A stretch of DNA of 64,000 nt, taken from Lytechinus pictus. Lineage: Eukaryota. How positions within the stretch are numbered: position 1 is the first letter of the stretch; each line of letters opens with the position of its first letter. Shown here in pieces: positions 1 through 64,000 of the stretch. The notes beneath the pieces were generated by a model, which was given only the letters and a program-made list of their open reading frames with translations, was not told the DNA's origin and searched no databases. The position numbers were made by a program, and so were the translations under genes. The stretch is from positions 33,420,001 to 33,484,000 of the forward strand of contig NC_087245.1 of assembly GCF_037042905.1 (NCBI RefSeq). The letters are read 5' to 3'.

Positions 1-634
1 AGACACCACACATTTTTTTTCATATTGAAACAACAACGAATTAGTTCGATAATCTATGAATAGTTATAATTATCTAGCACATATACCGATGTATTTGCAT
101 GTCATGTCATGTTTATATGGATATTTATGTAGGTCTATGGGCGTAAGTGGGGAGGACCTGTCCAGTCACAAAAGGAGCGAACTAGCCCCCCCCCGGCAGC
201 CATTTTCTTTTCTATTGTTTTTCGAAAAATGTACAAATGTACAACCTATTTTGAAGTATCAAAGGCATATTTCAGTTAGCAAATGTCACACCATTTTAAC
301 AAATAAATATAACTGCATTCATGAGTGTCTATTAAAAAAAAAGAAATTTGATTTTTTGTTACAAAATGGCCTCGAAATGGACGAGTCGCCGTAATTTTTG
401 GGAATTCCGAGCAGATGACCTCTCGCCAAGGTATGTTGCTACCTTGGGCAGGTTAACATTACATCAACATCAACAAAACCTATACATCCAGTCACAGCAA
501 AGTGGAAAATCAAGTAGTGGGCGGACTTGCCCGGGGCGGATTAGCCCCGCTCTCCCCTATGGGGTGATTCGAACCCCCAACCCGACGAGCCAAGTGAACA
601 AACCACGGCACTATGGTATTGTTTTGACACCTAC

Positions 635-789
635 CTGCGTTCCATGAACCTCTTTATTAGACATGTGACCTCGGATCCGATAGACTACCCAGGATATTGC
701 TATGATAAGAAGAAGAATGGCCAAGCCACCTGTAGTCCCCATGAAAACGAGGGTGGACGTTGTCGGTGGCACGCACTCCTGTGTAGCGA
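635..789 (-). CDS. Transmembrane exon of a sushi-domain type I membrane protein; gene continues beyond window start
   Basis: aag| acceptor and |gtaggt donor; reads (V)ATQECVPPTTSTLVFMGTTGGLAILLLIIAISWVVYRIRGHMSNKEVHGTQ, a hydrophobic helix followed by basic RIR; phase-1 start matches the upstream micro-exons. Confidence 0.6.
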
Positions 790-1172
790 CTTCATGAGAG
801 AAATAAAACATTATTAACTTAGGAAGCACTGAACATGCTGACAGCTTTGGAAGAGCTTTGAAAATTATTTGTTTGTGAAGCTTTCCTGTCCCCCCACTTT
901 TTGTTGGTTTGATGGATGGATTGGTTCCCAAATATTTTATATGTCCTTCAATGAATCTGTTTAGTAATATTGTTATATTGCATTCAGTGTTAAGAGAAAT
1001 CATTACGACCTGCACTCTCTATTATTATGATTATTTGATTTGTTAAGTGAGAAAAATGTCTTGATTTGAATACATCTTCACTAATAATTTTTGGAGAGTT
1101 ATGTCGTCAATATTCAACCCCAAAATGGAAAGAGGACCATTTCTTAAAATAAGAGGCAAATTAATTCTTTAC

Positions 1173-1223
1173 CTTTTGATGTGGATGTCATATCCTTATC
1201 TTCTGATGACGTCAATTCCAAAT
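1173..1223 (-). CDS. 51-nt S/T-rich stalk micro-exon of the membrane gene
   Basis: ttttcattttgatacag| acceptor, |gtaaag donor, phase 1-1, LELTSSEDKDMTSTSK. Confidence 0.5.
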
Positions 1224-1609
1224 CTGTATCAAAATGAAAATAAGTGATTCAGAAGAGAAGAAAAGGGACGAAATGCATCTTTTACTCAAGACTTTCTATA
1301 TAAGGCGTGGATGTATAATCTAATAAAAATAATCATTTTTGTTTCGATTCTGCATATATAGGCACTACTATAAATTTACAAAGGTATACGTTTCAGGAAG
1401 AGCAATCTCAGTCTTAGTATTTTGTCCATGGTATGTATAGGACTGGTAAAATATCATCAGCAGAACAGCAACAAGGAAATATACATATTGTAGATATACT
1501 GTCTGATGATCCGTGATCATTCATTTCAATCAATGTCCACAACATACATATCCATGTAAGTATTAGAAAGTGAAAATAATTTTACAAAATAACAGTATAC
1601 GAATCTCAC

Positions 1610-1675
1610 GCAAGCAGACACAGTACTCCTTGGTAGTCGTTATCACTATGTGAAACATTGATTTCACATCCACAT
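1610..1675 (-). CDS. Possible 66-nt stalk micro-exon
   Basis: cag| and |gtgaga boundaries, phase 1-1, open frame VDVKSMFHIVITTTKEYCVCL. Confidence 0.3.
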
Positions 1676-1904
1676 CTGCTCCACAAAATGCGAAATATTA
1701 TAAGGAATATGATTAATCTGCTTAGAAAGACTGCTTTGATATTCATAACATTCTACCGAGGAAAAAAATAATGAAAATACAAAAAGTATTTTTTTAGAGT
1801 TAATGTATTCATGTTTTGTCTGAGGCACATTTTACCATTTTCCTGCAGGACGATATCTGCCATTATCGTTGCCGTCCATACCGATTACAAAATCAAATAA
1901 TCAC

Positions 1905-1929
1905 TATATATATATATATATATATATAT
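1905..1929. repeat. (TA)n microsatellite
   Basis: Uninterrupted TA run. Confidence 0.95.
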
Positions 1930-2144
1930 TTAATGATAATAATGATATAAATTTCATAGTCATTATAGACATAAGTGCTGACACAATACGTCAGCGTTTG
2001 GGAACATGCTAGGTCTATCCCTATAATTATCAATAATTAATTATCAATTGATTATTCATTAATCGATATTTTCTGGGAAGGACCGCTGAAGCCTGTCATT
2101 ATCATATACTGCTTCGTACTCTCAATGCTGTTGAAGCACCTATA

Positions 2145-2388
2145 CACTGTTAGAAGAAAAAAAAAACAGATTTTACAGAAAGCAGTTACCAAATAATTCT
2201 GTAAATTGTTAAAACAGGAAAGATTTTATACAAGTTTTTATAGAATTTTATAGAACAGGTCTGTTTTAAAAAGGGGGAAAACAGTTTTATTACAATAAAT
2301 TTGTTAGGTTACATACACCAAATATCTATTTTCCTGTAATTTTGCACAAATGCATGTAAGATTACACAGTGCCATAAGATTAACAGTG
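2145..2388. mobile_element. Non-autonomous DNA transposon with CACTG...CAGTG termini (EnSpm/CACTA-like)
   Basis: cactgtta...taacagtg ends, 2-bp TSD ta/ta; homologous to 7989-8287. Confidence 0.65.
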
Positions 2389-3921
2389 TACAAGAGGTCT
2401 CACATGCAACTTTCTGTATCATAAAGTCTCAATTATTCATTACCATAGATCCCATTAAACTATTTGTTAAACTAGGGTTATAAAAAAATGACAACCCTTT
2501 ACCCAACACCCAATTTATTTCATTGATAGACTCAACAGTACAGAAAAAGCAAATCAGACAAAAAGATTAAGAGCCCATCATAATACTCGGTTTTGATATG
2601 TACAGTACACCCTTCAACATTCAAGATGTTTAAAGAGTTCTATTTCGACATCTCTCTCTTTGAACAACAGAGTGATACCACCGACTCTCACTTTCATCAT
2701 AAGATCATGAACATAATCACAATCATGAACAGAACATATAGTCAAATAAACAGGAAATAAGCGTATAAGGCGCTAAACCGTGTATATAGGTGTATCTTCG
2801 TTGGCTATTATCATTGATTCATTTTTTTTGGGGGGGGGGATTTGATTATTTCTTCTACGATTTTTATTACATAACTCACATAAATATGTGTATTACTGTT
2901 TCGTGTGAATTTTAGTAAAAAATGTACTTAAACGAAATTTCAATTCAAACAAAAATTATCTACTATGAAATCATTATATGATATTCATGTAATATATGTA
3001 GGAGAAGGATTGTTATTATAAGCTACTAATTACTTGAAAACTGTTATTACTTATTATCATTTTGTGCTGTAGATTACTTGAAAAACTGCAATCCCATATG
3101 CAAACTCATTAGATTAATACATTTTTAAAACAGAAGGGGTATATTTTTAAAATGAAAAAAAAAAGAAAAATGATAATTTAATTCGCATATTGCTTGCACA
3201 GGCATGCAAATAATTTGAGTTATTCCAAATATTCAAAAGTATACAGGCTGATTAGTTTTCCTGATCTCCACAAGTACAACTGAGGCGAATCATTTTTTTT
3301 CTAAAAAATGTTCGCCTTTAACTAATTCTTTAACTAAAACTGTAACCCAAACAGCCAGCTCATATTATCCAGCATCAATCCAGAAAATAATTTGCTAAGA
3401 TTAACTAAACCATGACAGATGTCTTACCCCTTTAAAATAAAGAAGAATGGATTAAATATATTTACCATCAATAAGAATAACTTTAATTATCAGCATGTTT
3501 TGGGCATCCATCTAAAAATATAACTCCATCCGAAGATAGATGTTTTGTGTGCTATACAATAATGTATTTGTCTTGACGTATACATTTCTTTATCCAAATT
3601 AACTACATTATTTCCGATCAAGAAATATTTGTTGTTTGGTTGACGCAATCAACTTTATATATTGGTGATTTGCTTATAAAACATAAATGAATGATTCAAA
3701 GAAATGAAATTACATGAAAGTAATTTATAAGCTCTGGTTTATCATGTCTGTGTTGTGATTAAGGGTGCTATGAAATAAAAACACTCGTATAGACCCACGC
3801 ACACTTCCGACCTCTCAACAGGCCCATCATGATTAACATGGACAAAATGATCATGAACATGAAGAGGGAATTCTGGAAGTTATCCATAGATATTATCCAT
3901 ATAGATGTAAATACATATTAC

Positions 3922-3966
3922 CTCCAAACTGCTCCGTGATGACATCAGAAACGATGGTCGATTCAT
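3922..3966 (-). CDS. 45-nt stalk micro-exon of the membrane gene
   Basis: aaag| acceptor, |gtaata donor, phase 1-1, ESTIVSDVITEQFG. Confidence 0.45.
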
Positions 3967-3973
3967 CTTTGAA

Positions 3974-4078
3974 TGTAATTATGAAAAAGAAGAAGAAAAG
4001 TTTATCCAAATAAAGGGCCCTTTTGGCTGTAATTATGAAAAAAAGAAGAAAAGTTTATCCAAATAAAGGGGCCTTTGC
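3974..4078. repeat. Tandem duplication of ~54 bp
   Basis: tgtaattatgaaaaa..gaagaaaagtttatccaaataaaggg..cttt occurs twice head to tail. Confidence 0.85.
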
Positions 4079-4365
4079 AAAGTTGCTATCTGGATTTTTA
4101 AATGATTTAATATTTTGTATCATTATGAAAACAACACACACACATAATCAGAGAAGGAATGAAGCTTTTTGAGTGGTGCATCCCCATATCATAGGCCTTT
4201 TATAACTGTCGATATAAAAATGGAAAGTGAATTTATAATAAAACAGAAATTACACCGTTTCTCCCTGTAGCTTAGTCAGTACAATCCTATGCCTGTTATG
4301 ATTGCAATCCATCGTTTTATGTTTAAGATGTTGTTCATTTGGGGTTGCCAAGATTCTTTTGCGTA

Positions 4366-6019
4366 CAGGTTTGGATCCAGCTTTCGCCAATAGGAGGGGG
4401 GCAGGGGGCGAAAAATTTCCCCCATATTTTTCCCGATCGGTTTCTCAAAGTTGATTTTTATTTGTTTCTTTGAAGGGGTAGTCCTAACAGTCACTTCTTA
4501 GCTTTATTCTTACAAAACAGAAATAAATAATATCATGTAAGCCCTAATCGAATATTGCGAGCGCGAAGCGCGAGCTATTTTTTTGGAAATTTCATGTATT
4601 TTGTCCTGAAAAATGAACATTTGTTTCTTTGAAGGGGTAGTCCTAACATTCACTTTTTAGCTTTATTCTTACATAACATAAATAAATAATAATATTATAT
4701 AAGCCCTAATCGAATAGTGCGAGCGCGAAATTGGAAATTTCATGTATTTTGTCCTGAAAAATTAATATTCTGAGCAATGTTTGTGATCGTGAACAAGATG
4801 TGTATGTAACTAAATAATTACTGCGAGCGCGAAATGCGAGCAGAAATTTGTAATAAGCCTATACGTTCTGCCTGATCGAAAAAGAGCTGTTACTGACTGT
4901 TTGCAGTTAAAACGATACATATTTAATCAAATAATGCGAGCGCGAAGCGCGAGATGAAAATTGTTGAAATTCTGACCTAAAAATTTGACTTTCTAAGCAC
5001 TTTTTGTAATCATGAACAGGATAGGTATATAACTAAACAATTAATGCGAGCGCGAAGCGCGAGTGTAAAAAAAGAGATTTAGACCTAAAAACGGGACTCT
5101 CTATATTCATGTTATGTAAATCTTGAAGAGGGTGAGTAAATGGGGATCTTCCTACATTATTAGTGCGAACGCGACGGGTGAGAAGATTTTTTTTTAATTC
5201 TGATATGAAACTGGATAATTTAAGCACGATTTGATTTAGACCTAGAATCTGGGCATTCTAAATATATTTCTTTTATTATCAAAATCGATAATGCGAGAGC
5301 TGAATCTGAAAAAAGTCAATTTAAGCACTATTTCAAGCACTGTGTAGGAAAATTGTGAAGTGGATTTTATATGGATCGCATGTAACCAATGATGCGAGCG
5401 CGATCTAGCCGATTCTAAAAAATCATTATTATAGACCTATAGCACTGGGGCATGGTAAGGACATTTTGTCATCATATGAAAGTGATTTATATCTTTCTAT
5501 TCCTCTTTCCGAACGCGAGATGAAACTTGTTGATATTCCATTCTGAAAAAAGGGGACAATTTCATTCCTAGGAATTCATGAATCTGTTATCTTATTTTTA
5601 AATTTGATATTAATGAGAGCGCGAAATATATTGATATTAAGGCCCGAAAACTGGACATTTTTAGGATTTTGTTTTAAATATCGCCTTACGGCCTACTTTA
5701 GGTTAATCCTCCTATATGCAGAGCTACTCGGCCGTTAATTGAGTGCAGGAAATCCATGTGCAGGAGACTGTCTTTCATTGATGGGCGCGCGGTTGCCGGG
5801 TATAGCTGGTTTGCGTACATGTGAACCAATGCGGTGCCAAAGCGAGTAGGCCTATGGGGATCGGGCCGGCCGTTACGAGGCCGTAAATTGATATAATACC
5901 CCCTTCGTACTTTTTTCCTGTTTTTCAGCGTTTCTCTCAAGTTAAAAAGGACACTTTTTTGGTTGCCAAAAATGGGGGGCGGGGCCGGCTCGCCCCCCCC
6001 CCCCTTGGATCCGCGCCTG
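4366..6019. mobile_element. hAT-like non-autonomous element with internal GCGAGCGCGAAGCGCGAG repeats
   Basis: Termini caggtttggatcca / tggatccgcgcctg; flanks gcgta/gggta; homologous in opposite orientation to the 15.4-17.17 kb part of the second copy. Confidence 0.75.
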
Positions 6020-6305
6020 GGGTATACACCATTCCTTCCAATAATACGATGTTTTGTTGAACAAAAGATCGTATTAATTACCCTTTTTCATATAATGCGA
6101 AAAGAGGTAAAAAGAAAAAAAAGATAACTGATTAATGAACAACTTATCGAACACCAAAACATTGAAATAGTATATATCATAGCACACTGTAAAACGCACC
6201 GAAGCAGGAAATAGGATTTGTAATCATCATACACGTTTTATTCGTATAAATTTCTGAATAATATTTTTCAAGGTTACTACAATAACAATTTTTTTTTACT
6301 ATTAC

Positions 6306-6481
6306 CTGTAATCTCCTCACATGTTGGAATGGAATCGTTCCATATCAGATAGAATTGCGATCCTCCTGGCACACATTGAATGATCCCATTGCCTTTCAGC
6401 GTATATCCATCCATACATGTAAGATGAACGATAGAACCAAACCACGTGATCTTTGTATCATAAGAATTGTTATGACGTCCT
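6306..6481 (-). CDS. Sushi/CCP domain exon, first Cys not visible
   Basis: FGSIVHLTCMDGYTLKGNGIIQC...WNDSIPTC fits the CCP consensus; phase-1 donor G|gtaat; 5' boundary uncertain. Confidence 0.75.
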
Positions 6482-7988
6482 CTGGTAACTTTTAGTACAC
6501 GAATGAAAAACAATCCATAACGATTTAATGAATGGTAGATTATAAAGAAATGATCAATGTATAGCCTAGATTTTTAAAAAGTATTGGCTAACATTAATAT
6601 TCCGCAGCTTTCTTCTTCTTTTTTTGTGAACAAACTGACATGACGGAAAATAAAATGCATTACCACGTTTTGAAAGTATTTTTATGATAAAAGTATTTCA
6701 GTTGCAAGGTTTACTTCAGGGAACTGATCTCGGGCCATTTTTTCTGGCTTCATAGCAATGATATATTACAGGCAAAGTTTACTCACATTTCTACTCGCAG
6801 TATAATGCCTGTAGTTGTAACAATAAAATATATTGAACTCATCTCGGCTGGAAATTTCTATACAAACTTGTTTCACTCATATGTCTAACTTCAAATTAGG
6901 ATACCAAGTAATCGTTTTTTTTCGTCAGAAATGGGGTTTTAGATGTAAACACCCGCGGAGGGTCGCCCAAACCAAAGTGGCGCACGGCGAATATGACTCA
7001 CGTTATATAAATTAGAAATAGCATTAAACTTTGTTTTTAATCATTAAATATAAGTTGAAAACTGTCTTATTTATCACAGGAATCTGAATAGACGTTGACA
7101 TATCCCTACAGCGTTGCAAATTCCCCGTCATTTTTCAACATTGATGAAGCTAAATATAGGAAAAGATTACATGAAATAAAACCTCTTGCGAATGAAGATT
7201 GTAATTTTAGAACCGAAAGTAATGAAAATTGTCGGACTTACATCTATATAAACACTGAAATGGTGACCATGTCAACCATGACTTGTCATGATAATCAAGT
7301 TAAAAACATAAAGATGTGGATAAAATAAGCACCTTTTGCTGTTAAACACTGCCATCTTGAGTTATTCCCGATAATGAAATAATCTAAATAAGTTTATTGA
7401 CATGCCAATTGCGAAATAACGAAACTCGGAAAATATGAATAGCAATCAAGCCCGTTGCCAGAAGGGGGGGGGGGGGGGGGAGCAAGAAAAGCTTGTCAAA
7501 ATTTTCTGGGGAAAATGACCAACAGTTTTTGCTGATGACCTTTTTTTTTAGGGGGGGGGGTCTTCTTGTCAAATTTATCGGAGTCGAAATAGAAAACAGT
7601 GTTTAGACTGATGAAATTTCTTTTTGATTTTTTTTTTGGGGGGCTTGTCAAATTTGTTAGCCACGTTCGCACCCCAAACCTCCCAATTGAACTCCTTGGC
7701 TACGATCTATTAGGATCACACTATTCATTGAACCACCCCCACCCCCCAAAAAAATTGCAAAGCAATACCGTGTCATTATAAATGCACTCTCAAAATTTGT
7801 TGTACCCAATAAAAACGTCATTGAAAATTGTATATGCTTTGTTTACTATGATCCTTACAGTATTGTTTAACAGTTTAAACAGCCATGCTTAATTTATTCA
7901 GAATCAACCATTCAAAATGGAACTTTTTTGTTTAAGATTAAACCGTTTGAACCACTATACTCTAAGGTTCACATTGGAAGCAGCGTTG

Positions 7989-8287
7989 CACTGTTAGAAA
8001 AAAAGATTTTACAGAAGAAAAAAACAACAGATTTTACCGAAAGAAATAACCAAATCATTCTGTAAATTGTTATAACAGTAAATACTTTTTACAATTTTTC
8101 TACAGTTTTACAGAACAGGTCAGTTTTAAAAAGGGGGAAACAGATTTATTACGAAAAATTTGTAAGGTTACATACACCAAATACCAATTTTCTCTAATTT
8201 CATACAACATGTAAGATTACAGGTGTTCTCGAGACTCTGCTGCATGAATAAATTTTTGTCTTTTAAAGTAAAAATTTTCGAACAGTG
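7989..8287. mobile_element. Second copy of the CACTG-terminated element
   Basis: cactgtt...aacagtg ends, 2-bp TSD tg/tg, similar to 2145-2388. Confidence 0.65.
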
Positions 8288-8793
8288 TGTATAAAACTTT
8301 GAACAGTAACTATCCCCAAAAAAACTTTACGAATTAGGGGTCTTTATGATTAGCAACCAGACCACTCCAATAAATTAGTGAAACAATGTTATGTTCAATA
8401 TTGTTAATTGAACGAACTTTCGCAGTTTAGCTAACATGAGGGCACTGCATGGGACAAAGAATTATTATGCATGAAGGGAGAAATAAAACAAATAGAAAAG
8501 CAGATTGGTAAAGAATTTGAAACAAATCGGACAACGAAAAGGAAAATAACCGTATGCTGCATACACAAAGGTTGTTTATTTACTTTTTGAATTAGGACTT
8601 ATATTTATTTCAACTTCAAATGATGACGCAGAAAGACCCATCATTTTTTGTCGGCCAAAACAGTGAGCAAATTTTAATCAAAGAAATTAAACAATGACGA
8701 AATATGTCAACGACCGCTGATATGATAAACAAAATCATATATCAACATTGAAATCTCTCAAGAGGGGGCAGAGTCACGTCATAATAAGAACAG

Positions 8794-9052
8794 GGCCCCG
8801 TCTTACAAAGAGTTATGATTGATCCTGGAAATCCATCAGTGCCATAATTTTTTCTACAGGAAATTTGCAAAATGTCCTTTGTAAACAAAAAGAAGCATAC
8901 TGGATTGTCAAGAAACCAATGAATGTATGAATATGCATCATAATCTAGAAAATATTTTGAACAAACATGTAGTTTAGAAGTTGACGTTGCTGGCTTTCCA
9001 TAGTTGTGGTAAGGTTGATTGGATCAATCGCAACTCTTTGTAAGACGGGGTC
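8794..9052. mobile_element. PIF/Harbinger-like MITE
   Basis: 32-bp TIR ggccccgtcttacaaagagttatgattgatcc with 3 mismatches; 3-bp TSD cag/cag. Confidence 0.85.
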
Positions 9053-10505
9053 CAGACCTATATCATGATTCTGTATCAAGAATAATATCAACTTATAAGA
9101 TCATTGATAATCAGGGTTAAGTGGCAAGCATAATTAATCGCATGTAATTAGAAGAGAAAGACAAACAATATGATATTCTGCAGGGGCGGCGGAGCGAAGT
9201 TGAAAGTGGGGGGGGGGGGGGCACAGGGAAGAAAGGGCAATTTTCTTTCGAAAAGGTCACTTTCTTAAAACAAAGAAAGAATGACTTGTCTTCAGTGGCG
9301 TAATGGGCCAAACTTTTTAGGGGGCTAGATATGTAGTATCACGTAAATTTATAAGAAGTTGCGAGCGAGCACAAATGTTGACATCTTTTAACGAAAATCC
9401 AATTTTGTGATAGATTTTGACAATATTAAGAAAATAATATCATATTTCACCCTTCTCTCTTTCCTTTTCTCTTTTTTTTTCTCGGTCGTGAAAAATTTGG
9501 GGAGGGGCAAAAGCTCCCAACCCCCATCTATCTCCACGCCTCTGCTAATCTACTCCACTAACTTGACTTTAAGGCACGAGGATTATTTTTGCAGTAACAT
9601 AAAATGAGAATATTGTTTACTTTTTTCAAAGGGGTACTCATTAACAAAAACTGGTCCTATTTCAGGTAAAAGGGGCACAGAACACGTTTGTGAGGGGCAC
9701 CTTTATTGGGTAAAAAGGGGCACTGATTCGAGAAAGGGCACTTACAAGAAGGCAATGGGGCATTTGCTCACACATAAATCGGGTTCTTCTCAGGTGAAAG
9801 GGGCACAGCACAAGTTCGTGAGGGGGCATTTTTCTTGCCGCACTCTTTCAGTGCTTCAAAAAGTGGGAGGGGGCCGCCCCTTAAATATTATGAATGCATT
9901 TTGAAAAGGAAAATAAAAACATTAAATGTGAAAAAATTGTTTCACCTTTAGGCAGTTGATGCTTTATAGTTACCGTTGCTATAATTCCAAAATGTCAATA
10001 AAATGAAAGTTGTAAAAAGAGATTTTTCACAATTTATAATATTTCAAGATAACGTAAGAAATTAAGGCGTGGTGGGTTTGGTTGTATTCACGGTTCCTTC
10101 CCCCGCCCCCCCCCCAAAAAATGATGAAGGAAAGAGCTTTACTCCTTTCTTGTGCTTGTCCGATTTTAAGGGAAATTTTGACACTTTTTGAGCGATGAAA
10201 TATTTTTGCCTGTCCCCTTTTTTATTTAAACACAATTTTTTTTCTCCTTGAAACCCCCCCCCGATTATGCCAGACAACATAAATAATCTTTATACACCGT
10301 AAAACGCTGTTTAAGATTTAAGCACACAGTTTAAGTCTGTCACTCTAAAAAGTATTGTTTTAACAGCGTTTTGCTTTATATACTGTATGTTTTAATGATA
10401 GTTATTCGACAAAAGTATAACAAATTATTACATTAGGCCCATTGAAAAGCGAATGAATTGAGAAATCGTTTTATCGGTATACCCCTTTGATATCTTGCCG
10501 GTAAA

Positions 10506-10918
10506 TAGCCAATTCGTCTATTGCCATCTCGTCCACTCATCACATGGTCTATACCTTCATTTAGTCTAATGCCATTCCGTCGTCCAACATTTCGTTTAAC
10601 AACTATTTGGTCCAATAACAATTTGGTCCGATCATCACTTCGTCTAATCACCGGTTCGTCTGTGAGCATTTGGTCTACTATCCATTTTATTTTTATTCAT
10701 TTTGCCAACTAACATTTTGTCCAATTAGACCAAATGGTATATGGGCTAAATGACTATTGGACCAACTGGCCATTAGACGATATGGTGAGTGGACGAAATG
10801 GCAATTAGACCATGTGGATAGTGGACGAACCACTGTACTGATCAGTGGGACGAACTGATGGTAGACCAATGATAGTAGACGAGTTGGTAACTGGACGAAT
10901 TTGCATTATAGACCAATT
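10506..10918. repeat. Foldback-like array of ~16-17 bp units in two opposed blocks
   Basis: Left block repeats ttcgtc(t/c)a / ttggtc(t/c)a cores; right block repeats their complements tagacga/tggacca. Confidence 0.75.
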
Positions 10919-11879
10919 GCACAAATTATGTAAATTCCTTTCATCATAACAAAAAATGCGCGACCGCTCTCTCCAAGTGGAAATAAAAATTGCCCCTGTA
11001 ATACATGATCAAAACATCGATGATGGTAAACCAATTAATATTTTTTTTAATTCAGTTTTTCATGCCGACTGAATCCGCTTAGGCCTACGAGTAATTCCAT
11101 TTCATGTATAAAACAACTCCATTCATCTTAATCCGTATAAAATTGGTTCATTTATAGTCATTTTACCCTTCTTTGTTTATTATGCATGGTGAAGCCCAGT
11201 GTTACAGAATAGAAAGTTATGAAAAGAAGAGTTCCAAGAGTTATTTGACAAAGGCTTTATTTTGGTATAGCTTTTTTTGTATAATATACAGTACAGGGTC
11301 CGATGGAATATAAATCATGATAGAATTCATGAATTTATTATGATAATCATCATTTTTTTATCATGATGATCATGATCATGATGATATCATAAATCATAAA
11401 TGTATAGGTGGATAACCAGTACTAGCCAGAGGTCTATATCAATATATACGCTCCAGAAAATTATTTATTTGTCAAATGTCTTTTTCCCCCTGAAATAAAT
11501 AGACCCAATGGCAATGCAGTAGAAATGAAAAATGAAGGGCGTGGCGTAAAATATAGAAGAAGGGGTTAGCAACTAAGCATAGCACCACGAGCACGGCTTA
11601 GTCTGCAAGCACAGACTCATAATTGACACTTCAAACAAAACAGGTCGATAGTATTTACTCCAAATGCTGTCTGTAGATACTTGATGGAGTCATCCCTTTG
11701 GCAGCTCAAACAGGAAGCTATACTGGCCAGCAACAGTACACAGTGAATCTAGTCTCACTACTTCAGACTGTGAAGTATGCATTATGCGAATTGCGAAAGC
11801 AAAGGGTCTGTGCCAACAGAATATGCATGGCTTGCGTAATTTGTAAATTTTGTATCGATGTGATATCGGACCCATAATA

Positions 11880-12560
11880 TCGTATGCTTCTCGCCTCATA
11901 CGCGAAAGATCACCCGATGCTATTGAAAAGACCTTCCTACAGAAACAACACTCTATCCCACTCTATGATCCCAAGTATACACATCATTGACTTGACAAAT
12001 ATTATTCTGAGACAAACGGTTTATGGCTTATTCTATGAAAAATTTTACACTCAAAGCAAAACAAAAAATAACGGCTCCTTCTTTAAACGAAAAGTTCTTG
12101 ATTAATGAATTTAAATAGCACTGGTAATCATGGAAGCTGATATATTTGTGAGTTCACGCACGCGCAGGGCCCTGGAGGGCAAAGGGCACGATATCGGTCC
12201 GGCGCATGTTCGATACTTAGTGGATAATAAATTAATCGTTGTCAGCTGCCGCCTAGCTCTTGGACTCGTTGGAGTGACCTGTTATTCAAGTGAGTAATTT
12301 ACTTACATTTTGTCTGTTTTCACTTTAGTTTTTTAATTAAATTGAAAGAAATTTCATTTATATTCTCAATTTTCGAATGGAATTTATTCATAGACCTTTT
12401 ACAGCATGAATTAGAGTATATATCAATGTGATTTGACCAGTTCCAGCCGAGCCATGCGAGCGGGGATTGGTTGCCCTTGGACGCCAGGCCCAGGGTACCG
12501 GCACGGAGCCCGCATGATAACTCAATCAATGTGTGGGGTCGACTGTTGTGGGCGGGTAAC
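11880..12560 (+). promoter_or_regulatory. Putative desaturase promoter and non-coding first exon ending near 12289
   Basis: Non-repeat CpG-rich patch; donor caa|gtgagt at 12290; SRE-like atcacccgat 11909-11918; inverted CCAAT (gattgg ~12465); GC box gggcggg ~12550; the ATG exon has a splice acceptor, so an upstream exon is expected. Confidence 0.45.
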
Positions 12561-12633
12561 TTAGAGTTTTTTTTTTTTCTTAGACCAAAAAAGTTAAGTC
12601 TCTATTTTTGGTTGTTCAGTCAGTCTGCAAGTA

Positions 12634-15600
12634 CATAGGCGGATCCAGGGGGGAGGGGGCCCGGGGTCCCCCTATTGGCGGAGCAAAAAAAAAAAAAAAA
12701 AGAAAGAAAGAAAAAAAAAGAAAAAAGGAGGGAAAAGAGAGAAGAAGAAGAGGAGGAAGACGAGTGAATGAAATAAAGACTTGTAAAATAAAAAGATTCT
12801 TTTTATGTCAATATATAAAATTTTCGCTCGCACTTTGCGCTCGCATTCCCTGTTAGGTGATTTTCATATCTTGTTCAATCTGTATGTGACAAAAAAAATG
12901 AAAATCATCAAATATGAATAAATTTGGTATCATTTGAAAGCTCTTAAAATTAAATAAAAAGACCTTTCAATTCAAATGATACCATTACCAAGAACTCTAA
13001 TTTTCATCAACTAAGAAATTATAGAGTTATTCCAGTTTAAGTCGCGCATATTCTTCCCAATTTGTGGTCATTGTCTTAATGTAAAGTCAATGGAGTACAG
13101 AACCGATTTTTGTGACCATTTTGAACCAAAGTCTTCAACAGGCTCTAACTTCTTTGTTTTTTAAGCCCCGGCTATGAAGTACCGGTAATTTAGGTATCAA
13201 TGGAAAAGTGAAAGAAGACTCAATCGATGTGTAATCAATCATCTTGTAATTTTTCTTATTATTATGTGAAAAATTATTTCTTTTAATTAATTCTAATTAA
13301 TTAAGCAAATTATGCAAAATCACAATTACTCAACACAATTTTTTTGCCAAATGAAGGTGATCATGATAGATAATTTACATAATTTAGTTGGCATCAAAAC
13401 AGCATCATGTAGATAATATCCTAAATAAATTTGCTAAAAGTATTGTTTTTGTAATTTCTAATGTATTTCCTTGTTTTTCTGATATAAATTACAAGCTCTT
13501 TTTCAACTAAGTATTGTAAATTTTGTATACATGTATGTACAGGGGTCCTTTTTTACATATAAAAATTATCCCTTTTGCACTTTGTATGACCAAATAAAAA
13601 TACAAGTGTGCTTTTTTCTGATGTATATGATTGTTTCACCAATTCTTTATGTATTCTATTGTTTCAACAATTTGTTATACATGTATAATATGTAGCTCTT
13701 GATTTTAGAGACAATGGAGATTTGATTACATTTTTTAGGAGGGATGAGCAGCTGAGTGTAAAATATGTTATGTAGCATTGTTTGCAATTTATTTCAAGTA
13801 TCAAGAAGTATAAAAATTAAGCTTTAATATATTCTATCAGTTTTCAATGTATTTCTTAGATTTGTATACACACATTGTATTATAAAGGCCCTGTTTGAGC
13901 TCTCTTTTTTTTAAGAAAAATGAATAAATTCAAATTATTAGTTGAAGCCAAAAGAAAAGGAAAAGAGTGGTCTATTTCTTTCAAAACAAAACAAAAAACA
14001 ACCAGGAAAAAAAGATAACAAAGCTCTAAAAAAAAAAAAAAAAACCAGACATCAATGCTCCAAACAAACATTAAAACAAGAGAAACAAAAGTGACACAAA
14101 AACTTGTACCAATCCCATCCCCATTTTCCAGTGTAAAACACAACCCCCACCTGCACCCCTAATGAAAAAAAAAGTAAAAAAAAAAAAGTAAAATAAAAAA
14201 TAAAAAAAAACATAAATACAGGACTTAGACCCATCTGGAAATGAAATATTCTTTCCTCTGAGTTTTCATGTATTTTCTTACAAGAGTGAAAAAAGATAAC
14301 AACAAAAAAATGAATAACATATAGTTCGTGCATTTTAATAAAAAAAATCAACATATAAGATATTCTCCTTTCAAAAGCAAATCCAGTCTCCAAATAATGA
14401 AACTTGACCAAAAAAATTGAAAAAATAAACAATACAAAAATTTACAAAAGAAACATAAAAATAAAAGAAAACCTAAAGGGGAAATATGAAAAGGAAAGAA
14501 ACAAAAGAACATAAAAAAAAGAAATGAAAATTTTAAAAAAGGAAAAGAAAAAATAGAAAAGAAAAGTGAAGAAAATAAAAAAGAAAAGAGAAAATAAAGA
14601 ATATGAAAGAAGCTATTTAAAAATAATCCTTTTTAAAAGAAGGGGAATGGGTCCTGCCTCGTAGTCCTGGGGAGCCGATTCACACACACACTGATATTAA
14701 GCCTCAATCTGCCCAGCTTTCTTTTTCAAAATAAATTTGGAGATGTGCCCCCCCAATATCTTTGAATGCAGTTATATTAATCCAAAACACGAAAGAAAAG
14801 AGCAGTTAATTTGGTAAACAAACAATAAACCCCACTTCAGCAAGCAGCAAGATCAGCGCCCTAGCACAGCTGGCAGCCACATACTAGCCCAGCGCAGCCC
14901 CGTGAAAACTCGCCAGGATGCCTATAATGCGCGCGTGGTCATGCAGCCAATTTTTGCTTGGCACATACAGCAAGTTTTGTAGCTAAAAAACATTGTTTCG
15001 TTAATGAAATCACTTAGATATTTCATATGCAGGTAATTAAATAAATATTCTACGTAGATATATAACATTCAAAACTATACATACCTTCCTTTTTTGAAAT
15101 TCAAGGCATCGAATCCGTTTCCAATCTTTTGATGGTCGTATCTCAGACCTTGTTCATCGTACGGAAAAAAAAAAAAGCGATATCAAGTGGGATTCCCGAT
15201 CTCTTGATCGATACCCCATTCATGATGTAAGGTCTAAAAATAGCACCGCTACAGCGATTTTAGCAGAGACATGCACTGTGCACTCGAACCAGAGGCGTAA
15301 CGATAGCGCGGTGCAAGGAAATAACCTGCGGAAGCGCGGATTGTCACGTACCTACAATATGGAGTTTAAGTATCTAGTCAAGCCAATATACAAAACATAT
15401 TTCACCTCACCGAACTTTCATTATTGTTTTGTGATTTACAAATTGATTCTTAAAAAGTGCTCTGTAAAAATGTCAGTTTTATGGTCTGAAAATTAACATT
15501 TTCTGCTCGCGCTGCGCGCTCGCAAATTTTGATTTATCAGGTACCTATTACTTTCGTGTATTCCATGAAGTTTTCAGAATATCCCTTTTCAGGTCTGATT

Positions 15601-17167
15601 GTCAAAACGTATCAGCTAGCGCTGCACGCTCGCATTTTGATTGGCGAGTTATGTATGTCTCAATATTGATTATACAACAAACTACTTAAAGTCCCCTTTT
15701 CATGATAGTTTTTTTTTCTTTCAATCTTTATTGATCAAAATATAAATAACATTATATAGTTTATAAAAAAATTTGGTCCACAATTTGAGCTCGCATTAAT
15801 GGTTAAAAATATATTAACTGATGCATCCTATGTATAATTACAAAAAAATGTCAAGTTTTCAGGCCATAATATCATCAGATTTCGCACCCTCATTAGGCAT
15901 TAATGAATAAGATATTAATTCAATAATTAAATTGTCCTTTTTTTTCATCTCGCGCTTAGCAAGAGGAATAGGAAGTGCTTGAAATATAGAGCTGAAATTG
16001 ACTTTTTTTCAGATCAAAATGCTGTCAGTCAAATGTCTGTCTGTCAAATAGTTTAAGCTCCCGCTTCACGCTCGCTTTGATTTTCATGATAAAAGATTAT
16101 TTAGAATGGCTGGATTCTCGGTCTAAATATGAAACACGCGCGCATGTATATTCAGATACCTAACTTGTTCTCTATTTAAATCATTATCCAGTTTCAGATC
16201 ACAAAATATCAAAAAATTTCTGCTCGCACTTTGTGCTCGCATTATTCATGTAGGAAGATCCCCTATTTCTTATTCTTTTCATGATTAGAGTGTCCCGTTT
16301 TTAGGTCTAAATCTCAATTTTTTTCCATCAATTAGTTGTTTAGTTATATAGCTATCCTGTTCACAATTACAAAAAATTGATTAAATTTTCCATTCTTTAG
16401 GTATAAATGTCAAAAATTTTCAGCTCGCGCTTCGCGCTCGCATTATTGGATTGTTGAAATATGTAACGTCTTCATGGCTAAGTGCAAGCAGTCCTTAACA
16501 CTACAGGTACCTTTTCGATCAGTTCAAAACGTAAATAAAAATTTTCTGCTCGCGCTTTGCGCTCGCGTTATTAATGTAAGGAAGATCATCCTTTTAGTAA
16601 TGGATTACATAACATGAATAGAGTGTCTCGTTCAGTAGGTCTAAATCTCGAAATCAATTGTTTAGTTTTGCTTAATTAAAAAAAACCCTTTCCATTCTTT
16701 AGGTTAAAATGTCAAAAAATTTCAGCTTGCGCTTCGCGCTCGCATCATTTGATTTTTTTAAATAAATATGTAACGTCTTCATGGCTAACTGCATGCAGCC
16801 TTTAACAGGTACCTTTTCCATCACTTCATTTCTGCTCGCGCGTGGCGTTCGTGGCAATTATTTAGTTGCATACACATCCTTTTCAGGATAACAAACATTG
16901 CCCAGAATGTTCAAATTTTAGGAAAAAATACATAAGATTTCAAAAAAAATTTAGCTCGCGCTTTGCGCTCGCATTATATACCGGTATATATATAAGGATA
17001 TTTGATATTATATACCGGTATTCATGTTGATTTATAAAGCTGAGAAGTGACTATTAGGACTACCCCTTCAAAGAAACCAAAAATCATCTTCGAGTGGCCG
17101 ATCTGGGAAAACATGGCTGAAAAAAAATCCGGGCCCCCCCTATTGGCGATGGCTGGATCTGCCCCTG
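12634..17167. mobile_element. Composite hAT-like element (same family as 4366-6019) containing a nested insertion
   Basis: Termini cataggcggatccag / ctggatctgcccctg; flanks aagta/aagta; internal gctcgcgcttcgcgctcgc repeats. Confidence 0.7.
12880..15354. mobile_element. Unclassified insertion nested in the hAT-like element
   Basis: Short inverted ends gtatgtgacaa / ttgtcacgtac; caat repeated on both flanks; interrupts the host repeat pattern. Confidence 0.4.
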
Positions 17168-18442
17168 AAGTACCCTATGTTAATGAGCAAATGAGCAAGA
17201 TTTATCCAAGTCCTTTCGTGGCTGAATTCATATCCCTACAAAATCTCGTGAATTGGGAGACTTTACTCTCAAACTTACCAATAACATTTTCTCCTTGACT
17301 CTTGACTTGAGTAAAATTGATTATTTTTGTACCATAGCATAGGAAAGAGTAAACATTACTTTTTTATATTGGTTATTTCTTTTGAATAAAATATTTTGAT
17401 AAATAAGTGAATTTCAGGCCTGAAAAGAGGCCTCAAACAGAGTTTTCTTCCTCTGTTTTCTCTTGCAAATTGTGCAAAATTTTGTGTTTTGCTTTTAGGC
17501 ACAAACATTATTTAGCCTATATCAATTATCATCAGAAAAAAAAGCTCAAACTCTACTTTCATACAATGTCACTTTTGATAGTAGGATCCATGCTTTAAGT
17601 TAGCACCTGAAATATATTTCAAATATATACAAATCTGAGAAGTACAATAAATGCTGCACTTTATGCTCTCCACACTTTTTTTCAAAATCCATGTCATTTT
17701 CACCATAATTTGCAAGCTTGCTAGCGAAGACTGTAGATCTCTAGACCTAAACATTTAAAAATAGGGGTTCATGTGCTTGTTTTAAAATATAGAATCAGCA
17801 CATTTTTTTGGGAGCTATTGTGCTATTTAGAATACCAAAAACATGCCAAAGGCTTTAGATCTATATCAGTAAGGAATGATTCCAAACCACTCTACTATTT
17901 ATTCGGATTTGAGGTCATATTCGTCATACTTTGCAGCACTTCATACTAGTAGTACCGGTAATGTAGACTATTTAGAAATTGTAAATTAAAAAAAAAAACA
18001 TTAATCAAAGGATAATTTTTGACTAATTAGCTTTACAAAATCATTCTTTCATTGCATTCAGTTATAAATCAAATAACCATGTTTGTATTTGCAACCTTGG
18101 CTTTGACTTCTTGTTACTTTTAATTCTAAATAACCTCCAACATCACTGTCGGCCATTGATTGCACATGCAGCCATCAGCTTTCAGATGGAGCTGCAAAAG
18201 GGATTGATTCTCCATGTTTAAGGTTGTACGCATCATGGAGCTGCTGACGCACGTGCAAGAGCTTGAAATATAAAATGGTCATTTAAAATTAAATATTGCA
18301 TCAGTTTGATCATCAATATTCATGTTTTTATGATATACATGTATGATTCGTTCATTTCATCTCCTAGCCTGTTTCAATGTTATGAAGTCTTTTGTTTTGT
18401 TTTCCCTTCTCTTTTGTACAGTAGTTTTCCGTAGCGTGAAAG

Positions 18443-18670
18443 ATGGGTCTGGGAAGGAACCAAGCCAATGGAGAGGTACAGGGTGCCGTGCACAAGCCGA
18501 GGAGGTTTGTGGGTGATGTCACCTGGGATGAGGTGAAGAAGCATGATGGCAAGACCGTGAAGGAGAAGTGGCTGGTAGTTGATAACCAGGTCTATGACAT
18601 CACACAGTGGAGTAAGAGGCATCCGGGAGGGTTTAAAGTCATCACACACTATGCTGGACAAGACGGATCC
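18443..18670 (+). CDS. FADS2: Desaturase coding exon 1 (cytochrome b5 domain)
   Basis: MGLG...[34 protein letters not shown]|gtaagg. Confidence 0.95.
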
Positions 18671-21600
18671 GTAAGGCTCTTTTGGCTGTTTAAGAGCCAG
18701 AACACGTACTGTCAATGGAATAATTGAAATCTGAATGTGTTATTGACAAAAAAAATCATGAAAACTATAATTTGATGCACAGTCCGGCTTCTTCACTTGC
18801 TAATTCCTAAAATGAACCATAAACCATATGCCTTACTTTAAAACACCAGCCATTCTACATGTACATGTATGTGCTCATGATCATTTCACTATGCATTAGA
18901 GGAAGTATCTGATTGATTGGGGAATGGCTTGTTTGTATTAAACAGTTCCTACTTCCGTATCTAAAAAATAGAGAAAATAGGTATAACTTTTATAAAGTAC
19001 TCAAGTTTTGTTATTAAAACAATCTTACTTGACTTTGATATCAGCATCTAGAACATCTCTTGCAATCCATGAACTCAATCAAGGTGAGTTTCCTTTAGGA
19101 AGTGAGATACATGTACTGTACTGCACACTAAATAACCTGTTGGTTCCCTTTCACTATTTTGTTTTTACTCAGTCATTCTTATTCGCAATATATGAGTTGT
19201 ACATGTAGATATAGAAAAAGAAACTCTCAATTGATAAAATTTGTGATTAGGTAATGATAAAGCAGCAAGATATTTCCCCCCTTGGTTTTACTGTATGATG
19301 TATAGCTTACAGGTGAATGCTCATCATGATACTTAATGAATTATTTTGGTAATAATAAATAAAAAAAAATAAAAAAATGAAAAAAATAATTAAAAAGAAT
19401 TTTCACTTCCATCCACAGGAAGCATTTACAGCTTTTCACAATGATGAACAATACGTGAGGAAGTTCATGAAGTCTATCCATATTGGACAGATTGTCAAAG
19501 ATCAAATTGAGCAAAAAGAAGTTGTCAAAGACTTTGCTGAGCTACGAGAAACTGCTGAGAAAATGGTAGGTATTGGGAGCTGTTAAAGGTTTTCAATCTC
19601 GGATATTCAGAAAAAAAAACACAAAAGAAATCTACAAATCATGTGATCTAAATATTGTTTATTAATTCATTTTAAGAATATTATATAATAATCGATATAG
19701 AATGTTTCTTCTTTTTTTTGCATTATCTTCCTCCACTATTTATCAATAAATTTGTCAGTGTTAATTGCTGTTACATATGTGTAGCAAGTTGAAGTGAAAC
19801 CTCCTGATAGGGGGTCCAGGAGATAGAGTATCCCCCCCCCCAAACAAATATCTGAATATGATGTCTTTTGGATGGCTTCAATCTGTTTATATACACTGTA
19901 AACAACATTAATATCCTGCCAATTGAGAACCGCGGTTCTAAAATTAATTGCTTGAGCAGTGATCAACAACAATTATTTGTCCATAGATGTATTTTTATGT
20001 AATAATAATATTGAACAAATTTGGCCATTACAAATATTTGGGGGTACCAATCTTAGTAAATTTATTCAGTCATCTGGATCAGCTTCTGTCAAAAAATTAG
20101 ATTTTATGCAAGGTCCATCTAGTTCTTGTTAGGGTTGTACATGTATGGTTTTGATAACTAAGATAGGACAAGATCCCTGATTGTATATGCAATTAAACTT
20201 ACTTTGAACTTTGACCAGCTATGGCATTAAGCATTGTGCCAGATTGCACGTACCTTTACAACAATACCTGGATCCCGTTTTATGACGGCTTATCATAACA
20301 AAAAAATGCTCAATTTCTTTAACAAATATACTATCAGCCAATCGAATGGTATGATTTTATTAGCCTTAAACCAGGCCGGGCTTTTTTGGATGTTATATGA
20401 TGATGATGATGAAGGGGGGGTATGGTTAATTTTTCTGAAATCATCAGATAAAAAAAAATGAATTACATGTATGCTAATTTATGCATAAATCATACTTTTT
20501 TATCTAATTCACTATTAAAAATTCATAGAATGCAAATTTTTGGTGTAAATATTCTTTGTACCATTTGTAACAATTTTTTAATGAAAAAAAATCCTGGTTT
20601 GAAAATGAATTTTTAATGTATTTTATTGTTTTATAAATTTCTTATTGTTTCTCTGTTTTTCTTTTTTTTGCCAAATTTATAGCAGAACCTTTTTTGAAGT
20701 ATAATTATGCAAAAATCAATGAATTTCTGCTGATTTAAGTAAAAATGATTCTATCTTTATGAATAAGATGAGAAAACTAAATTTACATTGACTTTGTACA
20801 CAAAATCAAGTTTTGGACTTGCGTAATGTTGCATAATTTTTCAACCACACACCCATCTTAAATTTCTTTCCAAAAGATGCGCAAGACTTCAAATAAAAAA
20901 GTCAGTGAGTGACGCGGTTGAAAAATTTCACGCACCTGAGTGGTCACTGAAAATGTCAAGGGGGGGGGGGGGTTGATTCAACCCCCCAGCGGTTTTAGGG
21001 TTAAACTCATTGCAAATAAGTTATTATAACAAGTTGAATTGACCCTTGAAAATGAAGAAGTAAATTTAAGGCCCTGAAGTTTTTGACATTTTTGTTCTAG
21101 GCAGACCGTTTGTCAAGAATAGTAAATAGTTCTATATCTGTAGTGAACTTTGTCAGTAAACATGCATATCAGACTGACGGTGCATGAAGAGTGTACTTCA
21201 TGATTTGTTTTTTAAACTGTTCATGGATTGACATTGTAATGACTTTCTCCCAAAGATTTATTAACTATCTTTCTATTTAATACCGGACACAGTCAGTTCT
21301 TATTATATGGGATTTATGCACACAGTCTATTGATATCTTAAAGAGCGTACTCCTCCCTTTATATATTTTACTATATATTCAAGAACAGTTGAGTTACAAA
21401 TTTCATGCAAATCAGTTTCAAAACCTTGACAAAAGTAGAAGAGGCTTTATGTAAAATTTGTGAGCTGGTACTGTGATTACATGTAATTGGCTTGAATAAT
21501 CATGAACTATTCTGTGTGTACCTGTATGTATATACTATTCATAGTGGATTATTAGAATAACCCTTTTAAATGGAAAACTCCTCAATACAGGAAGGTAATT

Positions 21601-24600
21601 GAAACTTCCTAGATATACATGTACTGTACATGTAGGGTTAGATTATCTAATTTTTACTGTTTCTTTAGAACTACAGTATTTGTGCTCATTTTGACATTAA
21701 TGTGCACAAATATATATACCGGTATATATTAAACAAATATATCAGGCTTTGAGAAAGTATAGTGGAATTATTTATCCGAGGTTGGTCTGGCAATTACTAT
21801 TTTTCCCCGAGGGGCGAAGCCCCGAGGGAAATATAGTAGTTTTGCCAGTCCAACCGAGGATTAATAATTCCCACTATGCTTTCGAATGAAACGCCTGATA
21901 TATTTGTTTTATATCCTACTTTTAATAATTCATAACCAAAATCTATGCGCTGAGCATGCAAAGTCCTGTTACTTGCGTTGAATTACCTACTTTTCTCCGA
22001 GCCACCGCGCTCAGCGGAACGCAGATTAGTGTCTGCGCTGACGCATCGCGCTGGACTTGCGCGCCCGGGGGAGAGAGCGCGCAAGCCGGTGCGCCGAGAT
22101 ATCCAGTTTTGTGAAATAATGACGTCATAATATTGGTATATCCAAAAATATATCGAGGTCTGACGTCACGCAACATCATAGTTGAAATATATTAGGTCAC
22201 ATGATGCTACTTGAACCAATCACTATACAGGATTTACTCTATGTAGGATATAAATATATATATTTTTTTTTTTTTTCATTAACAACTATATTCATTGGTT
22301 CCCTTTCTTGCTAAATTCACTTTTTATAATGGCTTGAGTGTTCTGTGACACATGTTCACTTTTTGTTTCATTATTTATTTTAAATATTAGCATTAATCTT
22401 TAAGAGTTATATATTTTTGAATGCAGGAGCATTAATAGTGAGTTCATTAAAGAGTGCCATGTGGCTCAAACAAGAAGGTATAAGTTGCCTCCACTCAGAA
22501 AATACTATTCCCCCATCAATACCCCATTGTGGCCCAGTGGATTAGTCTTCGGACTTTGAAACAGAGGGTCGTGGGTTCGAATCCCAGCCATGGCGTAATT
22601 TCCTTCAGCAAGAAATTTATCCACACTGTGCTGCACTCAACCCAGGTGAGATGAATGGGTACCCGGTAGGAAGAAATTCCTTCAATGCTTTGAGCGCCTA
22701 GGTAGCCCAGCTAAAGCCGGGGTAATAATAATAGCAGGGCCCGCTGGGAGAACAGTTTTCGGAACTGAAGCGGCTTCCCTGGGTAAATATACCTGTATTA
22801 ATATTATTATTATTATTATTATAATAATTTGGATGAAAATCTTGTCAAGATTATGAAAAAAAACCCACAAGAAACTACACATTTATCCCGTGTTATTTGT
22901 AGGTCTCTCAGATGTATTTTCCTTATATATACCGTAAGCAACAATGGTTTACACATTTCAATGATTGCATAACTTTGGTTTTACATCATAGCAAAAGCCT
23001 TGTAGACTGTGTCATATAAGAGTTGATCCCAAACATGTAACAGGGGCTGTAAACAATGAACAAACATTATGACACACTGAACCAACATTCTGAATTTAAT
23101 TGAGCAGTGATTAATCAGCCTGTCTTTACCAATCACCCCATAGCATGTAGAGAACACGTGGGTATGCAAGGTGTTCGAATAGGGTTAATTACTAGTAATT
23201 TAAAGCCTGTCGGAAGCTTTGGTAAAGTGTTTACGTGAACTTATCCAATCATACAAGAAATGAAGTGGCCGTTGATTTTCTTTTTGTGAACATTAAAATT
23301 TTCAAATTGTTAAATCTGACACCCTTAATCAGTAATGTTTTCTTTTTCTTTTTGGGTGCTGTTTTTACACTTTATACACTTATGGGAGTTTACTAAAAAA
23401 ACAGGCTAGCCATTTAGTGTCATATTTCTATAGGTCTTCATTTGTCAATGGTGTCAAAATAACTCATTCTTATTATGTGTATTTCATTGTACATTATGTT
23501 AATAAAACGTACTGTCCAAATTTATCATTACATGAAAAATAGATACAAATATGTACACAAAAAAAAAAGGGAAATCAAGGTCTGTTCAGTACTACACTGT
23601 ACAACATTTTCTACATGTTTTGTCAATATCCTGACTAGAGGATAATTTACAGATTTGAAGTTGAATACTTACAATGTAGAGGTTGTTTGAAGTGTGTCTG
23701 TGCATACTGAAACAATTACATGTTGGTTTATGTAACTGTGTAGTATTGTGTTTATGTAATTTGACAGTTCAGAGATAAGTATATTTAAACCTAACGAATT
23801 GTATACATGCAGGTCAATGATGGGTGCACTGTTTCTGTCAAGAACCACATGACTTTGTGATAATTTGTGGGAGATAACAAATCTACTAATTAGCACTGGA
23901 GGTGAATTGTAGATAGTACATGTACACCGTGTACATGTACTATTTACTTCCAGTGCTAATTAGTAGATTTGTTATCCCCCACAAATTATCACAAAGTCAT
24001 GTGGTTCTTGACAGAAACACAGTTGGGGTAATATTGACACAATACATCCTTGGTACAGTATACGTAACTGCATGTACCTTGTGTAAGGTACATGTGTAGT
24101 ACATGTACATTCTGAAAGTTTTATTTTCCTCATTGTTTGTAAGCTCCAATTAAAGTTTTATTTTTGAATTAGCAGGATTGTTAAAGCTAAATGTCCTTAA
24201 AAGGTCGAATTGAATCTTGGTTATAAAATTGGTTACATACAATTTACTGTACACCTTATGTATACATGTCAAACAGAAAAACAAAAATATTGAAAGAATT
24301 TGAACAATGTATGTAAGATTGGAGTAATCTCAGTTTGCAATGAGAAAAAAACTTATCAGTTTGATATTTGTGTAAACCAAATGGAACTTAGACTGGAGCT
24401 CTTAGTACGCCTGAAATCACATATTCATAAAAGAAGACAAAAGATGAGTGTGTGAGGTCAGGGTCCCCTCATTTGTATGCTGCCTGTTATGAGTAGCCTA
24501 TACAGTGTGTATCAAAAAAAAGTTTACACTAAGAAAAAATCCTCTAAAATTATACATTTGTAATATCCTGATGATTTTTCCACATTTTAACATTGGTACA

Positions 24601-27600
24601 GATCCATTTAAGCAAATGACGATATAACTGTCGAAAAATATTTCCGCTTGAGTGAGCACCACTTACTTTTGAAAAGTTAGTGAAAAATGATTTGCGCAGA
24701 ACTTTGAAATAGTTATGCGAATAAAAGTAGACCTTAATCATGAAGAACACATGGAATTTAGCTAGTAAAATTGATTTGAAGATATCTTTTACCCTTTTTA
24801 ACTTGTTTCCTTGCCCAAAACACTTCGAAGAGTACATTGCGCCCCACCCCACTCCCCCCACACACCAATACCATTGTGACGATATTTGCTTTACACTGAG
24901 CTGTGATTTACATGAAATGGCTTAGGCTTGATTTTCATTTTGTTAATCATTGTCAAGCTTGGAATAAGTGTGGAGAAACAAGTATTGAATGAAAAGTGAA
25001 ATGTAAACCCACTTTACATGATAAAACCTTAGTGAAAAATGCTGGAGATGTCTGATATAAACTTTTGTTCAGATTCAGTTATGTCTTCAGATCCAGCTTG
25101 CACAAAAATGGTAAAGGTTGTGCTTACTAAGTGTTGAAATTTCAATTTGGGTGGCAAAATTGTTACAAAATGTTTGAATGGATCCGTTTTATTCAATTGA
25201 CACAAAAGTGCAAGGGAAATGTATGAGAAATGTTTCGCAAGGAAAGTTTGATTTCGCCCTTTCCCCTTGACACAGCGTGAAAACGAGCATTTCTGCGCAA
25301 ACTGATTTCTGCGAGCTTTACAAAAATGGACAGTGCTCACTCAAGTGTAACATTCTGTCAAAACTTTTACTTTCATTGGATAGATGAGACCCAAACCCAA
25401 GATTATATGTGAAAAAATTACCCACATGTTGTATATTTTTTAATTCCCAGGGTTTTTCAAAGTGTAAACTTTTTTTTGATACGCACTGTATAATGCTTAT
25501 TTTAGGGGAAAAACAGTGACATGTAATTTATTTTATATTATCAGTGCCTTTTTATGAGGATAGTTTGTACCAACCAAATTGCCTTCTTTTTACAGTAATT
25601 TTAGGTTGCAGAGGATATGTAGTGTACATTTTCATTTGATTATACGTTATGAATGGTTTACAGCTCTGATAAGGTCAGAATTCAAAGTGAAAAACAGAAT
25701 AATTCAGCCGGTAATTATAAAAGCCTCTCAGTCATTCATAGAGATGTTGCATTAAGTGTCACAAAGTATATCTTCAGGCAGGCATGATCATGCACATCAA
25801 GCCACTGCGAAACTCGAAATTAATACTCCATCCCTATATTAACTTTTTTTTAAAGATCTTGTTGGTTCCCATAAAAGCCTGTATTTTTATGAAATGTATG
25901 AAAATAGTTTAACCTTATATTTACCTTTTGTTTCCTTTTTTTTAATATTTCAGGGTCTTTTCAATGCTAATTTCCTCTTCTTCTTCCTTCATATGAGTCA
26001 TATCGTTGGCCTGGAGATCTTGTCTTACATCGTCATGAGGACATTTGGAGTAACGTGGTGGACGTTCATCGCATGTGTAATGATGCACGGTACACTTCAG
26101 GTATGGTGAACTACATGTACATGTACATACATTATTTAATGTGTGAAGATGATACTCGAATCTAGGACTGTTGCATGAAAGTTTATATTATTACAAAATG
26201 GTCACTTTGCCAACTCATTAGTATTTAACTTCTTGGAAATCCTTGATTTTGATTGGCTAGCGTGTATGGTTACCAATACCATATTGGATATTGAAGTTCT
26301 TATGAAACAGTGTAGTGGCCAATTCTTCTTACACAACATGTATACTCATTATAAAAATATTTAATCAAATAAAAGACAGTAATACCCCAACTATTAAACA
26401 TAAAGTTCTAAGAACAAGGAAAGTGGGGATGTGACATCAGCTCACCTAATGAAATATTCATGACGACAACTGTTTTCACAATATATTACTAAATTTTAAA
26501 TTTTAATAACTTTACTATTATCAGATTTTGATGAAATTTTCAGCATTTTACTGTGCTAAATTTACTCTATTAGATTTAAGTATTTTCAGCCAGGAGTACC
26601 CCCTTTAAGTTTCATCTTCCATTCCATAAATCAACTGTGATAAAAAATCATCAGACAGTCACATAAAGGCCTAATAATTATTTACATAAAGTATTGCAAT
26701 CATCAATAGCCCCTACAGTACCAATGCTCATCCCCTTTACTGTTTGAAATCAGAATCACTACAGGTATTGAGCGAGACAAAGTTGACCTTACATATAGTT
26801 CATGGTTGAAATCACAATCGATTGATGATTGAAAATAAACAGTGAACCATGAAAATTGAAGTTGAAATTAAAAATGTATAAATATTGCAAAAATTATGAA
26901 CTTTGGATGATCACTGTTTACAATGCAACATTCTAAAAAAAAACCCCAAACATTGTAAAGGAGTATTGATTGTCATTTTGCTTCAAGATGTGAAATTTTG
27001 AAGAAATTAAATTGTGAATATACAAGAAATTTGTATAAGTACAGTATGTATGATAGGTATATAAGGGATGATCAAATTGCTGCTGTTTAAAACCTTTGTC
27101 TAAAAACTTTGCTAAATTATTGAGGGTAAATGCTGTGAAGTACTTATAAGCATGATCCACATGTAAAATTCTAATCTTTAAAAAGTGTAGTGGCAGTTCA
27201 ATGTTTTTGAGGCCAAATTTAAATAAAATTGTTGATGTTTATGGCCCTCTCTCAATTATATTTTGCCTCCGACGAAGATTCTGCTAGGATCGAAAGCTTA
27301 GGCCCCTTTTTGACTTTCTGATTATATTTTTGCTTCACTTTAAAATGAACTTAGCTTAAAAATTTAATGATTGGATGTCAGAAAACTGCATACACATGTA
27401 CAGTGTAAAAACTTTCAGCCTATTCCATACATGTAATAACATGAAAAGTAAATTTATATTTAAAAAATAAATGTTCCTGTAAAATCACATTATTTTATTG
27501 CATGTCACCCTAAACATTAGTTAAAGGACGTACATATTTGTGTATTGCACATGTAGTAATGGACTGGAACAGTGATAATGCTTTTTGAAAATTTACAAGA

Positions 27601-30600
27601 GGCTTAAAATCATGTAATTTGGTAAAAATAGTATCATTGACAACAATTAATCGTAATATCCAGTAGCTGTTTGGTGATGGTGACACTGACAAAATCTGTC
27701 GTCTTCCCATTCGGGGGGGGGGGGGACTCGAATTATATTGATACCTACATGTTTGTGCTGCAGCATGCTGCAGCAAAAACTACGAATACAGGGGGCTCTG
27801 GAACTAAACTTTGGTCAGAAAATGTGATCTCCGGAACTGCTTTTGGATAACAATTGCTAAAAATGCAATGCTCTGGAACGGCACAAATTAGGTGTTTCGG
27901 AGCTTTATATAAGTATGCATGAAATTGATCATGACGTTTCTGCACGATAAACCAATTACCGGTCTTGGAATCGCTGTGCAAAGCTTTTGCTGTCTGCTGA
28001 ACGCAGTCAATGTCGATTTGCCACTTTGCTGCGCTGAGTATGAGCATGTAGTAGGTCCATGGTAAGGGCGGGCACTGGAATGAGAAACCACAAATTTTGG
28101 GGTCTCCGGAAAAGGAAAAAAATAGGAATTTCTATGGTTTTCTATAAATTGGTGATGTTCTGGAACAGAATTTTAGGCTGAAAATCGACCGTGGTACATA
28201 CATACATACAGTATCATACATTTATACTAAGAAACCCTAACCCCCCCTCCCTGGATGTACATTTACATGAAGACAATGGTGAAAAGCAACTTTTCTGTTT
28301 CAAATACAGGCGCAGGTAGGATGGTTTCAACATGATCTTGGTCACCTGTCATGCTTCAAGTCATCAAAGTGGAACCATGCCTTGCACTTTATCTTCATGT
28401 CTACAGTCAAGGTAAGTGGTAGTTCTACATGAGGGCAACAAGTAGTTTCGCTGTCATGACAGCCCGAACCCCCCTAAAATTCCCCAACTTGAATGCATTT
28501 GTGCGATCATTTTTGTTTCGTCTGCATAGCAGAGCAAGACTATACAGTAGGTGCCACTTTTCCTACAACAGCATAGTCAACATTGAAATCTTAACCTTGG
28601 TTAAGTTTTTGAAATGTCATAACTTAGAAAGTATATGGACCTAGTTCATGAAACTTGGACATAAGAGCAACCAAGTATTCCTGAATATCATGCGTGAGTT
28701 TCAGGTCACATGACCAAGGTCAAAGGTCACTTAGGTCAATGAACTTTGGCCATATTGGGGGTATTTGAGGAATTATCATAACTTTGAAATTTTATGGATC
28801 TAGTTCATGAAACTTGGACATATGAGCAATCAAGTATCCTTGAACATCCTGTGCTAGATTCAGGTCACATGATCAAGGTCAAAGGTCATTTAGGGTCATC
28901 AAACTTTGGTAATGTTAGGGGTATTTGTGGAATTGTCATAAGTTTAAAAGTCTATGGATTTAGTTCATGAAACTTAAATGTAAGAGCAGCAATGTATCCC
29001 TGAATACCCTGTGTGTGTTTCAGGAACATGGCCAAGATCAAAGGTCATTTAAAGGTCAATGAACTCTGGCCGAGTTGGGAGTATGTGTTGAATTGGCATT
29101 ATAACTTAGGAAGATTATGGTACTTGCTCATGAAACATCGACATAAGGGTAATCAAGTATGAATGATTGTTTTGCACATGTCTTAGGTCACATGATCATG
29201 GTCAAAGGTCATTTTGGGTCAATGGACATAATATTTTATTATATCATATTAGTGTTTTCTTCTGTGAATAATTATTCATTCTTCGGCACGCAAGCGATAA
29301 TCTCAGAAATAGAGACTGTAATGGTGTACCAGTATTAAACGTAATAGTAACTCTGGTATTGAAAAAAATCAAATACCGAAAATAGGCGAAAAAGCTATAG
29401 AAAATTATAATACTAGTCATTTACATGTATATAGTGCTATTTTATAAATATATTAGAGGCGCTCAAGAAAATAGAAAGAATACTTGCGGATGGTCTGTTT
29501 AGAAATGGAAAGGGGCTGTTTAAACTTTTTTCCTATAATGAAGTGAAGTATTGATACATAGTATGAATTCTAATACATTGTTCTATCCATCCCAACAGGG
29601 TGCATCAGCTAAATGGTGGAATCACATGCACTATCAGCATCATGCAAAGCCTAATGTGGTATGTACAGAGTTATCAAACTATTTCTGTTTTACTCCACTT
29701 GATAATGATCTCAAGATTGCAAAATATGTTGAATTCCATGGACACAATACCCATGAATACTTGTGCAAGCACAGGATTTTGTACACACGTACATGAGCAC
29801 TTTGTAAGGAAATTACATCAAAGAGGTTTTACAAACCTTTTTTAAAATACTTATTTTGGGGGAATTGGATGTTTGTAGAGGTTACAAACTGATAGGTAAA
29901 CAAAAACATCACTTTAATAGAGTGTCAGTTGCCAACTCAATACCAAGTAAATAATGATTTGATTCTGCAATAGAGTACCAAAGTGTGACATCATCAATTT
30001 TCCCTTTTTGCGTTGCCAGCGTATTAGATACCATATTTTGGTAGAGCATGATGACATTTTTGTGACGTCATCATTTTGGTACTCTATGGAAAATGTTTAA
30101 AAAGTGCAATTACATGTAAATGAGCCAGAATCCAATGACTAGAGGTAACAATTTAATTGCAAAGTGATTAGAAACATTGTTCTAATGTGATAGTAGTGCT
30201 AAACAAAAGTGGATTATTATTAATGAAATATTTATGAGTATGAAATCATTTTTTTTTCATGTTTATCCTGCCTGAATTCGGTTGATGGTACCTAGCAATT
30301 TATAGAAGTATGGAATACAAACATGGCCATATGCAGAATTTTTTTCCCGGGGGCATACAACTTTAAGAAATTCCAAAGTGAGGGAGCGAAGTGATCAAGC
30401 TTGTCATGGGGTGCTTTTGCATGTTCTGAAGTGAAATTGAAGGATCTTGTGCAGATTTTTGATGAATACAGTAAAAATTTTCAGTAATATATGTAAGTTT
30501 TCAAAATTGCAGGGGGTGGGGGGAGGATAACTGCCCCTCCCCTCCCATGCGTATGATCATGGATACATGTACAAGAAATGTGATGTACATGTAGCAGGAT

Positions 30601-33600
30601 GATGACTCTTAATATGAGAACGAAACTGATATCTTATTTTTCTCTGCTTCAGATGAACAAAGATCCAGATGTTCGTCTTGAAAAGCTCTTTGTTGTTGGA
30701 GAGAAGATGCCTGTGATGGTCGCAGAGAGTGGTCAGTCGTCAATGCCATACAATCATCAACACAAGTACTTCTTCCTGAGTAAGTTTATCTTTGCTATCT
30801 CATCAGTCCTGTTCCGATTCTCAGCCTATCCGGAAGAATTGCAGAGTGTTTTGCCAGTTTTACAGATTATTTGAGGTGTGATAGCTCAGTTGATATAGGA
30901 GTGTTCTTGTAATCCTGTGACCTGGGTTTAATACCAAGTTGATGCACTAGTACCCTTTGGTCCCTTGGAGAGGACATTGGGCTCTCTGTCCCCCAGTTGT
31001 TCACTTGTCCAAACTGACAAGCATCTATGCTCTCTTAAGAATCAGGTTGAAAAGCTGCATGAACCAAATTCAAACTGCCGGCAATGAGAACAGGCCTCTA
31101 TTTCATTTGATGTCATACCAAATGATTAAGAAATGATTCTTAAAGTAGCCAATTCTATATAGCATGCTTATTGACATATTGACAAGGGGGGATGGGGGGG
31201 GGGGGGTCAATGAATCATTTGTTTTCATATCCTATGAAGCTTCTTAGGATGATATTGATATTTAAACTGAAATTGATATTTTGTCATAGTGTGTTAAGTA
31301 ATTGTCATATAACAATTCATTTCTTTTTCCCATAAAGCTTGAGTGAATATGATTTATCATGTCTTGTGATTTATTTTTTAGTTGGACCCCCTTTGCTGTT
31401 TCCTGCATACTTCCAATTCATGATTTATCGTCACATGATCAAGCAGAGGGAATGGACGGTGAGTTGAAAATGTTTTTGTTCATTTAAAGGACATGTCCAC
31501 CCCAACCATTGATTTTTGATGAAAAGATAAAAATCAAACAAGCATTAGAATTAAGTCAAATTCAGATATGAGATAAAAGAGTTAATATATTTTTTAAGTT
31601 TTGCTGAATTTCATTAAACAAAATATACAAATAAGGGAATCAATGATGTCTCCGAATCAATATTTCTTTTGTATTTCATTCCATGATGAAATATTAAATA
31701 TTTTAATTTTTCCTCATTATGTTGTAAACCAAAGTTTGATTTCCCCCTGAACACTTGGAATTAATATTGTTGAACCTATTATGAGTCAATGAAGAGCTTC
31801 TGTGATGTCAATACTGCAAAAATTGAAAAATTTATTATTCAAACCGTAAGATACAAAAGAAATACCGAATGTGTGACATTATCAACTTTCTTATTTACAT
31901 ATTGTTGTGTTGTGCATCCATGTATAACTGAAAAATAAGCAATATATGCATTTTATAATGTTATAAAATTTGTTATTTGTATCAAATTTTCATGAAATTT
32001 TCTGTGTTATTCATGGTTGTTTCTCTTTTTATTCAAATTGCCTTTTTATTGGGGTGGACTGAAGCTCTTGATTATTTAGTTATCCACATAGGGCGTATGA
32101 CATAAAGATACGCTTAGATCCTTGGTACCCTTTAACAAGAAGATTTGAAGGAAGTGGTTGCTTGTTGTCAAGTAATGGCCCTTCCAGTTCTTCCTTTTCA
32201 GATCTTATCAAGATCTTACATTTCCCAAGGAAAAAAAAAAGGGAATGTGAAAGCTCGTTCAGACAAAGTGTGACAAACCTCATCATTGTATTTGTATTAT
32301 ATTTTATATATTTAATCATGATTAAAAAGTCTGCTTTCAGCTAGATGCTGCTTTTCAGCAAGGCCGTGGACAACTGATACTGATGTTACAATATCACACA
32401 TGAACTACATGTAGTACTTAACACACATTCTTGTACTTGTAATTGTCACAAAATAATGTGCAACACTGCAGGATTTGAATAGCCATACAACATGTATTTC
32501 TGTCCTGTGCTTGTGACCCCAGATTTTGATAGATTACAGTTGTGTATGACTGCATCAGTCACACCTTTGTAACTGAATCCAAACCAACTGATGAAACGCA
32601 ATTTAGTATTACTGTACAAGCTGTTATTTTCGCGTATAGAATTTTTTGGGAATCGGGGGGGGGGGGGGTCCCGACATTTTCGCGGGTTGTTAAATTTGCG
32701 ATTGGAAGATGTACGAAACACCCCACAGCATTTCAAAGAAGCAAAACTAGTGCAAATCATGTGCAAAACTATGTTCCTCAAAGTCCTCATGCTGATGTGT
32801 CTTATGTACATAAATATGTCCCTGTAAAAACAGTTACAAAATGTGGAAAAAAGTGGCTTAAATTTCACTTTTTTGTACCTTTAGATCTGAAAATTCATCA
32901 TGTCACAGTTTGATCTGTAAGAGTAATCTTTTGAAGGTGTGTTTTGTTAGATTCACTTTTTTAAAAGTTGGTTTTAGTGCAAAAATGTTGAATTTTGTGA
33001 ACAGAATCTTACACCACTAAAAGCTCTGGTCATGTGACTTATGAATATTAATGAATATGCAAATAGCTGCCAATACGTGTGTGTATATAGTGAATCAGAT
33101 GACAATAAAATCAAATTATTTCATGGAAAATACATTTTAATATTACAGTGAGTGAATAAATATTCTAATGGTAATGTTGTAAATAGTGTTTCATTTTCTT
33201 TTCATTCACATTTTTCTCCTCTAGGACCTGTTCTGCAACGTCTTATACTATGTCAGGTTTCTATACCTCTATCTACCTCTCATGAAATGGTGGCAAATTT
33301 TTCTCTTCTATGAATCCTTCAGGTTTGTTTACTAGTAGAAAATAATAATATAATAATGATGACGGCATATTTAACCAGGGTAGCCAATTCAATTCCGAAA
33401 ACTGTTCTCCCAGCGTGCCCTGCTATTATCATTTCCCCGGCATTGGCTGGGCTGCCTAGGTGCTCAGGCATTCAATAAATTTCTTCCTACCAGGTACCAA
33501 TTTACCTCACCCAAACTTAGTGCAGCACAATATGGGTAATTTTCTTTCTGAAGGAAAAAAACCATGGCTAGGAACCAAACCCACATCCCTCAGATTGGGA

Positions 33601-36600
33601 TGAGAGTCATAACCACTCAACCACGTGCCCCCCCCCAGACAGACCATTTTATATCACTAAGGGCAGTAGAGTTTAATCAGTCCAGGGTCCCATAATTCAG
33701 AGCTTTAAATAGCAATTGGTCTTGGGGCCTATTTCTATGATTGATTGCATTGATTATTATGTGTGATCAATCCCGAAAATCTACCCCACTATCAACCGTT
33801 ACTCTTTATGTTATGGGGACGAGGGGCCCATTTCATAGGAGCGTTGTGGCCCAGTGGATTAGTCTCCGGACTTTGAAACAGAGGGTCGTGGGTTCGAATC
33901 CCAGCCATGGCGTAATTTCCTTCAGCAAGAAACTTATCTACATTGTGCTGCACTCAACCCAGGTGAGGTGAATGGGTACCTGGCAGGAATTTATTCCTTG
34001 AAATGCATGAGCGCTGTAATCTTTGTAATTACGGCTGCCAAGCTACAGCTGGGGTAATATCCAAGTCCCTGGGAAGCGCATAGAGACATTATTCATAATT
34101 GTGATATGCGTTATACAAGAAGTGTTTATTATTATTATTATTATTCATAAAGAGTTACAACTGTTGTTACTTTGCCATTATGGCAACTACCATGGAAACC
34201 TTGATTCTGATTGGCTGCTGAGCCCTGTTACCATGGTAGTTGCCATAATGGCAAAGTTACAACAGTTGCAAGTCCTTTGCAAGGCCCCTGCTCTGTTTCA
34301 GGAAAACACCTTTGGATATGATTCCTGAAGAGTGTTTCATCAACATTTGTCTTCTGACACGTTTCTGACACAACAATGATTATAGTTTTTAATCTACCAT
34401 ATAATATATGAACAATGCACAAATTATTCAATCTCAATTTAAAGAAGCTAGTTTACTCTTACTGTGGTTGTCATATTTCTAATCAAAACCTATTTGATGA
34501 TAGTGATGTAGAGCTGAAAACAGGTCTCCGTTTTTGGTTTTATCCTTTTGTGACTTAAATGGTATATAGAATATTCCTATTACTTTATTTACAGAGTAAT
34601 GGAAAGTATTTGGTTTACCTGGGTATCTCAGTCTAACCACATACCCATGGAGATTGATGAAGATGCAGCACGTCCATGGCTAGAGCTACAGGTTAGTGTA
34701 AAGTGCATAGAAAACTACTCCAGTTATTATGCGCTTATTAAAGGACAAGTCCACCCCAACAAAATGTCGATTTGAATAAAAAGAGAAAAATCCAACGAGC
34801 ATAACACTGAAAATTTCATCAAAATCGGATGTAAAATAAGAAAGTTATGACATTTTAAAGTTTCGCTTAATTATGCACATCCCGGTCGGTATGCAAATGA
34901 GGGAACTGATGACATCACTCACTCACTTTTTCTTTTGTATTTTATTATATGAAATGTGATATATTCTAATTTTCTCCTCATTGTCCTGTGAAACAAAGTT
35001 TTTTTTTCTCCCTGAACATGTGGAATTACCATTGTTTAACATTATGGCCCGAAGTCACAAAGGTTGACTAAAGTTATACCGGGGTTAAATTTAGTCGGGG
35101 GTTAACTAATACCGGGGTATAAAGTTAGTCCACCGCGCTATTCACAAACGGTGGACTAACTAATCCATGGACTAACTTTAGCACCCGGTGCTAAATTTAA
35201 CCCACGGCTGAGTTATACCCAGGTGATAACTTTAGTCCATGGATTAAATCATGGACTGAAGCTAGCATACTATTATAACACTGCACTGAGCATGCTCAGT
35301 GTAATAAAGCAGTACTGAGCATGCTCAGTGCCGTATTTGAGAGTTTCGTCTGCTAGGGCCATATGAAATGTCGCCATTGCATCACATGAGTTAGGAAGCA
35401 GAACTCAACCCCAAAATCATGTATCAGCAGCATGAACTTGAATTTCTTAGCAATGAGGTGTTGACAACGAACATTGTCATTACTTATTTGTTAATAGTTA
35501 CCAACTTAGGTTCGGACTACCGTTAGCGCTGCCTGCGTGCGAGCTAGCTCGACTGCGCCTGCAGCATCGTACCGTATCGAGAAGTAAGTTCAAACTCCGT
35601 CAATGTACGGTACCGTGCGGTAGGTGCACTGCAACGTGAAGAAGTTTTAACCTTTTTTAGACAGCTGCAGCAGCCGGCTTTTTCGAGGGGGTTTTACACA
35701 TTTTTTTTCAATTTCTTATTTCTCAATTGGTTAGTGGAGGCAACGGAGTCCAGCGGAACAATGACAGAGACCAAAGTTTTTTTTTTTTTTTTTTTGCCTT
35801 TTTGGTCTAATATGAGGTCCAGATCGATCGCCATCGTATTACAGTGCAGTTAGACGTGGATCTAGGCCTATAATAGCGTGCCGTAACTGCGTTTTAGGCC
35901 TGAGGAAGTTACTTAGATCTACGGAAAAATAAATATAACGTTACACACCAATTACATCTAGATCAAGTGCACATTTGTTTGAATTAAATCTGATTGTATA
36001 ATCCTACCTACCTTATCGAAGTCTGGTGGAACTTTGCCCGGAGCTAGCTTTGATAGAAAATGGAAATATGGAATTGAATCTTTGTTTGGGTTATGTACTT
36101 GGTAAATGCAATGGTGGGGCCAGCGTCGCGTGGGGTGAAGCGACATGACCTTGATCTGATCTCGCGTCCACAAGCGTGCCTCTTTTCCTTTCCCTCAGAA
36201 TTGACTTTCCCATTCGAAGTAATATTTTCAATTCATTTATTTATTTTTGTCTTTTTATATGGTGTATCTCGATAAATTGATTTTTAAAAAAAATTAAGCG
36301 AGCAAAAAAAATTTTTAATTGACATTAAAATCCTAGTTTGTGTTAGGTTTTCACATAATATCAAAAAATATTCTATTTCACCCTCATTTCTATTATCTTT
36401 TTCTTGGTCGTGAATTTTTTTTTTTTTTTTTTTTTTTTTTTGGGGGGGGGCAAGAGCCCCAAGCCCCCCCCTCCCTATTCTATACGTCAGTTCTACCAAC
36501 ATCTCCAAAAGGAGCTGAGATACTCATTAGTAGCTCCTCCACACTCACTGGTCACTCTTGCAATCGCATTATTCCCAACCTTAACCTATATACTCCAGTT

Positions 36601-39600
36601 TGCTTTGGAGGGGGGGGGGGGTCAAGCTTTTCACCATGCTTGCAGTATTTTTTTCCTTAAAGGAAACACAATTTCCTTATCAGAAAAATAAAGACTTATC
36701 AATCCTGGATAAGTGTAAAGGGTATTCCACCCAATCATAATAATATATTTGAAATTGGGGAAATATCAGTGGGCTAAATATGGCATATCAGGTAAAATAA
36801 AAACTTGCGAGCAAGGAAAAATATTCAACATTTTAATATCAAATATCCAATTTTGTGATAGATTTGACATAATATTCAGAAAATAATGTGTTTCACCTTT
36901 CTTTCTTTTCTTGGTAATATTTTTTTTTTTGGGGGGGGGGGACTTTTTTCCATGGTCAGTGGTCCATGGTCCGCCCTCTATACTTTCAAACTGAAGGGAC
37001 TAAATTTCCTAAAATAAAATAACTTTTAAACAAAGATTTATGCTATAAATATAACACCACAGGCAATTCTCTCAGTGACACATGTAGCTACCTTTACTCC
37101 TTTCATTTCTCATTTGCTTCAATCACATGTACATTATTGTGCATCTTAACGTGCCAAATACTTTTCTCTCAATTAAGTTATATTATAAATAATTTTGCAT
37201 TATGCCTTACAACAAGTTTCTTGAAGTATATCCTCCTGCACAAGCAGACAATCACTCGACTTTCTTCATACACAACCTTAACCAACATACCATTACCACC
37301 ACCCCTGTCTTACACATAACCTTAATCTCTCCTTAGCACAATTTTTATCTGAAAGTAAATAAAATAAGACTTTCTTATATAAATTTATTTTTTGCCTCCT
37401 GCAAGAACGATGAACCATGCAGCATATGGACAGAATTGATAAAAGAATTTCATTTTTGTTTTCTCCTGACACAATTACTTGAAAACGATATAAAAGGACA
37501 AGTCCACCCCCACAAAGTTGATTTGAATAAAAAGAGAAAAACACAACGAGCGTAACACTGAAAATTTCATCAAAATCTGATGTAAAGATATTAAGTTATG
37601 ACATTTTTAAAGTTTTGCTTGACTACAAACTTATATGTACATCCCAGTCGGCATGCAAACTATTTCTTTAAATTCTACGAGATGAAATATTCAAATTTTC
37701 TCTTCATTGTCAAGTGAAACCAAGATTAGTCCCCCCCCCCCCCCGAACATGTGGACATCATTGTCTGTCTCATTTGCATGTCACTGATCTGTGCATATAA
37801 CTGTGTTGTGAAAAATAAGCCAAACTTGAAAATTTCATAACGTTCCTATTTTACAACCGACGCGGATTTTGATGAAATTCTCAGCATTATGCTCGGTTGA
37901 TTTTTTTTTCTATTAATTCAAATCGAATTTTTTTCTGGGGAGGACTTGACCTTTAAAATCAAAACTTATATGTACATGTGTAGTAGACAGAGCAGTTTAT
38001 TTAGTGCATTACTTTTTAAGGTAGATTGAAATTCTTTACATAATGATACAAATGATATGTTTACGTTTTTAGAAACTCTGAATGAAAATAGATAAACAAC
38101 GGATTAAATAAAGTTTAATGAAGATTTTGAACTCTACAGCTAAAGCATGGATATCACAAGTAATTTGTCAAATATCTTTCTGAAAGAAATTAAAAGATGA
38201 TTCTATAAAATAGTAATATCAAACAAATGATAATAGCTTGCAATGTATTTATAGTGCTTACTACAGAAATGTATCTTAGGGCCTATGAAAATAGGTGAAA
38301 AAAAGGATATTCAGCAAAAATGATATCTTATAATTTAAATTTGATAAATTAAGAAGATGCAAATGCTAAGGAAAAATGAATATTTAATTAACAAAGAGGT
38401 TTTGAAATTGAAATCATGAGACTTAAAACATTGATTGTTGATTAAAACAAAATTGGTATAAAATAGACTTGAATCATAAGAAAGACCAAGTCCATCTCAT
38501 GCCAAACTTAATTAAGCATGAAAAAAATGTTGCTTATACCTCTCATGTCCCTGCTTATACATTAGCCCATCATATGTGTCATTTATATCCTGGAATTCAC
38601 GTCCCAAACCTTTTATCAAACAAGAAAAATGTTGTGAACTTGGGTTTTTAAAAAGCAAGATGGTCATTTGATCACTAATGATAAATCGGAATGCATGAAT
38701 ACATCCTATCAACCAAGCACTAGCGTACCTACGGGGGGGGGGGCACTCTGCCCCCCCCCCCCCCGACGAGCCACAACCCATGCAAAGGACGTATACCTGC
38801 CCCCCTGACGAGCTTGAACACCTTATTTTTTTGCTTGTCAATTTTTTTTCTGGTACGAAATCCTTTATTTGTGATTGAAGACCTTTTTTTTTTTTTACTT
38901 GTAAAATTTTTCGGCCGAACGGTTTTGCCCTCCCTGTGGAAAATCCTAGGTACGCCACTACAACCAAGCTACCATTTTTTATCACAAGTCTCCACTTTCA
39001 TGCACAGATAATCCAATGGAATGCTTATACCCGTAGCACACCGTCCTTTTCTATTGACAACAGAATGCAGGCAGGAATTCATCAAAGAGGGGAGCAACGG
39101 ATACCTGCAATAAGGATCAAAACAAAATGAATATTAGAAAATTTGCTCTTCGGTATTCTTTCTGCAAATATATCTTCATTGATCAAGCAATTAATACCTC
39201 CTTTACCTGAATAAGCAAAATGCATTTTTTTTTTCTATTTTTCATTTCTCCTGCAATAGGAAAGTTAGCAGATTATCTATATTTTTTTCTTCAGTGAAAT
39301 CTTTAAAATTGTCTTATTTCACATATTAAGAGTATAAAATTACAAGAAAATTTGACCAACAACAAGATTGAAACTTGATAAAAGACAGTATGTAGTAGGG
39401 GCCAATATATTTTTTCTTCATTATCACATACCTCTAGTAGGTGTTGAATACAGAGAATATCACATTAAAAACTGAGTGAGTATACCAACCTATACATTTA
39501 CAGAAGACCTGTTCTTCCTGCTAAGTACAGGGCTTGTTCCCCATGGCCTGGATTGGCCCCAATCGATAGCACCTATGACTCTTGGAAACCTGTAGCAATT

Positions 39601-42600
39601 ATCAAATTGTCTCTGGGTGGTTTGAATTTCTCGTCATCGGAAACTTCATTGACTGTTACTCCTTGCTATTGCCTCAGAAAAATCTTTGATGATTCTGCAC
39701 ACGGATGACTGTGATATAGTTGCTTCGTCTGCTTGCATCTTCTAAAAGGTACCTTTAATTATCGAATGATAAGTGATGTTATGTAATTGGTTTATTGATA
39801 TGAAAGCCAATTGATACTTTACCATTTACGTTTGCAAACATTGTGCTTCTGTTATGACCTGATGTTTAGGATGCACTGGAACTGCTTAAAGAGATTTTTC
39901 TTCGATTCATTAAAAAAAACTCTACTGCAATAACAATCCATGCAAAATGGAGAATATCTCTGTTAAGCTGAAATGACATACCAATATTTCTTTTTGGGTG
40001 GTTATAAATCACCCTTCATGATAATTTCCCACTTGAATATGACATATTTGTATTAAAAAATGTTGCTACATTGTAAAAAATTCGAGAAAAATAAAATCCC
40101 CACCTATTTCCAACCCAAAGGGTTACATGTTTCATTCCGACAAAAACCTTTCTGTTAAATACCCCCAACACTCCCCCTCCCCTGTAAGGGGTTACTAGTA
40201 CTCCTGGCTGAAAGCAGAAACAAAAATCATACAATTTGGATGATTAATAATGAATATTAGGTTTTGCATTAATTATTTCTGTGAAACATGTGCATGTTTT
40301 CATGAATATGCAAGAAATAGCCTGATGATGTCACATCCACACATTTTCCCCACATGAATGTACAAGGGTTCCATGATATTTGCTCTGGCTACAATTACTC
40401 AATGGAAAATCTGCATGCTAAGCAAAACATAAAACTTAATTTTCATGACTAGATACTTCCAATCCGCGATCCTTACATTATTCTGAACTCGCAATAACTA
40501 TCTTAAATATATAATCAGCAGTCAACCCCATTTTTACATTCCTGGAGGAAAAAAAATAATGATTATGATTTCAGATCACTAGAGAACAAGTGGGGATATG
40601 AATATTGCATATGAGATACACAGAACTGTTTCCCCCAAGTTATGTAAAACTTTAAAACTGAATCAATTCATAATTCTCCATCCAATATTGATGGTTTTTG
40701 CTAGTCGAATTGTTCTTTATCAAAATCTCATCATTTTTGGCCTGGAAAATCACTTTCATAGAACATAATTTGACCCCCCCCCAATTACCCTCTGCTTTCT
40801 AGTTCGCACATGAAAACTCACCAATGACATAAAACAAAGTCCTGTCAAAACCTGTAACATGACAGGCAATGTGTGGTTCTCTCTGTTGGTACCCCACTCT
40901 GAGAGGTTCATCCTCGTAGTATTCAAATGGATTCTTCCTGTCTCTTAATCTATGCTGTGGTCTTTCTATGTGTTGCTGAATCTGCATGGAAGTTAAAAGA
41001 TTGTGTTTAAGAGTCACCATGAATGGGCAATTTACTCTTTGAATTTCATTTAATTCAAAAGTGTTTAAAATGAGGAACAGAATGTGAAAGATTATACAGA
41101 AATCCTTAAAAAAAAATAGGATAAAAATTCTAATTGACATGAGTAGCTTTTCTATTTACCTACTTGTAAAAGTGAAGAAAAAAAAACCTGCCAATTGTTG
41201 CTGATCATCATCATTGATCAAACCACGCACGTCATAGAGATGCTTCTATGAAAACTGATTTACTGAATCACTTTCAATTGGCTTTAATAATGAAGGCAAG
41301 GCACTAATTTTATGAAACTTTGTTTACACAAATAGAGGTTATTGCTTGCGAGTGACTTTCGAATAACATATTTTCATGAATCTTCATCAAAGTCTCATTA
41401 AACCTTTTTTCTACCCCCCCCCCCGGCATTCATCAGACTGACAATGCTTTCTTTCTCTCTTTTGTTAAATAAATATTCAACAAAATGTCAGGATTAATTG
41501 GAGATCAACAAGCCTAGTGACCAGTAGACAAATATATATGTTAATAACACACAAGCAAGGTCCCCCCCCCCTCTTCTTTTTTGTCAATTACTATGACAAG
41601 AATGAAAAAGTAACATACATGTCACATGATACATTTACAATTACATGATGAATTCAAATCCCAGAAATAATATTTTATTAAAAAAGGCCATTTTAATGAC
41701 ATTTAATTTTTTTTAAATATGAATTGATAAGGCATACCTCACTCTCTTGCAAGACGGCACAGCAGTTCAAAATTGTGAGCCATGTTTGCTTTGTCTTGAT
41801 TGAGCACAATCTGCCGAGTATGTATGGTCTGTTGCTGATATGGAAGAAAAAAAATAATGAAAAAAATATTTATTCATCAATCATACTGCAATGTCAAGGT
41901 ATATCAAAGAAAAAAATAATAAAGCAGCTACAAATGTAGATTGATAAAATCCGCTGTTTCAGAGGAGTCGTTCAACATTTTCTGATTTTTTTTTGGTGGG
42001 ACGGGATGCTGCGGAGCCACATGAAATCTCAGGGGAGCATATCCCTGACAGAAATAAACCTATTTATCGGTCTACTACAAATGTAGAGGACTGAAGATCA
42101 AATGCACTTGTCTGTGGTCTCATGTGAATATAACATTGGGACTCCTTGTGAAAAAAAAATACTTGAAACAAAGAGGGTGGGGTAGAGTTTATAATAACCC
42201 TCAAAAGAGAGAATTTTCAAAGTTAGACCTCAGTTAGATCTACTCAAATAATCAATTAGGCCTAGGATTTCCATTATTTTTTAATGTTTTGACGACACCG
42301 TAAATCTATAAGTGATCGCAAATGCAATGCCGAAGGTCAGTAAAACTTAGTTTTAGTAAAAGTAAAATCAGCTCATTTATAGTTGTTGGAGTAAACAGCG
42401 GTGAGTGGAACCCAATCTTTATTAAATATTTTTTCAAAAAATAATTTAATCAGGGCTTGCCTTAGCCTTAAGTTAGAGTTGACCCTTATTAAAATATTTT
42501 TTTTACTCCAACGATGTTGTAGGACTAACTCTAACATGGCTACCAGGTAAGCTTCATAGCTTGACCATCTATCCAAGCCAAGACAAAGCCAGCCCAGAGT

Positions 42601-45600
42601 AGAATGTCTAAGTTAGACCGGCTCTGTATTGTAGTGTTTAAACAAAACTTATTTGTATTGCTGCTCTCCTGGACTTGCCTTGGCCTTGCTTCAGTCTCAG
42701 ATAAAATTAGATGCACAGTAGCTGTGTTGGCAGGGCCAGGAGGAGTGGCAGGGGTATCGTAGACAACAAAAATTCCATGAAAATCACTGCCTGACATAAC
42801 TAGCAAATAGTATCGACCTTTCAATCACGCCTACCTGGCATGTGTAGTGTACGCTAATTGCGTCTCGCACTGCAATGCTCATAGATATGAACGCACACAA
42901 AAGTACATGGCTGGGACTGAGCAGCTTAGAGACGCGACGATAACAATGATTCAGATACCATTTCAAGTTTTCGAGTATACCTTTTGGAAAGTTAAAGCTA
43001 TCAATAATAGTTACAGATGGAACTGAAGGCTCCGTCATGATTTAAGCTCCAAAAATTATGTAATTTACTCTTACGATCTCGGTCGAAGTCGTGAAATATG
43101 AAGCTTTAGATAAGCCGATCACACCGAATCTCGTCTCTGCCCAAAAAACTTTTTTTCTTGCAGCAAACTTTTCCGCAATCGAAATGCTGCTCTCTGATTG
43201 GTTAAAACAGTGGACTAACTTATAACCCACCGATTTAGTCCACTACCCCATATATAGAGCTGACTAAGTCGTGACGTCAAATGACGCGTTTTATACCCCG
43301 GTATAACTTTAGTCGACCTTTGTGAATCGCAAAAGTTAGCCCCTAGGTGCTAACTTTAGTCCATGGATTAAAATGACGTCAAATGACGTGTTTTATACCC
43401 CGGGTATAACTTTAGTCCACCTTTGTGAATTCGGGCCTATATGGTTCAGTCAAGTTGGTCCTTATTGTGAAATCTGTAAAAATTGAAATATTGTATAATT
43501 AAAACAATAAAAAACAAAAGAAATAGTGAGTGAGGGACATCATCGATTCTCTCATTTGCATGTGACTAAATTGTGCATATAACTATTTTGAGAAAAATAA
43601 GCGAAACTTTAAAATGTCGTAACTTTCTTATTTTACATCCGATTTTGATGAAATTTTCAGCATTATGCTTGTCCAATTTTTCTCTGTTGATTCAAATCAA
43701 CATTTTTATGAGGTGGACTTGACCTATAAGTATTTATATTATACAGTATTGGATGGCTCAGAATGGAATACCAGAAATATTCCAAGAGTTTGGGCAAATA
43801 TTCCAAGAATCGCAGATGAGTGGAATATTGGCCCTAACAAGTGGAATATTTCTGGTATCTCATGAAAGAAAGCCATCCGATATAATTATTATCATCTATC
43901 CCATCCATTTTTCACAAAATCGTAATTTATTGAAAAAAATCATCTCTATATGTCTCTATTTCATAAAACTTACACAAATATGGTTATTAGATCAATGTAA
44001 TTTCAGGTAACTTGTTTTTTTCTTCAATCATTTTATTAAAACTAGGGTGAGATATTCACATGTTTAAATGTTTTTTTTTCATCTGCAAGAGCAGTGCACA
44101 TTTTAGCTTGCATGCAGCTTGAGCGCCGTGATGAGCGAGTGCGACAGGCATTTTATTATGAAATACACTTTTTTGGGGAAAAATACACTTTTTTAAATCA
44201 CAGAATGCACTTTTTCATTCCCAGAGGTTGGCAGGTCTGCTAGCAATCAAAAAGAGGGATAAATTTGTTTAAACAAGTCATATGATCACTTATCGCATAA
44301 TGGCATCATCACTTCATAAGATCAAATAAGGTCGTTGACATGCGACTTGCATGTAGTTCATTATGATGCCATTTAGTGTCACTGTGCTCTTATGCTGCAC
44401 ACCGCATTGCTTTCATTGTTGTACGCGTTGTATAGTTTTCGCGCATGCGCACTATACTGTTGAAAATGCTCTCATTCAATAGCAAATTTTGTACAGGAGC
44501 CTATGGGATACTCTTTGGATTTCGATCATTCTAGGGATACGCTCTGATACTGCACAGGCGATTGATGCAGACCAAAATACGCGTTTTTAATGTATGGCTA
44601 AAATGCTCCATATTGATGATAATATTTGTTATATCCTACATAAATCACATCATGTATGCTGATTGGTTTAAATAGCATCATGTGACCAAACATATTCTCA
44701 CTATTTTGCAATGATGTTGCAAATGAAACGCCCTCTGAAGAAATATTACTATTCCGTGATGTCAATGATGGAATAGTGCACTATTCCATCATTGACGTCA
44801 CAGATCATTGGTAGAGATTGCACAATCTCTCGGGCGCAGGCACAAATCTACGTTCTGCTGAGGACGTAGCTTCAGGAAAAGTAGGTCAGTCAGAGCAGCG
44901 TGTTATCTATATTTTGGTTCAGATTAAATAAAGATGAACTACATGTACAAGAACTAGATTATCAAGATTTGTTGGTCTAACTTATTAAATGTAGGATATA
45001 AAACAAATATACCAGGATTTTATTTTGAAAGAGGGAATTATTAAAGTATATAGGGAAATACAAAATTACTATTTTTTGGGGGCTTTGCCCCTCGGGGAAA
45101 AATAGCAATGCCAGTCCAACCCCAGACGAATAATTCCCGCTATACTTACTCAAAGCCTGGTATATTTGTATATTATTTTTACTCAGTTATGCTTTGGGTT
45201 AGTTTGTCATAGCCATCACAGGTCGAAGTTTGCGGTTCACTCACAAGTTATATATTAGTGAGAAATTGGCCTCTAATAGACTTATGGGCCCTTTGTTTAG
45301 TATATCAAAGAGTATATCAAAGCCACTAGGCTCAGCACAGTGGATTGAACACGGCTTCAAGCGGATGGATCGTATAATGAATGCATGAAGACATATTTTG
45401 TTTGTTTTATGTAACACAAGGAAAACACCTTTAAACAAGAGGACAATATTGCTTAATGAATTTATCAGGATATTCTAATGTTGAGTTGTATGGATCAAAA
45501 AAAAGTTTTCCTTTGTCATATTTTAAAATTTTTTCATATTTTATTTTTCATCCAAGCTCCGTGCCACCTGTAACCTTGAACAAAGTTTCTTCAATGACTG

Positions 45601-48411
45601 GTTCACTGGACATCTTAATTTCCAGATTGAGCATCAGTAAGTTTCATCTCATTAACCCTTAGTCCCTATCTAGGCCGGGGTATTTTGGGAAATCATATGG
45701 CCCGGATGGGGGGGGGGGGACATACAAATATAAACAGATTAAGATTAAATATTTGTAAAATCGTGCATTTTACTAAGTGATTCTTAAATCTTTTGATATT
45801 ATTGATGTATATTGGTGCTTTTTTGAGAGGTAATAGATAAATATTGAATTTGAAAAAAAAAATCAACATTTTTAGCTCTTTCTCATGAAAACTGATAGGG
45901 AGATTCTTTTCGAAGTTTTAAGTGAAAGCCTCCATTGTCAGTACTGCTGTCGACATATGCCTTATTTTTTCATTTTTTTTTAGCTTTGCACAATTGTTAT
46001 TCATGTTGTCAAATGTATGTTCTGTTGCAGTTTGTTCCCAACGATGCCAAGACACAACTATCATAAAATTGCACCGCTGGTGAAGACTCTGTGTAAAAAG
46101 CATGGTATTGAGTACAAGTCCAAGACATTGCTACAGGGCTTTGCTGATATAGTCCGGTAATGATCTGAGATTTATATTTTACTTTCACCCACGTATTCTT
46201 AGAGATTACAAATTAGTTTTTTTTAATCAACTGAATTAAATTTTACAGTTGATTCAAGAGTAGTCGAAGGGGAAGCCAGCCTTGATCATAAAATGTTGTG
46301 TTGGAAAGGAGAAAGATAAATTAAACAGAATGGTGACAGTTTGAAAGAAATCGGAGAAGTAACAAGAAAGTTATGGCTGCTTTAAACTTGAGATCACTAA
46401 GTCTATGTGGATTTCAAAATGGCGACTGGGTAAGTAAATTACGACAGGGGGCAAGGACAACTTTCCGGTTTGCCATGTACCTAATTATCAGGAGTTAATA
46501 TTTTTCTCCTAAGTATTTATTCCCCTGGGGCAATTATCTAAATATAACCCAGGTAGTATATTGTTTTATAATTTGAAGTAAAACTTTTTGGAAAAATTCC
46601 ATTTTAGAAATGTTATGTATTGGAGTGCATGGAAGAGTGGTCCTAGCCCTACATCACTATGACATCACATATGCGGCCAATTTGAAGTCACCATGGGTAT
46701 AGTGATTACCAATGTCTGCAACTTTTAAACATTCATAACTTTCTTATTATTTGACCGATATTGTTTAACTTTTACCTATCAACTTGTCTGATTTTCTTTT
46801 TCCTCTGAATATAAGTTTTAGTTGGGTTGGATTCCACTTTAATGAATTTAATGAATTTGACTTCTATTGAAATCATCTCATGAAATGCAACTTGAAATGG
46901 TATGGCATTTATTGGGTCATGCTTCACAGTCACAAATACTGAATTGCACATGGATATAATATTAAGAAGTATGAGGATTTTGTCTGTAAGCAGAGAAAGA
47001 ATAAAATCTAAGAAAGCACATCCTGTTCTTTCTCCTATTGTAAATGGATGTTTCAATGCAGCTGGCTTCCTGTTACTTTTCACATTGCCTCCATAGCTTG
47101 AATCAAATAGGCATAACTTATGAAGTACTCTAGCTCTCTGTAGGCGGTGCTGCACCATCCCGAGTTTGCTCAATCTCGAGATTTTAGCCCGATCGGTCCT
47201 CTTCGCGATTAATCTCGAGATTGAAAAACCCCGTCTCCGCCATCGCAAGAAGAGCGATTCCTGCTCGAGCGAGGCATCGATGCATTATGGTCTGACGCCG
47301 TGAATAAATAATCCCGAGTGCGTCTGCACCTACGAATTAGCGCGCTATTTTGCAAATAATCCCAAGTTGACTTGGGATTGCAATCTTGAGATTAATCCTA
47401 CGAACTAGCGCGATAAATGCGTCTCCATTGCAAATAATCTCGAGATTGTTCAGATCGGGATAATTTGTTGGATCAGAAATAGCGCGCTAATTTGAAAACT
47501 CGGGATGATGCAGACGGCCCTTGTAGGCATAATTTGTAAACAGAGAAAGAATTAGTCTAAAAGAAAAGAAAGAGCAGGATAAGTACCCAGCCTGCTAATC
47601 CCTTCACTTTAGATTTATTGACTGCTATAATTTATAAGAGAAGAAAGAACAGGATGTGCTTTTGTGTACACAGGTTTAGTGCAGCTTGCCAATCCCTTTG
47701 CTGTAATTGTAATTGACTCTCACATTGCCTCAATGCATGAATCAAATAAAAACAGTGGTTCTAGAAAAATAGTGAACCCCACCAGAAAATGCTCACCTTC
47801 ATGCTGAGTGCTGAATGGAGACAACAACACTACAATGTTCGGCGAGCCCAGAGAAATAAATTTCATTGAATCTAATATTTTATCACCTGACTTCACAATT
47901 ACATATCTTAAACATGGCAGCACTTGAACGCTTGAAATATGTTAATTTTCTGGTGGGGTTCACAAATTTTTAGCACCATCGTATGTCTGAAGGCTCATCT
48001 GCCATTTTGAAAGCAAAACCTCGCGGATTAGTAGGTTTATTTATTTCATGATTATGAGAACTGTCTGCAAGAAAGCATTAATACTTATGGTGTGAAAACA
48101 AATATGAATTTCTATCACATCAAAGTATACATTGCTGACACATGAGCTGCGAAATATGAAGTATAAAATGCATTTTACTTACATTTACATTTATATTGGC
48201 TTATATATTCATATGTAATGAATTCTACACAATTATGCCATTAACCTGTGATGTATTTGATACATCCTGTATTAGATTGAAGTAATTTGTGGATGGTCCG
48301 TGTATATCATTAGCTTTCATTTCCGTTCTGTCTTTCAGGTCCCTCAAATCTTCTGGTGAGATTTGGTATGATGCCTACTACCATCTTCAAGATCAATATC
48401 CCGATGATTAA
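18443..48411 (+). CDS. FADS2: Front-end fatty acyl-CoA desaturase (FADS1/FADS2-like), 12 coding exons, 1362 nt, 453 aa
   Basis: join(18443-18670,19419-19565,25954-26100,28310-28411,29599-29658,30653-30779,31382-31458,33225-33322,34595-34691,45557-45636,46031-46156,48339-48411); all introns GT-AG and frame intact; cyt b5 HPGG plus HDLGH, HYQHH, QIEHH. Symbol denotes the family; regioselectivity cannot be read from sequence. Confidence 0.95.
19419..19565 (+). CDS. FADS2: Desaturase coding exon 2
   Basis: cag|EAFTAFHND...[12 protein letters not shown]|gtaggt. Confidence 0.95.
20364..21000. mobile_element. piggyBac-like non-autonomous element
   Basis: Right end ggttttaggg|ttaa; decayed left end ttag|ccttaaacc. 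Confidence 0.5.
21731..22255. mobile_element. Repeat with a ~180-bp terminal hairpin plus atatcctac/gtaggatat inverted motifs
   Basis: Palindrome 21731-21909 centred on gggc-gaa-gccc; homologous inverted copy at ~44625-45172. Confidence 0.7.
22527..22821 (+). mobile_element. tRNA-derived SINE
   Basis: A box tggcccagtgg, B box ggttcgaatccc, shared core cactcaacccaggtg..aatgggtacc, (TAT)n tail; several copies in window. Confidence 0.9.
23830..24019. repeat. Near-perfect ~190-bp palindrome
   Basis: Arms match as reverse complements apart from a few substitutions and one ~7-nt indel; centre tacatgtacac-c-gtgtacatgta. Confidence 0.92.
24503..25488. mobile_element. Tc1/mariner-like non-autonomous element
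   Basis: TIR cagtg(t/c)gtatcaaaaaaaagtttacact; TA on both flanks. Confidence 0.88.
25954..26100 (+). CDS. FADS2: Desaturase coding exon 3
   Basis: cag|[21 protein letters not shown]...GTLQ|gtatgg. Confidence 0.95.
27265..27320 (+). ncRNA. Minimal hammerhead-ribozyme-like motif, probable Penelope-like element remnant
   Basis: gcct-CCGACGA-a-gattct(gct)aggatc-GAAA-gc-TT-aggc: stem I, 6-bp stem II, palindromic AGCT stem III; U4 position is C; flanked by an attatatttt(t)gc duplication. Confidence 0.5.
28310..28411 (+). CDS. FADS2: Desaturase coding exon 4 (His box 1)
   Basis: cag|[23 protein letters not shown]...VK|gtaagt. Confidence 0.96.
28510..29280. mobile_element. Element with ~4 internal tandem ~160-bp units (Helentron/HINE-like)
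   Basis: Repeated tagttcatgaaacttggacata...aggtcacatga.caaggtcaaaggtca units; family assignment is inference. Confidence 0.7.
29599..29658 (+). CDS. FADS2: Desaturase coding exon 5 (His box 2)
   Basis: cag|[20 protein letters not shown]|gtatgt. Confidence 0.96.
30653..30779 (+). CDS. FADS2: Desaturase coding exon 6
   Basis: cag|MNKDPDV...[12 protein letters not shown]|gtaagt, ends phase 1. Confidence 0.95.
31382..31458 (+). CDS. FADS2: Desaturase coding exon 7
   Basis: tag|(I)[25 protein letters not shown]|gtgagt. Confidence 0.95.
31488..32060. mobile_element. TTAA-targeting Kolobok-like non-autonomous element
   Basis: ttaa|aggacatgtccacccc ... ggggtggact; same family as the 34742 and 37495 copies. 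Confidence 0.7.
33225..33322 (+). CDS. FADS2: Desaturase coding exon 8
   Basis: tag|[32 protein letters not shown](R)|gtttgt. Confidence 0.93.
33342..33625 (-). mobile_element. tRNA-derived SINE, diverged copy
   Basis: Reverse complement of the 22527 SINE including the (ATA)n tail. Confidence 0.8.
33823..34288. mobile_element. Palindromic Harbinger-like MITE interrupted by a SINE
   Basis: Removing the SINE restores a sequence homologous to 58101-58257. Confidence 0.75.
33838..34143 (+). mobile_element. Full-length tRNA-derived SINE
   Basis: tRNA-like head with A/B boxes, shared core, (TTA)n tail, TSD ttcata at 33832-33837 and 34144-34149. Confidence 0.9.
34595..34691 (+). CDS. FADS2: Desaturase coding exon 9
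   Basis: cag|[32 protein letters not shown]|gttagt. Confidence 0.96.
37495..37952. mobile_element. Kolobok-like element nested within the Harbinger element
   Basis: aggacaagtccacccc ... ggggaggacttgacct|ttaa. Confidence 0.8.
38718..38960. mobile_element. hAT-like MITE
   Basis: Ends cactagcgtaccta / taggtacgccacta; exact 8-bp TSD caaccaag at 38710-38717 and 38961-38968. Confidence 0.85.
38990..40981 (-). pseudogene. Spliced Harbinger (HARBI1-like) DDE transposase pseudogene
   Basis: Exon 40981-40822: [15 protein letters not shown] / [15 protein letters not shown] / FYVI(G). Exon 39752-39490: [30 protein letters not shown] / FPRVIGAID / [10 protein letters not shown]. Exon from 39104: YPLLPSLM. 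Motif order matches HARBI1-family transposases; stops and frameshifts present; AG/GT boundaries. Confidence 0.85.
44625..45172. mobile_element. Second, inverted copy of the hairpin-bearing repeat
   Basis: atatcctac...gtaggatat followed by a hairpin centred on ggggc-ttt-gcccc; homologous to 21731-22255. Confidence 0.7.
45557..45636 (+). CDS. FADS2: Desaturase coding exon 10 (His box 3, QIEHH)
   Basis: aag|[26 protein letters not shown](H)|gtaagt. Confidence 0.96.
46031..46156 (+). CDS. FADS2: Desaturase coding exon 11
   Basis: cag|[41 protein letters not shown](R)|gtaatg. Confidence 0.96.
46268..46838. mobile_element. Kolobok-like element, second family
   Basis: aggggaagccagcc ... gggttggattccact|ttaa imperfect TIR. 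Confidence 0.55.
47143..47520. mobile_element. CpG-rich MITE
   Basis: Inverted ends ctgcaccatcccgagttt / aaactcgggatgatgcag; internal aatctcgagatt palindromes. Confidence 0.75.
47753..47981. mobile_element. Tc1/mariner-like MITE
   Basis: Inverted ends containing gtgaaccccaccagaaaat / attttctggtggggttcac. Confidence 0.7.
48339..48411 (+). CDS. FADS2: Desaturase coding exon 12 (stop)
   Basis: cag|[23 protein letters not shown]. Confidence 0.95.
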
Positions 48412-49737
48412 CCCTCCACCTCTCATCCCCTGCTTACCCTGGATGGCTTACTCTGCTACATCTGTGTAGGATGGCATCAAAGGTGTTAAGTTGCATGATA
48501 AAGTTACCTAAACCTTGTAGGTAGTTGCTCTAATTGAGAAAAAAATATGTGATTTAAAAAAAAATGTACTAACTACTACGTATTGCTTTTATTTATGTTT
48601 AAATCCCTCTGCACACTATGAGGCCTCTTTCCTCATTATCAATTGATTTAGGAAGATTTTCATTTCTTCATCAAATGTTCCATAAGGAAAGAGGTGTGTT
48701 TCCTCTTTTATATAGTTGTGTCATTATGAATCCCTATATCTGATTATTGCAAACTTAATTGCAAGTCAATGAATATGAGCTTGGTCTCAGAAATATATTT
48801 TTATTAAATGTAGTTTCAGAGATATTCTGATATGAATCAAGCCATGATATTGTCGAATAGAGAGTAGTGCTTTTGCAAGGAATACCAAATCCAAGTTCTT
48901 AGGAACAGCACAGTGATTTTATATCATAATTTGATATGTGATATGCATAAACTGCATTATTATTACTATTATAATTATGATTTAAAGCTGATTATTTTCT
49001 GTTTATATATCCTGAAAGCATCCTTGAGTTGGATTTTCTTCTGACTTATGGCCTCAATCAAATGGAATATTAGTCTTATAGTAAATCATGTGATGAAATG
49101 ATGGGATTAAAAAAAAAAAAGGACGTGGCCTTGGACCTGTAACACAAAACTTAGCAACTGATCATAGAATGAAACTGTACAATTAATTTGCATTGACCAC
49201 TGTGTACTATCAATCATGGATATCAATCGTAGAATCAATTGATGATTTTGTGTTAGAGGACCCAGGTGATGTACAGGTCATGTGTAGTAGACAAAAACAT
49301 CTCTTGTGCTATGTAATCAAGATTATGTTGATTCATATTAAATTTTAGTCCATTCTTGCTTTAATATCGGGCTACTATGTATCCAGGCTCCTCTGTTATC
49401 TGGCCGCATCACCCAGTTCCATTGTCACTTTGCGTCGAATTCACTACATTTTCACCTGCTTATCTAATTTCTATCGTGAAATATTGGACTGATGATCCCC
49501 TCGAAACCCTGGCAGGGTCGTTTGTAGAAATGATGTTCCAAACTATTACTCTCACACACCCTGTATTAATATCAAAGATGCAATCAATTTTACTGTTTAC
49601 AATTAATCATAACTGTGAAGTCTATGACAGACCATATTTAGAAATTTACAATCGGTTGTAAGTATTATGTGTATCTCTTGATATGTTACACACCCTTCCT
49701 ATATTAATACAAATTGGTTCTGGTCCCATCAAAACCT

Positions 49738-49870
49738 GGGACCCGTAACACAAAGCTTAGCAATCGTCATAGAAGAAAATGTCTACGATTCATTGCACTG
49801 TCCACACTGTACAATCAATAGTGATAATCAAAAACACAATCAATCGTAAACCGTTGTGTTATCGGACCCA
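49738..49870. mobile_element. Short Harbinger-like MITE; related copies at ~49130-49265 and ~33684-33820
   Basis: gggacccgtaacacaa ... ttgtgttatcggaccc inverted ends. Confidence 0.6.
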
Positions 49871-50307
49871 GATAGCAAGATTGGATTTCATTTTCTCATT
49901 TTCTATTGTCTATTCAAGATCTATTGAATCTAAAACTTCACAAGAAGTAAACTGCATGTGTAATTGGTGATTATTGTGAAAAATTGTTTTGTATATTTGA
50001 TCATGTTGGTAAATCTTTTTAAAAGCAACTTGATTTGTGTGTTGTATGCATTCTATTTTTCTTTGAATAGCGAAGTGATGTCAAGTAACCCAAATAGCTT
50101 CAATTTCTTTGGATTTATTCTTCGAATGAAGTGCCATAATTCACAAAGGCTTTGAGTGCTGTGAAAAGTTTGTCTTGTAATTTTGTTTACTAATAGTTTG
50201 TCAAATGTCAAATTGAGAAAGATATGCAATCCTTATATATTAAAATCAACTGATGTACTTGTGGTACTTGCATGAACTATGTTTACTGTATATAATAGTA
50301 TTTTACA

Positions 50308-50313
50308 AATAAA
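50308..50313 (+). promoter_or_regulatory. Candidate polyadenylation signal of the desaturase
   Basis: aataaa followed by a GT-rich tract, ~1.9 kb after the stop; later candidates also exist. Confidence 0.35.
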
Positions 50314-53300
50314 TCACTTGACTGTTGCTGTATTTGCTATCTTCCAACTCCAGCTAGGTAGAATGCATGTTATGGAATGTCAACCATACAGTCATGTTAA
50401 ATCCTTCGACGTAAGTGGAATAGAAGCATAAAAAAGATACCTGGAGTTGCATTTGATCTTACAAACGTCCAAGTCTGTACATATTCAAATTGGGTGAAAT
50501 GCAATCTGTTATTTTTTCCCTTTGCAAAAGTGACTTTATTGAAAAACGAAAAAAATCTCTCAATGCGATATATGTATTGTTATTTCTGGTGCAGAGCAAT
50601 ACAGCTAAAATCAAAGAGAAAAAAGAAAGATGTGCCACAAAGATATACATTGAGGATTCCCTCTGCCATTTTATCTTGTCCAAGGCAGTGCCATAGCTCA
50701 GTTGTATAGATGGTCTCACAATTTGGTGAACTAGTGCCCTTTGGGATCAAAGGCATTTATCATCCGAACCAGGTCCCTTGGAGAGGACCTGTCCTTTAGT
50801 TGCTTACTAACAAGCTTTCATGCTTTCCTAAAAGTTGGTGAAAATATATTAACCAATTTATCCATCATAAATATAATCTGAAGAAGTGATTTGTCTCGAC
50901 CCCTTGGCCAGAGATAATTCCAACCAATGTCTCAAAATCTGGCAAAAATGCCACGAATCCCGACTTCTGACATCACAAGGGGATAATAGTACCTGATGAG
51001 TCATAAATAGTACAAAGACTATTTATGGCTGCTTGGGTGAAGCTTGAACCGCATGCTTTAGAGTTTGTTTTTGATGTCGCTACATGTGATGATCAACTAA
51101 GACCTTTATCAGATCGTTGTGATAATTGTGGTAATTTAATATTGCACGAAGACTGGGATTTCTTATCCTTCATTCGATCGGTATGATAGTATTTTCTATC
51201 TGCTGCATCTTATATTGACAATGGGTATCAACCGAATATACGGCCTTAGAGGTTTGGTGAAACTATTGCTCCCATAGTGATGCAAATGCGACAAATCGGG
51301 GGCTGCGCTCCTCAGGAAAATAGCCACATTCAGGTCACTTCCGAGACCAACCACCTCCTCTTAGGGTCTGTACATAATTTGTTCACCACTACTCTATTCC
51401 AGTACACACAGCACTCCAATATTACATGCTTCAAATGCAATCTTTCACACGATTATTATATATACACTGCCTGCAATATGCAACCTGTATCCTATGGTGT
51501 TTGAGATTGATGCTTTGGCAATTTTTCATTTCCATTTATCTGCAGATGTAGCTCATTATGGTGGTCGATTGCAATAGCCTTGTTATGTTTAGGTCATGTT
51601 GAATTCAGACTATTAAAAGTTGTAAGAACTCTGATGCTTGATAGATTACTAGATGTATATGCAGGTTTTTGGAATTAGATGATGTGTAGATATTCCAGTT
51701 TTAGTTTTTACACTTTGAGAAAAAGTTGCATTTTTTTTAATTGAAAAATAAGAAAAAGAAAAAATGGGATGATATGGGTATCATGCATATATAAGTATAT
51801 TTTGTGTTGTGTGGGATATGATTTTATTTTACTTTCATTACTTTTCAAGTATTTGTAATTTAACATACTTATTTTTAAAACCACTTTGTTTTTGGTTGCA
51901 TTTGCAATGTCGTGAGCAATGAATGGAATATGCACATCTTACAACCAGGCTTTTTTATCAAGCTCGTCCACCAATTCATTTTTTGTGCATGGATGTAAGC
52001 TGTTGTATATATATTGTGTTGATTTTTTAATTTTTTTTTATATATTTGACATAAAAAGAGCAAGCAAAAATTGCATTCAGGTGTGATAAAATTAAATGAA
52101 ATGAGAAACAATTGTATTTTTTTCAATTTTTTTTATAGTAAATTTGAAGCTTGTGTATTGTGTTCACAAATTGGAGCTTGCCATTCATTTCCTTGCACCA
52201 GTAACTAACACACTTATCCTCTCAGTTTTATTTTAAAGTAGCTGATATTCTGTGGTGTGTGTCACAACATAGAGTATTACCAATCATGTAATTTACCCTA
52301 AATTACTACAAAATGTACCCTTGTCTGTAGAGAAATACAATTGTATAACAAAATATGAAGCAGATAAGGGGGATTATGATAGCATAGAAATTAGTGAAAT
52401 GGGGATGATTATTGTATTTAAATGATAATTGTTGAATGAAAATGTATTTGTGTCTAAAAAATATTATCAGGAACTCCATTTAATGGAAATATATTTATAT
52501 CAGTATTTTATTTAATTGACAACACAGATCATGCTAATATTCATATAAGATAGAAATCATGCTCTAAATAAACTAAGTATTATATCCATTCGATATTTGA
52601 TTTGTAAACTTGGATAAAAAGGAGAAATGTTTACTTCTTTGAATATGCCATGAAAATGTGTCAAAGCAGTATTATCTAAATCTAAATCGGCCTTGAGCAG
52701 TTATCTTTTAAATGTAGGGATTGGACATCCTAAATCTGAAGACAAAGCATATATCCTGAAAGTTTCAGCCCATTCCATGGCTTGGAATAGATTTAGTATT
52801 AAAGAACAAAAACGTGCAGCTATTTTGATATCATGAAGATAAGAAATACTAGCAGGACACAGTTGTCACAAAGGTTTGATTTCCAACCTTATGATTTTGA
52901 AAAAAAGACACAAAAATCAGCCGCACAAATTTCTTGTGTATTCATATGAAGTGCAGAAAGAAAACACTGTTATTTGCTGATGCTCTAAGAGAGTGATGAT
53001 AATTTCATGTTATTTTATTTGTTTTTTAATGACCTTGAGCCATGCTCAGACTCAAACTCTATAGCATTGAGTTAGTCTCTAATTTACAGACTTTAAATGT
53101 TAATCATGTATTTTGTCTTTAATTTTATTTTGTATTTGCTTGGCTTTTTTAGAAATGAAAACATTGACCCTCCTAACTTTTTTATGTTTGTGGGCATTAA
53201 ATTATGGTGAAGAATCATGAGGATTTAAATTCTAGAAAGATATTAGAACCACTGGTTTCTTTAAAAATGAAAAAAAAGGAAAGATGAATCTGCTGATCAG

Positions 53301-56232
53301 TCTATCAATTTTCAGCTAGTAAAGTGAAATGAAAATTGGTGAGAAAGGTAGGAATCTATGACATAAAATTGATTGTGTTGTAGAGGTTACTGCTTGCAAG
53401 AGTCTTAAGCAGAGTGCAGTCTAATTAGTACATAGAATTTACAGGTAAACATGGTTATAATGTATTATGTAATGTTTTTTGACCAAAATGATGCTGTACT
53501 TAACCAGTTTTATTTCCAATACTCTGTTTACTATTAAAACTGTAAATGAGCTTTGAGTCATAATGAAAGTCATTTATTGAATGAAAGTCATTTACTGAAA
53601 GGACATTGAAAATAGGTATGAATAGTAATTTGTATCATCAGCTATTCTCAAATATTTTTTGTTGTGATTGATATCTTGGAGTGGGGATGATATGTGTATA
53701 TAATTTTTGATGGTTTTGGGCAATGAGAATGGATGATCTAGGGAGTAGGATCTTTTGAACTGTAATATATCGGTAAGTGGAAGAAAACTGATCAATTTGA
53801 ATAATAAATCAAAGCAGATGAATATGTTCCTTCTTTGTTGTGTTAATTTCTCTAAAGTTGTTCACATGTGACATCACACATCCTTGTCGCATTGCCAATG
53901 GGAGGATCTCCATAGCATTAGTGATTGCAATATTCAAATGCTCATAACTTTCTCATTATTTGTCTGATTTTTCTCAAACTTTCTCTGTTCTTATTCTTTG
54001 ATTTCTCTGTTTCGACACAAGCCTACTTGTTCCAAAGGTTTCATTCCCCTTTAATTAATAAAACAAACCCTTTGAGCATCCTATTTGGCAATTTATAATT
54101 GAGTGGTTGTCATTTACGGATATATAGTGTTTTTTTTAGATCGAGTTTTACGGAGCACACCAGTACTCTCACAAATTTTCAGAGGACATCTTTAAGCAAG
54201 AAATAAGTTACACTCTACACTGTACCATGTACTTTTTATGACACTTCCGCCAGAACTTCATCGGTCTCATAGCCTTGGATCTTGGCAATATCAAACAAGC
54301 ATAAACCTGTTTGTACTTTCTGGAAACAATCTTGAGTCTATTCATTCAAAAGATATTTCTTTTATTCATATCTGAAAACCAGTGGATTTGAATCATGCCG
54401 TTTTTTTATCACTTGTATATTTACATTCAGGTAAGAATCCTTGTGTTCATTACCATTGTAGGTATGTAATGTTGGAAAGAGGAAAAAGACTTTTTCCCAC
54501 CCTCTCGTTCTCTCTCTCTCTATAGATCGATCCTATAAGTTGTATTTCCCCTAAACGGTGCACAAGAAAATATACAAACAAAAAAGACATGTATAATTTT
54601 CATGGAAGTCTGCAGCACATGTATAATTTAAGTGAATGGTTTACCGCAGTCTTTATAAATAGACTCGACACATTAAACTCACTATGAAATACAATACTTT
54701 AAACTAGGCTAGCTACCTCATACACCCCTACTCTCGGCACCCTGGCAGGGGTGACAGGGTGATTGAATGCCATCTATTTTTTCTTATTAACAGGAAAATA
54801 AATCCCTTGAAACATGTTGAATTGTGTGATACATACAAGGAAACATCGATGAAAGTTTAAGACAGTTTAATAAATATAAAAGTTTTGAGCATTTTAATGT
54901 TGAGGCTATTAATGCCATGGAGGTCTTCTTCTTGGAATTGTGAACCAAAGTAATGTCACACATGAAAATCTTCCCCACTATTACAAAAAAAGTCTTGATT
55001 CATTTTAAAATGTTTCACAAAACATAGGCCCATCCTGGATGAAGAGGTAAGATTATAATGTTTGCTGGTATATTTTCAGTGTCCAAAGGAAGAGGTGATC
55101 ATATGTGAAATCACACATCTTGGTCGCCTTGCCAACAGGAGGATAACCACAGCAATAGCATTCTTGATATGTAAATGCTCATGCAGAACCCTCTAATCAT
55201 TTGTCAAATTTTCACTGATATCTTTGTTTTCACAAATGGTCACTTGTTCGAAGGCTTCCATTCTCCTCTGTTACTGCACATATATATGAATGAATTTCAC
55301 CGGAGCTCAGGGCGTTTTACATAGACAAGCAGGTAGACTGACATACATGTATGTGTAAGATGCACACTAGTTGTGTTTATTATAGTGAGAGGGATATAGA
55401 CACAAAAGTAGGTGGCTGGCATTAACAAGTATTTGGCAGCTTCCAATCCCTTTTATACTTCGCAGAAATACATGTACCTACAAACATTCATAATAAAGCC
55501 ATGTACCACAGAGTATTCCATTTATATCATGATCATTGTAAATTCAAGTAACATTATCAAAGTAGAAAATAACACATACTGTTGTTATCACAGGAATTTA
55601 AATTGGATAAGGACGACTGCACATTTGTAATTCAAGAGAATGGTATATTTTCTCAAGATTTCAATATTCAATAAGTTTTGGAACTGCTATCTTTTTGTAG
55701 GCATCATATATGTGTAAAAAAATACATCTAGGATACAATAGGTACACACTAAACTCATACATGAGACTGCGTAGTGAAATGTTAACAGTTTTGAAGATGC
55801 ACAAAAAACTACTTTCAGTATTTTTAGATATTATCAGATAATCACATTATTTGATATGCATTATGCCAAAGAAAGAAATCAAATACTGGATTTTCTATAA
55901 TTTATCTAACAAATCCAAATAATGTTTTTTGCAACACCAAATAGCTTTAATATGGGATTTTTTTTTGCAACAGACCTGTACTAGTATATTTCAGAATAGA
56001 ACTTGACATTGACAAAATAGACCTGCAGTCAAAAATACAAATCTGAATGCCATGGCTAACAACAAGTGGCAAGATATACGATGTGTAACCTGATTGATAA
56101 AATAGGTAAACTATGTGTATTTTTATCATTAAATATGAGATACGGCAGTATGTGGGGCCTGTTTGCATGATTACACTCTTCTCCGTCAGTAGACTCCGCG
56201 TAAGGCAACACTTGTATAAAGTCAATCGATAA

Positions 56233-56836
56233 AGGGATGGTCCAGGCTGGGGATATTTCTATCTCAATAAATAGAGTAAAATTTCACAAAGCAAAATGCT
56301 GAATATTTGATAAAAATCAGATTACAAATAACAAAGTTATTGAATTTAAAGATTTGCCTTATTCCGTTGAAACAGTTTTAGGCATGTCTTTATGAATATT
56401 CATTAGGTGGGCTGATATGTAATATCCCCACTTGTTCTTTTGTATTTTATTATATGAAATAAGGTTTATTCAAAAATTTTCTACCAAGAACTACAAAAAT
56501 TGGATTGACAACTGATTAAGTGCATTAGTTATTTATTGCTGCAACTTATTTTATCATAATGGAGACACATCATATACACATGTATGAAAAAATGAAACAT
56601 TTACGATTTCATGTAATTACGTAAGAAAAAGGAAAGTGGGGATGTGAAATAATCAGCCTACCTAATGAATATTCATGATGATGTGCATATAACTGTTTTC
56701 ACAAAACATTGATAAACTTTGAAATTCAATACTGAACTTGGTTATTTGTTAACCGATTTTGATGAAATTTTCAGCATTTTGCTCTGTGAATTTTACTCTA
56801 TTTAGATATAAATATTTTCAGCCCGGACCATCCATT
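56233..56836. mobile_element. Kolobok-like element, third family; fragments also near 26350-26605 and 62770-63360
   Basis: agggatggtccaggctg / cagcccggaccatcc inverted ends next to TTAA-like sites. Confidence 0.8.
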
Positions 56837-57094
56837 TTAAACTTGAAGTATTATTTCAGACCAGAATTTGCAAAACATATTATATAATACATACATCTTA
56901 TTTGAAGAAGTCAAATAGATTTAAAAGGTCCCAGGAGGTTTGACTATCAATGCAGACAGAGTCACCTGCAATTCAAAGACCTTCAACATAGCATAAATAT
57001 AAATAACTGTAAGTATGAATGGTCATACAATTTCAGTTGATCGAGAATAGCCCAAGCCATACATCAGTGGTACAGGTGCATAGCAAAGTGCATA

Positions 57095-57460
57095 CATTCG
57101 TTATTCGTTATTCAGAAGGTTTGTATTTTCGAACGTTCGTAATTCCGACGGTTCGTTAGTCCGAAAACGAAATGATTAACTAACGTAATTTCGTTTTCGG
57201 ACTAACAAACTTCGGAACAACGAACCTTATTTCGTTTTCAGATTAACGAACCTTCGGAACAACGAACCTTATTTCGTTTTCGGATTAACGAACCTTCGGA
57301 ACATCGAACTTTATTTCGTTTTCGGATTATCGAACCTTCGGAATAACTCAAAAATGTTCGGATTAACGAACCCTTTTACGTTTTCGGATTAACGAACATC
57401 GAGGTATAGGCAATTTGCATGTTTCGGAATTACGAACCTTCGGAATTACGAAGTGTAACC
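57095..57460. repeat. Foldback-type element with tandem ~42-bp units
   Basis: atttcgttttcggattaacgaaccttcggaacaacgaacctt repeated, with an inverted block on the left. Confidence 0.8.
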
Positions 57461-58100
57461 ATAGCAAAGACCCTTTCATGCAACTGGGCTCAAAACATGG
57501 AATCACCAATACCCACGAGATTCGTACATGGAGACTTCTAAAATATCTAATATCAAAACAGTTTTGAATACTTGCAAAGCCTTGCATTACATCTTAATCA
57601 GACCATCACCCTAATGAAGCAAGTTTAATTTCATATCCTTTAATTATTGAATGAGGTACGTAATCATATTTGCGATGGGTAATTTTTCACGGCTGAACAT
57701 GTCATACAGTGTATCTACATTTGATAAATAAATATTTTGATTTTTTTAATAAAAATGATTCCAGGAGAACCCTGTTCCATGAAGCCTGTTTTCAAAATTG
57801 TCTCAGTGTATGATTAATTTGCTCTTGACCAATCAAATTGGGGATTTTCAATCATTTCAGTAGCTTTTCACAGTAGCTTATAATTTGTCATAATTTGCTA
57901 CCAGCTTGTGATACATATGTGTACTAACAAGAGCAACCATTCATATGGACAACCTGAATGAATGAAGTACTAGATGAGCGATTAATCAATCAACGATTGC
58001 TTATCAACTCATTCAATCAAAAAATTATTTTATTCCATTTTAACAAAATATCAATTTTTGTACAAAATCTCATACAAATTCAATTTGCCATCAATACCAG

Positions 58101-58257
58101 AGGCCTGTTTCAGAAAGGACTTGCAACTGTTGTAACTTTGCCATAATGGCAACTACTATGGTAACTGGGCTCAGTAGCCAATCGAAATCAAGGTTACCAT
58201 GGTACTTGCCATAATGGCAAAGTTACAACAGTTGCAAGTCCTTTATGAAATGGGCCC
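58101..58257. mobile_element. Palindromic Harbinger-like MITE
   Basis: Long inverted arms (aaaggacttgcaactgttgtaactttgcc...), TSD cag/cag. Confidence 0.88.
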
Positions 58258-58344
58258 CAGGCTTGATTATAGAAGAAGGCATGATTCCATACAAGCAATT
58301 TAGTTCATGATCCAAGTTATATGTGTAGGACTGCAAGCATAGGC

Positions 58345-59560
58345 ATAGCTAAGATTACTATCTATAAAAAGGGACCAAAAGATGATCCAGGAAACTACCG
58401 ACCAATCTCTGTTTTGCCAGTTCTGGGTAAAGTTTTAGAGAAAGTAACCAATAAAAGATTAATAGAATTTTTAGAATCCAATGATGCATTATTCAATCAT
58501 CAGTATGGTTTTCGTAAAAGATAAAGTACAAAATTGTCGCTTATCAATTTGTCGAACACTATTCTTAAATCCTTAGACCAGGGTAGAACTACCCTTGGAA
58601 TATTTATTGATTTTAAAAAAGCTTTTGACACAATTGATCATATTTTGATACAGAAGCTTATAATAATAATAATAATAAAGGTAAATTTACCCAGGGTAGC
58701 CACTTCAGTTCCGAAAACTGTTCTCCCAGCGGGCCCTGCTATTATTACCCGGCTAAGCTAGGCTACCTATTCGGTGCACACAGCTTTTTTGAGGAATAAC
58801 TTCCTGCCGGTACCCATTTACCTCACCTGGGTCGAGTGCAGCACACTGTGGATGAATTCCTTGCTGAAGGAAATTAAGCCATGGCTGGGATTTGAACCCA
58901 CGACCCTATGTTTCAAAGTCCGGTGACTAATCCACTGGGCCACTATGATGTCTGAGGGCTTCCTTTAAACTATATTGCTTGCAGATATCAGTTTGTTCAA
59001 CATGGGGAAATATATTCAAAGAAAATGAAAATAAGATGTGGTGTCCCAAAGGATCAGTATTAGGGCATACATTGTTTTCATTATATATCAATGATCTTCC
59101 CTCCATTTCAAAATCTTTTAATTTTAGATTTTTTGCTGACGACTCTAATCTTTTTCACACCTTTCCAATTGGAGAGGATGAGATCGATACCAATGAGATG
59201 AATACTAATACAAATAAAGTGCAAAAGTGGTGTGTTGCAAATAAGCTTACTATCAACACTCTGAAAACAAAATTTATGTTAATTAGCAGTAGAAGGATTG
59301 TTAAGTTGCATGGTAATATTACACTAGATGGAGAGGAATTGGAAGAAGTTGATGAAACAACTTTTGCAGGTATAACAATGGATAAGCATCTGTCATAGAA
59401 AGGCAATATGGACGATTAACTCAGGTATACGTAAAAAAATAGGAATTTTGTTTCAGTTACATTTTTTACCCAAATTTACTTTGATATTATTATACAAAGC
59501 TTTTATAGAGCCACATCTCACGTATGGCATTGAGGTGTGGGGGAGTACGTACATGCCATT
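58345..59560 (+). mobile_element. Decayed non-LTR retrotransposon reverse transcriptase fragment (CR1/L2-like)
   Basis: KKG..DDPGNYRPISVLP, QYGFR, FIDFKKAFDTIDH, PKGSVLG..LFSLYINDLP, FADD; stops and frameshifts; interrupted by a SINE. Confidence 0.92.
58660..58943 (-). mobile_element. tRNA-derived SINE inserted in the LINE fragment
   Basis: Reverse complement of the 22527 SINE. Confidence 0.9.
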
Positions 59561-60127
59561 ATAGTTCCGCATATTCTTTTAGAACAAATGATGCCAAACA
59601 TTCACTATATAAATTATTTTGTATATATTTTCAATATATGATATAAATAATCTAATTTTTTTTTATAGATTTGATTATAAAGAAGATCTCCACAAAATCA
59701 CACAAACAATAGATTATGATAATTTTTTTTGTTTTTTGTCTTTTAGACCATTGACATCTTTGAAAGGACATGACAAAATACATGTGCACATATGCATGTA
59801 ATGAGCTTGGAGTCAGAGCAAAAAATTGCAATGTACAAGTCTATGAAGTGTTTTCATGCATCAGAAATATATAAATCATATTCTTGGATTTTATTTCAAA
59901 TCATTCATTCATCTTATTTTTATCATCTTCTTCCTTTCTTTCATCAAGGTAAGGAGGCTACTGCAGTTTTGAAATATCTCTGTTTCAGCCTTTAACTTCT
60001 AATAATGCATAGGTGTTACATGAAAGATGGCAAGCAATAAAATTCATTATTAAGTACTAGCCATTTTTTATTTTCATCAAACAATGAACATGTAGCATAT
60101 TTTGTTTAATTAAAAAAGTTCACCAGG

Positions 60128-62218
60128 CTATACATGGGTTGGTTTTGTGTGCTGCCCTCTCACAAAATGTAGCATAAAAGTAACTTTATCAGCACACTGT
60201 TCTCCGCACATACTACAACGGAACCTGGACCCTGGCTCATGACATCCCTTATGTATAACATACATCAAACTGTCTTCAAATGTGATACCACAGAATGAAC
60301 AACGCCACGGCAATCCCTCCTGGTCTCTTTCCCCCATCAAGGAAGTATTGACAAGAGGATTAGGTGGTGGCTGACTGCTCTGGGAAGAGGAAATCTGCAT
60401 GTTGGGAGATTCACTGCTTACTCTTCCAAGAGAAGGACCACAGTCCTGACCCCTTCTAGGATCATCAACCAGAGGTACAGAGAATCTTGCAGGAACAGTG
60501 GGCGGCTCAACTGGTCTTTCCAGTTGAATTGTTCCACTGGATGATGATGCCTCTGCTCCACTTTGGACCAAAGGTTGAACTTTCCTCAGTTGATCATCTC
60601 TCTCATTCTGTCTAGTGTGTGTAATCGTATGTGCAGCTGGTTGTTCAGGTCTTCCTTTGTGGGCCTTTTGTTCCTCTCTATTTAAAGAAAAGTCAGGTGG
60701 CTGGTCCTGAACACAATCACCATCCGCAGATGGTTCCTCAGATGTTGTTGTGTTACTGTGGACTTGTACAATGTTGACAACTTCACTCCATTCTTCATCG
60801 TCCTCAGCTTCTGTCTTAATGGTGATTCTGTTGACAGGACTCTGGCTTCTTTGTTCAGAAGTGCTTTGGCTGCTTGGTGTCTCTTTACTCGTTGGGCTAT
60901 TTTCAAAGTGAAGATTCCCCATGGAATGTGTCGATTCTGCAGACTGTGCTGCCAGGGACTGTGGAAAATCTATCAAAGAACCCTCTGCACTTGCAGGATA
61001 TCTATTAACGAAAGCAAAAGGTGCTGGGGGATTTCTCAGGAATGAATCCAGGCTCCTGCTCCGGATGTTAGCTTGTCTTTGAGCAGAGAGGGCCATCAAA
61101 TGTGCTGCACTATTAGGGGACACTGGAGAAAGACTTCCCGGTGAGTCTACAGGTGGTGACAACATATCCAAACTAGAACTAGCTGAGCAACAAGAGTTCT
61201 TCAGATGTCTTTGATACTCTGCCTCATCAGCCAACAGTATCCCACACTTGCACCTCCGAGGGTTCCATTGATACAGTCGACTATGCCCTTTCATATGGCC
61301 TTGTAGTGCTCTATTTGTTTGGAACTGCCTGCCACAACGTCTACAACTAACAGGTTTTTCTCCTTCATTTGATGTCGAGGGCAATTGGTTTGGACTCGCT
61401 GATGGAAGGTCGATCCTGACAGGTATATTGGGAGGTCTGTGCTTTTTGTAGGTCTTCACCATTGAAGGATGCTCTATGCTAATGTGTTTTTGCATGCTAC
61501 GGGAGCCACCAATGAAGATTCCACAATGTGGACAGCTTCTACGCTTCTCTGTGTGAATCTTCAGGTGCTCTGTCAAATGCTGAATATCTGAAAACTGAGC
61601 GTGACAAAGGGTGCATGTATGTGTCTGAATATCAGCCATTGAGTTTTTGTGGGAGCGCCGATGCCTTTGAAATGATGCCCTTGAGTTGAAGTTGGCTGGG
61701 CACTGCGGACAGGCATACGGCTTGGCTCCCATGTGTTTGTTGATATGAAGCATCAGCCTCTGTTGGCTAGAGAACACGCGGTCACACATACTGCACTTGA
61801 GAAAGAATCCAGGACTTCTGTTTTCCGATCCTGCAGCATTCAATGACGCTTCACCAGGGCTATCCAAGGACTCAGTTTGCATGAACTCATCATCCTCAAT
61901 GTCATCGTCATCATCATCCACAAGAACAAACTGCATGTCCACAGTTTCTGTGGTCTCGGACGAGGTCTCTCGAGACAGATTGCTCCCATGTTTTGACAGA
62001 TCTTGTGGAATTTCAGACTCATCTTGTTTCTTTTTTTCTGCTAGCATTGGATTCTGGGAGTCAAAGTTCACTAGCTGGGTTCCTCTTTCAAGTGGTGGTC
62101 TAGCAGAGGCTGAATCTTCACTGCTTTTTGACCTCTGTGACCGATGATGTCCTGGTACTACTAAAGCTGAGCTGGTTTGTGAGGCTGGGTCAGATTTATC
62201 TTGCTGAGTGCTTTCCAT
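60128..62218 (-). CDS. C2H2 zinc-finger protein (~696 aa) with an Ikaros/Pegasus/Hunchback-type C-terminal finger pair
   Basis: Long intact ORF; acceptor ttttatttcag| at 62236 puts the likely start at MESTQQ (62218) unless upstream coding exons exist; five C2H2 fingers, one atypical finger, then CSFC..F.D..MYVIHKGCH...FRCSMCG..C.DK..F..HFVRGQH. Confidence 0.92.
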   Translation of the reverse strand: MESTQQDKSDPASQTSSALVVPGHHRSQRSKSSEDSASARPPLERGTQLVNFDSQNPMLAEKKKQDESEIPQDLSKHGSNLSRETSSETTETVDMQFVLVDDDDDDIEDDEFMQTESLDSPGEASLNAAGSENRSPGFFLKCSMCDRVFSSQQRLMLHINKHMGAKPYACPQCPANFNSRASFQRHRRSHKNSMADIQTHTCTLCHAQFSDIQHLTEHLKIHTEKRRSCPHCGIFIGGSRSMQKHISIEHPSMVKTYKKHRPPNIPVRIDLPSASPNQLPSTSNEGEKPVSCRRCGRQFQTNRALQGHMKGHSRLYQWNPRRCKCGILLADEAEYQRHLKNSCCSASSSLDMLSPPVDSPGSLSPVSPNSAAHLMALSAQRQANIRSRSLDSFLRNPPAPFAFVNRYPASAEGSLIDFPQSLAAQSAESTHSMGNLHFENSPTSKETPSSQSTSEQRSQSPVNRITIKTEAEDDEEWSEVVNIVQVHSNTTTSEEPSADGDCVQDQPPDFSLNREEQKAHKGRPEQPAAHTITHTRQNERDDQLRKVQPLVQSGAEASSSSGTIQLERPVEPPTVPARFSVPLVDDPRRGQDCGPSLGRVSSESPNMQISSSQSSQPPPNPLVNTSLMGERDQEGLPWRCSFCGITFEDSLMYVIHKGCHEPGSRFRCSMCGEQCADKVTFMLHFVRGQHTKPTHV

Positions 62219-64000
62219 CTTACATTTGACAAGGACCTGAAATAAAAGGAAATTGAACCAAATAGTTACTACTTGCTTGATTGTGAAAATACCAAACAAA
62301 CATTGCTTCAATATCATACTTCAAAATTTTAGGAGCTTACAAATGTCAATTATTCTCATGCATTTTGCACAAACATTATTTTGATTCAAACATGAAATAA
62401 AATTAAAACAGAGACATAAATTGAAGCCTCACATTATTAAACAGTTTTGGCCATCACTCTAAATACATCTACACTGAAGCCACTTGGACCACACACCTAA
62501 GTTTGTTTCTGTGTACGCTATGAGACAAGTCCTAAACTCAGGTATATTTTACATGCAAAACAAACTCAAGAGATAGCTATCAACATTCACAATTCAAGGA
62601 TTGAAAATTTGGGATACAAATGTTAGAAATTTTGAGCTCCATAACAATACTCCAGTCCCCATGTTTAAGGATTTTTTCTATAAAAAACAACAACCCAGAC
62701 AGAGCACTTGGAACATCATGTATTTTTGCATGGATTTTGATCCCACAGCTGCCACCAAAATTACATAAGAGATTTATTACTAAATTCTTTAATGAAATTT
62801 GATTAAATTTTCAGTGTTTTGTTTGTCTGATTTTTCTTAATCTGTTTAAATCATATTCTCAGCCCGGAGCATCCCTTTAAACAGATTTAGAAAAATCAAA
62901 CAAAACACTGAAAATTTGATCAATTTGATCAAAATCTGACTAGAAATATCAATGTTATGGCATTTTAAAAATTTGCATTATTCCGGTGAAACAGTTCTAG
63001 GCATGTCTTCATGAATATTCAATGAGCAACTTGATGATGTCATATCCCCAATTGTTCTTTGTATTCTATTATATGACATTTGGTTTATTCAACTGAAAAA
63101 AATTGGATTGACAACTGATTTAGTGCATTAGATATTCATTATAAAGGAGACACATTATTCACACATGTATGAAAAAATGAAACAATTATGATTTCATGTA
63201 ATAACATAAGAAAAAGAAAATGGGGATGTTACATCATCAGCCCACCTAATGAATATTCATGATGATCTGATGTGCATTCTGTTTTCATAAATTATTGCTA
63301 AACTTTGAAATTCAATAACTTCGTTATTTGTTATCTGATTTTGATGAAATTTTCAGCATCTCTTATTCTCTTCTGAACTTCTTCCTCTGTTAGTTTTGGA
63401 GATCAGCAGAGAGATCCTGCACGTAGTAGTCTAATGTTTGTCTTCACAATAGTAGGCCCGGTCTATGTAATAATGTATTGTAATAAGAGTGGTCAGTCAG
63501 AGTGTTTAACATTATTTTCATGTAAGGCTTTATACTCACCAAACGTGCCGAATGAGATAAACAAGGGACCAAAACAGAGTTGAATAGACTGTATGTCTAT
63601 TACTATTAGTATGGTAGTTGGTGCATGGCGAAGCCTCAGGTCAGTCAGGACTCGGGAGCTATGCACTGCAGTGCAGTCTCATCTCACCCAGTCTCAGCTC
63701 AGCTTGTCTGAAAATGAACTGCACTAGCCACTATGCACAGATTCCATTTGATTCCATTCAAAATTTTTAAATTGATCTCAATATAGTGCAGACTGTGGGC
63801 ACTTGTCATGCTTGTCGAATCAAATGTCAAAATGGGCAAGCTATAACAGATATGGGAAAAATAAAGTTGATGACAACTGCCATATTAATACATGGGATGC
63901 CTTCACAGTACACAAACTATAGTGGGGCATCCGTGATTGAAGTATATTGCAAATATGATCTATGAGAATATACTACTACACACGTAGTAGTCTATTCTGA

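Follow-up and report, generated by a model that had tools for sequence, protein, structure and literature searches.

DNA transposons of the PHIS superfamily share terminal inverted repeats (TIRs), a duplication of the target site (TSD), typically 3 bp long, and a transposase of the DDE_Tnp_4 type. Han et al. 2015 (PMC4482050) separate their groups by target, with TWA for PIF/Harbinger in the strict sense and ANT, CWG or C|TNA|G for Pangu, NuwaI and NuwaII. Harbinger-Snek elements, which have their nearest relatives in sea urchins, comprise solo-ORF and non-autonomous variants with many intronic insertions (PMC8437027). In Caenorhabditis inopinata, derivatives of Harbinger-1M_cIno have amplified with transposase thought to be supplied in trans (PMC13668399). 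A transposon with a decayed gene that is moved by the enzymes of intact relatives is a known and ordinary arrangement.

We analyzed a window of 64,000 nt from Lytechinus pictus (GCF_037042905.1, NC_087245.1, 33,420,001–33,484,000, forward strand), to which all coordinates refer. At 35046–43437 it carries an element of 8,392 bp, a non-autonomous DNA transposon of PHIS/Harbinger type delimited by TIRs, TSD and empty-site joints. We give a probability of roughly 70% to the reading that this Harbinger-type (PHIS) cut-and-paste transposon, whose ends are intact but whose transposase gene is broken, jumped recently by means of transposase and Myb-like helpers from intact relatives. Supply in trans is what was proposed for Harbinger-1M_cIno; there the derivatives are 1.6-kb MADF-bearing or short MITE-like elements at TWA targets, whereas the present element is 8.4 kb long, sits at TAT and has no intact gene (PMC13668399). 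With Harbinger-Snek it has in common that multi-copy derivatives lack one or both genes, but a Snek variant either retains an intact ORF or is of small size, and this element is long with a spliced pseudogene, a comparison made by description (PMC8437027). No description of the element's family was found in the open literature, with Repbase, subscription journals and supplements outside the search.

Termini, target site and the interrupted MITE

A previous sequence-only reading had proposed 35-bp TIRs lying 8.4 kb apart and a duplicated TAT, and both were confirmed. The left TIR (35046–35080, plus strand) is identical at 33 of 35 bases to the reverse complement of the right TIR (43403–43437, minus strand), and blastn paired the two over 38/42 bases. 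An 18-base TIR pattern allowing at most three mismatches matched three times in the window, namely at both ends and at a three-mismatch site at 50132; the chance mean was 0.04, and none of 100 shuffles reached three matches. The TIR patterns gave 0 matches against metagenome contigs and 0 against viral contigs.

TAT flanks the element at 35043–35045 and 43438–43440. When the element plus 3 bp was excised in silico, the junction aligned without gaps to an uninterrupted paralogue of the surrounding MITE at 31484–32060 (415/599 identical). Joints from 35042 to 43438, at which three letters fit either side, were also present in three of four public runs, in reads as well as contigs. Since the empty sites show it, TAT is a true 3-bp duplication. 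Shifted boundaries that would yield TWA or a 2-bp target were rejected, as they do not restore the length of the empty site. TIRs and a 3-bp TSD are those of the PHIS superfamily, or Harbinger in the broad sense, and to this extent the earlier label PIF/Harbinger stands; it does not hold for the strict group defined by TWA. The insertion site reads CAT-TAT-ATG, and TAT/ATA, known from a single insertion with no family consensus, is one base off TAA and AAT and agrees neither with TWA nor with ANT, CWG or C|TNA|G as listed in PMC4482050; a second ORF was not found either. The element is filed in the broad PHIS superfamily only, its TAT fitting none of the group-defining targets.

The sequence-only reading had overlooked the MITE around the element and those nested inside it. 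The Harbinger element splits the centre of an abundant TTAA-ended MITE, whose left half lies at 34738–35042 and whose right half, recognized by alignment and in the public runs, lies at 43441–43729. Loose ends with unrelated flanks were seen at 34738 in three of four runs listed. The ends of this MITE match at 25 of 30 bases, with TTAA followed by AGG on the left and CC followed by an altered TATAA on the right. Kolobok elements carry TTAA at their ends followed by purines (AG) (PMC9587614). Their termini take the form RR..YY. The host MITE shares the TTAA ends and the purines and is Kolobok-like by this signature, but differs in the altered right-hand TTAA, and being non-coding it offers no transposase for comparison. 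A shorter MITE, by sequence comparison about 80% alike and of the same family, is nested in the element at 37489–37956. Another at 38718–38960 is flanked by an exact 8-bp duplication (CAACCAAG at 38710–38717 and 38961–38968) and is presumably hAT-like, 8-bp TSDs being the rule for hAT elements; its bin showed high depth in the public runs.

Both ends of the element carry subterminal arrays. The left one (35065–35240) consists of imperfect palindromes on the TIR core GACTAAAGTTA, and the same palindromic units make up the right one (43212–43418). All five matches to ACTAAAGTTA in the window fall in these two ends. The palindromes are putative binding sites for a Myb partner.

A decayed, spliced transposase gene

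The earlier reading had described three antisense spliced coding remnants of a HARBI1-like gene. They exist and all exceed shuffled controls, but the inventory was incomplete: an ATG-bearing exon and one weak remnant were missing from it. Altogether, four remnants outscore every shuffle and one more is weak; all five lie on the minus strand. The ATG-bearing exon (41834–41738) has its start codon at 41783, encodes residues 1–14 before a stop and retains intact AG/GT splice signals; 9 of the 14 residues are identical to P0126, a relative introduced below (score 40, shuffle maximum 23, n = 40). Residues 17–90 are encoded at 40981–40822 (score 158 versus 37, n = 40), with splice signals, two frameshifts and a 21-codon deletion near 40885. 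The exon at 39752–39490 covers residues 91–186 including the first catalytic Asp, and contains two stops, four frameshifts and small deletions (222 versus 39, n = 40). A tentative remnant of the next exon (VCD...WP, 39431–39399) has a score reached by 2–3 of 100 shuffles. The last remnant (39104–38990) begins with YPL directly after a splice acceptor, which corrects the motif GYPL in the earlier list; the piece 39103–38972 scores 52, reached by 0/100 shuffles, and the region of the catalytic Glu is lost. Three further pieces were not accepted: a C-terminal exon candidate at 36173–36057 (score reached by 1/30 and 4/30 shuffles), 39250–39207 (reached by about half of the shuffles) and 38703–38653.

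The pseudogene bears three stops, six frameshifts and deletions. With the triad positions placed by motif, the first Asp of the DDE triad is present, the second is not alignable and the Glu region is lost; the intact ORF of an autonomous PIF/Harbinger element is absent. The transposase gene is dead and a working enzyme impossible. Replacement sites have decayed by at least 11% (a minimum of 35 changes in 306 sites, 11.4%, measured against the protein of another species). The element had been called full-length, which is true of its ends, while neither the last ~60 transposase residues nor a Myb/SANT gene was found in it.

The proposed check against HARBI1/DDE_Tnp_4 succeeded through relatives: the remnants gave no direct Pfam match, but phmmer with exon 39752–39490 against 1.84 billion proteins found eight, seven of them HARBI1-like. 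Two of the seven pass the DDE_Tnp_4 cut-off and two match the family weakly; the eighth, P0002, is an unrelated repeat protein and was excluded from later scoring. When 137 full-length relatives were scored, first place went to the P0126 group with 121 of 173 codons identical (70%; next 62%). In a quick tree, in which the remnant fills 48% of columns and all proteins are HARBI1-like by name or unnamed, it joined this group with 97% SH-aLRT on a branch 0.5 long. P0126 passes DDE_Tnp_4 with E = 4.7e-35 and occurs as an identical protein at three annotated L. variegatus loci, and its 90% cluster adds two L. pictus entries. The Lytechinus "putative nuclease HARBI1" family P0126/P0011 (L. variegatus XP_041461903.1 plus identical records) shares N-terminus and motif order with the remnant and forms one clade with it; its members are intact 353-aa proteins, whereas the remnant, compared with them as protein only, has stops, frameshifts and deletions and lacks the stretch around the final catalytic residue. 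Judged by sequence, the remnants derive from this intact, multi-locus HARBI1-like (DDE_Tnp_4) family, and the claim of an intron-containing HARBI1-like transposase pseudogene is borne out by relatives, shuffles and tree.

CpG o/e is about 0.9–1.2 in the left region (35300–36200, plus strand) and 0.2–0.5 across most of the interior. With donors at 35584 and 35620 and an acceptor at 36199 on the plus strand, this region is a candidate promoter with a putative second-gene remnant. The CpG-rich right region (42750–43400, minus strand, donor at 43074) may hold the transposase promoter and a non-coding first exon. Pfam searches with 12 long frames, 16 pieces, 10 left-end pieces and 9 further interior pieces revealed no transposase or Myb family. 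An atlas search with two stop-free left-end stretches gave no usable match, a word-seeded homologue search with the left-end candidate no match, and a PDB search only a chance cadherin match. No Myb/SANT (MADF) gene was found by Pfam, atlas or homologue search; Pfam and the word-seeded search also missed a proven transposase exon, the latter that at 39490–39750, so a decayed remnant may have escaped them. A Myb-like reading at 35430–35590, made by eye against a consensus, is a lead only.

Probable copies in public sequence and the likely order of decay and transposition

"Fossil", as the element had been termed, suits the gene but not the insertion. Public contigs are about 99.3% identical to the interior, share its lesions and look multi-copy. 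Over 3,843 bases, the seven contigs of run X5 that are listed within the element show 23 differences, and for the three deepest listed for X1 the count is 12 in 1,532; four X1 contigs listed with depth 15–19 are only 90–96% alike, and 35622–36743 is poorly covered in both runs. One X5 contig covers 39282–40721 and shows 12 substitutions besides 22 gap letters; another (37122–37540, four differences) spans the junction of the nested MITE at 37489–37956. The lesion at 39544–39552 is shared, because neither X1 nor X5 carries the missing letters. In DNA run X14, from the sister organism C, a contig of depth 1,057 does hold these letters; therefore not every lesion is common with that organism. X14 record 11 bridges the 63-bp deletion with only two gap letters.

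Two interior contigs of X14 have depths of 689 and 509 against 30.6 over the host exon, a 17–23 fold excess; contig depth is not copy number, and this single-copy comparison applies to organism C only. By contig depth the sister organism holds about 20 copies with related sequence. Because the public contigs are about 99.3% alike, share lesions and look multi-copy, and the sister organism has about 20 copies, decay probably preceded the last jump, and the window copy is probably a young non-autonomous one rather than an in-place fossil. Mobilization in trans after decay, as proposed earlier, is probable. The original argument from well-preserved TIRs is modest (P = 0.011 for a 33/35 match if each arm decayed by 11% like the coding sequence); the near-identical interior in other public sequence, which appears multi-copy, is the stronger one.

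An old autonomous element could instead have decayed in place, the near-identical contigs being alleles of one locus in other individuals. The 24 loose-end rows listed, of a table with 5,780 more, include no further insertion site whose flanks differ, the library types of X1 and X5 are not on record, the nested MITEs could have landed at this locus, and 35-bp TIRs are a weak clock. We consider this explanation unlikely, as it conflicts with the TIR match beside an exact TSD and with the X14 depth. Moreover, X5 holds little of the source organism, since it has only 873 records against 115,959 in X14, and nonetheless yields contigs over much of the interior. The ratio of interior depth to MITE depth is alike in X23, X1 and X5 (1.5–2.2e-3).

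Multiplication might also have been passive: either a Kolobok-type enzyme moved a 9-kb composite in which the element was cargo of the TTAA-ended MITE, or the desaturase locus underwent segmental duplication. The element does sit entirely within a MITE that has both its ends, and no contig listed crosses either Harbinger junction. This is quite improbable: the MITE ends agree at only 25/30 with the right TTAA altered, the host exon has low depth in X14, which speaks against segmental duplication in that organism, and Harbinger ends there are deeper than the interior (~8,000 versus ~700), which is the expectation if shorter derivatives share the ends and points to the family's own activity.

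Under the preferred reading of a recent jump in trans, the gene of an intron-containing ancestor would have ceased to function long ago, and one or more of the large deletions would be older than the separation from the sister organism. The decayed derivative would have collected nested MITEs while keeping TIRs and subterminal palindromes, presumably the only parts needed in cis. This 8-kb derivative may then have spread to new sites, several or even tens of them, leaving the window copy less than 1% from its family, while intact relatives provided the transposase and the Myb-like helper proteins.

The desaturase intron and implications

The host is a front-end fatty-acid desaturase gene on the plus strand, identified by Cyt-b5 (E = 5.6e-15) and FA_desaturase matches on other exons. 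Its exons at 34595–34691 and 45557–45636 (QIEH box, FA_desaturase E = 0.018) enclose an intron of 10,865 bp (34692–45556), 77% of which is filled by the element, in keeping with the earlier statement that it accounts for most of this intron. The designation intron 9, with numbering after the FADS exon structure, fits if the interval from 18671 to 25954 contains one unlocated exon. No host splice joint was found among 15 joints listed of ~2,000. With its transposase remnants antisense to the desaturase, the element is likely spliced out with the intron, without effect.

Co-option by the host as antisense or regulatory RNA or as a desaturase promoter would agree with the CpG-rich ends and with splice signals intact around dead exons. 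It is very improbable: in the raw RNA run X23, sampled to ~6%, the interior averaged a depth of 1.9 with a MITE ratio like that of the contig runs, and an Rfam search gave 0 matches for the element. Domesticated HARBI1-type genes are single-copy with an intact ORF and no TIR or TSD (PMC9710019); intact TIRs and TSD mark the present locus as a transposable element, and its dead ORF does not agree with a domesticated host gene.

A further idea, also unlikely, is that of a PHIS family with its own TAT/ATA preference, possibly for the centre of the host MITE, whose 8-kb pseudogene-bearing derivative began to amplify before two sea-urchin species separated and has gone on doing so in both without shrinking to a MITE. 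If true, such a long-amplifying derivative would suggest that retained promoters or interior aid mobilization, and if other copies confirm TAT, it would be a new target class for the PHIS superfamily. The locus is a worked example, of modest importance, of a DNA transposon that has a dead gene and is probably still mobilized in trans, and it offers two clocks for comparison: gene decay of at least 11% and less than 1% distance from its family. It suggests that Lytechinus has a HARBI1-like family with introns that was active recently, and that the genes annotated there as "putative nuclease HARBI1" probably encode transposases rather than host proteins.

Insertion into a palindromic MITE of a desaturase intron

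The element (35046-43437, 8,392 bp) lies in an intron of a front-end fatty-acid desaturase gene on the + strand, as judged by a Cyt-b5 match (E=5.6e-15), FA_desaturase matches and histidine boxes. It occupies 77% of this intron (34692-45556, 10,865 bp), confirming the sequence-only reading that it accounts for most of it. The 35-bp TIRs and TAT duplication described there were likewise found: the left TIR (35046-35080) is identical at 33/35 positions to the reverse complement of 43403-43437, and TAT flanks the element on either side. Matches to the TIR pattern in the window fall on both element ends and on one further site with 3 mismatches (chance mean 0.04).

The insertion is not in unique intron DNA. 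The element interrupts a palindromic MITE of about 597 bp (34738-43729), and after in silico deletion of the element plus 3 bp the junction aligned gap-free to an uninterrupted MITE paralogue (31484-32060). This paralogue is an older full-length copy, 69% alike, and further fragments of the family are located at about 26500, 53950, 56250-56800 and 62800-63360. In public data, 11 reads of the raw RNA run X23, one contig of run X1 and 10 contigs of X14 (a DNA run of the sister organism C) carry the joint 35042->43438, at which three letters are ambiguous; they represent other MITE copies and not necessarily the desaturase-intron locus. This joint sets the length of the target duplication at 3 bp, TAT. 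The MITE ends at 34738 and 43729 meet hundreds of unrelated flanks in the public data. Passive multiplication of the element, carried by the MITE or by a duplication, is improbable. The Kolobok end signature is TTAA followed by a purine (PMC9587614), which the ends of the gene-less MITE appear to fit, the agreement concerning the ends only.

Other repeats were observed in the window. A dispersed family (22525-22813, 33350-34014 and 58660-58947, about 90% alike) has a tRNA-like looking segment near 33840-33900 and is possibly a SINE. Tandem arrays at 28611-29217 and 57166-57457 have units of about 160 bp and 42 bp. In a repeat lying shortly beyond the host MITE (43850-44223) X23 RNA depth is strand-biased (542 vs 40), and read ends pile up at 43872.

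The transposase remnant and the element ends

A Pfam search of the element translations gave no match to the transposase remnant, whereas the homology proposed for this region was recovered by phmmer: exon 39493-39750 retrieved 8 proteins, 7 of them HARBI1-like. A profile built from these matched 1,400 proteins at E<=1e-20, the best named matches being from Lytechinus and Strongylocentrotus when three of the profile's own members are set aside. These nearest proteins mark the source organism as a sea urchin. Exons were mapped by frameshift-aware alignment to P0126, an intact 353-aa 'putative nuclease HARBI1' (XP_041461903.1; DDE_Tnp_4 E=4.7e-35) encoded identically at three L. variegatus loci, and scored against shuffles. 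Four exons on the minus strand (41834-41738, 40981-40822, 39752-39490 and 39104-38990) scored above all shuffles, and a fifth remnant (39431-39399, same strand) was weak. The three antisense spliced HARBI1 remnants reported earlier are among these four; the exon carrying the ATG, 41834-41738, had been missed. Splice signals are mostly still canonical. The closest among 137 scored relatives are those of the P0126 group (121/173 codons), which the remnant joins in a quick tree with 97% support on a long branch.

The aligned part contains one internal stop and six frameshifts, with two further stops at exon ends and deletions of 1-21 codons. The second catalytic Asp is not alignable, the Glu region is lost, and the last ~60 residues gave no confident match in the alignment to P0126. 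Judged by these lesions, the transposase gene is dead. X23 depth over the interior is background only, and co-option by the host is very unlikely. Ten X23 reads map to a transposase exon at 39463-39521 with at least 13 differences and are read as coming from a related family at another location, whether as transcripts or as DNA. The L. pictus and L. variegatus clusters P0010, P0013, P0014, P0016, P0126 and P0130 are distinct multi-locus 'putative nuclease HARBI1' families whose members are near-identical, and look like recently active transposases, not host genes. Within a transposase intron, 40255-40400 is a short high-depth repeat fragment alike to 62977-63050.

Each element end carries about four imperfect palindromes based on the TIR core, and all 5 occurrences of the TIR-core decamer in the window fall within the ends. 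Both ends are CpG-rich, as would be expected of two promoters. Just inside the left end, within 35277-35337, the palindrome CTGAGCATGCTCAG occurs twice (35286 and 35315), which we take to resemble an NRF1-type promoter site. Pfam, atlas and homologue searches of the element found no second gene; since the same searches missed the proven transposase exon, a decayed + strand remnant may lie near 35400-36200. Two MITEs are nested inside the element, one with an exact 8-bp duplication, the other of the host MITE's family. The junction of the latter is spanned by a contig of run X5, and it therefore probably travels with the element family. A further old repeat, 36327-36928, is 74-76% alike to 9319-9492.

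Decay of the gene and spread of the element

Minimum replacement divergence between remnant and P0126 is 11.4% (35 changes/306 sites), an approximate value since the reference belongs to another species. Had both TIRs decayed as far as the coding remnant, an identity of at least 33/35 would have P=0.011, which gives the earlier argument, that TIRs better kept than the CDS indicate movement in trans after decay, some force, modest when taken alone. We compared runs X1, X5, X14 and X23 with the window at 80% likeness. For the seven X5 contigs listed within the element the differences amount to 23/3,843 bases, and for the three X1 contigs of greatest depth among those listed to 12/1,532; four shallower listed X1 contigs are only 90-96% alike. 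The stretch 39282-40721 is covered by a single X5 contig, which has 12 substitutions and 22 gap letters. The letters absent at 39544-39552 are also absent from X1 and X5. Such near-identical interior contigs add to the case for movement after decay; decay in place is unlikely, if less so than carriage by the MITE. The term 'fossil' suits the decayed gene, and the insertion is probably younger than the word implies.

X14 interior contigs are 95% alike to the element, at a depth of 509-689 against 30.6 over a host exon. One shallower X14 contig (short side 35 bases) bridges a 63-bp deletion, and this lesion is therefore older than the split of the two organisms. Another, of depth 1,057, keeps the letters lost at 39544-39552: either that lesion is not common to organism C or the contig derives from the intact family. 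X1 and X5 depth is lower at 35622-36743 than in the rest of the interior, which may point to a long subfamily that is less common, or else be an artefact of homopolymer stretches skipped in the comparison.

X5 has little organism A sequence (873 records), yet much of the interior assembles. In X23, X1 and X5 the depth of the interior is 1.5-2.2e-3 of that of the MITE; combined with an X14 MITE depth roughly 40,000 times that of the host exon, it suggests tens of element copies, or about five if shallow X1 contigs are counted as single-copy, contig depth not being equal to copy number. We infer multiple copies in organism A from depth and identity, no second set of flanks for the element being among the rows listed.

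We put at about 70% the probability of the following course. An autonomous P0126-family ancestor with introns would have lost gene function, and the derivative would have gathered deletions and nested MITEs with its ends retained. Intact relatives likely provided transposase and Myb protein, so that the derivative could be copied, the desaturase-intron copy entering the MITE centre and duplicating TAT.

Classification and related elements

The TIRs, 3-bp duplication and transposase place the element in the PHIS superfamily (PIF/Harbinger, Pangu, NuwaI, NuwaII). PHIS groups are defined by the targets TWA, ANT, CWG and C|TNA|G (PMC4482050). TAT, known here from one site, matches none of these, and the element is for this reason not filed under strict PIF/Harbinger; the earlier label holds for the broad superfamily. 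The element works like PIF/Harbinger despite its target, and TAT at a single site may be an off-consensus insertion. Multi-copy derivatives without one or both genes are described for Harbinger-Snek (PMC8437027) and C. inopinata (PMC13668399). The element is real, was correctly recognised in outline by the sequence-only reading, and is ordinary.
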